In this document: piece by piece, positions 1-64,000 of the stretch
Layout of the letters: the number at the start of each line of letters is the position of its first letter
Numbering within the stretch: position 1 is the first letter of the stretch
Source: Trypanosoma brucei
Taxonomy: Eukaryota
Length of the DNA stretch: 64,000 bases
NCBI GenBank assembly: GCA_000002445.1
Contig: AE017150.2
Location: forward strand, 768,001-832,000
Direction of reading: 5' to 3'
Notes under the pieces: model-generated
The model's database searches: none
Told to the model about the DNA's origin: nothing
The model's input: only the letters and a program-made list of their open reading frames with translations
Made by a program: the position numbers and the translations under genes

Positions 1-1195
1 TCCTTCCGTCTCCGTCTCCCTCTTCCGAGTTTCGAGGTTGTAGGTTGGAAAACCCACTTCCTTCACTCCCGCGCCGGACATTACTTACTGAAGGAGTATG
101 AAGCAAAGTATTATAATCAGCACCGTCATTCTTGGCGGCCCGGTATTTTTCTCCACATTTCCCATTACTTTCTCCATACGGCAATGTTGTGAGCGTAATG
201 GACGATAAATATTCACCTTCATCGATTCCACTACATCCTTTACCACGCAGCATTTCAAGGGTTGCTTGCTCCTCAGCCGCAGCACTCGTCAGCATGCGCA
301 TCGACTCCTTCCGCCGCACAATCTTCATTAACTCGGCGTTGTGTCGTCTGGTTACGGCCACTTCTTCACGCAGTCGAACGATAGCCGAGAACACGGCTTC
401 ACAGCGCGTACGAGAATCTTCCGTTAGACCGTATTTTCCAACATCTGGAAGGCTACTTTCAGATGGCTCTTCGCTAAGAAGCAACACAAACACATCAATC
501 AATATCTTGTCAAGAATTCCCTCTCTTCTCACAGGTGCCACCATTTTGCGGGTATCATCGTACCCTCCCTTCCTGGACTGCTTTACTGAACGTCGTTTCA
601 AAGACAAGGACGGTGCTGTCTCATCTCTCTCTTCACCATCTTGTTCATAACTACGAATTGAAACAAACGGTGACTGTGAAGTTGCTCTGCTACTTGTTAC
701 AACGCCTTCACGATGTTTGGCCGCTGGAGATGGCACGCAACGTTCCTTCGTGTTTCCAACAACTCCTCCATGAGAAGCTGCTTTACCATTCCTACTCGTA
801 GGCGACCGTTTGCCTCTGCTTCGAGATGGGGCCACGGGTACCGAGGTTCGCCTCGCTCCCTTAGCGATTAGATTTATTCTCTCTTCCCCATCCTCCACTC
901 GTTTTCGTAACTTTGATATGTAACCTTCTAACTTCTGTATTCGCCCCTCGTTGCGCTTCTCGTTCTTGCGCATGATGGCTATTTCCTTCCGCAGCTCCAT
1001 ATTCGCAGTCGCCTCATCATTGAGCTGTCGAGCGGCTTGGTGCAACAGTTTGCGGTACATTACGACAGGTTTGTGGGTATGGCTTTCCAATTCCGCAAAA
1101 AGAGACATAATGTGAGGTGCAGTGTCCCTTTCGTGTATAGCACCGGATGACCCTCTCATCGCTTCGGAATTTCGATAAATCGTAGGATTTTGCAT
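1..1195 (-). CDS. Partial CDS (N-terminal ~398 codons; C-terminus lies beyond the window start). Hypothetical S/R/E-rich coiled-coil-like protein beginning MQNPTIYRNSEAMRGSSGAIHERDTAPH...
   Basis: Manual reverse-complement translation from ATG (plus-strand CAT at 1193-1195) gives an open frame with no stop down to position 1. The ORF track omits it because it has no in-window stop. It is on the same strand as all other genes. The plus-strand ORF 132..650 is antisense to it. Confidence 0.45.
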   Translation of the reverse strand, partial: MQNPTIYRNSEAMRGSSGAIHERDTAPHIMSLFAELESHTHKPVVMYRKLLHQAARQLNDEATANMELRKEIAIMRKNEKRNEGRIQKLEGYISKLRKRVEDGEERINLIAKGARRTSVPVAPSRSRGKRSPTSRNGKAASHGGVVGNTKERCVPSPAAKHREGVVTSSRATSQSPFVSIRSYEQDGEERDETAPSLSLKRRSVKQSRKGGYDDTRKMVAPVRREGILDKILIDVFVLLLSEEPSESSLPDVGKYGLTEDSRTRCEAVFSAIVRLREEVAVTRRHNAELMKIVRRKESMRMLTSAAAEEQATLEMLRGKGCSGIDEGEYLSSITLTTLPYGESNGKCGEKYRAAKNDGADYNTLLHTPSVSNVRRGSEGSGFSNLQPRNSEEGDGDGR

Positions 1196-1676
1196 GTACC
1201 TATATATATATATATATGTATGTTGTGTGCCTTTCTATGGAGGCAAATGAGTGTATGCCTTGTAAAGGGAAAGAGAGAAGTGTGTAACGGACATATTGAA
1301 CCCACAATCCCTCTTCGAATTTATGTCTCAAAGGCACATGATCCTCTTTTTTTTTTCATTTCTTTTTTAAAATACCGCTTTCCAATGACCAATGAAAATA
1401 TTATGTGAAAGCGATGAAAGAACATCAAGCGACACACACACACACACACACACACACTTTCTCTCTCTCAACTGTTTGGCGCGACCGGGGGCTTAAACCG
1501 GGTTATCATCGTGATTTCAGAATCTGCGATGTGGCACTTGTACGGTACCATGCGCGGTATGCTAAAACCCAGTTATGTCGCTGGAATAACAACATTTTTT
1601 TTTTTAAATTGAATTGTAAAGAGGGAGCCCCCTTAGTTGGGGATCTTAAGACCGGTAATGGGTTCTTCTCTTTACT

Positions 1677-1904
1677 TCAATGATTCTTCCAAATTTTGTT
1701 GCATCCATGATTACCGCTATCCCCACGGAGGTGGGGTGAATTAAGCGTGGCAAAACGTACCCGAATGTTGTCTTCATTTGCAACAAATCGTTCTTCCAAA
1801 ACCCACATATTTTTTTCCCTTTCAATCATCAACGTCGTCACACGCTCATCATACCGTTCGCGCCTCACTTCATTCCCTGTCGATCCCTCATCTTGTTGAT
1901 TCAT
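1677..1904 (-). CDS. Candidate small ORF (75 aa from first ATG; MNQQDEGSTGNEVRRERYDERVTTLMIEREKNMWVLEERF...)
   Basis: Minus-strand ORF in a non-repetitive, GC-richer island inside the 1.8-kb spacer downstream of TryS. Composition is not low-complexity. The track start at 1919 is a GTG; the first ATG is at 1904. No homology recognised. Confidence 0.2.
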   Translation of the reverse strand: MNQQDEGSTGNEVRRERYDERVTTLMIEREKNMWVLEERFVANEDNIRVRFATLNSPHLRGDSGNHGCNKIWKNH

Positions 1905-3006
1905 ATACGAATCATTCACACAAAAATTTTAATGTATAAGGGGATCACTTACGTAATAATAATAATAGTGAAAAATAAAAAGTGATAGCATAACAACAAA
2001 CCCCTAAAAGTAGTTTGTGATAAAGATGTGTACGATAACACTCCCCCTTTCTGTAAATTTTTTTTCCCCTTCCCCTCCCCTACACCTTTCGCAATTACTC
2101 CACAAACAGCACTGACAAAATAATAATGATAATAGTTATAATAATAATAAACACTCCTTTCATTGTTTTATTTATTTATTTCCTCCCTTTCCTTCCCTCC
2201 TCCGCCCATCGTGGAAGCGCTGCAGACGTGGATGCCTTTCGCATATGTTTTTTTTTAAAATAACTTGCAAGTAACATAATACAAACATCAATACTGATAT
2301 TGGAGTGTGACTCGCTGACCCCTGCTCCCCTCCTTTACGTTTTTGTTCCCTTTCCCTGGGTTTCCTCCGTTGAGTGACCCACGCAACAGGTGTTGCGACG
2401 AAAGAAAAGAAAAAAAACAACAACAGCAAAAGGAAGAGGGAGTCATACAATACCAATTTTGGAAAAAAAACGAAAAGAATGTCGAACACATAACCACCAC
2501 GATCATGCGGTAAAACGAAAGAAGGCAATTACATAGCACGAAAGTAAACGACGAGCAAGAGGAAAAAGATAAAGTAAATAAAGGGGGGACTATGGAAGTG
2601 TACGTGATGAGCACCAAAACAAAAAAAAGTAAAGGAAAGAGAGAGAGGAGGGAAAAGGCTCGGCCGGAAGCAAACATATACCAAAGGAATAAACATAAAG
2701 CACTTTAATGTCAGCACTTTGCAATCATGGTGGCCTCACTGTAGAGAGTATTACTCGGCCTGTCTGTGATTATTCATGCAGGATTGCGTAACCAAACATA
2801 TTTCCCTTACCCTTCAAGCCCACGCCAACATTCAACATATGCGCGCCCTTTAATTTGCCATATCACTCCGTATTCTTTTTCATCCCCTCCTCCTCCTCCC
2901 TTGTTTCCGTTTATCTTGTTTGTTCGTTTGTTCGTTTGATTCTTCCAACCGGCACCCATCCTCCATTCCACAACAAAAAGAACGAAAACAAAACGGAAGA
3001 GTTGTG

Positions 3007-4890
3007 CTACATTTGAATACGTACGGGACCAAACGGAGATTCGAGCCCAGTGATAAGCTTTTTGTCCTCACGTACACCTGTACCACTGTAGGTGTCACCG
3101 AGCATCCAGCCCCCGAGAATTGCGTAGTAATCGCCTCGCTTTGGTATGCGGAAAAGTTGTTGATACACCATGTCACGGTTACTGAAGTTGCCATCAGACT
3201 CAGCTAGAACTTTGCCGTCAGGTTCAGTGACGGTCACATTCCTTCCTACACGGCCAACGATGGGCTTCTTTGCATAGCCGGTGCGGCGAAGCTCATCAGT
3301 GAGTTCATAACTTGCGGGAAGTATGGCGGGGTGGTCGGGGTGATTATTATAAATAATGGGCAATATTGCTTTGTTGCTGGGAATGAGTTTCCACATAGGC
3401 TCAAAGACACGTATGTCCCAGTTATTTCCGAGAAGAATATCACACAGGCGAACCTTATCCTTTGGCGTGGGCTTCCACTCCGCGCCACGCTGCTCTCGTG
3501 CAGCTTGATGATCAGAAATCGCCGTCTCCCACATCCACGTCTTCCACACAGCCGTCACCGGAATGCCGTCCGAATCCACAACTGCTCCCTTTTCATCGAA
3601 ATGGAACTCGTCAAACATGACGCACAATTTCGCGTCAATACCAGCCTCTCGAGCCTTCTCCATCACATACAAAGCAGTATAACGTTCCTCCCCGTCATCG
3701 TCCACAAGAAAATGCACACGCCCCTTCAACCCCGTCATTTCCCACGCCCGGACGAGTGTTTGGGGCATGAATTTCCCGCTGCTTCTTGTAGCATTGTCGT
3801 CTAACCCAACGGAGTTTGCCCACTTCTCTTGGATTACAGCACATTCGAGAAGTGTCGACGCGCTGTCCGCATTGTATTCAAAGCACTTGAATTCTTGAGT
3901 GTTTTCATCAAAAACAAAGTCAAACCGCCCCGTGATGGCATGGGGCTGAGTTTTCCATGAGTGCCGGATGCGAGGCCAATACTCTTCTGGGATGCGAAAT
4001 CGACGTAACTTATCGTCGCTCTCAAGCACCTGCTTTGTTGCCTCGAGAAAGAATGAATGCAGCTGCGTACCGTAACGGACGCAGTTAAGGTACAACTCCC
4101 TGTTCATCAAATAGTAACATGATTCGTACACCCCTCCTCGAGTCGCCTCCTTACCAAATGTTTTGTAGAATTCCGCTTCGGCTTCGTTTGTCAAGTCCAG
4201 CCAGTCAGTCTTTCGATTCTCTGGAGTGAAAACAACGCGACGAAGGAAAGGCTTCTCTGGTTGTTTAAAGTAAAGTGACTCATGCAACACCAATGGTTCC
4301 TTAGGATTACGGTTTGGCCTACTAGGGAATGTAACCCACCCCAGAGGAACAAAGATTCCCTCTGCTGCATGATCCTCAACAGTCCACACACCTCCTTCGT
4401 GCTTCAGCAACAACTCTGCCGAGTAGGTCCCCTTCCACTTATGAAACCGATGGTTTTGGTCCGCAATGCGCACCCATTTGTCACCCACCTCTGTGATAAC
4501 CGCGACATGTCCCCATGGCGCATCCTCATTAACGGCGTAAATCAGCAACGAATCTGCCACGGGCTTCGCTGCTGTTCCGTTGGAAACTTTAACGCACGGG
4601 ACGGGGGTTGCAGTGCTTGCGTCATGAACCTCTGTTAGATCAAATATGTGAGCAGCCCAATTAACGTCTGGAAGAACAAGCCCTTTGGCCTCATATAACC
4701 AACGACGAGCAAATTCTACACATTGGTATTTGAAACCGCAGAAAAGATTCCCGTCAATACTGCGCTCTCCCGAAAAAAAGCCATCATGTCCGTTGCTGTA
4801 AGCAGGTACGCCACAAGGGGTGTAGCCCTGAATCTCACCAAAGGGAACGTGAGGTTCTTCTTTAGTGTCTGCAAGTGCCGACTTCGTCAT
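3007..4890 (-). CDS. TRYS: Trypanothione synthetase (bifunctional glutathionylspermidine/trypanothione synthetase-amidase: N-terminal CHAP amidase plus C-terminal ATP-grasp-like synthetase)
   Basis: 627-aa ORF. The N-terminus [65 protein letters not shown] matches the CHAP-domain start of trypanosomatid TryS. The C-terminal synthetase region is characteristic of the family. The track start at 4899 is a TTG; the first ATG is at 4890. Confidence 0.9.
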
Positions 4891-4983
4891 TTGTTTCAAT
4901 TGCTTTTCCTGGTATTTCCTTCAGGGACTTTCAAATAGAATTCCTTTTGGCCTTTTCGTTCGGACTTTTGTGTGGGTATTTTT

Positions 4984-5021
4984 CTGAAGTGACAGCGAAA
5001 GAACACACACAAAAAAAAAAA
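4984..5021 (-). promoter_or_regulatory. Candidate polypyrimidine tract plus AG trans-splice acceptor for TryS mRNA
   Basis: Minus-sense T11 run (plus-strand A-run 5011-5021) followed by CT-rich sequence and an AG about 95-130 nt upstream of the TryS ATG. A longer T/A-rich tract at 5279-5306 is an alternative. Signal type inferred from kinetoplastid trans-splicing biology. Confidence 0.3.
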
Positions 5022-5372
5022 GACAGCGTAACATGTATGCATATGTTTCTGCGCACACATAGCAAAATATGAAGATGCACCGGTTGTATATTAAAACAAT
5101 TATACGTTAATCCGCTGTTGCACCACAAAATAACACATACGCAGAAAACTCAGCCACTCTAACAAGAACGCACGCAAAATTAGAGGTAAACAAAATAAAA
5201 ATACTCCAACTGCAGTGTTTCATGCCCGACGATAAAAGAAACAACAACCACACAAATTCAAATGACGCCATGCATAGCAAAAAAAAAAATAATAATAATA
5301 AACAATCACACTCCCTTTCTCCTGAGTCAGTAATAACAAGGGCGGCCGCACCATCAACGGGACGCAACAACA

Positions 5373-6608
5373 TCAGTTTTGATCAATGCCAGCGCGCAGT
5401 GGTGCTACTGTGTTACCATTGGGAGCTACTTCAAGTCCTTGTTGAGTTGCGGTTTCCTCCTCCCTCTTTAGCATTTCCTCCTGCTCCTTTTCTCTACCAA
5501 ACACACGAAGCTCCGCCAGCACCTCCCGCTCTTCAATTGGTTTGCCATCCAGGGAATATTTTACTCCACTCATTAAACTACGGCCCTCCGTTTCTATCGC
5601 TTCCACAAGCTCCGGCCGTTTACCAATCCAACCCTCAAGAGGCAACAGAGAGCGTGGGGGCGCAAGGCCGGGATAAAGTGCCGTCCTTCCCGGATTAAGC
5701 GTAGACTCGGGGGTTTCCCATGCATCCTCCAGAAATGCCCTCTGGAACTGCTGCAGAAATGGCAAAGGCACATACACTTCTACAATAAACTTCGGATTGA
5801 GCATGAGTGTTTCCTTTGCCTCAGAGCCAATGCGATGGAAACCTTTAATTAGCGATTGCTGGTTCAGCTTCCCAATCTCATGGTAGAAGCGAGGGCCGCA
5901 TGTATCACAGCAGAGAGCAGGAATACGAATAACATCGGCCCGACCGTCAGGAACCTCCGCCGCCTCGTAAAGAATATTCCGATAAGCTGAAATCATTTCC
6001 ACCTGCGCCTCCTCCCGTCGGAAGCGATCGACATCAATGAACGGGTTGATGCAAATCGCCGTGTGAAATTGCGCGGAAACACCATGAGCTGCCTCTCTCA
6101 CAAATGAATTACGCAGGAGAGTTGTGTCGCCATACTGGCGCAAGTGTCGTTTGTTGCTGGAAGGTAGAGAAAAGCCACTCTCCCCCAGTGCAAGTGACGA
6201 GGAGATGCCACTTCTCCGATCTGAAGGTACTTCCCCTTCGGAATTATCTGAAACCGTTGGCCAATCTTCATAGTAGAGCGGGTTGGAAGCTGGAAAGGAA
6301 ATCAGTGACTCCACATCTTCAAGTAGCAATAAATCCACAACAAGTACACGTATTGTTTCTTCTGCAGCACCTCCCGAGCTCTCTCCTGGAGCAGATGGTG
6401 GAACTGGCAGCCCGTATAAATCACCCACTTGCGTTAGCGGAAGAAGATGAATGCGCTTTTCGAAGGCTAATGAAAACGCGTCTCGCCCACGAGGTTTGTT
6501 GAGGGTTGTATTTGATCGCCGTAGCCGCATGACACGGGAGTCATCCAATCCTGCATAAAACGAGCGGCGACCCAGTGAAGGACGGGTCCAAATTCCAAAT
6601 CTCTTCAT
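5373..6608 (-). CDS. Conserved hypothetical protein (411 aa), no domain recognised
   Basis: Long non-repetitive minus-strand ORF with ATG start (CAT at 6606-6608). Lies between TryS and MRE11 in the same orientation. Confidence 0.6.
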   Translation of the reverse strand: MKRFGIWTRPSLGRRSFYAGLDDSRVMRLRRSNTTLNKPRGRDAFSLAFEKRIHLLPLTQVGDLYGLPVPPSAPGESSGGAAEETIRVLVVDLLLLEDVESLISFPASNPLYYEDWPTVSDNSEGEVPSDRRSGISSSLALGESGFSLPSSNKRHLRQYGDTTLLRNSFVREAAHGVSAQFHTAICINPFIDVDRFRREEAQVEMISAYRNILYEAAEVPDGRADVIRIPALCCDTCGPRFYHEIGKLNQQSLIKGFHRIGSEAKETLMLNPKFIVEVYVPLPFLQQFQRAFLEDAWETPESTLNPGRTALYPGLAPPRSLLPLEGWIGKRPELVEAIETEGRSLMSGVKYSLDGKPIEEREVLAELRVFGREKEQEEMLKREEETATQQGLEVAPNGNTVAPLRAGIDQN

Positions 6609-7165
6609 TCACCAACTTCACCGGCGCTTTTCTTCCCTCCCCACCCTTTCCGCGTTTTCTTTACTAGTTACCATGTTGAAGAATACAACAGAAACAAATA
6701 AGGGTGGTGGTAATGCGAAAAAAAAAAAGCAACAAAAGAAACTCCCTGGGGCGCGGCCAAAAATAACGGGTGTATACCGAATAATACGTGAAGGAAGTGT
6801 ATACGTAGTGTCCACACAGTAATTAAAGGGGGAAAAAAATATTGCGAAAGTCATGAACAATGGGTGTGTCAACACACTCGATATCACCCCGATCGTCTGA
6901 AAAGAGAGATTTCCCATTACGCTGGGACGCGACAACTCAGAGCACAAAAGGGTGTAATCTATGCTCTATATGTTTTGTGCGTACTACTCAAGAATTACCC
7001 TTTCCTTCCCTATCTTTTTTTTGCGCATGCACAGATATAAATATATAGACAGTTATAAATAGATGCACAGATATCTATGTAACTGTCGAGAGGTACGTGT
7101 CTGTCCACAAAGTACAAATTAAAAAAAAAAAACACACACACACAAGACAAACCGACACTGTGATT

Positions 7166-9457
7166 CTAATAGTTATCTGGCATGCCAGAACTACTTGTAG
7201 AAGCACCCTTTACTCCACCCCCTACAACAGGAGGTAGTAAGAAGTTTTCATCTGGAACCGGGTCACGTGTCAGTTCAAGTGATGGAAAAAGAGGCAAACC
7301 GCTGACACCACCATCAACAGGTCGCTTCGGCTTCCGACCTCTCGCTGGTTTGGGTGCTGATGTCTCAGATTTCACAGCCTTTCCTCCACCCTTCACGGTT
7401 GAAGCATTCGGGTGTGAGTTTACCTCGTTGGTGTCGCGCTCAGTAGCAACATCAAACACATTCAGCTCATCCCGTGATCGCTTCCCACGAGTGGCGGCCC
7501 CACCAGATGCATCTGGTGGGGATAAAGAGTTACTGAAATCTGGAAAAGTAAACCCTACTTGGGAAAGCGCGTCATTAGCGCCCTCCCCGTTATTTGTGGC
7601 TCCACTTCCTCCAGCCCGCCGGGGCGCCGTGGCGGATAAAAGCCCCAATGCGGCACCATCCGCTAATTCACCCCCTACACGGGGAAAATTACCACTATCC
7701 ATCGAAGCAGCTAACTCAGTGTCGGCCCGAAGCCGCTCGGTCAGTTCGTTTCCTTGAGTGGACCGCTGCAACGCCTCTTCTGCTGCGCGAGAAAGTTCCT
7801 CGTAGCGCTTGTTTGCCTCCTTCTTGTGGCGGACAACCTCCTCATAGATGCTTTCGGGTTTCAATATAGATTCCGACTCACCCCTGCGCATCGACACCCA
7901 AACCGACTTTTGGCATTTACTCAACAGTTCGCAGATGCGCTCGTCTATAGCGTCGCGCTCACCTTTCTCAGCGAAGGCATACACCGCTGCCGACACTTCG
8001 GATTCCGACAGCAACGAACATGCATCACGCGCATTAGCATTGAACACCTCGGCAACTTTGGTGCGTATGTCGGAGGTGTTAAGTCGTGGAACCGGCACTA
8101 CGGGGGCCTCACCACCTGTCGCTGATGCGGAAGAAGCGACGCGAGGCACCTGCTTGGGTTTAATGGGACGGAGGAGCTCACTTGGGTTCACAACAATGTC
8201 CATATATTGTTGCCCAAAACGATTGATGTTCGGTTGAGGGAAGGTCGTGGAGTCCGGATCTGTGAAATCCACTGCCAGCCTCATAATTGGGAACTTGATG
8301 TTGGGGTGGAACTTAAGAACATCATCCGGAATGCGGCTCACCTGCTCTTCAGCCTCTTCAATCATTTGCTCCACTACACTCCGAAGGAAGTCCTCCACCG
8401 CGTCAAGGGTCCGACAGCCGGGATTATCCCTCCACAATTCAACTGTTCGCCGGACGACAGGACGAATACTGCGAAGGGGAAATCCTGTGACTCGATAGGA
8501 CCCTCCTCGCACCTCCAGCACTCCGTATTTTTTGGGGTTGCACTCGTGCTCAGATAATGATGTTAGGATTGTACTACCCGGCTGAATGATGTCAAACCCC
8601 TCAGATGGAGAGGGTTCCATTTGTTGCTCATGTTCATTTCCCCAAATGACAAGATCCATCCCATGACCGGCGAGCATTGTTTCGTAAATGCCACACTTCA
8701 TATTTCCACCACTGCGAACCCCTCGGTTTTGATGAAAAAGCAGAATTTTAAACCAATCTTTTCCTGGTTCAGTCTTGGGTTGCACAAAGTGCAACTTCTT
8801 CATACGAAAGCACCGATGCAATCGATCATCACGGACATTCCCAAGACCATACAAGGCGATATACGTATCACCCTTTTTCAGCAGCACAGGTTCCACAACA
8901 ATATCATCCAACGAAGATGTATGCCCGAAGTAGTTCACAAGTCCAGCGGTGGACAGAATATCAATGGACGATGTACCTCCAACCGGATCATCATGGTTTC
9001 CATGTATCATAAAAATTGGCAACGCTACATTGATGTTCGGGTCCTGGAAGTTCGCCAAAGGCACTGGATGTGTTGGAAAGTTGCGCTTGGGATCACTCAA
9101 CAGTGTAAAGGAAATGGGTTTGTCACCTAACACATATGACCGCAGAAGGGATGATGTGCGAGCCAGGCAACCGAGGCTCGGTTTGTTATCATGGAAGAAA
9201 TCTCCAGCCAGCAGAATGGCGTCAACTTCATGTTCAAGTCGGGCTGCGCGCAGGCACTCTTCGAATGTTGTGAAACTATCATCCCCACGTCTCGAATCAC
9301 GTTCCTGATATCCGAGATGATTGTCAGAAGTCACAAGGAACTTGAACGTGGAGGCCGCCAACGACGGATCTGCTTGAGTTGACGTTGGCAAGGCATGCGA
9401 CTGTGTGGATGCCCTCTCGGCCATTATTATATGTAGCACTGTAACGCGACTCCCCAT
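7166..9457 (-). CDS. MRE11: Double-strand-break repair nuclease MRE11
   Basis: Calcineurin-like phosphoesterase motifs in canonical order: LVTSDNHLGY (motif I), LLAGDFFHDNKPS (II), ALPIFMIHGNHDDP (III), GHGMDLVIWGNEHE (V). Followed by the Mre11 DNA-binding region. ATG at 9457; an alternative ATG (MAERAST) is at 9424. Confidence 0.88.
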   Translation of the reverse strand: MGSRVTVLHIIMAERASTQSHALPTSTQADPSLAASTFKFLVTSDNHLGYQERDSRRGDDSFTTFEECLRAARLEHEVDAILLAGDFFHDNKPSLGCLARTSSLLRSYVLGDKPISFTLLSDPKRNFPTHPVPLANFQDPNINVALPIFMIHGNHDDPVGGTSSIDILSTAGLVNYFGHTSSLDDIVVEPVLLKKGDTYIALYGLGNVRDDRLHRCFRMKKLHFVQPKTEPGKDWFKILLFHQNRGVRSGGNMKCGIYETMLAGHGMDLVIWGNEHEQQMEPSPSEGFDIIQPGSTILTSLSEHECNPKKYGVLEVRGGSYRVTGFPLRSIRPVVRRTVELWRDNPGCRTLDAVEDFLRSVVEQMIEEAEEQVSRIPDDVLKFHPNIKFPIMRLAVDFTDPDSTTFPQPNINRFGQQYMDIVVNPSELLRPIKPKQVPRVASSASATGGEAPVVPVPRLNTSDIRTKVAEVFNANARDACSLLSESEVSAAVYAFAEKGERDAIDERICELLSKCQKSVWVSMRRGESESILKPESIYEEVVRHKKEANKRYEELSRAAEEALQRSTQGNELTERLRADTELAASMDSGNFPRVGGELADGAALGLLSATAPRRAGGSGATNNGEGANDALSQVGFTFPDFSNSLSPPDASGGAATRGKRSRDELNVFDVATERDTNEVNSHPNASTVKGGGKAVKSETSAPKPARGRKPKRPVDGGVSGLPLFPSLELTRDPVPDENFLLPPVVGGGVKGASTSSSGMPDNY

Positions 9458-9780
9458 TTCAGAAGGGGGAAAAAATTAGTAGAAGCAAGCCGTTAAGACA
9501 GATCAAGATGAGGATAAAGGCGATGGGAAAAGTAACAAATATGGCAACTAACAAATGCCGAATGAGCCAACAACATGTGCAAGGATGCAAGCCCAACAGC
9601 ATCGACAACAAAGAACAAAGAGACGCCGCACGGGGGAGGGGGATGGTAAAAACATCCCAAAAACCCACAACCAACAACAACCCAACTGAAGAAATTTACA
9701 CGTAAGCACGGTACGATACTAATGTCATAAATATCTGTGAACAGCCACACATCCCTTCACCCTATCGAGGGGAAGAGCTA

Positions 9781-9794
9781 TCAAAAAAAAAAAA
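9781..9794 (-). promoter_or_regulatory. Candidate polypyrimidine tract upstream of MRE11
   Basis: Minus-sense T13 run about 330 nt upstream of the MRE11 ATG; no closer pyrimidine tract with a downstream AG is present. Confidence 0.25.
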
Positions 9795-9987
9795 AGTAAA
9801 ATCCTTCAGGATATCAATAAACTGGTCGACAGTTCAACTGTAGGAGCGGCCACGGGCTACACAGCCACCAACCACAAACCCTAGCGCGGTACCCACACGC
9901 ATGAGCATACAAACTAATTTACTCGATCATTTCCGAGAAAAATTGGCGCAAAGAAATGATAAACAAATGAAGTACCCACCGTAATCA

Positions 9988-12900
9988 TCAAAGTTGCACC
10001 CATTTGGGGTATGGAGTTTTCGTTTGATAATCCCTCACGGAGTCCTTCACCGACTTCACCTTACCCGTCTTCTTGTCCGTCTCCCACATATGGGCAGGAA
10101 GTAAACCTACAGTATTGCGATGCATGGCCACCTCAGGCCTGTTGAATTGCGGCATTGGATGATGTGAACGCACTTCCCAATATGTCCGAATCTTCTGCGC
10201 CTGCTTCCAAGGTGTAACACCATCAACGTACTGAAGTAAGTCACGGACTTCATTCTCAAAATGACGGATGTAACCGTGCGGAGAAGCCTTATAACGCCAG
10301 TAGCGATTTAAAGAGAAGAAGTAACTGGTGCCGATATTATCTTGACGAATCTGCTCAGCTATGAGAGGCTGATCAGCTTCCTGTATGGCAATCCACTCCC
10401 AAGGGGTATAGCGGGGTATGTAACCCATGCGGATATAATCCCGCCGATGAGAAATGCTTAATGGACGATAGTTGTCGGCACGAGCAGAGTCATATCGTGT
10501 CCATTTGTCGATCTCCGTAATTTGCTTCGTTGTGCGGTACTTGTCAGCAACAGTGTCAGCGTTCCGTTTCGGTTCGTACTTGTCAAGGAAGTGCTCCGTA
10601 TTACTTGTTTTCTCATTAAAGGGATCGGTAACGTCGACATAGCGCCGCATGGCCGCTGGATTGTACCGCCGCGACTCGTCACCAACAGTACGCTCGGGAC
10701 CATGGTAACGTCTCTGCCAGATCATCACATCTGAAATGGGAACCTCCATTATAGTGCCATCGCATTGAAACGCCACCTTTACGAGCCGTGGCTCAGGGTT
10801 AAAGAAGGGCTGATGGTGGTACTGAATAATCACCGCACGTTGTGGGCCACCAGCTATGCGTTGCTCAGCTGAACTACTAAAAATGGGACGCCGGGCGCGC
10901 ACTGGGAGCCCCTCCCGTAAGCCATCAGCATGCGTAGCGGGTGACCAGCCTTCCTGTCCGGAGGCGGTTTGTTCCTCCCATATCGAGTCCTGCGTTTCCA
11001 CGTAGTTGCCGCGGTTGTAAGCGTAGTTGGCGATGCCATAGTTGAGAGCGTGGTTGAGATTACGTGGGAAAGCTTCCAGTTCACAGCGATCAAAGTCCTC
11101 ACTGGTCATATCAATTTTTTCTCCCGAATCCAGCTGCACGGTGAGGGGTACGACACGTCTCTCGGAATTCGGGAGCAAGTTATACACCATCCCATCCACC
11201 TTAATAGTGGCGTTGGTTTTCATACGCACAGCCTCTATTTCCTGCTCATATGCTTTGGTCGATACAGTTAGCACTGCCCCTGTTTCTGTGTGTGAAAGGT
11301 CCACAACTGACGTTTCAAGCCCATGAGAAACAACGTGTCCGTACTGCTGGTGATCTGTCAACCAGCGACGCCGTTTCATAGCTCTTTCCCACTCACCCAA
11401 CTGGCGGGAGGTTTGCTCCTTCACATGCTGCTCATACATGGCGCGTTCCTCTGCAGAAAAGTGGCGGAGTACCTCTTGTGGCTGCTCGTGTGGAACAACC
11501 GGTTCCGGCGCCCTCCCAACAACGTGGTTCATAAAACCCCGCCCCACGCGGTTTTGATATGACTCAAGGAGAAGCAGTCGATTCAAGTACCGGCCGCTCA
11601 ACACATGCTCGCGTGTATCTGCAGTACCCATCTCGTCGGCTAGATGGTAGAGATGAAGGTTCACCGAAGCCGAACCTCCCAACACGGCGTTTACCACGGT
11701 AGGCGACGGCAGCATGTACACGCCGAACCAACTGCGCAGCGTCTCGACGCTCACTTTCATCTCGTCATCATTTACGTGCATCTCGCGCTCATCAAAGGGC
11801 GTCCGTTCACAGATTTCGTCCAACCTGTGTCGTCGTGTATCACGTTCCTGCGCAGTCTCATTAGCAACAGGTTCTAGCCCGTGGAGTAGGGCAAGCCTCC
11901 GTCGCTGCTGATGATGTTGCCGATAACGAGTAAACAATTCCCACTCAAGAAACTCAGGCCGTTGCTTCATGAGCGAAAACCCCTCGACATCGCGGTACAT
12001 GCGATTTAGACGCAGCGCTCGAAAGTTGGGAAATGGCTTAAAGTAGTCAAGCGGCCTTTCACCACGTGCGTTACGATGACGGAAGACAAATTCGTCAACG
12101 ATCTGTTGAATAGGAACACCATAATGGATAGTGTTACGCTCTGTTAGATCCTGTTCCCCCTTCGATAGCCGGTCCTCACGACGCATGATGTCAAATTTGT
12201 TTTGAAGAAGATGCCCTACGCCATTTTCAGTGCTCCGCCGTATGTAGGGGTTCCAATGCTCATCGGCAGGCGTCTTCCTATAAGCATTCTGCTGAAATAG
12301 CATAGCGTCCACAATTCTCTCATCGTTTATATGCTTCTTTAGAGTACGTTGATCCGGGCCGCCGTCCTGCACCAACGCCCCATGGCGTCCGAGACCAAAC
12401 CGTTGCGCCCGCTCCTCCTCCCGCTGTTGCTCTGCTGTTGTACGTGAAGCCCGCATGGTGTTAATGATTTGTTCGGTTAGTTGCTCTCCTATGGCAGGTC
12501 GGTCCACCACTGTGTTACGCGCATAGACCTTCTGGGCAACAGCGTCAACTAAAGGCGTGGCTGTAGCGGATGAACCACGCAACGTACGCTGAGCTTCCTC
12601 CATTGAAGATGGAACCACGTTGGGGGGAAGTTGCTGAGCGCCGTAAGGTGTACCTTTCTGCTGTGCAAGGAACCTGTCCATATCATAACCTTGAAAAGGG
12701 ATGCGGACTGTGCGCTGCAGGATAGTGAAATCATGTTTTTCCTTCTCTCGTAGACCGTGGGTAATGAGGAGATTTTCTGCGGTGAAACTGTCGTTAAGAA
12801 TCCTATCCTTGGTACGTTGCGCCTCGTCAAGTGCATCACGGTCCACCCCCGTTGTTAAGGGAAGCGGAGAATGTTGTTCTGCTATGGAGTAACGATCCGC

Positions 12901-13533
12901 CACTGCCTGCTGTTTGAGTGCGCTGCGGCTCGTGCCACCACTGTTATAAAGTTGTTGAATTGGATGAACACTTTCGCTCTCGTGTACGGTGTTGGCAACC
13001 TGGTATTCAGCAGCACGGCTACGAAGCAACTCCTCTCGTTCCTGTGCTGATGCTAGGCTCCGGAGGGAGGCACGGTGTTGAGTAAATTCTTCCCTCATGC
13101 GGTCCACGTCGTGATCCAACCAAACACGTCGGTGTGCAGCTTCTTCATATTCATACGGGCTCTGAATATGGGGATACGCCACCGCACCACCGTTGGCGAA
13201 ATTCCTTGGGGCATACTGCGGGCTGTAACCGCGAGTTACATCTCGGTAATAATCCTTATGAGCCTGTCCACCGAGTGGGTCCACCTCCCCGAAAAGCTCT
13301 CGTTGCATATGGGATGCCCAATCACCGGAAGAAGCGGGATTTTCCCCTGCAGTTGCACCGGGAGATGCGGTGGCATCACCATTCGCATTTTCAGAGCGCC
13401 TGACCGAAGAGAAATTAGAGGGTTTGGAATCACGAATGAATGTGTGAAGTCCCGACTGGTACCGCGCCGCACTGAAGGTCGCCCGTATATTCGGTGCAAG
13501 TCGTGCGCCATCGCATACTCGTCTCCGAATCAT
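9988..13533 (-). CDS. Large conserved hypothetical protein (1181 aa), no recognisable domain
   Basis: 3.5-kb uninterrupted minus-strand ORF with ATG start (CAT 13531-13533). Sequence is complex and non-repetitive. No Walker, kinase or other motifs seen by eye. Confidence 0.7.
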   Translation of the reverse strand: MIRRRVCDGARLAPNIRATFSAARYQSGLHTFIRDSKPSNFSSVRRSENANGDATASPGATAGENPASSGDWASHMQRELFGEVDPLGGQAHKDYYRDVTRGYSPQYAPRNFANGGAVAYPHIQSPYEYEEAAHRRVWLDHDVDRMREEFTQHRASLRSLASAQEREELLRSRAAEYQVANTVHESESVHPIQQLYNSGGTSRSALKQQAVADRYSIAEQHSPLPLTTGVDRDALDEAQRTKDRILNDSFTAENLLITHGLREKEKHDFTILQRTVRIPFQGYDMDRFLAQQKGTPYGAQQLPPNVVPSSMEEAQRTLRGSSATATPLVDAVAQKVYARNTVVDRPAIGEQLTEQIINTMRASRTTAEQQREEERAQRFGLGRHGALVQDGGPDQRTLKKHINDERIVDAMLFQQNAYRKTPADEHWNPYIRRSTENGVGHLLQNKFDIMRREDRLSKGEQDLTERNTIHYGVPIQQIVDEFVFRHRNARGERPLDYFKPFPNFRALRLNRMYRDVEGFSLMKQRPEFLEWELFTRYRQHHQQRRRLALLHGLEPVANETAQERDTRRHRLDEICERTPFDEREMHVNDDEMKVSVETLRSWFGVYMLPSPTVVNAVLGGSASVNLHLYHLADEMGTADTREHVLSGRYLNRLLLLESYQNRVGRGFMNHVVGRAPEPVVPHEQPQEVLRHFSAEERAMYEQHVKEQTSRQLGEWERAMKRRRWLTDHQQYGHVVSHGLETSVVDLSHTETGAVLTVSTKAYEQEIEAVRMKTNATIKVDGMVYNLLPNSERRVVPLTVQLDSGEKIDMTSEDFDRCELEAFPRNLNHALNYGIANYAYNRGNYVETQDSIWEEQTASGQEGWSPATHADGLREGLPVRARRPIFSSSAEQRIAGGPQRAVIIQYHHQPFFNPEPRLVKVAFQCDGTIMEVPISDVMIWQRRYHGPERTVGDESRRYNPAAMRRYVDVTDPFNEKTSNTEHFLDKYEPKRNADTVADKYRTTKQITEIDKWTRYDSARADNYRPLSISHRRDYIRMGYIPRYTPWEWIAIQEADQPLIAEQIRQDNIGTSYFFSLNRYWRYKASPHGYIRHFENEVRDLLQYVDGVTPWKQAQKIRTYWEVRSHHPMPQFNRPEVAMHRNTVGLLPAHMWETDKKTGKVKSVKDSVRDYQTKTPYPKWVQL

Positions 13534-13690
13534 CTCTCGGACCCGTCAGTAACAGTTATGGTTCGCAACCTCTTGAATATTTCTTCCTCTTGTTTTCCTT
13601 TTTCCTTCCCTCCACAATCCTGCCGCTACTTATTTAGCTGTCGACTCCACCAATGCGTTAAACTGCCGTACACAAAAATAAAGGCACACG

Positions 13691-13719
13691 ATAATAATAA
13701 TAATAATAACAATAATAAT
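13691..13719. repeat. (AAT)n microsatellite
   Basis: ataataataataataataacaataataat, read directly. Confidence 0.9.
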
Positions 13720-15310
13720 GGAAATCCTCCTTCTTACCGCTATCCTTCTTCCAAATGCACGAATACCTCCTTCCCCCGTTTTGTACGAGCACAAGTGAGC
13801 GCAATTGCGTTTCTGAGCCGGTTACTACCTTTTCTCTACTTGAACTGCTTCTTTTAACCTGTTGAACCCACTCGTTTTTGACTGCGAAGGGTTGCCCCAG
13901 ACCTTTTGTCCTTTTTTTTAAAAAAACCCTTTCGGGTGTCTAATGTTTCTTTTAAAGTGTCAAGAAAAAAGTCAAAGTACGGCCCAGTCAGCACAAACTC
14001 ACCACCATCTGCAACCGCGTCATTAACAAAAGGAAAAGAAGATTATTTATTTTTTTTTTTTTAGAAGGAGGAGAAGAATACATCTCGTACATGTTACCAA
14101 AAATGATGCATAAATGGAGACGTGGTTTCAGTTTCGAACATAGAAGCAAGTGCATTTGCTCACAAGTTCAAATGACACACGGCAGTGAAGAGCAGGAGAG
14201 TAGAGAACAAATCCTTTTGTTTTATTTTTGTTGAAAAGAGTTTATCACAATTAAATAAAAAAAGACAAAAGGAAAATTGAGAAGGGAGGGATGGAGGGGA
14301 GGTGGAGGAAAAAAAAAAACAGTAAAGAAAGGTGTACAGAGAGAGAACAGTGAGAAAAAGAGAATATATGGTTCTGAAAATATACACAACTAATAGCTGT
14401 GTTCCTTTTCCCCCTCTTCCTCTTCCCTCATTCTATCCATTCCACCCACTTATTCTAACTTCAGCAACTCTTCCTCCTCATCCTCATCATCACCCTCTCT
14501 CGCATTCCACATTCCTTTTTCATTTGTTTCGCCTCCTAAAAGAAAAATGTCCCGATACCTTCCGCTACAGACACATATGCATGTATAAATAAATATACGT
14601 CTTCACGACAAAAATGGTAGAGTCAAATAGCAAAGCAAAAACGCAATGCGTTGCAAGTGTGTGCGATACGAGAGGAGAGGGAAAAAACAAAAAAAAACAC
14701 AGCCGAAAAGATAGGACAAATATATCAAAAATATATGCACAATAGGGTGCGAAGTCCCCCTTCCCTAACACTTCACACACGGGAAAAATGAGGATCCGTA
14801 TTTCCTTCCCTCTTAGGTATTTGTCCACTCATATATCCGTATAAATATATAAATATCCTTCGATATATGTGTCCTTTTTGTTAAGTCCGGTTACGTTCCT
14901 TTTTTTTTTCTCCATCTCTCTCTCTCTTCATCCCCGTGCCCATTCCGCCGATTCTCCACCACATATTCCCTTCTCGTTGACACGCACCTCATTTGTTTCC
15001 TCCACCAATAAGCAAACCAATGCTTTCACTACGCAACAACGCCACATTTGTTTCGCCGTTTATTTGCAGGGGAGAATGACCGCATTCCTACACTCCAAAA
15101 TCCTTCGAACGTCTACAATGGCGCTCCCAATGCCTTAAAGCCTAACGAATATTAACATATGCATACGTAAGTAAACACCCGCACATATCTTTTCAAGTAT
15201 CACAATGTCCTTCAAACAAGCAAATAAAAAAGCAAGTGAAGGAAAGGCGCAACCAACAATTGGGTAAGAGGAGAATCTCCAAATGCGCCCCTCTCTCTCC
15301 CTTCCCCCGC

Positions 15311-15323
15311 CACACACACACAC

Positions 15324-15359
<36 letters not shown>
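15311..15359. repeat. Compound (CA)8(TA)15 microsatellite
   Basis: cacacacacacacacaaatatatatatatatatatatatatatatatat, read directly. Confidence 0.95.
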
Positions 15360-15361
<2 letters not shown>

Positions 15362-15513
15362 TTTACTGTTACGCCCCACTCACCCGCTTACATGCATTTC
15401 TTGCCACTCACATGCAGAATTATTCTGCAATATCATCTGATTCTCAACCCCCAACACAATCTCTCTTTTTTTTTCCCCCTCTCTCTTTTCGTCATCACTG
15501 TCCCCCCCCCCTT

Positions 15514-16188
15514 CTATACACGGCCAACGGCTTGAGAAACCATGTATTGTGTAATTTTCTTTTTGGCGTCCTGGCTACACTTCAGGAAACCAACCATATT
15601 AGATCCTGCAAGCACGGCGCCAAACAGAGCCATCGGAAGTCGTGACAGGGACATTAAGTTAAATAAGACAAGCAGCAACCATATAGCAACATAACCGACA
15701 GTCGTGGCCCAAAAGAACCACTTGTCAAAGGGATGAACGCATTGCTCAACATCGGGGGAACTTTCAAATACCCATTTGGAGGTGCCGTCCTCATGCACTT
15801 CATTCCACCAGCGAAGTGACACAAGGAGGCGACCACTGACATTTTTGGTCGTCCAGAAATCCGCCGCCACGAACAGAATCGTAATGACAAATATCAAAAT
15901 GGGGTTAGAGCTGAAGATACCACCCAGAATGAATGTAAGTAGTGCAACTATCTTGAAAAAGATATGAAAAAATGCTGCAATTGGGTGCACTCCCTTGTAA
16001 ACAGAGTCATTGACAGGTACCTGTTGCACTGGTTGCTGCATCCCTTGCGGTGGCACTTGCTGTTGAGAGCCCATGGGACTGTATTGCACGTAATTACTTG
16101 ATCCAAGTTGCGGCATGAATGGATCCTGCTGGCTTGGGTTATTTGACGGATACGGTTTACCAGCTTGAGGCTGCGAAGGCTCAAGCAT
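15514..16188 (-). CDS. TVP23: Golgi apparatus membrane protein TVP23 (FAM18/DUF846 family) with a Q/P-rich N-terminal extension
   Basis: HPIAAFFHIFFKIVALL ... ADFWTTKNVSGRLLVSLRWWNEVHEDGTSKWVFES aligns with the TVP23 core (HPVASFFHLFF ... [34 protein letters not shown]). Four predicted TM helices. ATG at 16188. Confidence 0.85.
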   Translation of the reverse strand: MLEPSQPQAGKPYPSNNPSQQDPFMPQLGSSNYVQYSPMGSQQQVPPQGMQQPVQQVPVNDSVYKGVHPIAAFFHIFFKIVALLTFILGGIFSSNPILIFVITILFVAADFWTTKNVSGRLLVSLRWWNEVHEDGTSKWVFESSPDVEQCVHPFDKWFFWATTVGYVAIWLLLVLFNLMSLSRLPMALFGAVLAGSNMVGFLKCSQDAKKKITQYMVSQAVGRV

Positions 16189-16975
16189 AACGACTCCACG
16201 TGCCTCTTTTACCTAATGGTAGGCCTGAGAAACTGTTTTGCTGAACTCCTCTGTGATTGTACTTCTATATGATGCAAGAGAAACGCTGCTTACAATATAC
16301 ACAAGGAAGAGTTTCCTCAGCGACCTTTCCTCTTCTCCTCGTTTCAACTCTTCTAAATAAGTGTCGTGCAATGAAAGGCACAGTTATTTGACACTCAAGC
16401 AGGAACCCTCTATTATGAAGAATTAAGGATATGACATTTTCATTAAATGCCGAGAGATTATGGGGGAATAAAAAAAAAAGAGGAGAAAAGGGTGTACACA
16501 ACACAGTAGTGATAGCAGCAGTGGGCAAGATTCCCAATGCGAAAGGGTGAAAAATCATCGTCACAAAGCGACTCGGTACCCAAATAGACGTGCTGATGAA
16601 GTGAAATTAATAATATTTGTATTTCGACCAGCAGTTATTCGAAAACTATAATACAACAGGTATGTGAGCAACCACCGAAAGAAATAAGAAAAAAAAAACA
16701 ACAAACACAACTAATTAAACGAACACACATATCACACCAACACAACCATGTTACCTCCTTCTCAAGCTCTGAATGTCCTTCACTACCACTAACCACAAAA
16801 AAAAATGGTCAGTAGAGGCATCGTAATCACACGTCACATTGGGTAACACAAGTAATCTCACATAAATTCAGCATCCCGCGCATATGTTGCTGTTCCTACA
16901 CAAATATGAGCCATTTCTGTTGTTGTTGTTATTGTTGTTGTTTCTTCGTGGTCGTTAGTTGAAGCACAACTTCGC

Positions 16976-18109
16976 TCATGTGGTTAGTGGTAGTGAAGGA
17001 CATTCAGACTGCTGCTTCTCCTGCTGGTTTATTTCCTCTTCTTCTTCTTCTACCATCATGACTTCACACCCATCTACACTCTCTTCATCACTACCGCATG
17101 TTGCGCCTTCGACGCTACGCCACTCCTTATGGTCTCGACCAAATAAAACCACAGAAAATGCGTTAGAGTCCAAGCCCTCTAACGCAGCCTGAAGTGTACT
17201 GTCGATGCAAACGTCGCCAATAAATACAGGTCCATCGCATATAGGGCAATTCCACGAATTGCTTTGAAGAGATGCGCTAAGGTACGTCAGGAGGTCGAAG
17301 CAAGTTAAATGTGAGCAGTGGTTACCCCGACCCGCAATTTTCATTCGACCGTAACTAAGTGGACAGCGAAGGGTGACAACCGCCTCACCGTCCTGAACGC
17401 CGTTGTCGCCTGCGGTCCCATTTGGAAGGTTGGGCGCATCAGCGCTTTTACGACCATTCCTTCCGCCACTATTATGTGTATTATCGGCCTTATCGTCTAC
17501 CCATCCACTATCCACATCGATATCTGAATCCCCTGCGGCACTCTCAGCAGCACTTGCCGATGAAGAAGCCGAATCCCATTCATTTGCTTTGGCTGGTGTG
17601 GAAAGCGGTTCACGAAGAAGGCGAGCGATGGTGCGGTCAATTATTACTTCAGGTTCTATTACATTACACCATGCGAGGAGGAATGTTGCGGTCCATTTAC
17701 CGCGTCTCACGACAAGAATTTTAAGCTCTGCCTCAGCTGCGATACCGCCATCAGGACCCTTCGGAAGGAATGAAGAAAGTGGCATCCCCGCCAGTGTGCG
17801 GTGACTGGCACTTCGTGATGGGCATCGTGGGAATTCTGAAGTAATGAAGCGGTCATTCACCATGACGGTGAATTCCTGCTGATTTGTCTGAGGCCACCCA
17901 ATCGGTTGCGCAGGATCCCCAAGCTTACAAGGAAATAATACCAAATCCACTCGGTCACTAAAACTTGCTACGTTCCGTGCGGAAGACGGCGGTACGCCAA
18001 CTTTTTGCAGAACTATGCCATCACTGCCACCACTACTCGAAAGATCGAAACGCCTGACAAGGGAAAGTATGGGAAAACAAGGAGATTGCACGGAAATGGG
18101 TGGAAGCAT
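16976..18109 (-). CDS. SP-RING (zf-MIZ) SUMO E3 ligase-like protein
   Basis: LRCPLSYGRMKIAGRGNHCSHLTCFDLLTYLSASLQSNSWNCPICDGPV fits the SP-RING consensus (C-P ... C-x-H-x2-C-F-D ... W-x-C-P-x-C). Acidic/Ser-rich C-terminal region. ATG at 18109. Confidence 0.75.
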   Translation of the reverse strand: MLPPISVQSPCFPILSLVRRFDLSSSGGSDGIVLQKVGVPPSSARNVASFSDRVDLVLFPCKLGDPAQPIGWPQTNQQEFTVMVNDRFITSEFPRCPSRSASHRTLAGMPLSSFLPKGPDGGIAAEAELKILVVRRGKWTATFLLAWCNVIEPEVIIDRTIARLLREPLSTPAKANEWDSASSSASAAESAAGDSDIDVDSGWVDDKADNTHNSGGRNGRKSADAPNLPNGTAGDNGVQDGEAVVTLRCPLSYGRMKIAGRGNHCSHLTCFDLLTYLSASLQSNSWNCPICDGPVFIGDVCIDSTLQAALEGLDSNAFSVVLFGRDHKEWRSVEGATCGSDEESVDGCEVMMVEEEEEEINQQEKQQSECPSLPLTT

Positions 18110-19611
18110 TTCACCACACCACTTACGTTACTTTTCAAACTTCTTACTGGATTCGACTCCCAGCCAGTTCTCGTTGGAAGTTTCAGTCTGTACAACTATT
18201 TATTTATTTATTTTTTCCTTTACTTTTTTTTCCGTTGGTGTGTTTTTTTCCGCACCACCCGCCTGCACCGCAGTAAACTAGAGGACAACACGCCTTGATA
18301 GGTTAAAGTTATTATTACCAAGAAAGGAAGGATAAGAAAAAATAAATAAATAAAAGAAACAAATAAACAAATGAACAAAAGAACCGAGGAACTGAAACAT
18401 CCAACCAAATAGAGTGACAAACCATGTGTTAGAGAGTAAAGTGGGACCCATCAAGGAAGGGACAGTAGTGAAGTGTAAATGAATGTTGTTACATACGCCC
18501 TCATATGGCAACCCTGCCAAAGAAAAAAAAAAGAAACAAAGAGAAAAACGACCTGAAACGGAGCCTGGACCAAAGAAAAAACAAATAAATAAATAAATAG
18601 GTACACACTATTCCTTTGGTAGCCGAACTATAACCCATAATCCGAAAGAATTGGAAACTGTGATGAAATGTGAGACGTGTCGAAAAGGAGGTAAAACAAA
18701 CAAACAAACAAACAACGCGTCCCCACCCTCCAAAAAAAAAAAAGACCACACTCACCAAACGGCCGACTTGTGCATGTATCTTCTATTACTGCTGCACTTA
18801 ACCTGAACTTATGTTCCATCTCAAACCTTTTTCACAACGCTTCTCCGCTCCGCACCATCTCCCAGTCTTTTTCATTCAGACTTTTTTTTTTCTCTCTCTT
18901 CCCCCTCTTCCCCCCTCCTCCCCTTCACAACCCTTCAAACATCCGCTTAAAGTTCCGACCAACCAAAACACAAACACACCTGCTCCACCCATCATCACCA
19001 TCTGATCACACACAAACGTGTATTCAACGATAAGGAAGAAACAATCAAACAAACAAACAAGAAAATAAACACTCGGGGAGGTAGAATCTTTTTCAATGGG
19101 GAAGTTCAAAAAAGGTCTTTGACTGCTCCACACAATAACGCTTATTTTAAAATATATAAAAAAAAAAACTTCGCTCACCGCACCCTGACAGCCATAGAGA
19201 AGTAAGGCGGAAACACAAAACGTACTTCTGCTTGCTTTTTCATACGCCAGTGGAGTTAGTGGGTAGAAAAGTGTTGAGGAAAAAAAGAAAAGTAAAGTAA
19301 AGTAAAGAAAAGTGTGAGGAGTATTAATGGAGGGATAATGAAGAAAGAAATGAATGAAGCGCAATACCAACGCAAACCCCACTCCAGAAATATATAATGG
19401 AGGAGCTGTCATATGCAAATCATTTACACCAGCAACATATGACAACACCACAGCAATTGCCTCTTGACACGCCCCACCACCGAAATGTATATATATATAT
19501 ATATATGCATATATGTTCCCCCTACACACACATACACATACACAGCAAAAAAAAAAAAGGCACATCACTATCACTTTCTCATCGTACATGCTGAAACATT
19601 CAAACCAAGCA

Positions 19612-20013
19612 CTAGCGGCGCTGTTCCTGCCTTCCACGCTGCCTTTGTATGAGTCCCACCATTCCGCAGTACAAAACCTCAAGTGCCTCCTGTTCGCAAT
19701 CGCCTCCGGCATAACGGCATTTCTCCAACTTTCTTCTTTCTTCTCGACATGTGGAAACTTCAGTAGCCGCCTTGAAGACCATCTTCTGTTTTTTTTCGTC
19801 CTCCAAACATCGGCGTGCAACTTCGCGGTACGGCTCACATTTTTTCATTCCGCGTCTGTGGATGCTTTGATCCACCCAACTACCATCACTTGCTTGTGGT
19901 ACAAAGTTTTGAACGCAAGCATCAATGTCATTCACTTCACCGGAACAAAACCGATCTGTCATCAATTTTGTCAGTAAAATTTGAAGGTTTTCATTGGTAG
20001 CCTCAGTCGACAT
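19612..20013 (-). CDS. Twin CHCH-domain protein (four Cx9C motifs; NDUFA8/CHCHD5-like mitochondrial intermembrane-space protein)
   Basis: CSGEVNDIDAC, CEPYREVARRC, CREERRKLEKC and CEQEALEVLYC are each C-x9-C. The track N-terminus (MAKEEEEEKGKKK) starts at a TTG and translates a purine run; the first ATG (MSTEATNENLQ) is at 20013. Confidence 0.6.
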   Translation of the reverse strand: MSTEATNENLQILLTKLMTDRFCSGEVNDIDACVQNFVPQASDGSWVDQSIHRRGMKKCEPYREVARRCLEDEKKQKMVFKAATEVSTCREERRKLEKCRYAGGDCEQEALEVLYCGMVGLIQRQRGRQEQRR

Positions 20014-20874
20014 TCTCAGGGGAATTCGTCTTTCTTTTTTTTTTCCTTTTTCTTCTTCTTCTTCCTTTGCCAAAGTAAATTATTACCCTTATATGCTCCT
20101 TAATTTATATTTTAAAATCTTCTTTTTTTTTCGGCTGTTGTTATTTCTTCAAGTAAGTTTCCACAAACCTGCTCCCTCGACAGTATTTAAAAAAAATAAA
20201 ATAAAAACTGCCATTACGTTAAGTATATATATATACATATAATGAATAAATAAATAAATAAAAGACGAAACGAGTAAGTCACTAAGTGTTAATTCATGCA
20301 GTGAGAACAAATATTGTTGGACTTATATGTTTAAATGATATCAGTCCTGCAAAACAGACGCACACACACACAAAAAAAAAAAGTGCATATAAAAGTTTTT
20401 GTGCAAGTTTGCACACCGCCACTTTGATGTTTTTATTTCTTCTTATTTTGTTGTTGTTGTTGGTGCTGCTATTTGCTTTGGAGCTTAGTTGGCAGCATTT
20501 GTGCACTTTATTGCTTACATTTTTTTTTACTTTGTTTTGTATCGCCCCCCCCCCCTGTGAATTCGTCTGTCCCCCATCTTTTTTTTAATTTAAAAAAAAA
20601 TTAAGTAACGATAATATAATAACAAATAGAAAGTTTATGTTTATTGTAGTTGCTCTTCTACCACTGCGAATGGGCAAATCAACAACTTACTGCTCACGAC
20701 TTCGGGAGTCTGCGACGTGTTAAAGTCACAACAGCAGTTTACCTCCACCCCCTCCCCCCCTTTTTTTTTCTTTTTTAGAGAATGTCGCGAAGAGCGAACA
20801 CACAACAACAAAATTAAAAATAAAAGAAAGCAGGAAAGAAAAAAAAACAAAGAAAGACCAACATAACTACACAT

Positions 20875-20902
20875 TATATATATATATATATATATATATA
20901 TA
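20875..20902. repeat. (TA)n microsatellite
   Basis: tatatatatatatatatatatatata, read directly. Confidence 0.95.
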
Positions 20903-20938
20903 CAACATATTTTTTTTTACACCACTGAAATGCTTCCC

Positions 20939-22729
20939 TTACATGATGGAGTAAAGTTCTTCAGCAGTTATTAGGCTCTCCCTTTTCTCCACTTCACCTT
21001 GCATCTCCCGCTGCTTCACAGGATCGCAAGCTAAAAGGGCATTTGAAATGGCAAGTTGCATTTCTTTCGTTACGTTATTGAACCCCCGCAACTCATTGAC
21101 AAAAGTCCTCCAAAGTTCAATTTCGTCGGTGCTGCGTGGTGTGCCTTTTTGTTTTCTCTGCGCCTGCAGCTTAGAAAGAAGTTCCCAGTCGTGTGAAATA
21201 TCGAGAGGTGCAAGAAACCTCTCAGAATCAAGTAGCAGAGATGCAAAGGAATTCCAGTCCCGCTGCTGCTCCAATGCACGAAAAGCCGCCGTAAAAACAG
21301 ATGAAGTAAATGTAATTAATTGCCCCTCTTTACCTTGAAGACGGCGGAATACATCTAATGACCGTTCCCACTCACCATCACGCAGAAGCGATTCCATAAG
21401 TGCAGCGCTGGTTTCTGCAGTTTCCTTTACACCATAATGTTTCCACTGATTAGAAAAGAGATCCAACGCGTGATGCCAGTCACTACTAGCGAGATATGCA
21501 TTCCAAATGCGTGTATCATGCATATGCCGCTCCCCGTGTTTAGTGCACGTGGGGTTCGTAATGATATCCACAACCATCTGAACCTCCTTTAATGAGCCAC
21601 CTAAACGACGTATGGCACGTAATAACTCAGCCCAGGCTAAAGAAGGCAAATATGTTCGCGCCTGTCCTTGAGGTTGAAAACATTGAACGAGTTTTACAGC
21701 ATCAACCCACGTTGCTTTGGTTTGTGAGCCACCACGCGCGGCATTCGTATCATCGCTTGGGTGTAAGACGCTGAAAACTGGGGCAGCAGCAACTGGAAGA
21801 AGCGGTTCCCGCGATGCCTTCACAAGTTTTTCAATTGCTTTATATGGCGGATGTGTGTGGGTGCTGTTAAAGCAACGACCACACATACTTCCACCACAAC
21901 CAGAGCGAATAGATTCACATAATACAGCTACAAGAAACGATACTGCTTCCCTTCTCTTTTCATGGTTCTGCTGTATCCAATGTCGCTCAAAATAAGGCAA
22001 AACAGACTTATTGTACAACTGTAACGCCACTGCCCAATCCCTCTCTCCTGCGGTTTGAAGCACAACACCCATAAGTTTCAGAATGGCATCACGCTCCTTC
22101 AGACAAGCGGATTCTACACACGAGGCGAACGTACGGTTAAAAGTCTTTATTCTTCTATTTGACCACGTCTCTCCAGTATTTCCTTGGGGCCCATCTCCGC
22201 CAGCATATTTCAACAGTTGTTGCACACATGCCAATGTCATGGGGAGGTTACGACGAAGTGATGGTGTGGAAAAAGCTGGCGGTGTTGTGGCTCCTCGCAT
22301 AATACAATGAAAGTTACGATCCATGAAGTTACATGCGCGTTCAACCTCAGTTGTTCCATCACGCCAGGATCCAAACACAACAGGGGTGTTAGCGCCGGCA
22401 GTTGAAGAGAAGCAACTCAAACTGTGCCTTCCTTCATTACGAATAATAGGAGAAGGATTAGAGGATTCAATTGTGGTCAAAAGAGACTTTTCTCTTGTTG
22501 ACAACTCTTGCAACCGCTGCTCACGAGCAAGTCGTGCACTTTGTGCCTGCACAAATGCATCAATATATTGGGCTTTGCTGTATGGGTAGGGCTCAGCAAA
22601 CCTCTTGCGCTTTTGCAAAATGCTCCTGTTCCTCCTGTTAATCTCTTTTGCTTTTTTTTTCATGTCATCGAGGCTAAACTCGGTACGGATCTGTCGCAGT
22701 AAGAATGCACCGCGTCGCTGTAGCGCCAT
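20939..22729 (-). CDS. Helical-repeat (PPR/TPR-like) protein with a predicted mitochondrial presequence
   Basis: 596 aa from MALQRRGAFLLRQIRTEF, which is Arg-rich and amphipathic like an MTS. The C-terminal half has repeated 35-aa helical-hairpin-like units (WNAYLASSDWHHALDLFSNQWKHYGVKETAETSAALMESLLRDGEWERSLDVFRRLQ). The track start at 22915 is a TTG and translates a polypyrimidine tract. Confidence 0.5.
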   Translation of the reverse strand: MALQRRGAFLLRQIRTEFSLDDMKKKAKEINRRNRSILQKRKRFAEPYPYSKAQYIDAFVQAQSARLAREQRLQELSTREKSLLTTIESSNPSPIIRNEGRHSLSCFSSTAGANTPVVFGSWRDGTTEVERACNFMDRNFHCIMRGATTPPAFSTPSLRRNLPMTLACVQQLLKYAGGDGPQGNTGETWSNRRIKTFNRTFASCVESACLKERDAILKLMGVVLQTAGERDWAVALQLYNKSVLPYFERHWIQQNHEKRREAVSFLVAVLCESIRSGCGGSMCGRCFNSTHTHPPYKAIEKLVKASREPLLPVAAAPVFSVLHPSDDTNAARGGSQTKATWVDAVKLVQCFQPQGQARTYLPSLAWAELLRAIRRLGGSLKEVQMVVDIITNPTCTKHGERHMHDTRIWNAYLASSDWHHALDLFSNQWKHYGVKETAETSAALMESLLRDGEWERSLDVFRRLQGKEGQLITFTSSVFTAAFRALEQQRDWNSFASLLLDSERFLAPLDISHDWELLSKLQAQRKQKGTPRSTDEIELWRTFVNELRGFNNVTKEMQLAISNALLACDPVKQREMQGEVEKRESLITAEELYSIM

Positions 22730-23427
22730 ATCATTTCCACTAATCCAATGTTGCAGTGAGTAAGTGTAGAAATCGTGTTTGTGTTGACGCGGTAATAAAA
22801 AAAAATAACGATTGCGTACCTCAAGCAAGTTCCTAATATAAACCTCATGTGTTGCCAGCGGTAAGAAGAGAAGGAAAAAAGGGGGCAAAATTAGTGGAGA
22901 AGGCCACATATTCAACTTCCCGGCCGCGTGGACAGTATTTATTTTGGTAATCTTCCATTTTTAACATCTGGAGGAAAAATAAAGACTGAAGAAGCCGCTG
23001 TCCCCCGTTACTCAACTGGAGATGGGGCTCAGCGGTGTCTAAAAATAAAAACACAATGAAGTAGTTCTGCGAGCGCCAGCCGTTGTAATTAAAGGGGGAA
23101 AAAATAACTAACACAGATACTTATAATATATATATATATATGTATGGGAATCATTCGCCTCCGATCATCTCCAGAACGAACCAAAAAAAAAAAACACCCC
23201 TGCCGCCCGCACAGTTTGTAATCCTCCCCTTCATTACGGAGTCTCAAGAGTAGCAGCCGTAAACAACACAGGAGGAAGCTGCCCGTCAGTAACGAACCTT
23301 CTACAACACGACCTCTCCAGCACGTTTTTTCTTTCCTCATGAACCCACATTCATACTGCTGCGTCACAATACTCGACACATACACATACACACAAAAAAA
23401 ACCCACACATACTCGTATTTACTCTCT

Positions 23428-25812
23428 TCATTTCACTGCTTCCCGTAACGGCTGGCCCAACTCCTTCCCTGTGTCATTGCGCGCCCATGCAAGAGGTATC
23501 ATATAAACATCACTTCCATTCTCCACAGTTGCGTGGATCCACAACTTCACTAGTACGAGTCGTACTATGGCAACCAGAACCACCAATAAAGCAATAACGC
23601 CTGATGCGTAGAAACGCGCAGAATCTAGCAAACGGCATCGTCCATAATCCAAACAGCACTCTGTTGAGATGTTGAAAGGGCCATGTTTCTCTCTTGACAG
23701 TCCAGTCGTAAACGGTATTTCGTTTGTATGGCCATACGAGGTGCCTCCTCCACCGTAGCGGAGCAGGCCGTGACTGTGCCTTAGTTGCGTAAAGTCGCCC
23801 GACAAGCAGTACTGAAGCAAGTTCGTATAGCATGGACTTACTTCATAAACATTGAGTGCATTGGTTATAAAGTACTCATACACTCCATGACTTGCCACGT
23901 AACAGTTGAAGCCAGTAGTTGCTACCGCCACAAGCACAAACACAACAATAAACCATTGCGCCCTCCGTTTCAGCATAGGGATGAAAAGCAGGGAAGCGGT
24001 GGTGGAGATGACAACGAGAAAGGCACCACCAATCACTTGAATGGGTCCTGACGCCAAGCACAGCGCAGCCACGCCACTATTCAGGGTAGTAACAACATCA
24101 GCCTGCAAACATGACATAATACACATACACTGCCGCCGCCGCCGGAGTAACTCTTCCCGCACCGTGCCCTTTGCACACAAGTAATGCGCAAATGTCCTCG
24201 AAACGGGCACGTATAGGCAGCAAGCCGTAGAAAGCAAACCGATATTCACGGAAAACACGACGATTGCCCATGCAGGAATGCTGTGGGATGATGTACTGGA
24301 AGACCTGGAAAATAAATAGTTGACGAAGCATCCGACCATCAGCACAACAGTTAAAAAATGGCAGAAAAAACTTCTAGCGTTCTCGCAGCGTACGGCATGG
24401 AGTGCGAGATAAACAGCGACCAAACTGTTCATCGCAAAGCAAATAAAAGCAAAACACATATCCGGAGAAAATGACTCTAGAAGAACGATGCCGTTGCAAA
24501 CTGAGTCGTCCGAAACACGGCTTCTTTGCTCGTCAAACGTAAAAAGGAGGTGCAAACCACCAGCCACTATAGTTGAAAGAGCCGCGGTAAAATTTAACAA
24601 GCAAAAAACACGAGACATGAGGGATATGTCGCCCGAAAATACGTTGATGAAATTCCAGGTTTTAACAATGCATCCACCACCTGTAAGTTCAGCGGTGCGG
24701 GGATTTTGTCCAAGACATACCCGCGCATCCGTTCCTTTGACCAGTTTGCGGTGGGAGGAACGGGAGCAGCAGCAGCTGCTGCAAAAGAAAGTGCAACACG
24801 ATGGGAAACGACAACAACAACAACCATTGTCTTCATCCTCAACCAAATTATCGCCCTCACTGCGCACAGCAACAATTGGTTGAACTTCGATATATTTGTA
24901 CTCCACTACGCCAGTTGCAACGTCCCTCGTAGAACTATTATAGCCGGGGCGAAAGCAATCGAGGAGCAGTTCGCGACCAGGAGCAGCAATCGCTCCACCG
25001 CGAAATGCATGCTCACTATCAACACCACGATGTGCGCCTATTCCAAACACTTTCTCTGACGACTGAGCACCACACATTGCATCTGCAGCATCGCTAAACG
25101 GCGTCGAACCTTCACGCATCACATTAAAACGCCTGGAGGCTAACAAAGATGATCGAGTAAAGCATAAATTAAGGTGTTCCGCCTCTTGAGTCGGTGCCCC
25201 GCTACACCCATCATAAAACTTCACTGACGACTGAAGGTCGGTAGCCGGTCGAGGCATTTCATCGGAGGCTGCAGAAAGAGAAGAGGCGGAGCTATTGTTC
25301 ATATTCGGACGGCAGACGGAAACTTCGCCATCCGCTTGTCGAACTGCGGGGAGCGGCAACGTGTCGTCAAGTGGCGGTGAGCGTCGCACATGTTCGCTAG
25401 AATTATGGGTGAAAACTAACGTTGCAGCAACCGCCCTAAAGTTATCGCGCGAGTCACGAGGTCTCGCGGAAGCGGGTGTCACACGACTTCTTCCCGAAAC
25501 AGAAATGTAAGAAGTAGTTGTGGAGCCTAATGCACTCGATGTGGCACGGGGGCTCCCCCTAATTGAATTCCACCGTTGGTGTACAAAAGCCAGTGGCGAT
25601 GGCGGGTCACGCGCTGGGAGTGATGAAAGTGTTCCTTCTAACCTGGGTGATGCAAGTGACACCTCCTGCTCCTCATCCTCATGATTCGGTCCACTCACTG
25701 ATTCAAGGGAGAAACCCTCATGCGTCTGGAGATTCCATACAGACACTTCTCTCCCATTTTGAAGTGGCGCCAGTTGGTTGCAGTCCCCATCATCTCTACT
25801 GGAATGTGACAT
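23428..25812 (-). CDS. Multi-pass membrane protein (794 aa) with an extreme poly-cysteine cluster; otherwise hypothetical
   Basis: ATG at 25812. N-terminal about 330 aa is hydrophilic and S/R-rich, followed by NGCCCCRFPSCCTFFCSSCCCSRSS and at least 8 hydrophobic helices in the C-terminal half. Confidence 0.6.
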   Translation of the reverse strand: MSHSSRDDGDCNQLAPLQNGREVSVWNLQTHEGFSLESVSGPNHEDEEQEVSLASPRLEGTLSSLPARDPPSPLAFVHQRWNSIRGSPRATSSALGSTTTSYISVSGRSRVTPASARPRDSRDNFRAVAATLVFTHNSSEHVRRSPPLDDTLPLPAVRQADGEVSVCRPNMNNSSASSLSAASDEMPRPATDLQSSVKFYDGCSGAPTQEAEHLNLCFTRSSLLASRRFNVMREGSTPFSDAADAMCGAQSSEKVFGIGAHRGVDSEHAFRGGAIAAPGRELLLDCFRPGYNSSTRDVATGVVEYKYIEVQPIVAVRSEGDNLVEDEDNGCCCCRFPSCCTFFCSSCCCSRSSHRKLVKGTDARVCLGQNPRTAELTGGGCIVKTWNFINVFSGDISLMSRVFCLLNFTAALSTIVAGGLHLLFTFDEQRSRVSDDSVCNGIVLLESFSPDMCFAFICFAMNSLVAVYLALHAVRCENARSFFCHFLTVVLMVGCFVNYLFSRSSSTSSHSIPAWAIVVFSVNIGLLSTACCLYVPVSRTFAHYLCAKGTVREELLRRRRQCMCIMSCLQADVVTTLNSGVAALCLASGPIQVIGGAFLVVISTTASLLFIPMLKRRAQWFIVVFVLVAVATTGFNCYVASHGVYEYFITNALNVYEVSPCYTNLLQYCLSGDFTQLRHSHGLLRYGGGGTSYGHTNEIPFTTGLSREKHGPFNISTECCLDYGRCRLLDSARFYASGVIALLVVLVAIVRLVLVKLWIHATVENGSDVYMIPLAWARNDTGKELGQPLREAVK

Positions 25813-26857
25813 ATATCACCTCAACACAAATACGCCACAACCACAGCAACGCACAGCTGCGATATGACGTTAGTACTAACTTAATGGAAAAGGCAAGTAA
25901 AGGGAAAAAAAGAGAGAGGAGACGGTACAAAAACTCATGTGTGCTCAAGCTTACGAACTCAATACCCGTTCATCAAACGGTTGCACAAATGTACGTATAT
26001 GAGATGTTGAAGAGAAAATATGTACAAAAAGAAGTAGTTTTACGGGAAGAGATTGAGGGACGGAATTGAGAAAGAGAGAACAACAAGGAGGCAGAGTGCA
26101 TAAATGTTTCCCTCGATAAAAAGAAAAAAAAAGCGCCAACAAAAGTACAACTCACAACACCACGGTGACCAATATGTTAAATAAATCCGCGCAACCTCAC
26201 TGAAACTTTTACCCACTTTTCTCTCTACCACGTCAGTTAGTTAACACAAAAGAAACAAAAAGAGTTACGGGTCTGTTGAACGTATATAAAACTGCTTCCT
26301 CAGCCAAATTGAATCGTTGACAGGAGCAGGTGTTCATATTCCTTTTCCCTCTCTTTTTTTCCTTCATTTCCTTCTTTCTTCGGATGCACCCAATTTCCTT
26401 CCACTAATTCCCATCGCTTCATCACTAGTGTGTGCTGCAGATCTCAAGTGTTTCCTGCACCAGTGGCGCATAGGCAACAAGAGCCCATGAATTAAAAGAA
26501 AAAAAAGTAAGGTAAGATAAAATAAATTAAATTAAATTAAAGCAAATTAAATACTAAAATAATCATGAAAGAACAAAAAAGAGACAGTTCGTACAAATAC
26601 ACCACAACCTCAGTTACACCCTTAGCAGAAAACTCAAATTAAGAAAAAAAAGAGATAGAGAGACATTTGATCATATAGGTGGCATTTTGCATTCCATACG
26701 GTGCATTACCATGTAACTATAGTGTCTAACAACATACACCATGTGGTAATGAGTTTAATAATGTACTACATAGCGAACAACAAATTCATCTAAAACTTAC
26801 CTCTTCCTTTTTCTTTCTTTTTTATTTAAAAAAAAATCACCTTTACGTACTTCTACT

Positions 26858-27448
26858 TCATTGGTGTGAATGGGAATCCTCCGCAGTTGAAATAGGTGGT
26901 GGAAGCGGCGGCACTATTATCGGCTTTAGCGGTTCACCGGAAATGATGTTGTAGCCGTGCACGTCCCTCCGTCCTGCTAATTGCTTTTGCCTTGCATAGT
27001 ACAAAGATTTCCCTACAGCCTCCTTATACTCCATTGCTTGGCGTGCCTCCGCTGTTCTACATTGCAGCGTAACGGTATCTAACCCGTTACTGGGTTCATT
27101 TCGTGTGGACACACCAGCAACTTTTTTCCAATGCTCCTGTTCCCGCTCAAACTCCATATCCCGACGCACCTTCAAATCGGCATTACGCTCAACAACACGC
27201 ATCATACGATTCGCACGTATGATTCTTTGTCGTTCTCTTCCTTCATTCTGTTGATGCCGGAGCTCATGCACGGCTTTGAGGGCGGGATGAAGGCGGTATG
27301 GTTCGCTTATGTATGCGGCACTGTCCGGCTGCTGACAAACGGGATGGACATAATTGGGGTAATGTTGCAGCTCATCTGCCTCATGCCGCCGGAGCCCGCG
27401 TCGCCCCACCGGTTTCAAATAAAGTGGTGGTTCAGACCCAAATATCAT
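26858..27448 (-). CDS. Hypothetical protein (196 aa), basic/charged
   Basis: Minus-strand ORF with ATG at 27448, non-repetitive, no motif recognised. Confidence 0.45.
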   Translation of the reverse strand: MIFGSEPPLYLKPVGRRGLRRHEADELQHYPNYVHPVCQQPDSAAYISEPYRLHPALKAVHELRHQQNEGRERQRIIRANRMMRVVERNADLKVRRDMEFEREQEHWKKVAGVSTRNEPSNGLDTVTLQCRTAEARQAMEYKEAVGKSLYYARQKQLAGRRDVHGYNIISGEPLKPIIVPPLPPPISTAEDSHSHQ

Positions 27449-29659
27449 CAGTCGCCGATCAATTAATCAGCAAATAACTATATCTAATAAATGTACAGAT
27501 AAAATTTATAAATATATAGTTCGCAATTGTACACACAAGTACACTCGCGCTTACGGCCGTCGGTTAGTGCTTTGGCACAACTTCAAACCCAAGGTGTGGG
27601 GATCCGGTAGTTAGTAGGTTAATTTTTTGCAAAGTTGAAGATGATCGGACCACAGCTGCAATGTTTTTGCAACCCCAAATCGCTGAATGCTCAGACTCCC
27701 AATCTCCACGCAAGATGTATTGGTATCCTCAATAACACAAATATGGCGAGCAATGAGAACTATAAAGAAAGGTGGAAAAAAGACGCCTACTTACTCTTTG
27801 GCAAAAAGGTCAGAGATAAAAGAAAAGGAAGAAAATAAGAGATAAATGAAGTTCGTGGTGGAAACATAATAACAAAGCAGTAAATACGGTGTGTGTTTGT
27901 AGAAAAGGGCAAACATCAAATAAACTCAAATAACACGAAGATGAAAGATGTGAGAGGGAAAAGTGCGTAGCCACGATCTGCAGCACACACATCCAGATTG
28001 GAGGTGAGGAAGGGAGGGCTTAACTGCATAAATTAACTCAGGGACCTCCACCACCTTTATTCATCCAACGCAGCTTCTCCAACTTCACCCGCACATTACA
28101 CACACACCCCCCTCCCCTCAGGGAAGATGTAGCAAAGAAAATAAACAGCCTGACGAAAAGCTAAAATATGAGTAGAAGGAACAAAAAAAAGGAAAAGAAA
28201 ACAACAACAACAATAGCACGCGCAGACACACGCATATGGACAATTACCACTAAAAGCACACGCACTTGAAACTAGTGCATGCACGTTAACATACATTACC
28301 CCCTCCCCTCCACCTTTGAGTTGTATGTTGTACGGTTTCATGAGAAGACGTTGTCTGCCTTATCTTAACTTCTTTTCCTTTCTTTTCCTTTTTCTGTTTT
28401 TCGTTTTCCATCTCTTAAATGCTTTCCCCCCCCCCCGCCTTAAGACTTAAGGTCCAAACAGCGGCTGCTCACTCATATGCGTGAGCGCCCGCAACTACAC
28501 CACAATCGCTGCATCGCGCAAACAAACACAACTAATACTTTTCGGAAAGCGGAACGTAATTTTTATGATGTACGAAGGCAACATCAGATAAAGGGAAGGA
28601 AGGGGGAGTCAAGTGCGGGACAAGAGAAAACAGCCACGAAATTGCATACGTTTGTATGTTAAACTATTTATCTATATGGTTTAACCGCGAAGTGTGAGTC
28701 ACAAAGGAAGAAAAGAATGAAGGAAAAAAGAAGAAAAAAAGGAAGGAAAGTTGGGTCTCCAAGGTACCTTCCTTTTCAAAAAAAAAAACTTATCTCCCAT
28801 GACTCACAATAATTAGCGGTATTTCCTACACACTTAAGCATCCATTCTCTCTTACTCTCTTCTCCCCTCGTCCCCTTCCAAGGAAACAAAATAACAACAG
28901 TAATAGTAAAAACACTTCGTTTCTCTTTTCCATACTCAGGCATTTACTAAATATCCCAAATGTTTCTTACATTTTTATTTCCCGTTTCTTCTCCTCCACC
29001 TGCTTCCTTCCCAACTTTTGTTAATTTGCCTCACCTCCATGGTCCTTCAAACTGTTTGGTTTATTCCCTTCCCCTCTTTCATCAAATTTCCTACCATCTT
29101 CCCCACACATTTTTTTTAAAAAAAGTTTTCCCACTTCTACTTCGTTGCGTCTTGCTCTCTTTCGGTGCCACATGTCGCTGCCTCCTCGAAAAAATCAATC
29201 TGGAGAAGTTGTTCCCTCCGCCCTTGCGCTTCAAAAGTCAGCAATTCTGTATCGCATCGCATAACCACAGTTACGTTACCGCCCAAAGCAAAAGTAAGAA
29301 GGAAAAGAAAAACGAACACATATTCCCCAACGCACCCCGCAACCCGCACAACAAATTTATAACTAAATGCGTGCTTATATGCCCGTCGTCTCCCGGACAT
29401 TGCCTCTCTCTCTCTAAAGCTGAAAAAGAATCGTTATTAATATGAATCCTGTGTATACGAACGCACATGTATGTATATGCATTTTCACGTACACAAACAC
29501 ACAGAAGCGGGGAACGCCACAGAGACATTTGAGAGTGCAATTATATGTCCTGTATGCACTCGATACTTCAAAGAGCAGTGACGGTAAGGACTTCAGATAT
29601 AGCTAAGAAGGACAAGATATTGGGAATCGAGTGCAACACTTTGTCTCTGCGAATTCTCC

Positions 29660-29662
<3 letters not shown>

Positions 29663-29693
<31 letters not shown>
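29663..29693. repeat. (AT)15 microsatellite
   Basis: atatatatatatatatatatatatatatata, read directly. Confidence 0.95.
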
Positions 29694-29694
<1 letters not shown>

Positions 29695-29904
29695 TTTTGT
29701 CCTTCCGTTCCTTTGGCATTTCCCTCTTAGGAGTATATTGCTCCTTTTCTTGCCCTCCTTCTTCTTTGTCCATACATCGGTCGACCTGATCAGTATGTGA
29801 AAGTGTAGCACACGACTTTACACCTGCGCAGATGGTAATACATCCATACCCCCGCCAATTATTTTCATGTCTTCACCGTCCCTCATACACCGTACAAACC
29901 ACAA

Positions 29905-29926
29905 ACACACACACACACACACACAC
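29905..29926. repeat. (AC)11 microsatellite
   Basis: acacacacacacacacacacac, read directly. Confidence 0.95.
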
Positions 29927-30057
29927 ATATATACATATATCGCAACATATGACTACTCGGAGGAAACGCTATTTTGGTTCGCAAGCATGTGAGCTTGCTT
30001 AAGGGTACTGTTGGGACATGTGTCAGTGTTGAGATTAGTCACAACCCCTTCCATCCT

Positions 30058-32382
30058 TTAGCGGCGCCGCACTTCCACCTCGACTTCCTCATCGATATTG
30101 CTGGCGCGTGCTCTCAACACATCCGCTGTCGGGCTCTCAGCGTTCGAGCGAACTGTCTCACCAAAACCACAGGTTTCCTCATTGTCTCCTCCTTCGCATG
30201 ATTCCAAAGCTTGAGGTATCGCGCAGTTGGTTTCTGAGGACGATTTTCCAGCCACCACCGCCGCCCCGCCTTCTCTTTGCGAGGGAACTCCGACCATTTG
30301 TTCTGCCGCAACAGTGGTCGGTAAAGGCGCCAGCAGCTCCTCCGGCATGCACGGAAGGGGATCCTCGTGAAAGAATTTGTGCTCAAGCGCCTCACGTGCT
30401 GAGAGTCGGTCAATTGGGTTCCATCGCAAAATGCGGTTCAATAGGTCCATTCCACTGGGTGGAAGCGTTGCTGCTCCACTATGGTTTGAACGAGAAAAAA
30501 TTTGCTGCAGTGTATTCTCACGATTGTACCGCTTCAGTGACCGCATCAGACGCGTCACCTCGTGCATTTTGTACAGCCCACTAAACGTTTCCTCCGTCGG
30601 GATCCCAATAACATCGCATATTACGGCGAAGTGACGGCTTTCTTCCTCTGCACGGAACAAAGGTTCCTTGAGAAAAATTTCGGCCATGATGCAACCGAGA
30701 GACCACATGTCCATCTTATACGAATAGTCGGTAATGCCAAAGTGAAGCTCAGGAGCTCGGTACATGAGCGTGACCACATTCGCCGTGAGTTCCTGTCCCT
30801 CGCGATAGTGACGCCCCAGGCCGAAGTCACATAACTTCACCTCACCCGTGGAGCTAATGAGAATGTTGGAGGTTTTAATGTCGCGATGCAATATACGATG
30901 GTCATGCAAAAAGGCGACACCGGTGAACAGCTGCTGCATGACACACTTGACGCGTGAGAGGAAACACCTCGGTGCGTCTGGATGTTTGTTCGCAGAACTA
31001 AGGTGCAGAAGGGCAGCGACGCCCTTGCGATGGTAAATAAAAGCTTTCAGGTCGTACGGACAGTACTCCATAACGAGATACACATCTTTCATTTTATCAG
31101 CTGAGAGCTTTGTCTTGATTTGCGGCGGTTCTTCTTCTTTCTTATCCCCACCCTGATTGCATGACGAGGGAAGGCCGTCGTCGTTGCCCGACGCCGTCGG
31201 TTCTTCATTCGTCTTTTGCACATTATCAGTACGGTGATTGTGACGGCCGACCTCGTTGCTGACCTCTCTGCCAGTTGTACCCGTTGCTGGTTTTACCTCT
31301 TGCTGCTTCGACGCTTTTGAGGAATTGCTCTTTTTATCCAAAAGAACAACTTCCCTGCCGCACACAATATTTGGATGCCGCAATCGAAGCAGCAGGTCAA
31401 ACTCCCGCAGCAGATACGGCGGAAACCCAACCTCTGACTCCTCGAGCCATCGTTGTTTTACCTGCTTGAGAGCAAACTTTCTTCCACGGCCACCTCCACT
31501 CGAAGAAGAACCGTTTGCCTCGGTGGCACGGTACACTACACCATACACCCCGTGCGCAATTTGACCCACGGGAACATATTCATTCACAGAGCGGCACGGA
31601 GGCCGCGTCTTACCAGACACCCGAATGGCCTTCACACTACTCTTTACGTTTTTATGCAGGCTAGTGACATAGCCCTGCAACAGTGAGGGAGCATCCGGTG
31701 CTTCAGAAGCCCAGGTTGTCTTCCCTTCCCTGTCTTTCACGTCACTATGAGTGAAACACCTTGCTTCAAGATAGGGTAGGAAGTAAGAGACTACCGTGCA
31801 TAGTGGTGGATGCGTAAAATGAACAATATTCTTATTAATCCCGTCGCCGCCGCTGCCAACCCCACTCAGTGACTCGCCCTCACCGGAAGAGTTGTTGTGA
31901 TGCTGGTGTTGATACCCTTCCTCTCGCTGCTGTTGCACTTCCTCTTCGTTCTTTGCACTGTCATTGTCTTCCTTCGACCGTACTGGCCTTTCAGTTGCTC
32001 CAAAATCCTCTGAGCGGGCCCTTTTCTGTGCTTGCACGCTGACATTTCCGCGGTGCCGTTGCTGAATGAAGGTTTTAAACAATTCTACGGCAACACTCGT
32101 GGTGAACTGCGCACAAAGTGGGTCCTTCACGGTGTCTCTATACTTCACGACAGCCGTATAAGGGGAAACAAAGGCTGGGGGTAGATTAGCCAGTGGGACG
32201 GAGCAAGTGGACTTAACTTGTGCGGGAGCTGCGGCTGTAACGGTAGTTGACGGAGAGGGCAATGAAGAAGAGGGCGCAAGTGCCGCAGTGGTCGATGATG
32301 ACTGTGGTGTCACAACGGGCTCTTCCGCTGCGGCTTTCCGCGACTTCAAAGCCTCAATTTTCTTTCTTAACAACTCAGCCAT
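30058..32382 (-). CDS. CRK9: CDC2-related protein kinase (CRK family) with a long N-terminal region and large inserts in the kinase domain; possibly CRK9
   Basis: Kinase motifs: GVYGVVYRATE (G-loop), FALKQVK (VAIK-like), HRDIKTSNILIS (catalytic loop), DFGLGR (DFG), YRAPE (APE), plus an LREFDLLLRL-type cyclin-box helix. A roughly 90-aa insert sits between RHPNIVCG and LVMEYCPYDL. The track start (MTANESRR) is a GTG; the first ATG (MAELLRKKIE) is at 32382. The CRK9 assignment is from memory, not verified. Confidence 0.8.
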   Translation of the reverse strand: MAELLRKKIEALKSRKAAAEEPVVTPQSSSTTAALAPSSSLPSPSTTVTAAAPAQVKSTCSVPLANLPPAFVSPYTAVVKYRDTVKDPLCAQFTTSVAVELFKTFIQQRHRGNVSVQAQKRARSEDFGATERPVRSKEDNDSAKNEEEVQQQREEGYQHQHHNNSSGEGESLSGVGSGGDGINKNIVHFTHPPLCTVVSYFLPYLEARCFTHSDVKDREGKTTWASEAPDAPSLLQGYVTSLHKNVKSSVKAIRVSGKTRPPCRSVNEYVPVGQIAHGVYGVVYRATEANGSSSSGGGRGRKFALKQVKQRWLEESEVGFPPYLLREFDLLLRLRHPNIVCGREVVLLDKKSNSSKASKQQEVKPATGTTGREVSNEVGRHNHRTDNVQKTNEEPTASGNDDGLPSSCNQGGDKKEEEPPQIKTKLSADKMKDVYLVMEYCPYDLKAFIYHRKGVAALLHLSSANKHPDAPRCFLSRVKCVMQQLFTGVAFLHDHRILHRDIKTSNILISSTGEVKLCDFGLGRHYREGQELTANVVTLMYRAPELHFGITDYSYKMDMWSLGCIMAEIFLKEPLFRAEEESRHFAVICDVIGIPTEETFSGLYKMHEVTRLMRSLKRYNRENTLQQIFSRSNHSGAATLPPSGMDLLNRILRWNPIDRLSAREALEHKFFHEDPLPCMPEELLAPLPTTVAAEQMVGVPSQREGGAAVVAGKSSSETNCAIPQALESCEGGDNEETCGFGETVRSNAESPTADVLRARASNIDEEVEVEVRRR

Positions 32383-33492
32383 ACTGGACGAGTTCGTAGT
32401 GAAGGCACAACCCGACCAGACAAGTTGTTGGATCGTCGACGGAGTCCTTTTGTGATCTTTATTTAAAACTCTTCCTCTCCTCCTCCTCCTCTTATTGCCG
32501 TTTCTGCTAACTCTTCTGCTTTCGTTCGCAGTCACTCGTCCCCTCTCCCCTCCCCTCTACGAACTCCACAAGACAGCTAAGTAGGAAAATACACGTTAAA
32601 CAACAATAACAAAGAAAAAGGACGCACGGTAATATAACAATAATAAAAGTAACAGTCATGCCAGCTACAATATTAACACCGATAACTAATTACAGAGACT
32701 GAAGTAGTGTTACCGTTCGACAGCATTGCCATCAACAATAAACAACATTACTGGACAGGGGAAAGAGATATGCACCAGGAAACTATACCGTTGACGTACA
32801 AGTGCATGCATGTATATATATATACATTTCTATATGTTCAATCGTACTGTGCAAACACATACAAACCCAGAGGCATAAATTGGGGGAAAATAAACGAAAA
32901 ATGACAAAGACGGCACACTCATTTGATGCGTTGACCGTTCAGCCATCAATCAATTGCATAGAGAAATTCTACAAAACGTGCACAAGCGTAATCAGTTAGC
33001 CTCCGAAGGTGGCATGCAGTAAAGGGGGATGTGTCAACAATCTAAAAAAATTAAATTTGAATGCACGTGGTAAGGAACAAGCCACGAAAGTCATTTCACC
33101 AGAACCCGCGATGCAAAACCAGATAGATCAATAGTAAATTGCAGGAAAACATGAAATTGACAGAATTCAACAGCAGAGAAAGAACACAAGTCATGTACTC
33201 CATACATCTGCTTGGCATACAGCAGACACGAAAGTGCATTGCGCAAAACAACGTTGGATGCCACTAGTGATTTTAACTCCTATTCCATCTTACCTTGCCC
33301 CCCATACTCAGCGCCTCTCAGACATAACTTGGTATCACTTTTCGTTTTCGCTTTCTCATTTTTTTTTCTTTTGGTTCCGTATCACACGCACCTAGGCACA
33401 GAGAAGGCTGAGACCTTACCTTCAAGTAATTTGCTCACATCTTCTTGGCTGTGCACCGCATTGTTCCCCCCTCATTAACAGGAAGATATCTT

Positions 33493-36400
33493 TCAAATCT
33501 CCGTTCGCCGCTTGTAGTCGAAGAGCTTATCCGCTAACGCTGCCACCGGATCCTCGGGACGCAACCGCACCACCTCCGCCATGAGTGGAGTCAAACTGGG
33601 AAGTACATAGCGCATCAAATATAACTCCGACGGAAGATCTTCCAAACCAGCTATTTCTGTAAACATCTCCTTTGCTTCAAAGTATCGCAGTACACAGCGC
33701 TCCTCTTCTACAAGCGCCTTCTCTCTAGAGCTGTCGATGCGAAGGAAGGTCTTGAAACCTCGCTTCAGATGGGAAAGCGCGCCAGATTCGCGCTCTAGAC
33801 TTCGATGCAAACTCCTCTCACTTTTCGTTTCCTCCATTATTGATTCAATCACTTCACCGCAAGTGGATAATCCAATGTTGTTGAGGACCCTTTCGCGGAG
33901 AACGTTGCAGTATTCAACAAAACCATCTTCTATTACAACCTGTCCACCCCCTTCTTCGCAATCCGTCTGAACCGCGCTTTCGGGGGTAAACATGGGAGCG
34001 AATACAATAGATGCGGAACGAGGAGGTCTCTCCCCACCGATCGGCTCCTCTCCATCCCAACCACCTCCAGCTGGAGCATCTTCCCCCTCCTCCGGTTTCT
34101 CCACAACTACGGTTTGATACCAGGAAAGAAGCGACTCAGTTGGTGGGGCATCCAAACGATAATTCGTAAGAAAATGCGTCAACTCTTCATGGGGATCCTT
34201 GTGGTCACCACCTTCAGCTATATCCTGCTTCAGCTCAGACACCTCCGCCTCCGCAATATCCCGGCTGGCCTGAATGAAAATGAAGCAGTCCGGGAAAAGA
34301 GCATCATTCGTCGGGGCAAGCGCATCATCTGATTGGAGAAAGGACTTTCCATCCATGGCGTTCAGCATTTCGCGCCGCCGTCCGTCATCCAACTCCTCAA
34401 GGGATGGTAGTGGGAACGCAAAATCACATGGCTTCGGTGGCTGTGCCCGTTCCGCACTGTTTCGGTACAACTTGGGTCGCTGTTGCTCCTTCTGCTCGGG
34501 GGTATAAGCGAGAAACACGAGTCGAGCCTGGCGAACAGTTCGTGGGAAGTTTTCGAGGATGTAACCCTGGTTCTTGCAGTCAGCTTGGCGTAACCTCCAG
34601 CGAACCATTACAGCGAGTGCTTCGTCAAAGTAGCGAATGGTGGGTGGAGGATCTGGGGATGTGTTAACCGCTGTCTTGCTCTTCGACTTTCGCCGACCCC
34701 TGCGATTCACTTCCACTTCCTCTTCCTCTTCCTCTTCTTCTTCTTCCTCATCAGATTTGGGGATTTGAGGGAACTCACCATTCAAGAGACGCAGGTTCAG
34801 CAACTTCGTGCAAAAGCGGTACTCCTCCCTCAGGGTAGCAATCTCAAATCGCTCCTGCTCATCCACTTGTTGTGCCAGTTGCCGCGCCTTCGTATCTGCG
34901 TTTGAGTCAGTTTCACTTTCCTCCTCGTCTTCCTCCTCCTCATCCTGCCCGTTCAGTAGCTGATGCTCTGGAATTATGTTTTCATCACCGTCGAGCTTAG
35001 GGGAAGGAGAAACAAGTCCTCCACCAGGTATACCTTGACCCTCTTCCCCTTCTTCATCGTCCAACTGTGTCGCTGCACCCTCCTCACTCTCTTCCTCTTC
35101 AAAATCTTCTTCCTCTTCCTCCTCATTTTCTTCTTCTTCCTCTTCTTCTTCGCCTTCCTCGTCATCATCATCATCCTCACCATTACCTCCCCTAGCGGCT
35201 TCCCTTTTGGCTCGGAGTCTCTCCTTCCGCTCCAGTAGCCGCCGCTGACGTTCGCGGCGGATCCGTTCCTCACGTGCAGCCTGTCTACGTGCCCGGCGCC
35301 GCAATAATATGGTCACCATTTGCTCCCTTACCTTCGCCACATGGGCCTCGAATGCAATTATTATGTCCTCGATTGTAAGATGAACAACATCAAATAAATT
35401 CGCCAATATGCGGGAAATCTCTGGTACCCTACCAAATGGGGGACCGGCGATAACAAGACGCATGGGGCAAAGTAAGCGTTCCGATTTGAACTCCTGCACA
35501 ACCTTGTCCACGTTGGCGACAAAACCACCGAGTGAAACCCAATCACTTTCCCCAAGCAGTTGTAAAGCAGCCCCAGACTCACAACGAACATTCAGGGCGC
35601 TGAACCAGTTGCCCAAGCCATGCGGCTCGTCAATGTACAGCCGTATGTCTGCCATCGCTATTTCCGGCGCCGCTACTTTGTTATCATATTCTTCGACGTT
35701 TCCCTTCACGAGGAGACCAATCTTATCCTTTTCCCTCACCTGCTGATCTAGAGACCGCAACCTATTGTATTCGGTAACTAAATCCCTCTCGAACTCCTTT
35801 TGTGAGAGCTCCATCTTTAAATATATCATTTTTAGTTCTATACCCTCCACAGCGCATTCGTGAGAGTTCAGTTCCTCTTTTTCCCGGTTGATCTTCTCCT
35901 CACCATCCGTGCAGCGCTTCGCATTCATAATGGACTTATACATTGAACGCTGTTTCGCAGCCTCTTCCAGTTCCCTTTTTCTCTTCAGGGAGATCGCCTT
36001 CTCTCGTGCAAGAGTGTCTAACTCCTCCATGTAGTTTTTGATACTTTCGTTAATCGACTCCTCTCTTCGTTTGAGTTCCTCCGACGTTTTTCGCTCCTCA
36101 ATCTCGTCAAGCACCTGCTTGTCGCGGTCGATGACGGGCTCTGTCACCTCAATTTCACCCCCAATGTAGGCCCGTATACCGTCAAGAATCTCCTTTTGGG
36201 TGTTATTTCCCTGATCGACGACAAACATGTAACGATCTTCCAGCGTGTCATAGGAAGAGCCAACGAGAAAAATGATACGTGAAAGATCCTTTACATGGAC
36301 GGTGGGAACGTAATTAGACCCGTCGCCATATTGAGTAATCGGCTGATGCCGCCACGCCGATAAGAAATGATCACGAAGCAAATCCTCACCGGCGCCATAG

Positions 36401-37257
36401 GGAAGTCCAGCCCAAAGCACATATGTGTGGAGGGTTTCAGAGTTTGCTTGCTTTACGGCGTGCTCCAGCGCCCGCCATCCGTGGTAGCGTGTGTCAGGGT
36501 ACCGGCGGCGATACTCCTCATCGCTCCAAACTTTCACTTCTAACTGCTCTTCCTCCTCTTCTTCTTCCTCCTCTTCCTCAGTCTCATCACCGTCTTCAGT
36601 GGACTGCTCCCTGTTGGCACGCTCCTGCTCCCGCTGGAGGCGCGCAGCTTCACGCGCGGCACGGCGCTCTGCTCTCCTATTTTCCAACTCGCGCATATCT
36701 GTTTGTGCCCATGTGAAAACATTCGAAACGAGTACGAATGTCTTTTCTACATTGTAATGTGTGCCTTTTAATATTTTAATCGCGCACTCCGCTTCAAAAG
36801 CATTTTCCTCGAGAACGGCAATGATTATGTCGTAGGTCAGCAACTGTGAGCGGAACTCCTCATCATTGATCTCACCGTGTCGCGGCACTACGGCGTTCAG
36901 GTACGGCCTCATATCATTAACATAGTGATGCACTGACTCTTTACCAGCAGCGCTGTCTGCGCCAGATGCGACGGTGGCATCGGGTGGGCACCCATTGAGT
37001 AGCCTAACGGTTGGGACCACTTCATTAATGCCGGTCGAGTTTGTTTCCTGAAATTGTACCTCGGTAGTGCCGCATAACCCAGAGCTCTGGCTCCGTGTTG
37101 CTCCCAGCTCCTCCATCTTGGGCGGCGTTGGTGCTTCTGTTGTGGATTGATGATGGTAAAACGTACCGTCGACAAGGTACTCCTTCGCATCATAAAATTG
37201 ACGGCACACATGCCTTCCAACAAAAGAGTCTACATTGAGCACGAGAACACGCTTCAT
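33493..37257 (-). CDS. Adenylate kinase 7 (AK7)-like protein: N-terminal NAD(P)-binding-like region, acidic low-complexity tracts, AK-fold domain with a degenerate P-loop
   Basis: AK signature NQGYILENFPRTVRQARLVF resembles G-F-[IL]-[IL]-D-G-F-P-R-T-x-x-Q-A. Upstream LLCPMRLVIAGPPFGRVPEISRILANLFDVVHL resembles the AK P-loop, but GPPFGRVPE lacks the G-K-[ST] lysine. N-terminal MKRVLVLNVDSFVGRHV resembles the Rossmann-like start of AK7. Poly-E/D tracts present. The track start is a GTG; the first ATG is at 37257. Confidence 0.55.
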   Translation of the reverse strand: MKRVLVLNVDSFVGRHVCRQFYDAKEYLVDGTFYHHQSTTEAPTPPKMEELGATRSQSSGLCGTTEVQFQETNSTGINEVVPTVRLLNGCPPDATVASGADSAAGKESVHHYVNDMRPYLNAVVPRHGEINDEEFRSQLLTYDIIIAVLEENAFEAECAIKILKGTHYNVEKTFVLVSNVFTWAQTDMRELENRRAERRAAREAARLQREQERANREQSTEDGDETEEEEEEEEEEEQLEVKVWSDEEYRRRYPDTRYHGWRALEHAVKQANSETLHTYVLWAGLPYGAGEDLLRDHFLSAWRHQPITQYGDGSNYVPTVHVKDLSRIIFLVGSSYDTLEDRYMFVVDQGNNTQKEILDGIRAYIGGEIEVTEPVIDRDKQVLDEIEERKTSEELKRREESINESIKNYMEELDTLAREKAISLKRKRELEEAAKQRSMYKSIMNAKRCTDGEEKINREKEELNSHECAVEGIELKMIYLKMELSQKEFERDLVTEYNRLRSLDQQVREKDKIGLLVKGNVEEYDNKVAAPEIAMADIRLYIDEPHGLGNWFSALNVRCESGAALQLLGESDWVSLGGFVANVDKVVQEFKSERLLCPMRLVIAGPPFGRVPEISRILANLFDVVHLTIEDIIIAFEAHVAKVREQMVTILLRRRARRQAAREERIRRERQRRLLERKERLRAKREAARGGNGEDDDDDEEGEEEEEEEENEEEEEEDFEEEESEEGAATQLDDEEGEEGQGIPGGGLVSPSPKLDGDENIIPEHQLLNGQDEEEEDEEESETDSNADTKARQLAQQVDEQERFEIATLREEYRFCTKLLNLRLLNGEFPQIPKSDEEEEEEEEEEEVEVNRRGRRKSKSKTAVNTSPDPPPTIRYFDEALAVMVRWRLRQADCKNQGYILENFPRTVRQARLVFLAYTPEQKEQQRPKLYRNSAERAQPPKPCDFAFPLPSLEELDDGRRREMLNAMDGKSFLQSDDALAPTNDALFPDCFIFIQASRDIAEAEVSELKQDIAEGGDHKDPHEELTHFLTNYRLDAPPTESLLSWYQTVVVEKPEEGEDAPAGGGWDGEEPIGGERPPRSASIVFAPMFTPESAVQTDCEEGGGQVVIEDGFVEYCNVLRERVLNNIGLSTCGEVIESIMEETKSERSLHRSLERESGALSHLKRGFKTFLRIDSSREKALVEEERCVLRYFEAKEMFTEIAGLEDLPSELYLMRYVLPSLTPLMAEVVRLRPEDPVAALADKLFDYKRRTEI

Positions 37258-38088
37258 TATTTCTTCTCTTGTTTTCACACGGAAGCAAGTAAGTAAGTGT
37301 CAAGGAAGTAATAATGATTGTTATGAAAAGGAAAAGGGAAAGGGAAAGGAATGAAAGGGGAAAGAATTCGTATATCAATTCAACTAGGTAATCGATGCAC
37401 AAGAAGGAGCGACGCCATACGCCCCCTATTGTAAATAATAATTCATTTGTTATTTTGACCTTCCACTAACCAATATCTATTTTCCTTTCTTTTCACACCT
37501 CTCAAAGCAAAACCAAACGCAGTTGATAAGCAGAAAATTGTAGACGGGGTACATATATATATGTATATTTATATATAACGGGTAAAAGGTAACGAACAGA
37601 TTAATAAAAAAATTACCAGAGAGCGAAAGAGAGGAAACTCGTCAAAACCACAACACGAGAAGCGGCAAACAAGACGAAGAAAAAAGTGAAAAGCCGTGAT
37701 AGATAAAGGCTCATTCAGCGCGCACAAAAAAGTAAAAGTCCTTGAAGCAAGCGACAGAGCAAAACGCGTCCACCGATAAGTGAATGGAACCAAGTGATGA
37801 AAGGCAGACGTTCAACTCTGCTGCACCTCAAAAAACTTCATGTGCTTCCTCATCAAAAAGAAAAACTCTTCCCCCAGATTCCCCTGGTTAATCACAAATT
37901 GACAAACAACCAGCAGCACACGGACTCACTCTCTCCAAGTCACACACACACACACATACATACAAAAAAAAAACATCACAGCTCCCTTTTCAACAGCCCT
38001 TTATCCCAACAGTTTCATTAGGAGCACATCACCTTCAAAAAACAACCGGAACTAAAGGCGTCTCTTCTCATAAGCCAGCAACCGAAAC

Positions 38089-38802
38089 CTAGGAATGACC
38101 ACCCGACACATTGTCACCTGTTGCAAAGGCACGTGGCGCGCTTGGTGCCGCAGTGTCATCCGGAAGCGCCGGACCGCCTTGCCGCCGTCTACGCGCAGCG
38201 CTCTCCTCTTGCGCTTCAACGGCAGTTTCTAAAAGTTGCTTGCGGCGACGCCGCGCCTCTCCAGCAGCCGCCATTGACGTGTCGACGCTTCCTGCACCCT
38301 CACGGCCATCCGGACTGGCACACAAACCAGAACCACCTTCAGTGGCCTGCGCGGCATCTAACATGTCTGACGTGAGCTGCACAAGCAACATATCAGGGTT
38401 CCACGGTACGTCCTCGTCGTCGAGTTGTTGTGAGAGACACGCAGTGAGTGCGGACATGTCGTAGTCCTCATGAACCGCCTGAAGAAAATCGTTCCATATG
38501 TTTGATATGTCAAGGGCCGCCAATTTGGGCAAAGTTGCTGCATAACCGATGGGAGCCTCGGCGACCAGCTCAACGAGGCGTTTGACTTCCTCCTTTTGCC
38601 TGCTCTCAGCCTGGTGACGATTTTCCTCATCAACACCGTCGTCGAGGCTGCGAAGGTTGCTTTTGGCAACGACCTCATCTTTTGGCCTTGGCCGGTGGTG
38701 CTTTGTGCCAGTCGCGAAACCCATCAGCGATTTGAGGGACGTCTCCGATTCCCCCGCCTTCTTCATCATGTTGGCACGCCGACCAAACTTCGGAGATTGC
38801 AT
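38089..38802 (-). CDS. Hypothetical protein (237 aa), charged, Ala/Arg-rich C-terminus
   Basis: Minus-strand ORF, ATG at 38802, no domain recognised. Confidence 0.45.
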   Translation of the reverse strand: MQSPKFGRRANMMKKAGESETSLKSLMGFATGTKHHRPRPKDEVVAKSNLRSLDDGVDEENRHQAESRQKEEVKRLVELVAEAPIGYAATLPKLAALDISNIWNDFLQAVHEDYDMSALTACLSQQLDDEDVPWNPDMLLVQLTSDMLDAAQATEGGSGLCASPDGREGAGSVDTSMAAAGEARRRRKQLLETAVEAQEESAARRRRQGGPALPDDTAAPSAPRAFATGDNVSGGHS

Positions 38803-39577
38803 CTTCGAGATTGTGTTTTTTTCTTGTAATTCCCCTTCACACCTCCTCTCTATGTTTATGAAAATTCCAATTTGTCAACAAAAAAGGAAGCGGAACCATT
38901 AAGCAGCACAGCAAGCACCAGCACACAGTAACTATTAGTGTGACAGCAGCGGGACAACAACATATGAGTAACAATTTCGCAACAGACAGCGAATGCAGGC
39001 TCGCAAATAATTGACACGTCGGGCGCCACGACCATTATTCTGCACTTCCCCTCATGCACTCAAGCACATGGTTAGTGGGATATAAGAGCCAAAACACGAA
39101 ATAAAAAAACGGAAAAACGTCTACCTTCAACAACATCCCTCCTCAGCACGCAGCTTAACAATCACAAAGGGGAAGGGAGGAAAGAGAGAGAGAAAGAAAG
39201 AAAGAGATGAACCTGAACAACGTCGCACGAATAAAGAGAAGCCTATGTCTAACTTAATCTTCCCACTTCACCCCTCCCATTAACACCATTTTCTTGCTTG
39301 TGCCCCACCCGTTTTTCAGTTTCTTTATTTGATCTTTAAACATCAATCGGTGTGCGCCACGACTTGCCTGTCACACAACTGTGTGCACGCCACTGTGAAA
39401 GAGAAACCACGGTGGCGGTGCAGCGCCATCCAACAACAACAAAGAAATATTCAACAAGTCATGCAAAAACATCCCCGAACAATCCTCGGTATGAAAAATA
39501 AGACAAAACAAACGTAGGGGCAGATACAGAGATAAATAAAGAAAGGACAGGGGATGGGGATGGTAAAAGGATCCCAC

Positions 39578-39907
39578 TCAATCGCGTTTCCGCTTGGCTC
39601 CAGCTAACTTCTCCCGAGTTGCGCTCTCAAAGTTTGCTGGTTGTGCCTTATCTTCGCTGACGTTATCCTTCAGAACGGAGACAGCCACAACATATTCACC
39701 ACGTAGTAAAATCATGCCTAATTTACGTTGTGGGCTGATACCTGCATCTTTCATCTTTTTTGTCTCTTTACGAGTCTCCACCGTGTCAGCCAACACAACA
39801 TTCATGAACTTATCAAAGAGGAGCATCTTCCCCGTCATCTCTCTGCCGTCCACAAGTGTTACCCGCAGCGTGCGGTTGATGTTGTGAAGCATATTTTGGT
39901 GGCCCAT
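39578..39907 (-). CDS. SMB: Small nuclear ribonucleoprotein SmB (Sm fold with C-terminal extension)
   Basis: LRVTLVDGREMTGKMLLFDKFMNVVLADTVE (Sm1) and KLGMILLRGEYVVAVSV (Sm2) align with human SmB ([31 protein letters not shown] ... VLGLVLLRGENLVSMTV). ATG at 39907. Confidence 0.85.
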   Translation of the reverse strand: MGHQNMLHNINRTLRVTLVDGREMTGKMLLFDKFMNVVLADTVETRKETKKMKDAGISPQRKLGMILLRGEYVVAVSVLKDNVSEDKAQPANFESATREKLAGAKRKRD

Positions 39908-40635
39908 CGCTAGTGAAAGCGCCTTTCTCCCTTTTTTAGTACTTAGTTATCTGTGTCAATCCCAATTGTTAACAACTTTAGTCCCCAGTTGTGTATATTC
40001 CTCCGCTAACGAAGCTGGAAGATATGGCAAGATCCTTGAAGGAACAGGAAAGAAGAAACTTGAAGTTCTTTCGTTTTCTGCTGTAGGGTGTGAGCGGCGG
40101 GGGGGTCTGCCTTCCTTTTTTTTTCCTTGTTTTACTTTACTTTCTCTAAACCAAATGAATAGAGTGAGTACGGCATTTGCAAAACCAATAGAAGAGAAAA
40201 AATAAAGGGAAAGAAAAGAAAAAAGAAGCAATAATCGAAGCAAATTAAAATAATTTTCATTAGTTGAGTGGGTACAGTTGTGAACGACGATTTCGGAGGA
40301 AATCAAAGATTAGAGATGTTGAATGGGGACTCCTCTCTTTTTTTCTTTTTGTTTCGCTCCTTTTTCCACCTCTCTCCGGGTAATCCTTATCGGGTCACCA
40401 CTATTAGTGTTCAGTTTGCACTTTAAAAAAAAATGTTCCCTCAGTTTCTTTTCTTAACTTTAACTCGGTTACTTCGTTCACCTTTCCCTTAAAGCAGTGC
40501 TAATACATCACACAACTGCACACTCCCTTAAAAGGTTTAAACGTACGGGACAAAAAGCGTTTGTTCAACTCAGAGGTTGGTACATTATATCATACCCCTC
40601 CAACTATTAACAAAACGAGCCACTACACAACGACA

Positions 40636-43353
40636 TCACTTACGCCTCTTCGCACGTTGTTTGTCGCGCCGCAACTCGCCCATCTTCTTGCGATCGAGTG
40701 GACCGTTTTTACGTCGACCTCCATTACCCTTTACCGCCTGCGATCGCATGAGCTTTCGTACGCTGAGGTTATTGGCCTTTTCACGCGTACGCGGATCCAC
40801 CTTTCCGCGCTCAATAAGACCACGAAGCATTCGCTGCGCACGGCGCCGCTTACGTTGAACGGCCTCCATCACCTTTTTACCCGGACGCGCGTTCATTTCG
40901 CGGAAGCGAGCACGCTGTGCCTCAACCTCCTCCGCCGTGACAGGTAGTACAACGCGGCAGTTGCGCTGCTCATCTTTCAAAAACCAATCTGGAAGATCTT
41001 CATCATCGTTGAAGGTGTAGCGGTTGATAGATGCATCAAGAATTTCACGACGGCCACGCGGGTCAAGCATCTTTGTGGCGATAGCAAGAGTGCGGGCACG
41101 TACCTCCGGGTCTGTAAGAGCGACGGGAACCTCCTCAAACTCGGTGTCTTTGCTGTTGCCACTGTTGCCCCTCTGACGGCGCTTCTCAGCATTCTCCTTT
41201 AGTGTCTGTTTTCGCTGCTGCCGTACGAGCTCTTGCGTGGTTAGCTTGCCAATGTCTGGTACAATGGCACGCTTGCGACGTGAATCTACACGACCAACAT
41301 TCACCTCAAGATCGCTCCGGTCGTCACTAAAGCGACCATCAGAGAGGTCAGAAACACTGTTCATGTCATCATCGTCATCATCCACACGGGCATCAAAGCG
41401 CATCTTCTTTCTGGTGGATGTGCTACTACCGGCGGTATCATCCCGAAGGGGGCCTGGCGCGCTCATTTCCACTCGGTCCTCCTCAAGACGTTTACTTTTC
41501 TTGCGTCTGTTGCCACTATCACTTCGTGGCATGGGAAATGTATCCCGGAGAACCTTCTCGATGTTGACGTGGTGACGCAACCACTTACTCTGCTTACCTG
41601 CAGCATCAAGAGTAGTTTGGTGCCTTTCCCTCTTGTGACGTGTGGCATCATCTTCACCTTCGTCTTCCCCTTCACTTTCATCTTCCTCAGCACCAGGCTT
41701 GCTAAGGCCCTCTTCGTACAATGCAACGCGGGCCGAACGTTTAGCGGGGATGTAGTTGCCGTAGTTGTCAACATCCACACCATCTTCCTCACCCTCAACA
41801 AGCTGTATGGAGCGGACGAGTCGGCCACTGCCGTCATACTGCTCATCGTCGCCACCTTCCTTCTCATCGCTTCCCACGTCCCAGTCCTTCTCCAAGTTAA
41901 GATTGGCGTTCATAACAGGATTGAGTGGATCATTAAGTCGCTCATCCGGCTCTTCCCAGTGCTTGTCGAGTATGTTAGCAACGTCTGCCTCATCGACGGC
42001 AGCCAGCTTTCCAACAGTGAATCCCTCATCGTCTTCGCCATCCTCGCTAGAGTCTTCTTCACCAACATCACTTCCCTCAACTCCATCTGCATCGTGCGTA
42101 AAACCATCCGCATCTGTCATGTGCTCTGCGCTGGTATTTGGATCATAGTTGATGAGACCTTTGATCTGTTTGAGTTTTCTGTCAACAATCTTTTTCTGCT
42201 TCTTCTTCATTTCCTTGGACTGCTTCTTGCGTAACTCAAGAAGCTCCCTCGCTATCTTTGCAACGCCCTCCGCACTGTCAAAATCAAATTTATCGTCGTC
42301 CTTCTCTTCTTCTTCGTCTTCCTCCGCGATGTCCCCGGCGTTCGCATCACTCGCGGCGCGTTGCTTAAGTTCCCGGGCCTGCTCCCGCAGCAGTTGTTCA
42401 CGCCAGCGTACAAGTCGTCGCAAATCCGCATCCCCAACCTGCTGTAAGTCCCCACAGAGGTACACCAACTCCTTTTTGGAGTGTTTAGACTTTAAAAAGG
42501 CCTTCTCCTCCGGGGTGGTAAAACGCAGCTCGTGGTGGGAACGAAGGAATGCCTTTGGATCACTGCTACTCATAAACTCTGAAAAGGACGCCACGTGTTG
42601 TTGCACCGTAGCAAACTCCTCGTACCCTGCAGGCACATTAGACCTGGGCACCACAAGAGCCCCGGATGGGGTGAGTATTTTTTCCTCCTCCACATCAGAA
42701 AATACCTTCTGCGGATTAAACATCGCAGGGTCCAATTGCTTGGGGGCCTTGTAACCCGCACAAGTCACGAAAATCTCAGCAGACTCCATACGTGAGGCCA
42801 GTGGCTTTGTGGCCTCCACCTTATCAAACAACTGTTTCATCACCCACATGAGCTTATGGAAATCTTGTGACCGAAACACCTTTGTGACGAACCAACCACC
42901 TGGCCGTAACAGTTTGCTAGCCAACTTCGCGGCGTGTAGAACAAGCGAGTTCTGTTCAAACAGATCTCGCGACCACACACCACCAACATTGGGGGCACCA
43001 TCGTGAATAACGCAGTCCACTGGCTCACGTTTGAGATAAGTCATTATAATTTTCTTCGTTTTTTCCTCAGTAATATCGCCCACAAATGTCTTCACGCCTC
43101 GAATGGGTGCAATGGGTACTAAATCCACACCGACTATCTTTGAACCAACGGGCATATGTTTTGCTGCTACTTGGCACCAGCTACCCGGAGCCGCGCAGAG
43201 ATCAACGAGTACGCGACATTTTGAAAGGAAATCATACTTGCGGTTCAGTTGCACAAGTTTGAAGGCGGAACGCGCACGGAAACCCTGATCCTTGGCGAGG
43301 CGGTAATACGCGTCAAGGCGGGTCTTAGCCTTCTTTTTAGATTTGGTACCCAT
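40636..43353 (-). CDS. SPB1: AdoMet-dependent rRNA 2'-O-methyltransferase Spb1 (FtsJ/RrmJ domain plus Spb1 C-terminal domain)
   Basis: N-terminus MGTKSKKKAKTRLDAYYRLAKDQGFRARSAFKLVQLNRKYDFL...LVDLCAAPGSWCQVA...HDGAPNVGG...FVTKVFRS...KVEATKPLASR is near-identical in pattern to yeast Spb1/FtsJ3. Long acidic/K-rich C-terminus. ATG at 43353. Confidence 0.95.
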   Translation of the reverse strand: MGTKSKKKAKTRLDAYYRLAKDQGFRARSAFKLVQLNRKYDFLSKCRVLVDLCAAPGSWCQVAAKHMPVGSKIVGVDLVPIAPIRGVKTFVGDITEEKTKKIIMTYLKREPVDCVIHDGAPNVGGVWSRDLFEQNSLVLHAAKLASKLLRPGGWFVTKVFRSQDFHKLMWVMKQLFDKVEATKPLASRMESAEIFVTCAGYKAPKQLDPAMFNPQKVFSDVEEEKILTPSGALVVPRSNVPAGYEEFATVQQHVASFSEFMSSSDPKAFLRSHHELRFTTPEEKAFLKSKHSKKELVYLCGDLQQVGDADLRRLVRWREQLLREQARELKQRAASDANAGDIAEEDEEEEKDDDKFDFDSAEGVAKIARELLELRKKQSKEMKKKQKKIVDRKLKQIKGLINYDPNTSAEHMTDADGFTHDADGVEGSDVGEEDSSEDGEDDEGFTVGKLAAVDEADVANILDKHWEEPDERLNDPLNPVMNANLNLEKDWDVGSDEKEGGDDEQYDGSGRLVRSIQLVEGEEDGVDVDNYGNYIPAKRSARVALYEEGLSKPGAEEDESEGEDEGEDDATRHKRERHQTTLDAAGKQSKWLRHHVNIEKVLRDTFPMPRSDSGNRRKKSKRLEEDRVEMSAPGPLRDDTAGSSTSTRKKMRFDARVDDDDDDMNSVSDLSDGRFSDDRSDLEVNVGRVDSRRKRAIVPDIGKLTTQELVRQQRKQTLKENAEKRRQRGNSGNSKDTEFEEVPVALTDPEVRARTLAIATKMLDPRGRREILDASINRYTFNDDEDLPDWFLKDEQRNCRVVLPVTAEEVEAQRARFREMNARPGKKVMEAVQRKRRRAQRMLRGLIERGKVDPRTREKANNLSVRKLMRSQAVKGNGGRRKNGPLDRKKMGELRRDKQRAKRRK

Positions 43354-44050
43354 GTCTTAATTTATTTCTCGTTACCGCTGGCTCCCTTTCTCTCCTCTAA
43401 CCTAAATACAGCAGGTGGCCCAACCTCCCTCTTCGTTTGGGTGATTTTACACCTCGCTATCTCTGCTGCAAAAATAATTTTATGAAGTATGCAGCAACCG
43501 CAATATGCTCTCAAATGAGGAAATGAAGAACAACAGATTCAGAGGAAATTAGGTGCAACATGGAAAAAAAAACAGAATAGCAAAAACATTGATGTTTCTC
43601 GAACAAAAAACATCAACAAGAATGAGGCTTCGCAATAGGAAATACAAAAAGAAATGTACAACGAGTAACGTGCATATACGTAAATATATACGCTGGGGAT
43701 GAATCGTTGCGTCATCAAGAGAGTGGCAACCATTTTAAGCATTATTATGGCGTCGACGTCTCACCGTTACGCAACAAATAGAATATATATATGAAACAGA
43801 ACGTATCATAAGAAGATGTCCCTCGAGTGTCTCTTACGCGGCACCAGACACTGACATAGTGATGGGAGGATGGGGAAGTAACAATGTATCGCGAAGGACC
43901 AACCAAATCCATCACGTCAGTGAATTCGTAATGAATAACCCCGCACTATCGACGTTAAAAACAAAAAAATCTTCACTACAAGCGCATACATGCGGCAAGC
44001 GACAGAGGAACCGACGGTCATGATCCGCACGAACTGAAGGTGACTATTAA

Positions 44051-45739
44051 TTACGCAAGCATGCTTGGCGGATGCCCCTTGTAAAACTGCCACGCCTCCG
44101 CGACCAGATTTTCTAACCAGCCTTGACTGCATTTACTCTCGTCGTCAGGAATGTGCTGCAGCTGCAATGATCGCGTGCCTAATGGGTCTTTCAAAAAATT
44201 CAATATCACATCCACCGGTTGTCCAATTACATTGTCGCGTACGCGCGTGAGCAGCACTGCGCAAACATACGCATGGAAATCATGAACAGTCTCACTATTC
44301 AGCACAGCCATGTACTTTTCCCACAGAAGGACCACCAGACGTAGCGGGAGTTCTCGAGCAAGCAAACAGTGTAGCCACTGGAAGCAACAATCCATAAGAG
44401 TAATGCCTTGTGATGTGATGGCATCGAGCACACCGGGGTCCAACACTATAAGAACCCTTTCCATGAGCGCCAAGGTTCTTCGAATGCCCGGTTGACCCTC
44501 CACAAAGTTATCCTGCAACCACGAAAGGAAGAAAGCCCCACAAAGATATGCATCAGCCTCCGCAGTCCTGAGCACCTCCACTGGAAGTCTCTCCATCGCC
44601 TCCCCAAACTTAGCCACGTCATCAGTGTATACAACAGATGGAGATATGCATGCCCGGAAAGTATTTATTCCACTCCCCCTTACACTCTTCTTAACCGTAT
44701 GCTCGTCACCAGCATAACCACCACCACCACCATAACCGCCGTTCCCAACTTTGTCGCCATCGATCTTTATGCGATCATCAGTATGAATATGTTTTCCGCC
44801 ATGTTCATTACGAGGCAGCTGCTCTTCGCACAACACGCGGCCACCATCACAGCAACAGCAGCAAGCGTTGAATTCCACCACGGCTCCCTCCAGAAATACG
44901 GAGAAAAACACTACCATAATGTCATCAATGCCCTGTACGTATCCCACAGCAGGGTAACGCCGGGACCAGAAGAAAAGACAGCGAGCCAACGCAGACACGG
45001 TTTTTGTATGGCGAAAGACAGCTTGCGTGTGTCTTGGAATGTCTGACGCAATCTGCGAGAGGTTTTTGCGATCGTCAGGCGACAAATGCATCTCCATTAA
45101 AGAGCCACCGCCTTGCTGGCTCCAGTCACTCTGCGAGGCACGCCCACGGGGTTGGAGAAAGTCGGTAATTGTTATGGGACAGCACTTGGCCATGACGTAT
45201 TCGTATTCTTCCCGCTTGCGCCGCAGCTCCGTCTGTTGCCGTCCTGCAGAAGCTGGCGCTGGGGGTACGCAGTCGCAAAGCAGGCGCCAAACGGTGGAGC
45301 GGACGGTTCGATCAATAGAGCCACTCCACGCAAGGTCCCGCACTGTCACACGCCCGTCATCGGCTCTACGTACCGCCACATCTCCCAAAGGCGTGTCCAA
45401 CATTGCCCTAACGGCATCTTCATACAAACTACGGGAGGGAGATTCGTCATATTCATTTATATGAGTGCCCCCATCATGACAAGAGGGATGGGTCGACCCG
45501 CTACTACCGCACGTGGATGTTTCATTCGTATTTCTATTAACAATGTACACCGTTCCCCTTTCGACGGCATGGGAGGCGGCGGTACTCGTCACATCCGCGG
45601 AGGGATTAGTTGTACCGATGGCCGAACTACCATTAGCAGGCACGACCACAAAACCGTAAACGCGGTATAATGTTCCGAGTGGTGCCCGCACAGCAGTGCC
45701 GGGACCTTTCGTTACAACCTTTTGTCGACCTGTTAACAT
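44051..45739 (-). CDS. TBC-domain Rab GTPase-activating protein
   Basis: Arginine-finger motif IASDIPRH (IxxDxxR) and glutamine-finger motif GYVQGIDDI (YxQ) at the expected spacing. The track start is a TTG; the first ATG (MLTGRQKVV) is at 45739. Confidence 0.75.
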   Translation of the reverse strand: MLTGRQKVVTKGPGTAVRAPLGTLYRVYGFVVVPANGSSAIGTTNPSADVTSTAASHAVERGTVYIVNRNTNETSTCGSSGSTHPSCHDGGTHINEYDESPSRSLYEDAVRAMLDTPLGDVAVRRADDGRVTVRDLAWSGSIDRTVRSTVWRLLCDCVPPAPASAGRQQTELRRKREEYEYVMAKCCPITITDFLQPRGRASQSDWSQQGGGSLMEMHLSPDDRKNLSQIASDIPRHTQAVFRHTKTVSALARCLFFWSRRYPAVGYVQGIDDIMVVFFSVFLEGAVVEFNACCCCCDGGRVLCEEQLPRNEHGGKHIHTDDRIKIDGDKVGNGGYGGGGGYAGDEHTVKKSVRGSGINTFRACISPSVVYTDDVAKFGEAMERLPVEVLRTAEADAYLCGAFFLSWLQDNFVEGQPGIRRTLALMERVLIVLDPGVLDAITSQGITLMDCCFQWLHCLLARELPLRLVVLLWEKYMAVLNSETVHDFHAYVCAVLLTRVRDNVIGQPVDVILNFLKDPLGTRSLQLQHIPDDESKCSQGWLENLVAEAWQFYKGHPPSMLA

Positions 45740-46222
45740 GCGCTCAAATTGTGCAACAAATGCTTTCCTTTTATCTTGCTTTACAGTCACAGTTTCACCG
45801 TCCCCTCCACTTTGGTTCGCCAAACCTTGATGGAGTTATTTAGCCTGACTCTTGCAACGACACTAGAGGCGAATGAACAAAAACAAATAAATACAGCCTC
45901 CGATAGAAGGTGTACAAATATGCAGATATAGGTAGGTGTGAGGGGCCAATAAAATAAACTGAGCGAAAATGCAGCACCTGAATGAAGCGCCGGACGGTCG
46001 ATAAGTTCGCTAACGGGCCTAAAACACCTTACACCGTTGGCCTACAAGATTTGTAAGCATACCATACCATAATGTAATGTGAATATGCATACATGCATTG
46101 AGGTCGCAGAAATTTCAAGGGTTGTGGTAATAGGAAAAAAAAGAAGAGTAAACAAGGAGCATAGGAAGTGAAGAGTGGAGGCAAATCGTCAAGCAAACGT
46201 ATACAAATACATGTACTCAAAA

Positions 46223-46249
46223 TATATATATATATAGAGAGAGAGAGAG
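46223..46249. repeat. Compound (TA)n(GA)n microsatellite
   Basis: tatatatatatatatagagagagagagagg, read directly. Confidence 0.9.
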
Positions 46250-46715
46250 GAAGAGAGATGTAGATATAGATATAAGGAGAGTTCGCGGAACACAAGTCAC
46301 AGCAACAGGAAGATATCACCATTGACCACAACAATTAAATAAATAAATATATTCGAACTCCTGGCTTTAGGTGGAGAGAGAAAGTGGATATGAGCATATA
46401 AGAGCCTCCCGTACAGGTAACAGTTTAAGGAGTACGAGAAAGAAAATAAAGCTGATGATGATTATGATAAGCGTGGAGACACGGAAATAAGCCAGCGCAT
46501 AGCATTAACACACATAAACTGCAACACCGAAAAAAAAAAAGTGAAGCATCTCTCATTTCCAGTTACTGCCAAAAAAAAAAAGGAAAAGGGGGAAAAGAAG
46601 AAACCAACCATGCTACAGCGACTTTGAGAAACATAGAAAGGATAACACACCCAAAATATGCCCCTTTCCCTTTCTTTATGTAATTGAATGCAAAAAAGAA
46701 AACATGTACACACAC

Positions 46716-46726
<11 letters not shown>

Positions 46727-46751
<25 letters not shown>
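46727..46751. repeat. (TA)n microsatellite
   Basis: tatatatatatatatatatatatat, read directly. Confidence 0.9.
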
Positions 46752-47361
46752 GCATATATACATGCACCACCTTCATCTAATTTTATTGCTGGCGCGTCCC
46801 TTCATATCCTCCGCTTCACCTTCCTTTCCTTCCTTATTTCCCTTCTCTGATGCATCCATCCGTCCGTTCGTTCATTCATCCATGCACTCACTCACACATT
46901 TTGACACAAAATGTATATATAAATATATATATTTATATATACATGTACAAGCACCTGCACATATTTACAAATGCGTTGATATACACATATATACGTAGGC
47001 ATATGCATTACATTATCCATAAATGTATGTGCACCTGTGCACACAAATCAGAAACTACCGTTTCAGCAACTAAAACTTTCGTGCTTCTTTTTTTTTTAAT
47101 TTTTTTTTTTGCTGTTCAATAAAAGCAATAATAATAACAATAATAACAATAGTAAACGCCATCGCTATCCCGTTGCTTCAACACAATCGCCCCGTGATCG
47201 CTACGACCAGAACCATCACGGGGGTTTTAATCTCTCATCTGCTTTCCATAAATTTCTTTAGCACCGTCATACATCATCATCTCTTCTCCTAATCAACCCA
47301 AACTCCTCTTATCCACTACATTTACATCGTGCACATCAGCTCATTTCCATTTACTCCTCCC

Positions 47362-47386
47362 ATATATATATATATATATATATATA
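47362..47386. repeat. (AT)n microsatellite
   Basis: atatatatatatatatatatatata, read directly. Confidence 0.9.
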
Positions 47387-47787
47387 CAAACACACACGCA
47401 CGCATGCACCTCACCCCTTATTTCATCCCCTCCTTTCCTTCTAATAAAGATATAAACCAAGGAAAAAAAAACAATCAACTCTGAAAGTAGTGATCCTTCA
47501 ACTTCCTCCTTTTCCTTTTTACTTTGTCTTATTATTTCATTTATCGCTTCATTTCTACTTATCTCGCTCATATATATATATATACTCACATACGTACAGA
47601 GGCAATCTTCTTCATGACAATCATCACAGTAACAAAAAAAAATGGTTATAATTAATATATAAACAAAGCAAAGCCCGTTCAGAACGGAAAGAAGACGACA
47701 AATAGGAATAATAAAAGTGGGAAAACAAAAGGAAAACGGAAGGAATATCACCATGTGACAAATAAGAACAAAAAGGAGGAGACGAAC

Positions 47788-48378
47788 TTATTTAGTGAAT
47801 TCCTCCTCTGGTGCACTGTAGTCATAAAATGCCCTGTTGTGCATAATGAGTCGCCCATCAGCGAAGTAAAAACTGTCGCTCGTCATCTCATTGGTGCCCT
47901 TCTCTATTGCCTCGAGCCATTCTGCATTGAATTGCGGCACATCATACACCGCCTCCCATGTATTGCGGGAGTGTGGGATGCAGAAGCCAAATTTAAAATC
48001 AAATGTCTTTACGAGGGTGTTGCGGAAGTAATGTCGTTCAATCATACGAAGATCCGGCACCGGTTTATCGCCGTTGACGCCAAATAAAAGGGTGGCAGAC
48101 ACGCGCTGCTTTCGGAGCATTGATGGCGGGAAGCGGTAAAATATGGTCCGTGCCGCCTGTTGTTGCTCTTCTGGGAGTTGAGCGAGGGATGCCACAGAGG
48201 GATATGTGCTGGCATCTCGCTCTACTTCAAACATAACTTGTTTGGTGTCCGCGTCGCGAACAACGAAGGAATAAAACTCAATATTGTACGTGTTAGCTGT
48301 GATTGGGCAAAGGAACCCAGTGCTCGGTGCCGTCAGCTGCAGCACATGTTCGGGAGTGACCTCGGTCGTCGCAGCCAT
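47788..48378 (-). CDS. UNC119: UNC119 homologue (lipid-binding chaperone of myristoylated ciliary cargo; GMP-PDE-delta fold)
   Basis: [39 protein letters not shown] matches human UNC119 [39 protein letters not shown]. Also ITPEHVLQL / FLCP...[12 protein letters not shown] and [22 protein letters not shown]. The track start is a TTG; the first ATG is at 48378. Confidence 0.88.
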   Translation of the reverse strand: [196 protein letters not shown]

Positions 48379-49168
48379 GATGATAAACAAATCAAATAGG
48401 TTTTAAGCAGCAATAAAACGGTATAAGTATAATAAGTGTGACAAAACTAATCACAGCACACCCACAATAAAATCGAAAAGAAACTCAGGATTTGGAGGGA
48501 AATAATGAAATAAAAATGAAGGACAGAACAAAAAAAAAGGAGTGCAATAAAAATATCCAGACAGAATTTTTTTGTTCCTCTTTATATTTCTTCAAGTTAC
48601 TCCCTTCCTTCTTTGTTACCTTTTTCTCAAGAATGAGAAATAGGAATACTTTTTGCGTTTAGTTTCGTGTTATTATGGTTGGGTTCCCTGTTGTTGTTTT
48701 TGTTGTTTTCGTCCGTGATGTAGAACTTGATTATTATCTTCTTTTTTTTTCTTTTTACCTTGGCAAACGGTAAATAACAAAACGAAACAATCACCTAAAC
48801 AACTGCGAACAGAAAAGAAAAGAGGGCACAAATTAATGGAAATTAAGTAGAAAGCGCCACCTCCCTATTCACGTGCTGCTTCAATGTTCCGCGTCACGCC
48901 GTGGTTGATTTCTTCCTTTTTCTTTTGGTTTCTTTTCCGCTTGAGTATTATTTTTCTTTTTTGTGATAACAACAACACTCTTTCCTTTCCCTTCCCACTT
49001 TCTTGTCTTTTTTTTAAAATCTGTTTTTTTTGTGTGTGTGCTAGTTCGCTTCCTTTCTGTTCGTTATTTTGGTATACTTCTATTAAACAAAAGCAAAAAC
49101 AAAATAATTGGAAAGAAAGTGAGGAGGTGCGGATAAATGAGCGGATGTAAAAAATATTCAAGAAACGG

Positions 49169-49209
49169 ATATATATATATATATTTATTTATTTATTCAT
49201 TCATTCATC
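49169..49209. repeat. Compound (AT)n(ATTT)n(ATTC)n microsatellite
   Basis: atatatatatatatatttatttatttattcattcattcatc, read directly. Confidence 0.9.
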
Positions 49210-50239
49210 AATATGCCACCAACTGACATAAACAGTTGGAAACGTGATAATACGAAATTTTATTTTAAAAAAACTTTTTTTCGTCTTCAAACAATAGAGA
49301 CGGATTCAAATTAAACACACACAGCAAAGGGGGGCGAGAGAAATAGAAGGTTGGGAAAAGATCACAAGAAAGAAATAAAAAAGGACACGAGGCGCGCCAC
49401 AACAAATTTCCTTCCATCTCTCCCAAACAACAAAAACAAAAAAGGTGGAAATTAAAGTGGAATAATAAAGTAAAACGGAATGGAGAAAACACATGAACGG
49501 AAAGCCTACGTGCGCACAGTACAGTTGTGCGAAAAAAACAACATAACAAACATATAAACCTATAAATAAAGATTTATTTCTGCTGTTATTGCTTTTATAT
49601 TTTTTCCTCCTTCTTTCTCCCATTCATCCCTTCCTTTTCCTCCTCCTCCTCCTAAGCCATAAACGCTATTTAACAAAAATGGAGAAAGAAGAACAAGCAA
49701 AAACACAAAAGAAAAAAAAAGTAATAAGAAAAGAGACAAACAACACAAACTTCATCACCAACAAGAGCAAATCACAAAAAGGAAAAAGAAAATCAATTGC
49801 CCTGTCTCTTGTAGTTTTGTCACTTGCCCTTCTCCCTGTATTTTATTCGAATATACTCATCCTTCCCTTCTTATATACATATACATATTTCTCATTCCTC
49901 CTGTCAGAAAAATCCGCAAATTTTAAGACAAAAAGTAGAGAAAAGTAACCGTAAAAACGTATATGTTGATTAATCAATCATTAACCTATATTTAAATACA
50001 GATATATGCTTCAAGACCTTTTCAAAGCCACCAAAGGTAAACAAAAGGTCATTATATAAAAAAAGAACGGAAGCGACACCAAGGGAGGAAAAGCACTCCA
50101 TGAATTATTTAAATAAATGTAAGTAGAGACAAAAAAGATCGTCAAGCTTCCTACCACAACTTTTTACAAAAAAGATACAACAATAGAGGATCCCCGACCA
50201 TTTCTATTTTATCTCCAGTGTGCAATTACCCCGCCCCTT

Positions 50240-51690
50240 TTCATTCCCTTGTAAATGTGACCAAGCCTAAAATACCCACAAGTGCATTTCCTTCCGTAAC
50301 CACTTATTGTCTCCCGTTGCTTAAGAAGTGGTACCAACAATGCGTGACCACTCATGTTCCACATCACCATATTGAATATCTGTAATCGCCTTTAGAACCC
50401 GATGTGTGAGCGAAGCCCCTGGAGCCGGGCATGGAACATTAAGCAACTCTCCCTTATATGACAGTGCTTCCACAGGGGACACAATAGCAGCCGTCCCACA
50501 GCCAAAGCACTCAAGCACACGTTTCTCCCGTAGCGCAGCAGTGAGCTCGTGAATGGTAAAGGAGCGTTCAGATACACGTGCCTCACCCCACTGCCGCACC
50601 AGCGACAAAATGGAATCTCGCGTCACACCGGGGAGGATCGTGCCATCCAACGGCGCAGTTACAAGTTCCACTTCATTTGAATTTGCAGAAGGACGCCAAA
50701 GACACATGAAATTCATTGCTCCCACTTCTTGCACTTCTTCTCCAGCGCCCAGCCATAACACTTGCTGAAAGCCAAGCTCAGACGCTTCCCGCTGCACCAG
50801 CATAGGCGCAGCGTAGTTCGCGCCAAGCTTCACGTTGCCGACCCCACCAGGCCAGGCACGGCGCCGCTCCTCCTCCACATGAAGTCTCACAGGTTTCATC
50901 CCAGAGGGATAATATGGTCCAACAGGTGAAGCAATCACGAATAACTTCGCTGCAGAACCTGCCACTGCGGAGAGTGTGCTTCCAGTCCCAATTACAGTGG
51001 GTCTCAAGTATAGAGAGTAACCACGCTCACTTGGGACGTAATCACGTTCCACTTTCACAAACTCCTCAATTAACTTTTGCAGTTCGTCAGGGTCAAATCC
51101 AGGGAGACATAAGCGTCGTGTGCTGTCCAGTAGCCGTCGACAGTTACGATCCGGGCGGAAGAGTCGGATATTGCCGTGACTGTCGCGATACGCCTTCATG
51201 CCCTCGAAGCATTGAATGGCATAATGTAAGCAAGCAGTCTGCGGCGGCAATGAAAGGTTCTCAAAGGGAACAATACGTGGTTTGCCCCATTTCCCATTCC
51301 CATCTGCATCAATTACCAACATATGTGGGCTGAAAAGAGTACCAAACATAACTCCCTGCAGTGAAGGAAGTGGCGGTGGATTTGCCACGCGTTGAACAGT
51401 GAGGTCCTTGGCGAGGAAAGTCATAATAAACTGTTGTATTTGCCTGTGGTTCCCAAATATCGAAGTTTCTTTTATCAATAAGTTGTTTATCACTGTCGTC
51501 TGTGTTAGGAATGATAATGATAATAGTAAAGTGAGCAAAATAATGAAAGGTTATCATACAACGGTGCACACAAAACAACATGGGTGACGAACCACTGCAT
51601 AAAAACAAAACGACTTAACAAGGTAGTACTAACAAAATAAAAGAAGGACGCCACTAGCAAAAACGTACGCACAGATACTATACACTGCAG
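50240..51690. repeat. Tandem duplication unit, copy 1 (~1.45 kb: BCAT CDS plus ~90 bp 3' flank and ~270 bp 5' flank)
   Basis: Near-identical to 52079..53529; the period is 1839 bp. Identity starts at ttcattcccttgtaaatgtga and ends at cagatactatacactgcagt. The ~390 bp between the copies is unique. Confidence 0.95.
50321..51424 (-). CDS. BCAT: Branched-chain amino acid aminotransferase (PLP fold-type IV), copy 1
   Basis: QCFEGMKAYRDSHGNIRLFRPDRNCRRLLDSTRRLCLP and the surrounding sequence are classic BCAT. 367 aa from the first ATG (MTFLAKDLTVQRV). The track start at 51538 is a TTG. Confidence 0.88.
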   Translation of the reverse strand: MTFLAKDLTVQRVANPPPLPSLQGVMFGTLFSPHMLVIDADGNGKWGKPRIVPFENLSLPPQTACLHYAIQCFEGMKAYRDSHGNIRLFRPDRNCRRLLDSTRRLCLPGFDPDELQKLIEEFVKVERDYVPSERGYSLYLRPTVIGTGSTLSAVAGSAAKLFVIASPVGPYYPSGMKPVRLHVEEERRRAWPGGVGNVKLGANYAAPMLVQREASELGFQQVLWLGAGEEVQEVGAMNFMCLWRPSANSNEVELVTAPLDGTILPGVTRDSILSLVRQWGEARVSERSFTIHELTAALREKRVLECFGCGTAAIVSPVEALSYKGELLNVPCPAPGASLTHRVLKAITDIQYGDVEHEWSRIVGTTS

Positions 51691-52078
51691 TACGGGCAGT
51701 AATTTTGTTAACGATATATCAGGCAATGTGTAACTGTATAATTTTACATGTGGAGTGTAGAGGTGGTAACGGTCGTACTTGCTTCGTTTCAGCATTTAAC
51801 AATGAAATACAATAAAACCAAGCAGCACAACCGGACTTTGCTGAACGGGAACACAAACATATTATACGAGAAAGTACGCACCACATATACTAGCAGGATA
51901 GCTTGTATGGTATCCAAATGAGTTTGCGATATGGCAAAAATTAAAAATAAAATCCGTATCAGAAACAAAAAAATAGATCAACTTAATGGTTGTGAGTAAC
52001 ATGAATTGCCATTCACAGAAACGTTTTTCAAGTCACTTCAATCCAGAATCTAGTTCGTTTTCTTTTACTTCACAATGT

Positions 52079-53529
52079 TTCATTCCCTTGTAAATGTGAC
52101 GAAGCCTAAAATACCCACAAGCGCATTTCCTTCCGTAACCACTTATTGTCTCCCGTTGCTTAAGAAGTGGTACCAACAATGCGTGACCACTCATGTTCCA
52201 CATCACCATATTGAATATCTGTAATCGCCTTTAGAACCCGATGTGTGAGCGAAGCCCCTGGAGCCGGGCATGGAACATTAAGCAACTCTCCCTTATATGA
52301 CAGTGCTTCCACAGGGGACACAATAGCAGCCGTCCCACAGCCAAAGCACTCAAGCACACGTTTCTCCCGTAGCGCAGCAGTGAGCTCGTGAATGGTAAAG
52401 GAGCGTTCAGATACACGTGCCTCACCCCACTGCCGCACCAGCGACAAAATGGAATCTCGCGTCACACCGGGGAGGATCGTGCCATCCAACGGCGCAGTTA
52501 CAAGTTCCACTTCATTTGAATTTGCAGAAGGACGCCAAAGACACATGAAATTCATTGCTCCCACTTCTTGCACTTCTTCTCCAGCGCCCAGCCATAACAC
52601 TTGCTGAAAGCCAAGCTCAGACGCTTCCTGCTGCACCAGCATAGGCGCAGCGTAGTTCGCGCCAAGCTTCACGTTGCCGACCCCACCAGGCCAGGCACGG
52701 CGCCGCTCCTCCTCCACATGAAGTCTCACAGGTTTCATCCCAGAGGGATAATATGGTCCAACAGGTGAAGCAATCACGAATAACTTCGCTGCAGAACCTG
52801 CCACTGCGGAGAGTTTGCTTCCAGTCCCAATTACAGTGGGTCTCAAGTATAGAGAGTAACCACGCTCACTTGGGACGTAATCACGTTCCACTTTCACAAA
52901 CTCCTCAATTAACTTTTGCAGTTCGTCAGGGTCAAATCCAGGGAGACATAAGCGTCGTGTGCTGTCCAGTAGCCGTCGACAGTTACGATCCGGGCGGAAG
53001 AGTCGGATATTGCCGTGACTGTCGCGATACGCCTTCATGCCCTCGAAGCATTGAATGGCATAATGTAAGCAAGCAGTCTGCGGCGGCAATGAAAGGTTCT
53101 CAAAGGGAACAATACGTGGTTTGCCCCATTTCCCATTCCCATCTGCATCAATTACCAACATATGTGGGCTGAAAAGAGTACCAAACATAACTCCCTGCAG
53201 TGAAGGAAGTGGCGGTGGATTTGCCACGCGTTGAACAAAAATTTTTTTGGCGAGGAAAGTCATAATAAACTGTTGTATTTGCCTGTGGTTCCCAAATATC
53301 GAAGTTTCTTTTATCAATAAGTTGTTTATCACTGTCGTCTGTGTTAGGAATGATAATGATAATAGTAAAGTGAGCAAAATAATGAAAGGTTATCATACAA
53401 CGGTGCACACAAAACAACATGGGTGACGAACCACTGCATAAAAACAAAACGACTTAACAAGGTAGTACTAACAAAATAAAAGAAGGACGCCACTAGCAAA
53501 AACGTGCGCACAGATACTATACACTGCAG
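52079..53529. repeat. Tandem duplication unit, copy 2
   Basis: See copy 1. Differs from it by an 11-nt patch (53238-53248) and a few point substitutions. Confidence 0.95.
52160..53263 (-). CDS. BCAT: Branched-chain amino acid aminotransferase, copy 2
   Basis: Identical to copy 1 except N-terminal KIF versus DLT, T-to-K (GSKLS versus GSTLS) and R-to-Q (VQQE versus VQRE). ATG at 53263. Confidence 0.88.
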   Translation of the reverse strand: MTFLAKKIFVQRVANPPPLPSLQGVMFGTLFSPHMLVIDADGNGKWGKPRIVPFENLSLPPQTACLHYAIQCFEGMKAYRDSHGNIRLFRPDRNCRRLLDSTRRLCLPGFDPDELQKLIEEFVKVERDYVPSERGYSLYLRPTVIGTGSKLSAVAGSAAKLFVIASPVGPYYPSGMKPVRLHVEEERRRAWPGGVGNVKLGANYAAPMLVQQEASELGFQQVLWLGAGEEVQEVGAMNFMCLWRPSANSNEVELVTAPLDGTILPGVTRDSILSLVRQWGEARVSERSFTIHELTAALREKRVLECFGCGTAAIVSPVEALSYKGELLNVPCPAPGASLTHRVLKAITDIQYGDVEHEWSRIVGTTS

Positions 53530-54035
53530 TGCAACGAACAACAAGTAATTCTTTTCATAGAGAATGGTGGTGAACTCAAACGTGGGACGAAATAGGATAG
53601 TGGTATATAATGTTAGACCAAATCAGCAAGAAGAAAAACACTCTTCTCTCTCCAGTACCATTTACAACGGCACCTTTATCGTATATATATATATGCTTGT
53701 TTTTTTGTTTTTAATGATTCAACTCCTGCTATATTTTTTACTTATCCTTTAGTTTCGGTCTCCATTTACCGCATTCCACTGCAATAATATGTAATTCCCA
53801 CCCTTGGGCATCTAGAAAAAAATGTTTGCCATTTACTTTTTTATTCGCCCCCTTAAGCTCTTCATCAGGCGAAACACTCGATCAAATGGGGCACGATTTC
53901 CTCTGCTATCCCTCTCGTGAAGCCGCTGCTTTTCCGAACAGTGGTGGTATGCTTAATAAATTGTATGTAACGGGTGTGATGATATTGCAACGGTCACAGT
54001 GACACATGCATGTAACAAATCTTTTAACATATTAA

Positions 54036-54674
54036 TTATGATTTCGAGAAAAAGTATTTCCTCAGTGACGAGACGATTGTCGCCCTCTTACCCGACTGGT
54101 CTGCAGGCAGCTTCGTGCCTTGAGGGGGTCGTAGCATTTGCAGTCCATCAGAAATGCCACATGGTCCTACCTCCACTGAGAGAATTAGCCCTGTGGGCAC
54201 AAGCCATAACATGATCATGAAGACAAACATATTCCCGTAACCAACCACCTCAGACGGCGCGTCTAAAGATACCAGGAGGTGCAGCCACAATACGGACTCT
54301 AAGAGAACAAAGAACCCCATGAACCATGTGAAGGGTTGTAGCAGCGGAAGGAGCGGGAAATGGCGCAAAGCGCGAAGGTACAGCCCATTTGTGATGCAAC
54401 TAACGAGTGAACATAAAAAGTTCATCCGGTCCACTACCATAATGAAGACATGAGCACCCATCACGGCAACCACCAGCACACGGAGGACCTTACCTGCTCG
54501 TGTTGGGAACTCTTCTGCCAAGTCAGAAATCAAATTCATGGCACAGAAGAAACTGAACAAAGCAAAGCAAAACAGTATTCCAGTCATCACCAGCGTTACG
54601 AGATGAAAGGCACCGAAGCCTATTGGTTGCGATAACGAAGAGTAGTCGCGTTCATAAACATCGGGATAAGGCAT
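54036..54674 (-). CDS. TEX261/Svp26-family membrane protein (putative ER-exit cargo receptor)
   Basis: ISDLAEEFPTRAGKVLRVLVV ... NGLYLRALRHFPLLPL resembles human TEX261 [21 protein letters not shown] ... NLVYFGLLQTFPFIML. About 6 hydrophobic helices. ATG at 54674. Confidence 0.55.
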   Translation of the reverse strand: MPYPDVYERDYSSLSQPIGFGAFHLVTLVMTGILFCFALFSFFCAMNLISDLAEEFPTRAGKVLRVLVVAVMGAHVFIMVVDRMNFLCSLVSCITNGLYLRALRHFPLLPLLQPFTWFMGFFVLLESVLWLHLLVSLDAPSEVVGYGNMFVFMIMLWLVPTGLILSVEVGPCGISDGLQMLRPPQGTKLPADQSGKRATIVSSLRKYFFSKS

Positions 54675-54937
54675 TCACTTCCCTTGGTCACACACAAGGC
54701 GCACAAGCACAGATATGATAGAAGGCACAGTTTCACTCTCCTTCTCCTTCACACTCGGCAAGAAACTGCCGGTATTTTAATAACACAAGTTTGACAGGCT
54801 CTCACAAACTTTAACACCGTTTTTGCCCTCCTTTGTCTTGCGGCGTTACCTTTCTAATCACTTTGGTTGAAAGAAGAAGAGGGGAGGTGGAGGGAAATGA
54901 ATGCAGCGGAAAAGAAAAGGATGGACGAGAGAGAGAG

Positions 54938-54961
54938 ACACACACACACACACACACACAA
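54938..54961. repeat. (CA)12 microsatellite, preceded by (GA)6
   Basis: gagagagagacacacacacacacacacacacaaac, read directly. Confidence 0.95.
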
Positions 54962-55489
54962 ACAATCAAACAAACAAGCATATTATGTATGTAAAAGGAT
55001 AAAGAAAAGAGACACCACGAGACAAAAAAGGGAGTGAATACACAACATGGAGCCAGCCAGTAGTGCAGTGAGAGCATCTGGTAGACTGCTTAAAACTTTT
55101 TTAAAAAAAATCTATGCACCACTTCCCACCGTATCACCTGCAACCTTTGCTTCAAAACTTTCGACCGCAACACACAAACACATTTTTGTGGTAACCGTCA
55201 GCCCTCAGCGACCCTGTAAATTAGCATTTTTTTTTTTTCACTTCTTGGTCGCACATGTTGCATGCAGCGTGTGAGCACATGCATTTTTGAAGAAACTTCC
55301 CCATGGGCACCGAGAAGCACATACATACATATATGTATACGTGCTTACCTAAAGATTATCACCTCCCTTATCACCGCGGAACACATTTCCAAAAATCATC
55401 AGCACGAGACTCCCATGAAGTGTCTTTCCATCACATCTCACAATAGAACTACCATTATTTGCATCACTGCATTACGCCTCCATGTACAC

Positions 55490-56251
55490 TCAACCACCCC
55501 ATAAGGAAGATTCCTCCTCCACAATATCCACCTCATCACCTGCTACGCAGAGCTTAAATACACCACTAAACGGGACAGGTTGGCGCGCCGCCATGCATTG
55601 CACCGTTCCGGGTTCAATTGCAAGAACTACTTTACTCCCAACAGCAATTGAATCCTCCCTGAAGCAACGCGCCGTCAATTGTGCGTGACGAGTTGCCCGC
55701 GGGGGGTTTCCTCCGGGAGTGGAAACCCACGGCGGGCGCTCACAAGAAACCTGCACGACCCTCGTGTCCATATATTTTACCTCCTCCACTACGCCGACGA
55801 GCATTCCGTAGTGAACATTTGCAAGTGTTCCCACCACCGTAGAGCGCAGGCGCACACCCCCTTTATAACTAAACTCCTGCACGGACTCGGGGTGAATTGT
55901 TAGCGATTCCACATGAACAATAAGGCGGGGAGTTTTATCACCGGCATGTCCACTGGACGATCGAGCGGCTGCTGTACTTGCTGATGGCGAATCCGTCTCC
56001 CCAGCCTGAACGGGTTGAGGACGGTACAAAACACTCCGTAGAACAATGTCATAAATGGAGACACGATTCTGCAGTTGCTGCAAGGGAACGGCGACGTAAA
56101 AGTCAAATGACACGGTCTCGGGTGCGTACACATATCCGCGGCAGAGATGTAAGAACGGCTTCTGTGGTTGGTAGTACACGGGTTCTTCCTTTTTTTTCCG
56201 CACCGTCCTCTTCACACCCGTCCCTCTTGCCATCTTTGCCCGAATCGCCAT
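55490..56251 (-). CDS. Hypothetical protein (253 aa) with a Lys/Arg-rich N-terminus
   Basis: Minus-strand ORF, ATG at 56251, non-repetitive, no domain recognised. Confidence 0.5.
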   Translation of the reverse strand: MAIRAKMARGTGVKRTVRKKKEEPVYYQPQKPFLHLCRGYVYAPETVSFDFYVAVPLQQLQNRVSIYDIVLRSVLYRPQPVQAGETDSPSASTAAARSSSGHAGDKTPRLIVHVESLTIHPESVQEFSYKGGVRLRSTVVGTLANVHYGMLVGVVEEVKYMDTRVVQVSCERPPWVSTPGGNPPRATRHAQLTARCFREDSIAVGSKVVLAIEPGTVQCMAARQPVPFSGVFKLCVAGDEVDIVEEESSLWGG

Positions 56252-57687
56252 TTTCTGTGCGCAAACTACTAAATTATGTGGGTACCTCTCCTATTTGTAC
56301 CTACCATACGGTTTTAGAATCATTTTTTTTTTTTAAAAGAAAAGGAAAGAAATACAAAGAAGACAAAATGGACAAAAAAAGAAGAAAAGTGTTAACACGA
56401 AAATTATACGACGTCTCCCCTCCCCCTCCCATATATAAATATATTTTTTTGTCGGTTTACTTTTCTTGCCTCTTTGTTCATTGTATTTATTTCTCTAAAT
56501 AAACAAACGTATAACTAACTTGCAGTTCCCTTTCGCTTTGCGCTTCTTCTCTTTTTTTTCCTTGTCACCTCCTTATTACCAGCAATGCGAAAACGAAGGG
56601 AGGAATACAAAAAGAAAAAGAAAGGAGGATGTTCTTTTGTTTTGCTTAAATGATAAATAAATGCATTGCCTCAAAGATGTTCAACATTATTAATTACACT
56701 TGGTATGAATAAAAAGATAATGAGGCACCGAAGGAAGATGGAACCCCCACTGAGGAAGTTCCACAACAAAAATGAAGGGAAAATGCCGACAGGTCTTAAC
56801 TTGCCAGATTTTCGTTAACGATATCCGCTTCATATCTAAACATTCATTTATTTACTCCTCTCCCCCCTCATAGATTTTATTTACGTTTAAGTGGCGACAC
56901 TGAAAGGCGTTGACTGCCGCTTACAACATCTTCAAACAACCTTCCACACAAATCATCAATAATGTGCAAACCATAGCAAAAGGAAAAATAACGAAATGGA
57001 AAACAGGGGAAGCAGTACAAAAGCAAAAAAAAAATCAAAAAGACAAAACAAAACAAAACAATTTAAGAAAACAAATATTAAGAAGAAAAAGAAAAAGGGC
57101 CAGAGGAACACAGAATCCAGTGAAAGCATACCGGTACTCTCATGTGTAGCAATAAAACAAAAATCGTAAAAAAGATGAATAAAGAAAAGGGAGAGAGAAA
57201 AAAAATTTACGTGAAATCCCCCATCATTTCTGCTCTTTTTCATTCGCATCCGTTCATCGCACCAATCAGTGTGTGATTAGCCTTCATAACAAATACAATT
57301 ACCGGTATCAATAACTTCCTCCCCCTCAGACTTCATGACAGTAAAAAAAAAAAAATCGACCTCACACCATAACATTATGTTTCTTTTCTTCAGGCACCAA
57401 CACCGTCAACATTTCCAAACAAAAACAAAACCACACATCCATTTCCTTAATTCAACTATGTTAAAAACGACAGTACGACCACGAAAACACAAAGGCCAAC
57501 ACATCCCCATGTTTTTTTTTTGCGCAGCGCGTGTTCGCGACGACTCATTCGTTCCCGATGCTTTCACTCCGTGTGGGGTCGAGGTAAAATAAAATTTTGA
57601 AAATTTTTGTAATTAAAAGCAAAATTTAAAGTCAAACGTAAGAGTCAAAGGTATAAAAAAAAAGAAAGAAGAAAAAAATGAACGTAA

Positions 57688-58851
57688 CTACACGTCAGCG
57701 ATGGCTTCAGGTAACTCAACTCGGCCGTCTGGGGTCGCGAGCCATGACTTCAGCTTTCGATGGTAATAACGACGTTGGACGGGATCCCAAAACGCATCTA
57801 ACTTGAAACTGTAAAAGAAATCACTTTTTGAGTCATAAACCCAATCATCTGCACCTTCAATCTTAATACCCAAAGATGCAGCGGTGAGATATTGATCGTT
57901 TAATGCTTCCGAGGCCTCCGGTGCTTCAGCAGAGCTGGCCGGTGCTTCCGACTGTACCGTTCCATTATGTCGCTGCGTGACACGATTTTGTAGTCCGGCA
58001 TTATACGAGAGGAGGCAAATACAAGTTAACATAGCAACCAAATCAAGTATAAGTGCCGCAACATACAAGCCGTATCCCCAACCGTAAGCAACAGTGCACT
58101 GAGGTGGTGCAAGGTGATGCGCAACGCAGCCTTTTTTCTCACATTTTGTGCGAAGGTAGAAGAGACCTAGAATGCACGCAGACAATAAAATACCAATGAC
58201 TACCAAACCCATGACAACAGCGTGCAAACACGAACGAGTAGGCCGGCAAGAGATTCGAAGCATTACGGCAAGCGCCAACAAATTCAAACACAATTGCAGC
58301 CCACTCAGGGCCCACATGGAGGTGGTCAGCCGCGCTACATCAGTGGGGGACATTTCACAGACAACTCTTCCACTCAAGGCATCAATCAAGTTGAGATGGA
58401 CATTCGAATATCCATGCTCCACACACACGTTAACAATGGACAAAAAACAAGTGGTGATTATCCCCACTGCACGATGGTTTTTGGGGCGGGCAGTAACAAT
58501 CCACTCCGACGTTAAAAAGCTCAACATACGGAGAAATAAAGAGGGAATTAATATAAAGAAAAGGAGAATGATAAACCTGTCGAAACGATTTACACGGTAA
58601 TATTTTCGTTCCTTGCGAAGCGCCACCTGTTCCGCTTCCCTCCGACAGCGTCGTTGTCCGTCTGTCAGCTGAATTGGTTCTGTTCCCAAGAGATGCGGGA
58701 CAGCTACAGCCGATGGAACAACATCAGAAGATTCTTCATCATATTTTTGCCGTTCCCGCCTCTGATGCTGTTTTCTGTTTTCCCTTGCATTTTCTCGTGG
58801 TTCCATGTCAACAGCGTCATTTCTCCCAGTTACTCTCTTGTTTGACTCCAT
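57688..58851 (-). CDS. Hypothetical 4-TM membrane protein (387 aa) with a basic N-terminus
   Basis: ATG at 58851. Hydrophobic helices at FIILLFFILIPSLFL, GIITTCFLSIVNV, LQLCLNLLALAVML, VVMGLVVIGILLSACILGLF and LYVAALILDLVAMLTCICLL. Confidence 0.55.
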   Translation of the reverse strand: MESNKRVTGRNDAVDMEPRENARENRKQHQRRERQKYDEESSDVVPSAVAVPHLLGTEPIQLTDGQRRCRREAEQVALRKERKYYRVNRFDRFIILLFFILIPSLFLRMLSFLTSEWIVTARPKNHRAVGIITTCFLSIVNVCVEHGYSNVHLNLIDALSGRVVCEMSPTDVARLTTSMWALSGLQLCLNLLALAVMLRISCRPTRSCLHAVVMGLVVIGILLSACILGLFYLRTKCEKKGCVAHHLAPPQCTVAYGWGYGLYVAALILDLVAMLTCICLLSYNAGLQNRVTQRHNGTVQSEAPASSAEAPEASEALNDQYLTAASLGIKIEGADDWVYDSKSDFFYSFKLDAFWDPVQRRYYHRKLKSWLATPDGRVELPEAIADV

Positions 58852-58984
58852 TAATGATAGTTACTTCTTTACTGAAGAGTCGCGAAGCCGCGAAACCTTC
58901 TTCTTTTTTTTTTTGTGTGTGTATTTGTGAAGTACAATCTCCTTGGTGATGTTAGTAGCCTTTTGTAGATTGAAACTGTTGTTA

Positions 58985-58987
<3 letters not shown>

Positions 58988-59020
<33 letters not shown>
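58988..59020. repeat. (TTA)n microsatellite
   Basis: ttattattattattattattattattattactatt, read directly. Confidence 0.9.
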
Positions 59021-59021
<1 letters not shown>

Positions 59022-59921
59022 TGCCAATATCTATTATTAAAAGTAGCGACCGCCTGAAACAGGAGGGTATCTAACAGGGAAAGAGAATGAAAGAAAGTGT
59101 CACACACACACAAAAAAAAAATAAATAAATAAACAGAATGCTGCAACAATAAGTTAAAACAACGGCAACGATGGGGGCGCAACCAATCCAATGTGTAGAA
59201 ACTTAACAAATAAAAAATTAAAATAAAATAATCCAACACATCCGTTTCGCCATGGGGGATGGGAGAAACGGACAAAATAAACAAAATAAGGAGACAAAAC
59301 AACAATAACAAATAATTTTTAAAAAGCCAATAGACACCGTGACGATATTGGCAGAAGGAGGAAACTCAGGAAAACTAAAGTACAGTTAACTGTAAGTAGC
59401 AACAACATACTGAACGAACAGAAAAATATAATGAATGAATCAACCGACACACTAAAAGTATCCAGTGCGTATATATACGTGTTTATGTGTCTGTATATTC
59501 ATTTATTCACCTGTTTTTTTTTCATTTTTTAAAAGAAAAATTGAAAAACAAAGCGTAGGCGAGAAGGGGAGGTTTAAAACATTTTGGAAATGGCAAGAAG
59601 GTTTGTATAATTCGAAAGAGAAAAATATTAAAACACGAGGAACATCCCCCCCCCTTCCCCGCCGCCTTGGCGTAGAGCACAGCCAAACACATACACACAC
59701 GTATTAACCGAATGGTCAGACGTCTGTCTTGCTGTGCCATGCACATAAAGTTATTTCCTTCTGATGATGACGATTATGATGCCAACGGCACCTCATGAAA
59801 CGCACACAAATATCCCTCCGCTCCTCCCTTCCACAACTTCTCTTCCCCCTTTTTTGCTTCTTTTTTGGCATGTTTTAATATTGTAACAAACAAAAATCTG
59901 TTTGAGTCTTCCATAACGGGC

Positions 59922-61157
59922 TCACCTCCTCTCTGTTATTTGTAGGTAATGAGTAGACAAAAGTGAAAAGGCTTCAATGACGATGGATTGAGGCACAGCG
60001 GCAGAGACTGATGCTGCGACTGGTCCATGGCCACTATGCTGAGGGGGAAACAACCCATTATCTCCGAGAGGGAACCTTTCATCACTGCACAATAAAAGCA
60101 AAAGTAAGTCCCACTCCTGCAGGAGATAGAAAAGGATGTGTTCACCCTCCGCTCGCTCTTCATCGTTTAGCGCATTTGGCGGCACGGCCCTCAACGACAT
60201 GCAGGAAATAACCTCATGCAGAAGGTAGAAAAGATGCTTAGCAAGTGCGGGGAGAACATCAACCACTGCACTTGAATCTGCAGCGCGGTGATCCCCAGTT
60301 GAGTTAGTCCGCCAGCGTGCCGCTCCGACAAGGTTATGAAGGGAACGAAGTATGGGAAGTAACAAGCTAACAAGGGACTCAACAACAGTTCCAGCGGCTG
60401 AAGCATGGGAACTTTTTTCACATACATGCGGATTCGTAGGAACCGGGCTAAACCGCTCGTGTATCCAACTGGCGGTTAACCGCAGCAAATAGTCGGGCGC
60501 GAGGTGACACAGAGGTTCCCCACTTTTCCAACTGTCAAACATGTCCCCCTCCCCCCCACTCCATCCAGAGGTTAATCCAAATGCATTTGTATCATGATTG
60601 GCCGCTACCATGTTGAGTGGCTTGTGAGAAGAGCTGTTGGCGCCAGCGTCCTGCTTTCGGTATTCACCCGCCCATTTTTGTTCACCCCCTCTCTCCTCAT
60701 TTTCCTTCTGTCTAACTGGAAACTGAGCAGTAGTGGCGCAGGGTGTAATTTCCTCATGCATGGCACCAGTTCCACCCAGTAATGGCAATTGCTGGGTGGT
60801 ATAACCAAACGCATTAATGCCTAACCCCTCCAAGAAGCTGGGCTCAAGAGGAAAAAAACGTCTGCGGAGTTTTTCTGCTTCGGCTGCGAGCGCCCGGGCG
60901 TTGGCTTCATGGAAGACAAACCACTCCCGCTGCCGGCTGACGTTGGCGTAGATGCGGAAAAGTTGCAATTGCAGCTGTGCTGTTATTTCCGAACCGCAGC
61001 CGCCTTCAGTCACAACAGATGTCAACTGCTTTTCTCGGATGCGTGGACAAACCATGGAGGCGCCTTTGTTGTTTTGTGGTTGCTTTTGTTGCTTTTGATA
61101 CGGTTCCTCACCCACATTGGTGCTATAACGGAGAGCCTGGAAGAATCCCGAGGGCAT
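59922..61157 (-). CDS. Hypothetical protein (411 aa)
   Basis: Minus-strand ORF, ATG at 61157, non-repetitive, no domain recognised. Confidence 0.5.
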   Translation of the reverse strand: MPSGFFQALRYSTNVGEEPYQKQQKQPQNNKGASMVCPRIREKQLTSVVTEGGCGSEITAQLQLQLFRIYANVSRQREWFVFHEANARALAAEAEKLRRRFFPLEPSFLEGLGINAFGYTTQQLPLLGGTGAMHEEITPCATTAQFPVRQKENEERGGEQKWAGEYRKQDAGANSSSHKPLNMVAANHDTNAFGLTSGWSGGEGDMFDSWKSGEPLCHLAPDYLLRLTASWIHERFSPVPTNPHVCEKSSHASAAGTVVESLVSLLLPILRSLHNLVGAARWRTNSTGDHRAADSSAVVDVLPALAKHLFYLLHEVISCMSLRAVPPNALNDEERAEGEHILFYLLQEWDLLLLLLCSDERFPLGDNGLFPPQHSGHGPVAASVSAAVPQSIVIEAFSLLSTHYLQITERR

Positions 61158-61724
61158 CAGTAATAACTAATACGCATCCATGCACGCAAACGAAGAGCGG
61201 AGAGAGGTAGAGGTAGAGAACAGAGGTAGAAAACAATCACAAGCAGAATCGAAGCAATGAGCTGGTAGAAGCATGTGTGCGCGTAATTGAAACATGAGGA
61301 ACTAAACGAACAAAACGGATCAACTCAAAACATCTTCTTTATCTTTATCCTTATTCTTTTTCTTCCCCTTCAACAAGGGTTATGAAAACAATACAGATGG
61401 ACACAGTCACATTTATAGGGAGCCGCTATCTCTCAATCTCTCAATCTCTCTCTCTCTCTTTCTCTTTCTTTCTTTCTGCCTCTTTCCCCCCTTTTTCCTC
61501 CACAATATTGTCTCAATATAAAGATGAAGTGTGAGTCTCACTTTACTTTCCTCCACCTCTTTCCTTCAGAAAACCACACGATAAAGGTGAGGGCAGGAGG
61601 AGGGGGAAAAGTAAAGTGCATCGACGAACTGTGAAATAGAGGGAAAAAAAGATGAAAAGAAAAAAAAAAGTCACAACTTACCAACTGAAGAACACGAACC
61701 ACTAGTTTACAACGTTTTCTCGTT

Positions 61725-61766
61725 TTCGTTTGTTTGTTTGTTTGGTTTGGTTTGGTTTGGTTTTTT
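61725..61766. repeat. (GTTT)n/(GGTTT)n microsatellite
   Basis: cgtttgtttgtttgtttggtttggtttggtttggtttttttc, read directly. Confidence 0.9.
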
Positions 61767-62315
61767 TCTACATTTTAATATGCTCTTTCGGTAATGACAA
61801 AATAATAATAATAATAATAATGATAGAAAATACCTCACTTCAGGGAATCAAAACCTATCTCTCATCCTCCCACTTGCTTGCGATATAATAATAAACCTCA
61901 TTATATGTGAGGAAGACTTCAAATGTAAATAAACCGTAGAAGTTACTGGAAAGCGGAGGAGAAGAAGAAGAATCGCGAAACAGAGGAAAAAGGAGGAAAC
62001 AACACACAGAAGCACACACAAACCTTAACAAGGTATTGGGAAAAGAAAATACAATAGGAAAAGAAGAAAAAAAAAAAGAGGTATGTGCATAATCAACGAA
62101 TCAGCCGATGAGTAAAAACGTCGGCTCTTAAGTGCCTCTTGCACAAGGAAAGTAAAAAAAAAGGAGGAACGAAAAAGAACCGCCACATCACCAATGAATA
62201 CGAAGCAAATACTACCGATCATTTGTTGTTGTTGTTTTTTCCCCACCCCCTCTGTTTTTTCTTTTTTTTTTTTAATAAAAAGGAGGGAAATTCCTTTAAT
62301 GCGTTCACTACACAA

Positions 62316-62366
62316 GATGATGATGATGATGATGATAATGATAATAATGATAATAATAATAATAAC
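62316..62366. repeat. (GAT)n(AAT)n compound microsatellite
   Basis: gatgatgatgatgatgatgataatgataataatgataataataataa, read directly. Confidence 0.9.
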
Positions 62367-62665
62367 TATGAAGTAGAGGAGTTAAACACTCGATACTGCA
62401 AGGTAGTTTAGCGGGCTGCATACGATGCTTTGTTCTGATACACTGTTCGAAAACGGCTGCGGTTCACCATGCTAAAAGATGAGATGAAGCAACGAGTGGA
62501 CATATGCTTCAGAAGAAAAAAAAAAATAAAATAAAAGAGAAATTGAATACGTCGAGGCGAAACTAAGACAAAAAAAACAAATCAAGGGAGTCACATGGGA
62601 TTTCTAACCACTGTTACTTCACCTCCTCGATGTTGTTATTTTTGTTTCTTTTTTTTTTTATTGTG

Positions 62666-62666
<1 letters not shown>

Positions 62667-62697
<31 letters not shown>
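62667..62697. repeat. (TTG)10 microsatellite
   Basis: gttgttgttgttgttgttgttgttgttgtt, read directly. Confidence 0.9.
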
Positions 62698-63046
62698 CCA
62701 TGGTGGAAGCAAAACATTATTAATCTACGTTGCGCCAGCCTATTATTCAGAGTGTTGCACAAAACAAAACAACAAAACAAAACAACAAAAAAAAAAGGGC
62801 GCCAAATGAATCCCAATACTCAAAAAAAAAAAAACACTTTCTTCTGAGTGTTGTACGGCCCGATTCCTCATCTTCTCTTTTATTTCGCATTCCCCCTTCA
62901 CTACTTTATAATTGTATTTTTTTTTATTTTGTTTTTTTTTTAATGATCACACCCAGTAAGTAAAATCCTTCACACTCACACCTTCATAAAAACTGTAGGA
63001 GAGGAGGGGAAAATTGAGGTTCATCCCAAAAAACAAAAAAAAGAAA

Positions 63047-63090
63047 GAAAGAGAAAGAGAGAGAGAGAGAGAGGGAGAGAGGGAGGGGAA
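63047..63090. repeat. (GA)n purine microsatellite
   Basis: gaaagagagagagagagagagagggagagagggagggg, read directly. Confidence 0.85.
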
Positions 63091-63154
63091 AAAAAAAGAA
63101 AAAAAACCTAAAATGAAAATGAATATAAAAATAAAAATAAAAAAAATGAACAAA

Positions 63155-63610
63155 TCAAGCGGTAGCGCATTCCTCATTATTGCCTTTTAGTTGCTGCGGC
63201 AATCTGTCGTGCGGGTGTGCTGCATGCCATGAATTTCCATCCATCTGCGAGTAATCCCAGTGCTTAGCGCATTCCTTTGCCCACCAGACGCGGCGCATCA
63301 TCGACGTCTCCCGGTTGCTAGCGACATTTGGATATATAATTGGTGAGAGGGTTGCGCCAAGGCAAAACCCGAGGACGGTAAAACCAGTGAAGGTACTGAA
63401 CACCACAAAACCGGTATTGCGCCGCCGCCTCACGTATCCGATTCCCAACAAAGTTGAAAACGCAGCAGCCCCAACTGCCAGCGTCAGTTGTTGACGGCGC
63501 ACACGATATTGTTGACCCCATACACCACCTTCTTTTTCAAAACGCAAAAGGTCCTTCGGGTACATCATGGGAAGGTCAGCGACCAGTACTTTTCCATCTT
63601 TTCCTGTCAT
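63155..63610 (-). CDS. Small hypothetical membrane protein (151 aa; 1-2 TM helices)
   Basis: The first ATG (MTGKDGKVLVADLPMMYP) is at 63610; the track start is a TTG. Hydrophobic segments are LAVGAAAFSTLLGIGYV and FVVFSTFTGFTVLGFCLGA. Confidence 0.45.
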   Translation of the reverse strand: MTGKDGKVLVADLPMMYPKDLLRFEKEGGVWGQQYRVRRQQLTLAVGAAAFSTLLGIGYVRRRRNTGFVVFSTFTGFTVLGFCLGATLSPIIYPNVASNRETSMMRRVWWAKECAKHWDYSQMDGNSWHAAHPHDRLPQQLKGNNEECATA

Positions 63611-64000
63611 GATTCTCAAGCAAATGCCAACTCGTAGGTAGTTTCTCTTGTTTTCTTTTTTTACTTTTTCTTTTCTCCTTTTATGTAACAGTAAAAATGT
63701 ATATATATGCGTGTGTGTCTCTCTCCTCTCTTCTCCCCTTTATTGCTACCGGTATAGTTATTTTTTTAACCCTCACTTGCTTTTCGTTCCTTCAGTAGTT
63801 TTCTTTCAACAAAAAAAGAGGAAAAAAAGTCAAAAACTGGGTTCACTAACTTCTCTCCTAATGCTCCTACACTACAACTACTTTTAGTTACTTTTTTTTT
63901 TTTCAGCCACCTGAATCACGCCAATAGTTTAAACGCCTAATTTTTGCAGCTCCGTATGGACCTATTTAAATGTGCTGGGAAGTTTTAGTCTGATCTACTT

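What the first reader, a model, noticed from the sequence alone, without database searches (positions are those of the whole stretch)
33493..37257. AK7-like protein whose adenylate-kinase P-loop has lost the Walker lysine
This 1254-aa protein has the NMP-binding AK signature NQGYILENFPRTVRQARLVF (34500-34580). At about 35395-35480 it has a P-loop-like segment, LVIAGPPFGRVPEIS, in which the canonical G-x-x-G-K-[ST] lysine is replaced. Its N-terminus resembles the Rossmann-like start of ciliary adenylate kinase 7, and it carries long poly-Glu/Asp tracts. A catalytically dead AK scaffold in a flagellated parasite would be a plausible axonemal structural or regulatory component rather than an enzyme.
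Basis: partly seen in the sequence, partly recalled or inferred. Interest (0 to 1): 0.55.

Follow-up and report, generated by a model that had tools for sequence, protein, structure and literature searches.

The report
Catalytically dead AK7 homologue in trypanosomes
This Trypanosoma brucei gene encodes a relative of the ciliary radial-spoke protein adenylate kinase 7 that keeps the protein's shape and its docking domain but has lost the residues needed for kinase chemistry, so it most likely serves as a structural part of the flagellum rather than as an enzyme.

Summary
The minus-strand ORF 33493-37257 encodes a 1254-aa protein identical to T. brucei TREU927 XP_951642.1, annotated only as "Dpy-30 motif containing protein". 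It matches solved mammalian AK7 in five collinear stretches (E 1e-29). It has the AK7 architecture: an SDR/Rossmann-like N-domain, an adenylate-kinase fold and a C-terminal DPY30 domain. Both AlphaFold models find radial-spoke-3 AK7 chains as best structural matches.

The segment GPPFGRVPE aligns column for column with the AK7 Walker A motif GPPAVGKSS. The lysine is replaced by Val611 and the Ser/Thr by Pro612. No other Walker A motif exists in the protein. Asp84, Arg119 and Arg167 (E. coli numbering) are also replaced.

All trypanosomatid orthologues examined have a degenerate loop, with different residues in each lineage. The free-living bodonid relatives keep every catalytic residue. Trypanosomatids also carry a second AK7-like paralogue with an intact P-loop.

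Loss of the Walker lysine recurs elsewhere in the family: 16 of 144 representatives, including fish ak7b and choanoflagellates.

The best reading is a pseudoenzyme kept as a scaffold, probably in the radial spoke 3 head. That location is inferred by homology, not shown. I rate it a modestly interesting new variant of a known kind.

The parts
33493..37257 (-). Complete CDS (1254 codons plus stop) of the AK7-like 'Dpy-30 motif containing protein'
   Evidence: ORF list and translation. Exact match to XP_951642.1 / Q586Q4 of T. brucei TREU927.
36142..37257 (-). N-terminal extended-SDR / Rossmann-like domain (residues 1-372, with a disordered loop at about 38-106). The Gly-rich NAD(P) motif is degenerate (LNVDSFVG).
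   Evidence: The AF2 model has a beta-alpha-beta core with pLDDT above 90. Foldseek top 4 hits are AK7 chains (E 1e-14), followed by NAD-dependent epimerases/dehydratases (E 1e-9). Weak Pfam Epimerase hit. phmmer matches to AK7 residues 94-292.
35707..36126 (-). Insertion of about 140 residues predicted as a long antiparallel coiled-coil hairpin (helices 378-444 and 451-517). Seen only in T. brucei, T. congolense and T. vivax.
   Evidence: AF2 secondary structure. Alignment A1 columns 500-650 are occupied by the window protein and T. vivax P0002. T. congolense P0003 has the equivalent stretch by reading of its sequence.
33958..35544 (-). Adenylate-kinase-fold domain (residues about 572-1100), interrupted by large insertions
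   Evidence: The AF2 model has core pLDDT above 90, with b1 599-604, b3 898-902, b4 991-996 and b5 1083-1088. Foldseek: the 4 significant hits (E 3e-9 to 1e-5) are AK7 chains; ranks 5-50 are all adenylate kinases but are not significant (E 0.25-2.1). The Pfam ADK hit covers only residues 878-912 and is below the gathering score.
35419..35445 (-). Degenerate Walker A / P-loop GPPFGRVPE (residues 605-613). Arg610 is in place of the second Gly, Val611 in place of Lys, Pro612 in place of Ser/Thr.
   Evidence: Ungapped alignment to AK7 GPPAVGKSS. Family alignments. Coordinates.
34648..35373 (-). Expanded insertion between the P-loop helix/b2 and the NMP-binding-like segment (residues 629-870). It contains a 62-residue Arg/Glu-rich helix (629-690) followed by acidic, largely disordered tracts. 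It has 82 D/E and 37 K/R.
   Evidence: AF2 shows helix 629-691 at high pLDDT and residues 695-754 with pLDDT below 50. Composition. Mammalian AK7 has a short poly-Glu insert at the same position.
34513..34572 (-). NMP-binding-like signature NQGYILENFPRTVRQARLVF (residues 896-915). D84 is replaced by E902 and G85 by N903. R88 is kept (R906) and Q92 is kept (Q910).
   Evidence: Matches to canonical adenylate kinases at residues 877-912. This is the most conserved part of the AK-like domain: 86% identity to T. vivax and 60% to a bodonid.
34156..34299 (-). b4 and the LID-flanking helices. The R119-equivalent is Glu1005 (DIAEAEV) and the K166/R167-equivalents are Glu1024/Glu1025 (HEELTHF).
   Evidence: Column comparison with bodonid, mammalian and paralogue-2 sequences. 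Coordinates. The E. coli numbering comes from my own recollection of the Adk sequence. For residues 2-95 it is anchored by the Bodo domain versus 1ake match.
33511..33624 (-). C-terminal DPY30 dimerisation/docking domain (residues 1212-1249)
   Evidence: Pfam PF05186, E 1.2e-5, 25.4 bits against a cutoff of 22. Aligned to the AK7 C-terminus and to DPY30 chains. 53-72% identical among trypanosomatids.

Best explanation
The gene encodes the trypanosomatid orthologue of the bodonid and metazoan AK7-type protein, with an SDR-like domain, an adenylate-kinase fold and a DPY30 domain. Its kinase active site has been dismantled, so it is a pseudoenzyme.

Shown here:
- AK7 family membership.
- Retention of the AK fold.
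- Replacement of the Walker Lys and Ser/Thr, and of the Asp84, Arg119 and Arg167 equivalents.
- Conservation of this degenerate state throughout trypanosomatids, against canonical motifs in bodonids.
- Strong conservation of the N-domain, the NMP-like segment and the DPY30 domain.

Inferred by homology to mammalian and Tetrahymena AK7:
- The DPY30 domain pairs with another DPY30/RIIa-type domain and docks on an amphipathic helix of CFAP91.
- This fixes the protein in the head of radial spoke 3.
- There the SDR-like and dead AK domains act as building blocks needed for head assembly and for contact with the central pair, not for ATP regeneration.

The enlarged Arg/Glu helix and poly-acidic insertions, and the coiled-coil hairpin specific to African trypanosomes, would be lineage-specific surface elaborations of that head.
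For: Family and architecture:
- phmmer to AK7 in 9fqr and 9d2f gives E 1e-29 in 5 collinear stretches.
- The Dpy-30 Pfam hit is above its cutoff.
- AF2 models have mean pLDDT 76, with the core above 90. Their top Foldseek hits are AK7 chains of the mouse RS3 and bovine sperm structures.

Dead active site:
- GPPFGRVPE aligns with GPPAVGKSS.
- There is no other Walker A motif.
- E902, E1005 and E1025 replace D84, R119 and R167.
- The Pfam ADK score is 15.2 against a cutoff of 26.8. Bodonid orthologues carry PF00406 hits. A Bodo domain with the inserts removed matches E. coli Adk residues 2-95 at E 2.6e-10.

Relaxed constraint on the loop only:
- The loop differs between close relatives: GRVP, SKVG, SGSG, SGAE, SGVE.
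- In contrast, segment 871-920 is 86%, 62%, 54% and 60% identical to T. vivax, P0004, L. mexicana and a bodonid. The N-domain and DPY30 domain are 50-80% identical among trypanosomatids.

Structural role of AK7:
- Mouse AK7-/- cilia lose the RS3 head and neck, and about 10 proteins depend on AK7 (bioRxiv 10.1101/2025.05.19.654877).
- Two AK7 copies are anchored through DPY30 domains to CFAP91 (PMC11779644).
- Tetrahymena Ak7A/B depend on CFAP91 (PMC12399478).
Against: - No localisation, proteomic or knock-down data for the T. brucei protein could be retrieved.
- No kinetoplastid chain matching it exists in the PDB copy searched, so the RS3 assignment is by homology only.
- Chlamydomonas FAP75 has the same three-domain layout and is assigned to the central-pair C2 microtubule by proteomics (PMC12680740). 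AK7-like architecture therefore does not by itself prove an RS3 location.
- Loss of activity is predicted from sequence, not measured. R88 (R906) and Q92 (Q910) are retained in T. brucei, and a basic residue (R610) sits one position before the missing lysine.
Confidence: 0.62

Rival explanations
1. It is still an active, or at least ATP-binding, kinase with a non-canonical P-loop. For example, Arg610 (Lys in T. congolense) one position upstream could take over the role of the Walker lysine.
For: T. brucei has R610 and T. congolense has K at the same column (GPPMSKVGE). R906 (R88) and Q910 (Q92) are retained, and the NMP-like segment is the best-conserved part of the domain. One relative, P0005, keeps the lysine (GPPFSGKEV).
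Against: The loop residues are not conserved even among African trypanosomes (GRVP, SKVG, SGSG). T. vivax and all Leishmaniinae have no basic residue there. Pro612 replaces the Ser/Thr that ligates Mg. D84, R119 and R167 equivalents are acidic or neutral. P0005 keeps Lys but has Glu at the Ser/Thr position and Glu at R88.
Confidence: 0.07
2. It is a dead AK7-like scaffold of the central apparatus, like FAP75 on C2, or of another flagellar structure, rather than of the radial spoke 3 head.
For: Chlamydomonas FAP75 is described as having an N-terminal NADP-binding domain, a central ADK domain and a C-terminal DPY30 domain. It is AK7-like and assigned to C2 by proteomics (PMC12680740). Tetrahymena Ak7A may also sit in structures other than RS3 (PMC12399478). 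Trypanosomatids have two AK7-like paralogues, which need not share one location.
Against: The best sequence and structure matches are the RS3 AK7 chains. The T. brucei central-apparatus cryo-EM preprint does not mention adenylate kinase, DPY30, FAP75 or AK7. AK7 is reported as conserved in organisms with a full-length third spoke. From my own recollection of Imhof et al. 2019 (cited), Trypanosoma has three full-length spokes. [quoted passage not shown]
Confidence: 0.22
3. It is a decaying or non-functional gene, and the motif loss reflects a pseudogene-like drift.
For: Large low-complexity acidic tracts and fast divergence: only 48-56% identity between African trypanosome species.
Against: An intact 1254-codon ORF is identical in TREU927 and T. 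equiperdum records and about 99% identical in T. b. gambiense. Full-length orthologues are present across Trypanosoma, Leishmania, Leptomonas, Lotmaria and Porcisia, with 50-86% identity in the N-domain, NMP-like segment and DPY30 domain. The fold is confidently predicted.
Confidence: 0.02

Closest known systems
Mammalian adenylate kinase 7 (AK7; PDB 9d2f chains D/G, 9fqr chains Xc/Xd), radial spoke 3 head subunit
   Same: The domain order is the same: degenerate SDR/Rossmann-like N-domain, AK fold with a Glu-rich insert after the P-loop helix, and a C-terminal DPY30 domain. There are five collinear sequence matches (E 1e-29). It is the best structural match for both halves. In mouse the protein has a demonstrated structural role (RS3 head lost in AK7-/-).
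   Different: Mammalian AK7 keeps GPPAVGKSS and LDGYPKT and is treated as a catalytic domain. The T. brucei protein has GPPFGRVPE and LENFPRT, with E1005 and E1025 in place of the arginines. It is 1254 aa against about 720 aa, because of a roughly 240-residue charged insertion, a roughly 140-residue coiled-coil hairpin and other inserts.
Bodonid orthologues (Bodo saltans P0028, 'Adenylate kinase'; Trypanoplasma borreli P0025)
   Same: These are the closest non-trypanosomatid relatives. In the NJ tree their clade is sister to the trypanosomatid type-1 clade. They share the N-terminal MKR(V/L)..D(S/T) start, the ANSETLHT, RWRLxQxDC and NQGY motifs, and the DPY30 tail.
   Different: All catalytic motifs are canonical (GPPLAGKS, LDGFPKT, LxxR, RRL). 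They carry PF00406 hits and are about 870-950 aa.
Trypanosomatid AK7-like paralogue 2 (L. major P0046, Leptomonas pyrrhocoris P0038, Phytomonas P0067, T. cruzi marinkellei P0068)
   Same: It has the same three-domain architecture and a Dpy-30 Pfam hit. It also matches solved AK7 (E 1.7e-37).
   Different: It forms a separate clade. It keeps GPP..GK[ST], D84 and the R119 equivalent, but has T/P/H/E/Q at the R88 position and no R167 equivalent. Whether T. brucei itself has this paralogue was not established.
Other AK7-family proteins lacking the Walker lysine (teleost 'adenylate kinase 7b', choanoflagellate, Incisomonas and dinoflagellate members)
   Same: These are independent replacements of the Walker Lys within an otherwise AK7-like protein: 16 of 144 50%-identity representatives.
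   Different: They are short (about 640-790 aa), lack the trypanosomatid insertions, belong to unrelated lineages, and were not examined further.
Chlamydomonas FAP75
   Same: Described as having an N-terminal NADP-binding domain, a central ADK domain and a C-terminal DPY30 domain, with weak homology to AK7 (PMC12680740).
   Different: It is assigned to the central-pair C2 microtubule. Its Walker A motif is reported as conserved in that paper's alignment of Chlamydomonas ADKs.

Membership tests
AK7 family (SDR-like + AK + DPY30 ciliary proteins) | Collinear sequence similarity to AK7 over all three domains | tested here: met
   phmmer against the PDB: AK7 in 9fqr_Xc at E 1.1e-29 and in 9d2f_D at E 1.4e-28, with 4-5 collinear stretches spanning residues 124-1249.
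AK7 family (SDR-like + AK + DPY30 ciliary proteins) | Three-domain architecture confirmed at fold level | tested here: met
   Two AF2 models. In both Foldseek PDB searches the top 4 hits are AK7 chains. Pfam Dpy-30 is above its gathering score.
AK7 family (SDR-like + AK + DPY30 ciliary proteins) | Location in the RS3 head, docked through DPY30 on CFAP91 | not testable with these tools
   Known for bovine and mouse AK7 and inferred for Tetrahymena. No T. brucei localisation or structure was retrievable.
Adenylate kinase (enzyme; Pfam PF00406 ADK) | Walker A P-loop G-x4-G-K-[ST] | tested here: not met
   GPPFGRVPE sits at the homologous position. No such motif occurs anywhere in the protein.
Adenylate kinase (enzyme; Pfam PF00406 ADK) | Catalytic Asp84 and Arg88/119/167 equivalents (E. 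coli numbering) | tested here: not met
   E902 (D84), E1005 (R119) and E1025 (R167). Only R906 (R88) is retained in T. brucei, and it is lost in T. vivax and most Leishmaniinae.
Adenylate kinase (enzyme; Pfam PF00406 ADK) | Pfam gathering score | tested here: not met
   15.2 bits against a cutoff of 26.8, covering only residues 878-912.
Adenylate kinase (enzyme; Pfam PF00406 ADK) | AK fold (five-stranded parallel sheet, P-loop-helix, NMP-binding and LID-flanking helices) | tested here: met
   The AF2 strand and helix order fits AK, with core pLDDT above 90. Foldseek hits 5-50 are all adenylate kinases, but at weak E-values because of the insertions.
Adenylate kinase (enzyme; Pfam PF00406 ADK) | Phosphotransferase activity | not testable with these tools
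   Needs an enzyme assay.
DPY30 / RIIa-like dimerisation-docking domain (PF05186) | Pfam gathering score and C-terminal position | tested here: met
   E 1.2e-5, 25.4 bits against a cutoff of 22, residues 1212-1249. Aligned with DPY30 chains and the AK7 C-terminus.
Extended SDR (NAD-dependent epimerase/dehydratase, PF01370) | Rossmann fold | tested here: met
   Foldseek hits to UDP-sugar epimerases/dehydratases at E about 1e-9, TM (target-normalised) about 0.6.
Extended SDR (NAD-dependent epimerase/dehydratase, PF01370) | Gly-rich dinucleotide-binding motif (T)GxxGxxG after strand 1 | tested here: not met
   The sequence reads VLVLNVDSFVGRHV, in which only the last Gly is present. The Pfam Epimerase hit is 13.9 bits against a cutoff of 20.9.
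Chlamydomonas FAP75-type central-pair protein | Orthology to FAP75 / C2 location | not tested
   Only the description in PMC12680740 was available. No FAP75 sequence or chain was accessible.

The most novel reading that the evidence does not exclude
Trypanosomatids may have divided the two AK7 positions of the radial spoke 3 head between two paralogues. One paralogue keeps a P-loop. The other is this gene, which has become a pure scaffold. It retains the AMP-site Thr/Gln and the highly conserved NMP-like segment, so it might still bind a nucleotide and act as an energy-state sensor at the spoke to central-pair interface.

Walker-lysine loss recurs in other lineages, and at least one of them (teleost ak7b) is named as a second AK7 paralogue. 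This would suggest a general rule: only one of the two RS3 AK7 positions needs catalysis.
Probability: 0.15. Interest if true: 0.55.

Novelty: new variant of a known kind. Interest (0 to 1): 0.35.

Why it matters
In mammals AK7 is both a putative ATP-regenerating enzyme and an essential building block of radial spoke 3. Its loss causes primary ciliary dyskinesia in mice and male infertility in humans. It is unclear which of the two roles matters.

A lineage whose AK7 orthologue has been kept for hundreds of millions of years with a dismantled active site is a natural separation-of-function case. It argues that the structural role alone is enough to maintain the protein.

It also corrects an uninformative annotation ("Dpy-30 motif containing protein") in a genetically tractable flagellate. 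In that organism, knockout plus cryo-ET could test the RS3 assignment directly. The finding extends known biology and does not overturn it.

Tried and rejected
- **Literature look-ups.** Searches for the accession numbers and for gene IDs adjacent to CRK9 (Tb927.2.4490-4530) found only CRK9 papers. The gene's TriTrypDB ID was not established.
- **TrypTag localisation.** I searched the supplement of PMC9981465 by candidate gene IDs and by the tagging-primer homology sequences taken from the window. Nothing was found, and the relevant file is truncated in the library.
- **T. brucei central-apparatus preprint.** It has no mention of AK, DPY30 or FAP75.
- **A wasted search.** The last literature search was badly targeted and returned nothing useful.
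- **Naming the unnamed orthologues.** P0004, P0005, P0014, P0015 and P0054-P0063 could not be assigned to organisms through cluster membership or encoding contigs; they exist only as unnamed sequences (Logan assemblies, ENA, JGI/IMG, EukProt). It is therefore unknown which organism keeps the lysine in P0005. It is also unknown whether T. brucei itself has paralogue 2. T. cruzi marinkellei does.
- **P-loop geometry.** It could not be inspected because model coordinates are not exposed.
- **Pseudogene reading.** Rejected on conservation.
- **A second P-loop elsewhere.** Rejected by motif scan.

Full report
**What is there**

The window is a stretch of Trypanosoma brucei brucei TREU927 chromosome 2. 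The protein read from the first ATG at 37257 down to the stop at 33493 (minus strand, 1254 aa) is an exact match to XP_951642.1 / AAQ15910.1 / UniProt Q586Q4. The sources name it only "hypothetical protein, conserved" or "Dpy-30 motif containing protein".

All substantial ORFs in the window lie on the minus strand, as expected for a trypanosome polycistronic unit. The downstream neighbour is a large CDK-like kinase, probably CRK9 Tb927.2.4510.

LVIAGPPFGRVPEIS is residues 601-615 (window 35413-35457). NQGYILENFPRTVRQARLVF is residues 896-915 (window 34513-34572). There are six Glu/Asp runs of six or more residues.

**Family assignment**

A phmmer search of the PDB sequences returns adenylate kinase 7 from the bovine sperm doublet (9fqr) and the mouse RS3 structure (9d2f) at E 1e-29 and 1e-28. 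The match runs in five collinear stretches:
- the N-terminal domain (residues 124-361),
- the region around the P-loop (572-635),
- the NMP-binding-like segment (836-932),
- the C-terminal DPY30 domain (1160-1249).

Pfam finds Dpy-30 above its gathering score. It finds only a sub-threshold fragment of the ADK model (15.2 bits against a cutoff of 26.8) and a weak Epimerase hit.

AlphaFold2 models of residues 540-1254 and 1-560 were built on alignments of 34 and 33 homologues. Both have mean pLDDT of about 76, with cores above 90. Foldseek against the PDB puts the four AK7 chains first for both models:
- For the C-terminal half, the four AK7 hits (E 3e-9 to 1e-5) are the only significant ones. 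Ranks 5-50 are all adenylate kinases but are not significant (E 0.25-2.1).
- For the N-terminal half, the AK7 hits (E 1e-14) are followed by NAD-dependent sugar epimerases/dehydratases (E about 1e-9).

The protein is therefore a member of the AK7 family by sequence, architecture and predicted fold.

**The P-loop and the rest of the active site**

In the ungapped phmmer alignment, GPPFGRVPE (605-613) lies exactly on AK7 GPPAVGKSS. The substitutions are:
- Arg610 replaces the second glycine.
- Val611 replaces the Walker lysine.
- Pro612 replaces the Mg-ligating Ser/Thr.

- The Asp of LDGFP(K/R)T is Glu902, and the following Gly is Asn903.
- The Arg of the L-x-x-R helix after strand 4 is Glu1005 (E. 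coli R119 equivalent).
- The basic pair of the RRL helix is Glu1024/Glu1025 (E. coli K166/R167 equivalent).

Arg906 (R88) and Gln910 (Q92) remain. The E. coli numbering rests on my recollection of the Adk sequence. It is anchored for residues 2-95 by the match of the Bodo saltans domain to 1ake (E 2.6e-10).

**Is the loss conserved?**

Yes. Every trypanosomatid orthologue recovered has a degenerate loop, and the replacing residues differ between lineages:

| Orthologue | Loop |
|---|---|
| T. congolense | GPPMSKVGE |
| T. vivax | GPPLSGSGE |
| P0004 (unnamed) | GPPFSGAET |
| P0005 (unnamed) | GPPFSGKEV |
| Leishmania, Leptomonas, Lotmaria, Porcisia | GPPLSG(V/A)(E/D/G)x |

Only P0005 keeps the lysine, and it has Glu at both the Ser/Thr and the R88 positions.

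In contrast, the bodonids keep GPPxxGK(S/T), LDGFPK(T/N), the L-x-x-R arginine and RRL. This applies to Bodo saltans, Trypanoplasma borreli and several unnamed relatives. They also carry Pfam ADK hits. A neighbour-joining tree places the trypanosomatid clade as sister to the bodonid clade. Inactivation therefore occurred on the trypanosomatid stem or soon after.

The loop then drifted while the rest stayed constrained:
- Residues 871-920 are 86% identical to T. vivax, 54-62% identical to L. mexicana and P0004, and 60% identical to a bodonid.
- The N-domain blocks are 50-80% identical among trypanosomatids.
- The DPY30 domain is 53-72% identical among trypanosomatids.

This is the pattern of a pseudoenzyme retained for a non-catalytic function, not of a decaying gene.

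**Lineage-specific additions**

The T. brucei protein is about 530 residues longer than mammalian AK7. The main additions are:
- A roughly 240-residue insertion between the P-loop helix/strand 2 and the NMP-like segment. It contains a confidently predicted 62-residue Arg/Glu helix followed by disordered acidic tracts, with 82 D/E and 37 K/R. Mammalian AK7 has a short poly-Glu insert at the same place.
- A roughly 140-residue antiparallel coiled-coil hairpin between the N-domain and the AK domain. It is seen only in T. brucei, T. congolense and T. vivax.
- A disordered loop in the N-domain.

The Gly-rich dinucleotide-binding motif of the SDR-like domain is degenerate (LNVDSFVG), as it is in mammalian AK7.

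**Wider family context**

Trypanosomatids have a second AK7-like paralogue. It was recovered from Leishmania spp., Leptomonas, Novymonas, Porcisia, Phytomonas sp. EM1 and T. cruzi marinkellei. It forms a separate clade. It keeps GPPxxGK(S/T), the Asp and the R119 equivalent, but has T/P/H/E/Q at the R88 position. I could not establish whether T. brucei itself has it.

An exhaustive phmmer search with a paralogue-2 sequence found 1283 family members in the 50%-identity library. Of the 150 best, 144 are not trypanosomatid type-1 proteins, and 16 of those also lack the Walker lysine. They include:
- a teleost "adenylate kinase 7b" (Nothobranchius),
- two choanoflagellates,
- the stramenopile Incisomonas marina.

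A dinoflagellate protein (Effrenium voratum) also lacks the lysine (GPPGCGAER). It came from the earlier homologue search and is not among those 150.

Loss of catalysis is therefore a recurrent outcome in this family, which lowers the surprise of the present case.

**How it most likely works**

[quoted passage not shown] Each AK7 DPY30 domain pairs with the DPY30 domain of EFCAB5 or AK9 and docks on CFAP91.

Mouse AK7-/- cilia lose the RS3 head and neck, and about ten other proteins depend on AK7 (bioRxiv 10.1101/2025.05.19.654877). Tetrahymena Ak7A/B depend on CFAP91 (PMC12399478). AK7 therefore has a demonstrated structural role that does not obviously require catalysis.

The simplest explanation is that the trypanosomatid protein keeps that role. 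It would be anchored through its well-conserved DPY30 domain, and its SDR-like and dead AK domains would serve as head building blocks. The charged insertions would be added surface. This part is inference by homology.

The main rival is a different axonemal address. Chlamydomonas FAP75 has the same layout and is assigned to the central-pair C2 microtubule (PMC12680740). The T. brucei central-apparatus preprint mentions no such protein, which is only weak evidence against.

No localisation or structural data for the trypanosome protein could be retrieved.

**Verdict**

The gene is an AK7-family member that fails the defining features of an adenylate kinase enzyme. It is a new variant (pseudoenzyme) of a known kind. 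It is conserved across trypanosomatids and is one instance of a recurrent trend in the family. Interest is moderate to low. It is useful as a natural separation-of-function case for AK7 and as an annotation improvement, but it is not a surprise to a cilia specialist.

Noticed in passing
window 38089-38802 (-): The 237-aa ORF immediately upstream of the AK7-like gene has a Pfam IFT43 (intraflagellar transport protein 43) hit just under the gathering score: 26.4 bits against 27, E 9e-6. It is possibly the T. brucei IFT43 orthologue, next to another flagellar gene.
   Followed up: no
window 30058-32535 (-): An 825-aa protein kinase immediately downstream. The Pfam Pkinase match covers only residues 478-722 and starts at profile position 66. 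A Ser/Glu-rich stretch appears to interrupt the kinase domain (my reading of the translation). It is probably CRK9, Tb927.2.4510 (plus my own recollection).
   Followed up: partly
window 50321-51538 (-) and 52160-53377 (-): Two tandem 405-aa genes, both class IV aminotransferases (PF01063, E about 1e-30). This looks like a tandem duplication.
   Followed up: no
window 1-64000: 20 of the 24 ORFs of at least 200 aa are on the minus strand. The 4 plus-strand ORFs each overlap a longer minus-strand ORF. GC skew is negative in every 2-kb bin. This is consistent with a single polycistronic transcription unit. Other genes identified include an Spb1/FtsJ rRNA methyltransferase (40636-43353), a RabGAP-TBC protein (44051-45823) and a zf-MIZ SUMO-ligase-like protein (16976-18109).
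   Followed up: partly
related proteins P0038, P0046, P0067, P0068, P0054-P0063: There is a second AK7-like paralogue in trypanosomatids (Leishmania, Leptomonas, Phytomonas, T. cruzi marinkellei). It has an intact GPPxxGK(S/T) but T/P/H/E/Q at the E. coli R88 position and no R167 equivalent, so its own catalytic competence is uncertain.
   Followed up: partly
related proteins P0040, P0076, P0117, P0134, P0181 and 12 others: The Walker lysine has been lost repeatedly in the AK7 family outside kinetoplastids: 16 of 144 representatives. Named examples are teleost 'adenylate kinase 7b' (Nothobranchius, GPPAVGTTT), the choanoflagellates Salpingoeca infusionum and Diaphanoeca grandis, and Incisomonas marina. 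The dinoflagellate Effrenium voratum (P0040, GPPGCGAER) also lacks it but is not among those 144.
   Followed up: partly
related protein P0035 / P0039 (unnamed protist): This AK7-like protein keeps a canonical GxxGxxG (GVSGYIG) in the SDR-like N-domain and has a Pfam Epimerase hit. Its AK P-loop is degenerate (GNDDFAKT) and it has GFPET. That is the opposite pattern of domain decay from mammalian AK7.
   Followed up: no
window 35707-36126 (-), residues 378-517: A coiled-coil hairpin insertion of about 140 residues is present in T. brucei, T. vivax and T. congolense. It is absent from all other orthologues in the alignment.
   Followed up: partly

What the first reader, a model, noticed from the sequence alone, without database searches (positions are those of the whole stretch)
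50240..53529. Tandem duplication of a branched-chain aminotransferase gene: 1839-bp period, >99% identity including UTR flanks
Two 1.45-kb units (50240-51690 and 52079-53529) are almost identical. Each contains a 367-codon BCAT ORF, about 90 bp of 3' flank and about 270 bp of 5' flank. Near-identity extends through the non-coding flanks. The differences are the 11-nt patch reported in the next finding plus only two further non-synonymous point changes (T/K and R/Q); none is a silent third-position change. That pattern fits concerted evolution or gene conversion, or a very recent duplication, rather than long divergence. Arrays like this are often collapsed in assemblies, so the true copy number may be higher than two. 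Gene dosage of a leucine-catabolism enzyme, which feeds sterol and isoprenoid precursors in trypanosomatids, could matter functionally.
Basis: seen in the sequence. Interest (0 to 1): 0.6.

Follow-up and report, generated by a model that had tools for sequence, protein, structure and literature searches.

The report
Known tandem BCAT gene pair, T. brucei
The two near-identical units are the already annotated branched-chain aminotransferase genes Tb927.2.4590 and Tb927.2.4610 of Trypanosoma brucei chromosome 2, a lineage-specific tandem duplicate kept alike by gene conversion, which is an ordinary and well-described situation in trypanosomes.

Summary
Windows 50239-51691 and 52078-53530 form an ungapped 1453-bp direct repeat with a period of 1839 bp and 12 mismatches (99.2% identity). 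Each unit holds a 367-codon class IV aminotransferase gene on the minus strand.

The two proteins are exact matches to T. b. brucei TREU927 XP_951648.1 and XP_951649.1. Published splice and poly(A) coordinates place the window at chr2:768001-832000. Copy 1 is Tb927.2.4590 and copy 2 is Tb927.2.4610.

T. vivax and T. congolense have one gene at this position. T. b. gambiense has the same two-copy structure. A T. b. equiperdum assembly has three units.

Across these strains, 9 sites carry a strain-specific state that is shared by the paralogues of one genome. The 9-nt N-terminal patch (DLT to KIF) stays specific to the upstream copy in all three strains. The duplication therefore predates the subspecies and is homogenised by gene conversion or unequal crossing-over. 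It is neither a very recent duplication nor an assembly artefact.

Only 82 nt of the mapped 543-nt 3'UTR of the upstream copy lie inside the repeat, so the two mRNAs carry different 3'UTRs.

This is known biology and of low interest. The only open point is whether the retained patch marks functional isoforms.

The parts
50239..51691 (-). Repeat unit 1, the downstream copy in the direction of transcription. It contains the polypyrimidine tract, the splice acceptor, the 5'UTR, the CDS and 82 nt of 3'UTR of Tb927.2.4590.
   Evidence: Ungapped comparison and blastn.
50321..51424 (-). CDS of BCAT copy 1 (Tb927.2.4590, XP_951648.1): 367 aa plus stop, with the ancestral N-terminus MTFLAKDLTV.
   Evidence: Translation. 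Exact sequence look-up. Pfam PF01063 and NCBIfam ilvE_II equivalogs above cut-off. The gene ID follows from the splice-site coordinate 819499 in the PMC2936537 supplement.
51692..52077 (-). Unique 386-bp spacer (35% GC). It forms the middle part of the 3'UTR of the upstream copy.
   Evidence: No similarity to either flank or to the rest of the window. It is 98.7-99.0% conserved in gambiense and equiperdum, and present twice in equiperdum.
52078..53530 (-). Repeat unit 2, the upstream copy, which is transcribed first.
52160..53263 (-). CDS of BCAT copy 2 (Tb927.2.4610, XP_951649.1 / Q586R1): 367 aa plus stop, with the derived N-terminus MTFLAKKIFV, K150 and Q212.
51399..51407 (-). Patch, ancestral state: GGACCTCAC on the minus strand, covering the end of codon 6 and codons 7-9 (K-D-L-T).
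   Evidence: The outgroups carry D/N/Q/C-L-T/I at these residues.
53238..53246 (-). Patch, derived state: AAAAATTTT (K-K-I-F). It is present in the upstream copy of all three T. brucei strains compared.
51499..51501 (-). Major trans-splice acceptor of copy 1. The AG is at 51501-51500 and the first mRNA base is 51499, giving a 75-nt 5'UTR.
   Evidence: PMC2936537 supplement: chr2:819499, 396 reads. The AG was read directly.
53338..53340 (-). Major trans-splice acceptor of copy 2, at the same relative position, giving a 75-nt 5'UTR.
   Evidence: PMC2936537 supplement: chr2:821338. 821338 - 819499 = 1839, which is the repeat period.
51617..51617 (-). Mapped poly(A) site of copy 2. Its 543-nt 3'UTR consists of 82 nt of repeat, the 386-nt spacer and 75 nt of the 5' flank of unit 1.
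   Evidence: PMC2936537 supplement: chr2:819617, 3'UTR 543 nt. 52160 - 543 = 51617.

Best explanation
[quoted passage not shown] Both lie on the minus strand inside one long polycistronic unit.

The gene was duplicated in the T. brucei lineage after its split from T. congolense and T. vivax, which have one gene here, and before the T. brucei subspecies diverged. Since then a 1453-bp block has been repeatedly homogenised between the copies by gene conversion and unequal crossing-over. The block holds the polypyrimidine tract, the splice acceptor, the 75-nt 5'UTR, the CDS and 82 nt of 3'UTR. The sequence outside the block is unrelated between the copies.

Unequal crossing-over also changes copy number; one equiperdum assembly has three units. 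Each copy is trans-spliced at its own identical acceptor.

Shown here: the identity of the genes, the structure of the repeat, the pattern of concerted evolution, the copy-number difference between assemblies, and the mRNA ends. The mRNA ends are taken from published mapping.

Inferred: because trypanosomes lack gene-specific promoters, the pair probably doubles BCAT mRNA output. The different 3'UTRs would allow separate post-transcriptional control, but this has not been shown.
For: Identity of the genes:
- Both window proteins are exact matches to TREU927 XP_951648.1 and XP_951649.1 on a 1,193,948-bp contig.
- They pass Pfam PF01063 and the NCBIfam BCAT equivalogs NF009897 and TIGR01123 above cut-off.
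- They align end to end with human BCATc and BCATm, including the GG.G..K.G.NY lysine.

Gene IDs and mRNA ends:
- Published SL sites are chr2:819499 and chr2:821338, 1839 bp apart, each giving a 75-nt 5'UTR.
- The poly(A) site of Tb927.2.4610 is at chr2:819617.
- The offset of 768000 was cross-checked on Tb927.2.4580. Its SL site at 816446 with a 68-nt 5'UTR places the ATG at window 48378, an in-frame ATG of the GMP-PDE-delta ORF.

Age of the duplication:
- T. vivax has a single copy next to GMP-PDE-delta.
- The orthogroup table of PMC8384185 lists one T. congolense gene, one T. vivax gene and no T. cruzi gene.
- The same KIF-spacer-DLT structure is present in gambiense DAL972 and in equiperdum.

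Concerted evolution:
- At unit positions 87 (indel), 226, 408, 609, 621, 759, 981, 1260 and 1290, the paralogues of one genome share a state that differs between strains.
- Within-genome paralogue distances are 5, 8 and 2-6 substitutions. Positional orthologues differ by 7-16.
- My estimate of the coincidences expected by chance is below 0.1.

Unequal crossing-over:
- Equiperdum has three units and two copies of the spacer.
- Its middle unit combines a DLT 5' part with the 3' end of the KIF copy at positions 1401 and 1414.

General precedent:
- Jackson 2007, PMC1855330.
Against: The 386-bp spacer matches neither flank. A simple head-to-tail duplication of a contiguous segment does not by itself give the present structure, so the original breakpoints cannot be reconstructed. 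The block edges are sharp rather than graded.

The third equiperdum unit carries three 1-nt deletions in T runs. It comes from a single assembly, so it could be partly an assembly product or a pseudogene.

For 927 versus gambiense the contrast between paralogue and orthologue distances is small (5-8 versus 7-12). The case rests on site patterns rather than on distances.

The dosage effect and differential regulation by the 3'UTRs are inferred, not shown. Published read counts for the two identical 5'UTRs (396 versus 24) cannot be assigned to one copy.
Confidence: 0.9

Rival explanations
1. A very recent duplication that has simply not had time to diverge, with no gene conversion involved.
For: There are only 12 differences in 1453 bp, and no silent differences between the two TREU927 CDSs outside the patch.
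Against: The same structure, the same spacer (98.7-99.0% identical) and the same 9-nt patch occur in gambiense and equiperdum, so the duplication predates their split. Nine sites are strain-specific but shared by the paralogues of one genome, which cannot happen without sequence exchange between the copies. The flanks outside the block show no residual similarity at all.
Confidence: 0.03
2. An assembly artefact: one gene was written twice, or two alleles were placed in tandem.
For: Near-identical tandem units are a classic source of assembly error. TriTrypDB also holds an unplaced third model, Tb11.v5.0820.
Against: Three assemblies from different projects show at least two units, with the same copy-specific differences and the same unique spacer. 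Published transcript mapping finds a poly(A) site whose 3'UTR runs through the spacer, and two splice sites 1839 bp apart. A short-read contig from an unrelated run (L003, 1458 bp) ends almost exactly at the repeat boundaries, as expected for a true repeat with two different contexts.
Confidence: 0.01
3. Strong purifying selection on the enzyme alone keeps two old copies alike, without any sequence exchange.
For: Across all seven units the CDS outside the patch has 11 synonymous and 4 non-synonymous variable sites, so the protein is under constraint.
Against: Selection on the protein cannot explain identity at synonymous sites or across the 267-bp 5' flank. It also cannot explain why 7 synonymous sites, a 5'-flank substitution and a 5'-flank indel changed in parallel in the paralogues of one genome.
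Confidence: 0.02
4. This adds to the main explanation rather than excluding it. The two copies encode functionally distinct isoforms. Selection keeps the DLT-to-KIF patch, and perhaps K150, in the upstream copy against homogenisation, for example by changing the efficiency of mitochondrial import or the stability of the protein. The different 3'UTRs would give the two copies different regulation.
For: The patch is copy-specific in all three strains, while sites on both sides of it were homogenised; in equiperdum, positions 25, 716 and 1358 were converted but the patch was kept. The differences that stay copy-specific across strains are the patch, T150K (both amino-acid changing) and one 5'-flank site. 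The change removes the only acidic residue in the first 13 residues and adds Lys, Ile and Phe. The DLT-like state is ancestral across kinetoplastids. The 3'UTRs differ beyond 82 nt.
Against: The numbers are small. A cluster of 7 mismatches in 9 nt may by itself impede conversion through it. K150 was lost in equiperdum. The BCAT protein group is in the mitochondrial importome, and Tb927.2.4590 (the DLT form), quantified on its own with 3 unique peptides, also drops on ATOM40 knock-down. The ancestral N-terminus is therefore already compatible with import. No isoform-specific localisation or expression data were found; the TrypTag supplement had no entry.
Confidence: 0.3

Closest known systems
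Tandem gene arrays of T. brucei evolving in concert (Jackson 2007, BMC Evol Biol 7:54, PMC1855330)
   Same: Head-to-tail duplicates in a polycistronic unit. Paralogues within a genome are more alike than positional orthologues. Gene conversion affects UTRs as well as the CDS. Terminal non-coding regions are curtailed or unrelated. Copy number differs between strains.
   Different: The BCAT pair is not in that paper's Table 1. It has only two copies in the reference, so the 'internal intergenic sequence' exists once and cannot be compared within TREU927.
T. brucei phosphoglycerate kinase genes PGKA/B/C (from my own knowledge; not checked here)
   Same: Tandem isoenzyme genes whose coding regions are homogenised by gene conversion, while short terminal differences and distinct 3'UTRs are retained.
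   Different: For PGK, the retained terminal difference and the 3'UTRs have a demonstrated role in glycosomal versus cytosolic location and in stage-specific expression. For BCAT, no functional difference between the copies is known.
Paralogous BCAT isoenzymes of yeast (Bat1/Bat2) and mammals (BCAT2 mitochondrial, BCAT1 cytosolic)
   Same: The same enzyme family. The T. brucei protein aligns over its full length with human BCATc and BCATm (E about 1e-98 to 1e-93). Both are cases of a duplicated BCAT gene.
   Different: Those pairs are old, dispersed and strongly diverged, with a cleavable presequence on one member. The T. brucei pair is 98.6% identical at the protein level and tandem. Neither copy has an N-terminal extension, and both start at the position of the mature human enzymes. 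Leishmaniinae orthologues do carry an Arg-rich extension of about 20 aa.

Membership tests
Branched-chain amino acid aminotransferase (PLP fold type IV, EC 2.6.1.42, ilvE group II) | Match to the class IV aminotransferase domain above the curated threshold. | tested here: met
   PF01063 scores 105.7 and 106.5 bits against a cut-off of 28.5, covering profile positions 1-221 of 223.
Branched-chain amino acid aminotransferase (PLP fold type IV, EC 2.6.1.42, ilvE group II) | Match to BCAT equivalog models above their trusted cut-offs. | tested here: met
   NF009897 scores 336 bits (cut-off 307). TIGR01123 ilvE_II scores 290 bits (cut-off 250). Both copies pass.
Branched-chain amino acid aminotransferase (PLP fold type IV, EC 2.6.1.42, ilvE group II) | Conserved PLP-binding lysine and surrounding motif. 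| tested here: met
   K199 in GGVGNVKLGANY aligns with GGTGDCKMGGNY of human BCATc and is invariant in kinetoplastid orthologues. That this Lys forms the Schiff base comes from my knowledge of the human enzymes.
Branched-chain amino acid aminotransferase (PLP fold type IV, EC 2.6.1.42, ilvE group II) | Transamination of Leu, Ile and Val with 2-oxoglutarate. | not testable with these tools
   The review PMC6027508 lists Tb927.2.4590 as BCAT without a characterisation reference.
Trypanosomatid tandem gene array under concerted evolution | Head-to-tail copies on one strand within a polycistronic unit, each with its own trans-splice site. | tested here: met
   All ORFs of 300 aa or more in the window lie on the minus strand. 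The splice sites are 1839 bp apart at the same relative AG.
Trypanosomatid tandem gene array under concerted evolution | Paralogues of one genome share derived states that positional orthologues in other strains or species lack. | tested here: met
   Nine such sites and the distance matrix.
Trypanosomatid tandem gene array under concerted evolution | Copy-number change by unequal crossing-over. | tested here: met
   Three units and two spacers in the T. b. equiperdum assembly GCA_003543875.1, against two units in TREU927 and DAL972. This rests on a single assembly, and the third unit has homopolymer indels.
Assembly duplication artefact | The duplicate is not reproduced in independent assemblies or in transcript data. 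| tested here: not met
   It is reproduced in three assemblies with conserved copy-specific differences, and by poly(A) and SL mapping.

The most novel reading that the evidence does not exclude
The upstream copy (Tb927.2.4610) is a lineage-specific BCAT isoform. Its derived N-terminus (DLT to KIF, created by a clustered change of 7 substitutions in 9 nt) is protected by selection from the gene conversion that homogenises the rest of the unit. Together with its distinct 543-nt 3'UTR, this would give T. brucei two differently targeted or differently regulated BCAT activities from an otherwise identical gene pair.
Probability: 0.25. Interest if true: 0.4.

Novelty: already known. Interest (0 to 1): 0.15.

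Why it matters
It matters little beyond bookkeeping. Both genes have been annotated in the T. brucei reference, appear as a pair in transcriptome and proteome tables, and fit the well-described pattern of concerted evolution in trypanosome tandem arrays.

There are three practical consequences:
- Reads and peptides from the two genes are mostly indistinguishable, so published expression values are pooled.
- RNAi or knock-out designs will hit both copies.
- Copy number is not fixed across strains.

The one point that could repay a small experiment is whether the retained N-terminal patch and the different 3'UTRs make the copies functionally distinct.

Tried and rejected
1. I considered that KIF creates a mitochondrial targeting signal while the DLT form is cytosolic. 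This is not supported. The BCAT group falls 5-fold in purified mitochondria on ATOM40 RNAi, and Tb927.2.4590 (DLT), quantified separately, also falls.

2. I looked for a relic of the original duplication by comparing the spacer with both flanks and with the whole window. Nothing exceeded the shuffled controls, so the breakpoints could not be reconstructed.

3. The TrypTag supplement (PMC9981465) has no entry for either gene ID in the text held.

4. Siegel 2010 (PMC2926603) has no supplement held.

5. Exact-protein look-ups for the T. congolense protein P0002 and for TREU927 P0122 found no contig. T. congolense copy number was therefore taken from a published orthogroup table, and the window's chromosomal position from published splice-site coordinates.

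6. The 396 versus 24 spliced-leader reads for the two copies were not used as evidence of differential expression. The 75-nt 5'UTRs are identical, so read assignment is arbitrary.

7. I first recalled that T150K lay in the BCAT interdomain loop. The alignment numbering does not fit that recollection, so I dropped the idea.
Full report
**Observation**

An ungapped comparison at an offset of 1839 bp shows that window 50239-51691 and 52078-53530 are the same 1453-bp sequence apart from 12 mismatches (99.17% identity). Identity drops to random within a few bases on both sides. The differences are:
- 50262 and 50283, downstream of the stop codon;
- 50790 (R212Q);
- 50976 (T150K);
- seven substitutions within 51399-51407;
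- 51667, upstream of the ATG.

Both units carry a 367-codon ORF on the minus strand, with ATGs at 51424 and 53263 and stops at 50321 and 52160. The repeat includes 267 bp upstream of the ATG and 82 bp downstream of the stop.

- It missed the three non-coding differences.
- The patch is 7 substitutions in 9 nt (GGACCTCAC to AAAAATTTT on the coding strand), not 11 nt.
- The patch includes a silent AAG-to-AAA change in codon 6.

**What the genes are**

Both proteins pass Pfam PF01063 and the NCBIfam BCAT equivalogs NF009897 and TIGR01123 above their curated cut-offs. They align over their full length with human cytosolic and mitochondrial BCAT (E about 1e-98 to 1e-93). The alignment includes the lysine of the GG.G..K.G.NY motif.

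An exact-sequence look-up identifies the two proteins as XP_951648.1/AAQ15917.1 (copy 1) and XP_951649.1/AAQ15919.1/Q586R1 (copy 2) of T. brucei brucei TREU927, on a contig of 1,193,948 bp.

The supplement of Kolev et al. 2010 (PMC2936537) gives the major spliced-leader sites of Tb927.2.4590 and Tb927.2.4610 at chr2:819499 and chr2:821338 on the minus strand. Each gives a 75-nt 5'UTR. The two sites are 1839 bp apart, which is the repeat period, and this places the window at chr2:768001-832000. The same offset puts the Tb927.2.4580 start on the in-frame ATG at window 48378 of the GMP-PDE-delta ORF. Hence copy 1 (N-terminus MTFLAKDLTV) is Tb927.2.4590 and copy 2 (MTFLAKKIFV) is Tb927.2.4610.

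The pair is therefore already annotated. The two genes are listed together in transcriptome, proteome and orthogroup tables, and the review PMC6027508 names Tb927.2.4590 as the T. brucei BCAT.

**Context and mRNA anatomy**

Every ORF of 300 aa or more in the window is on the minus strand, so this is one polycistronic unit. In the direction of transcription the order is Erv26 homologue (54036-54674), BCAT copy 2, a 386-bp spacer, BCAT copy 1, then GMP-PDE-delta (47788-48390).

The AG used for trans-splicing lies at 51501-51500 in copy 1 (read) and at the equivalent position in copy 2. The repeat therefore contains the polypyrimidine tract, the acceptor and the whole 5'UTR.

The mapped poly(A) site of Tb927.2.4610 is chr2:819617, which is window 51617, giving a 3'UTR of 543 nt. 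That UTR is made of 82 nt of repeat, the 386-nt unique spacer and 75 nt of the 5' flank of the next unit. The 3'UTR of Tb927.2.4590 must run into the unrelated sequence below 50239.

The two mRNAs therefore share the 5'UTR and CDS but differ over most of the 3'UTR.

**Age of the duplication**

T. vivax has a single BCAT gene immediately upstream of GMP-PDE-delta, and tblastn finds no second copy in 17 kb. The orthogroup table of Awuah-Mensah et al. 2021 (PMC8384185) lists one gene in the long-read T. congolense IL3000 assembly, one in T. vivax and none in T. cruzi. For T. brucei it lists three models: Tb927.2.4590, Tb927.2.4610 and the unplaced Tb11.v5.0820.

T. b. gambiense DAL972 (L001) and T. 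b. equiperdum (L002) have the same arrangement as TREU927. The KIF copy comes first, the spacer is 98.7-99.0% identical to that of TREU927, and the DLT copy follows. The duplication thus arose in the T. brucei lineage before its subspecies diverged. A 'very recent duplication' is excluded.

**Concerted evolution**

I aligned the seven units: two from TREU927, two from gambiense and three from equiperdum.

At nine positions the paralogues of one genome share a state that differs between strains. These are unit positions 87 (a 3-nt indel), 226, 408, 609, 621, 759, 981, 1260 and 1290. Seven of them are synonymous coding sites and two lie in the 5' flank. With at most 16 substitutions between any two units over 1444 sites, I estimate far fewer than one such coincidence by chance.

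Excluding the patch, paralogues within a genome differ by 5 (TREU927), 8 (gambiense) and 2-6 (equiperdum) substitutions. Positional orthologues differ by 7-16.

Three features stay copy-specific across strains: position 25 and T150K (in TREU927 and gambiense) and the patch (in all three). Together, these two kinds of site require an old duplication followed by exchange of sequence between the copies. Purifying selection alone cannot explain the parallel changes at synonymous and non-coding sites.

This matches the behaviour Jackson (2007, PMC1855330) described for T. brucei tandem arrays in general. The BCAT pair is not among the arrays in his Table 1.

**Copy number**

The equiperdum assembly has three units (L002 5731-7186, 7573-9028 and 9415-10867) and two copies of the spacer.

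The middle unit has the DLT patch but shares positions 1401 and 1414 with the KIF unit. This is what an unequal crossover between a DLT and a KIF copy would produce.

The third unit has three single-T deletions in T runs and was not called as a gene. Either assembly error or a pseudogene could explain this, and I cannot tell which.

For TREU927 it is untested. The unplaced model Tb11.v5.0820 could be an allele or a further copy.

**The artefact rival**

The duplicate is present in three assemblies from different projects, with the same copy-specific differences and the same unique spacer. A published poly(A) site defines a 3'UTR that runs through the spacer. A short-read contig from an unrelated run (L003, 1458 bp) ends almost exactly at the repeat boundaries. 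An assembly artefact is therefore very unlikely.

**What remains unexplained**

The spacer resembles neither flank nor anything else in the window. The original duplication breakpoints are therefore not recoverable. The spacer could be diverged remains of the duplicated segment or filler acquired at the junction.

The patch is the other open point. The DLT-like state is ancestral: the other Trypanosoma species, Bodo and the Leishmaniinae have D/N/Q/C/A at residue 7, L/I at residue 8 and mostly T at residue 9. KIF is derived and confined to the upstream copy.

In equiperdum, sites on both sides of the patch were converted, but the patch was kept. Two readings fit this. Selection may act on an isoform difference. 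Alternatively, a dense cluster of mismatches may simply impede conversion through it.

I tested the obvious idea that KIF creates a mitochondrial targeting signal against published data. In Peikert et al. 2017 (PMC5436138) the BCAT protein group falls to 0.19 in purified mitochondria after ATOM40 knock-down. Tb927.2.4590, quantified alone with three unique peptides, falls to 0.51 in organelle-enriched fractions. The ancestral form is therefore already imported, and the simple cytosolic-versus-mitochondrial split is not supported. No isoform-specific localisation data were found.

**Verdict**

The feature is the known Tb927.2.4590/Tb927.2.4610 pair, a T. brucei-lineage tandem duplicate evolving in concert.

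The analysis here adds four things:
- site-level evidence for conversion;
- a three-unit array in one equiperdum assembly;
- the finding that most of the 3'UTR lies outside the homogenised block;
- the persistence of the N-terminal patch across subspecies.

None of this is surprising to a specialist. Interest is low. The only modestly novel possibility is functional differentiation of the two isoforms.

Noticed in passing
window 51399-51407 versus 53238-53246: The clustered change GGACCTCAC to AAAAATTTT turns K-D-L-T into K-K-I-F. It produces an A7T5 run in the upstream copy (GCC AAA AAA ATT TTT GTT) and is conserved in TREU927, gambiense and equiperdum. The mutational origin of such a multi-nucleotide replacement is unclear.
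   Followed up: partly
L002 9415-10867 (T. b. equiperdum, GCA_003543875.1 CM010673.1): This is a third BCAT unit that was not called as a gene. It has three single-T deletions, all in T runs (unit positions 55, 922 and 981). Two of them would shift the reading frame. The cause could be long-read homopolymer error or a real pseudogene.
   Followed up: partly
window about 48989-49079 (minus strand): Kolev et al. 2010 list a novel transcript, Tb2.NT.41, between BCAT copy 1 and GMP-PDE-delta. Its SL site is chr2:817079 (108 reads) and its poly(A) sites are around chr2:816989-817028. That would make a very short RNA. A (TA)n/(TATT)n microsatellite lies just upstream of it at 49158-49215.
   Followed up: no
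BCAT residues 306-309 (window about 50498-50509 in copy 1): A C-F-G-C motif directly precedes the GTAA motif. C309 is invariant and C306 nearly so in kinetoplastid BCATs. Human BCATs have F-G-S-G at this spot and, from memory, a redox-active CXXC a few residues further on, which the trypanosome proteins lack.
   Followed up: no
alignment A2, N-termini: Leishmania and Novymonas BCATs carry an Arg-rich N-terminal extension of about 20 residues (MLLSRRWHQASAARGSRAPV...). Trypanosoma BCATs have no extension, and Bodo and Leptomonas lack the Arg-rich one. Even so, the T. brucei protein behaves as an ATOM40-dependent mitochondrial protein. Its import signal is therefore not an obvious cleavable presequence.
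   Followed up: partly
L003 (Logan contig ERR7929162_4729, 1458 bp): This short-read contig is nearly coextensive with the 1453-bp repeat unit and matches the equiperdum KIF unit (same identity to unit 1, 19 mismatches). It shows how the repeat breaks short-read assemblies exactly at its boundaries.
   Followed up: no
window 50914-51333 and 52753-53172 (plus strand): There are identical 139-codon ORFs antisense to both BCAT genes. They are almost certainly spurious products of the duplicated sequence.
   Followed up: no
PMC5436138 and PMC8384185 supplements: A third T. brucei TREU927 BCAT gene model, Tb11.v5.0820, sits on unplaced 'bin' sequence. It could be the other haplotype or an extra copy.
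   Followed up: no
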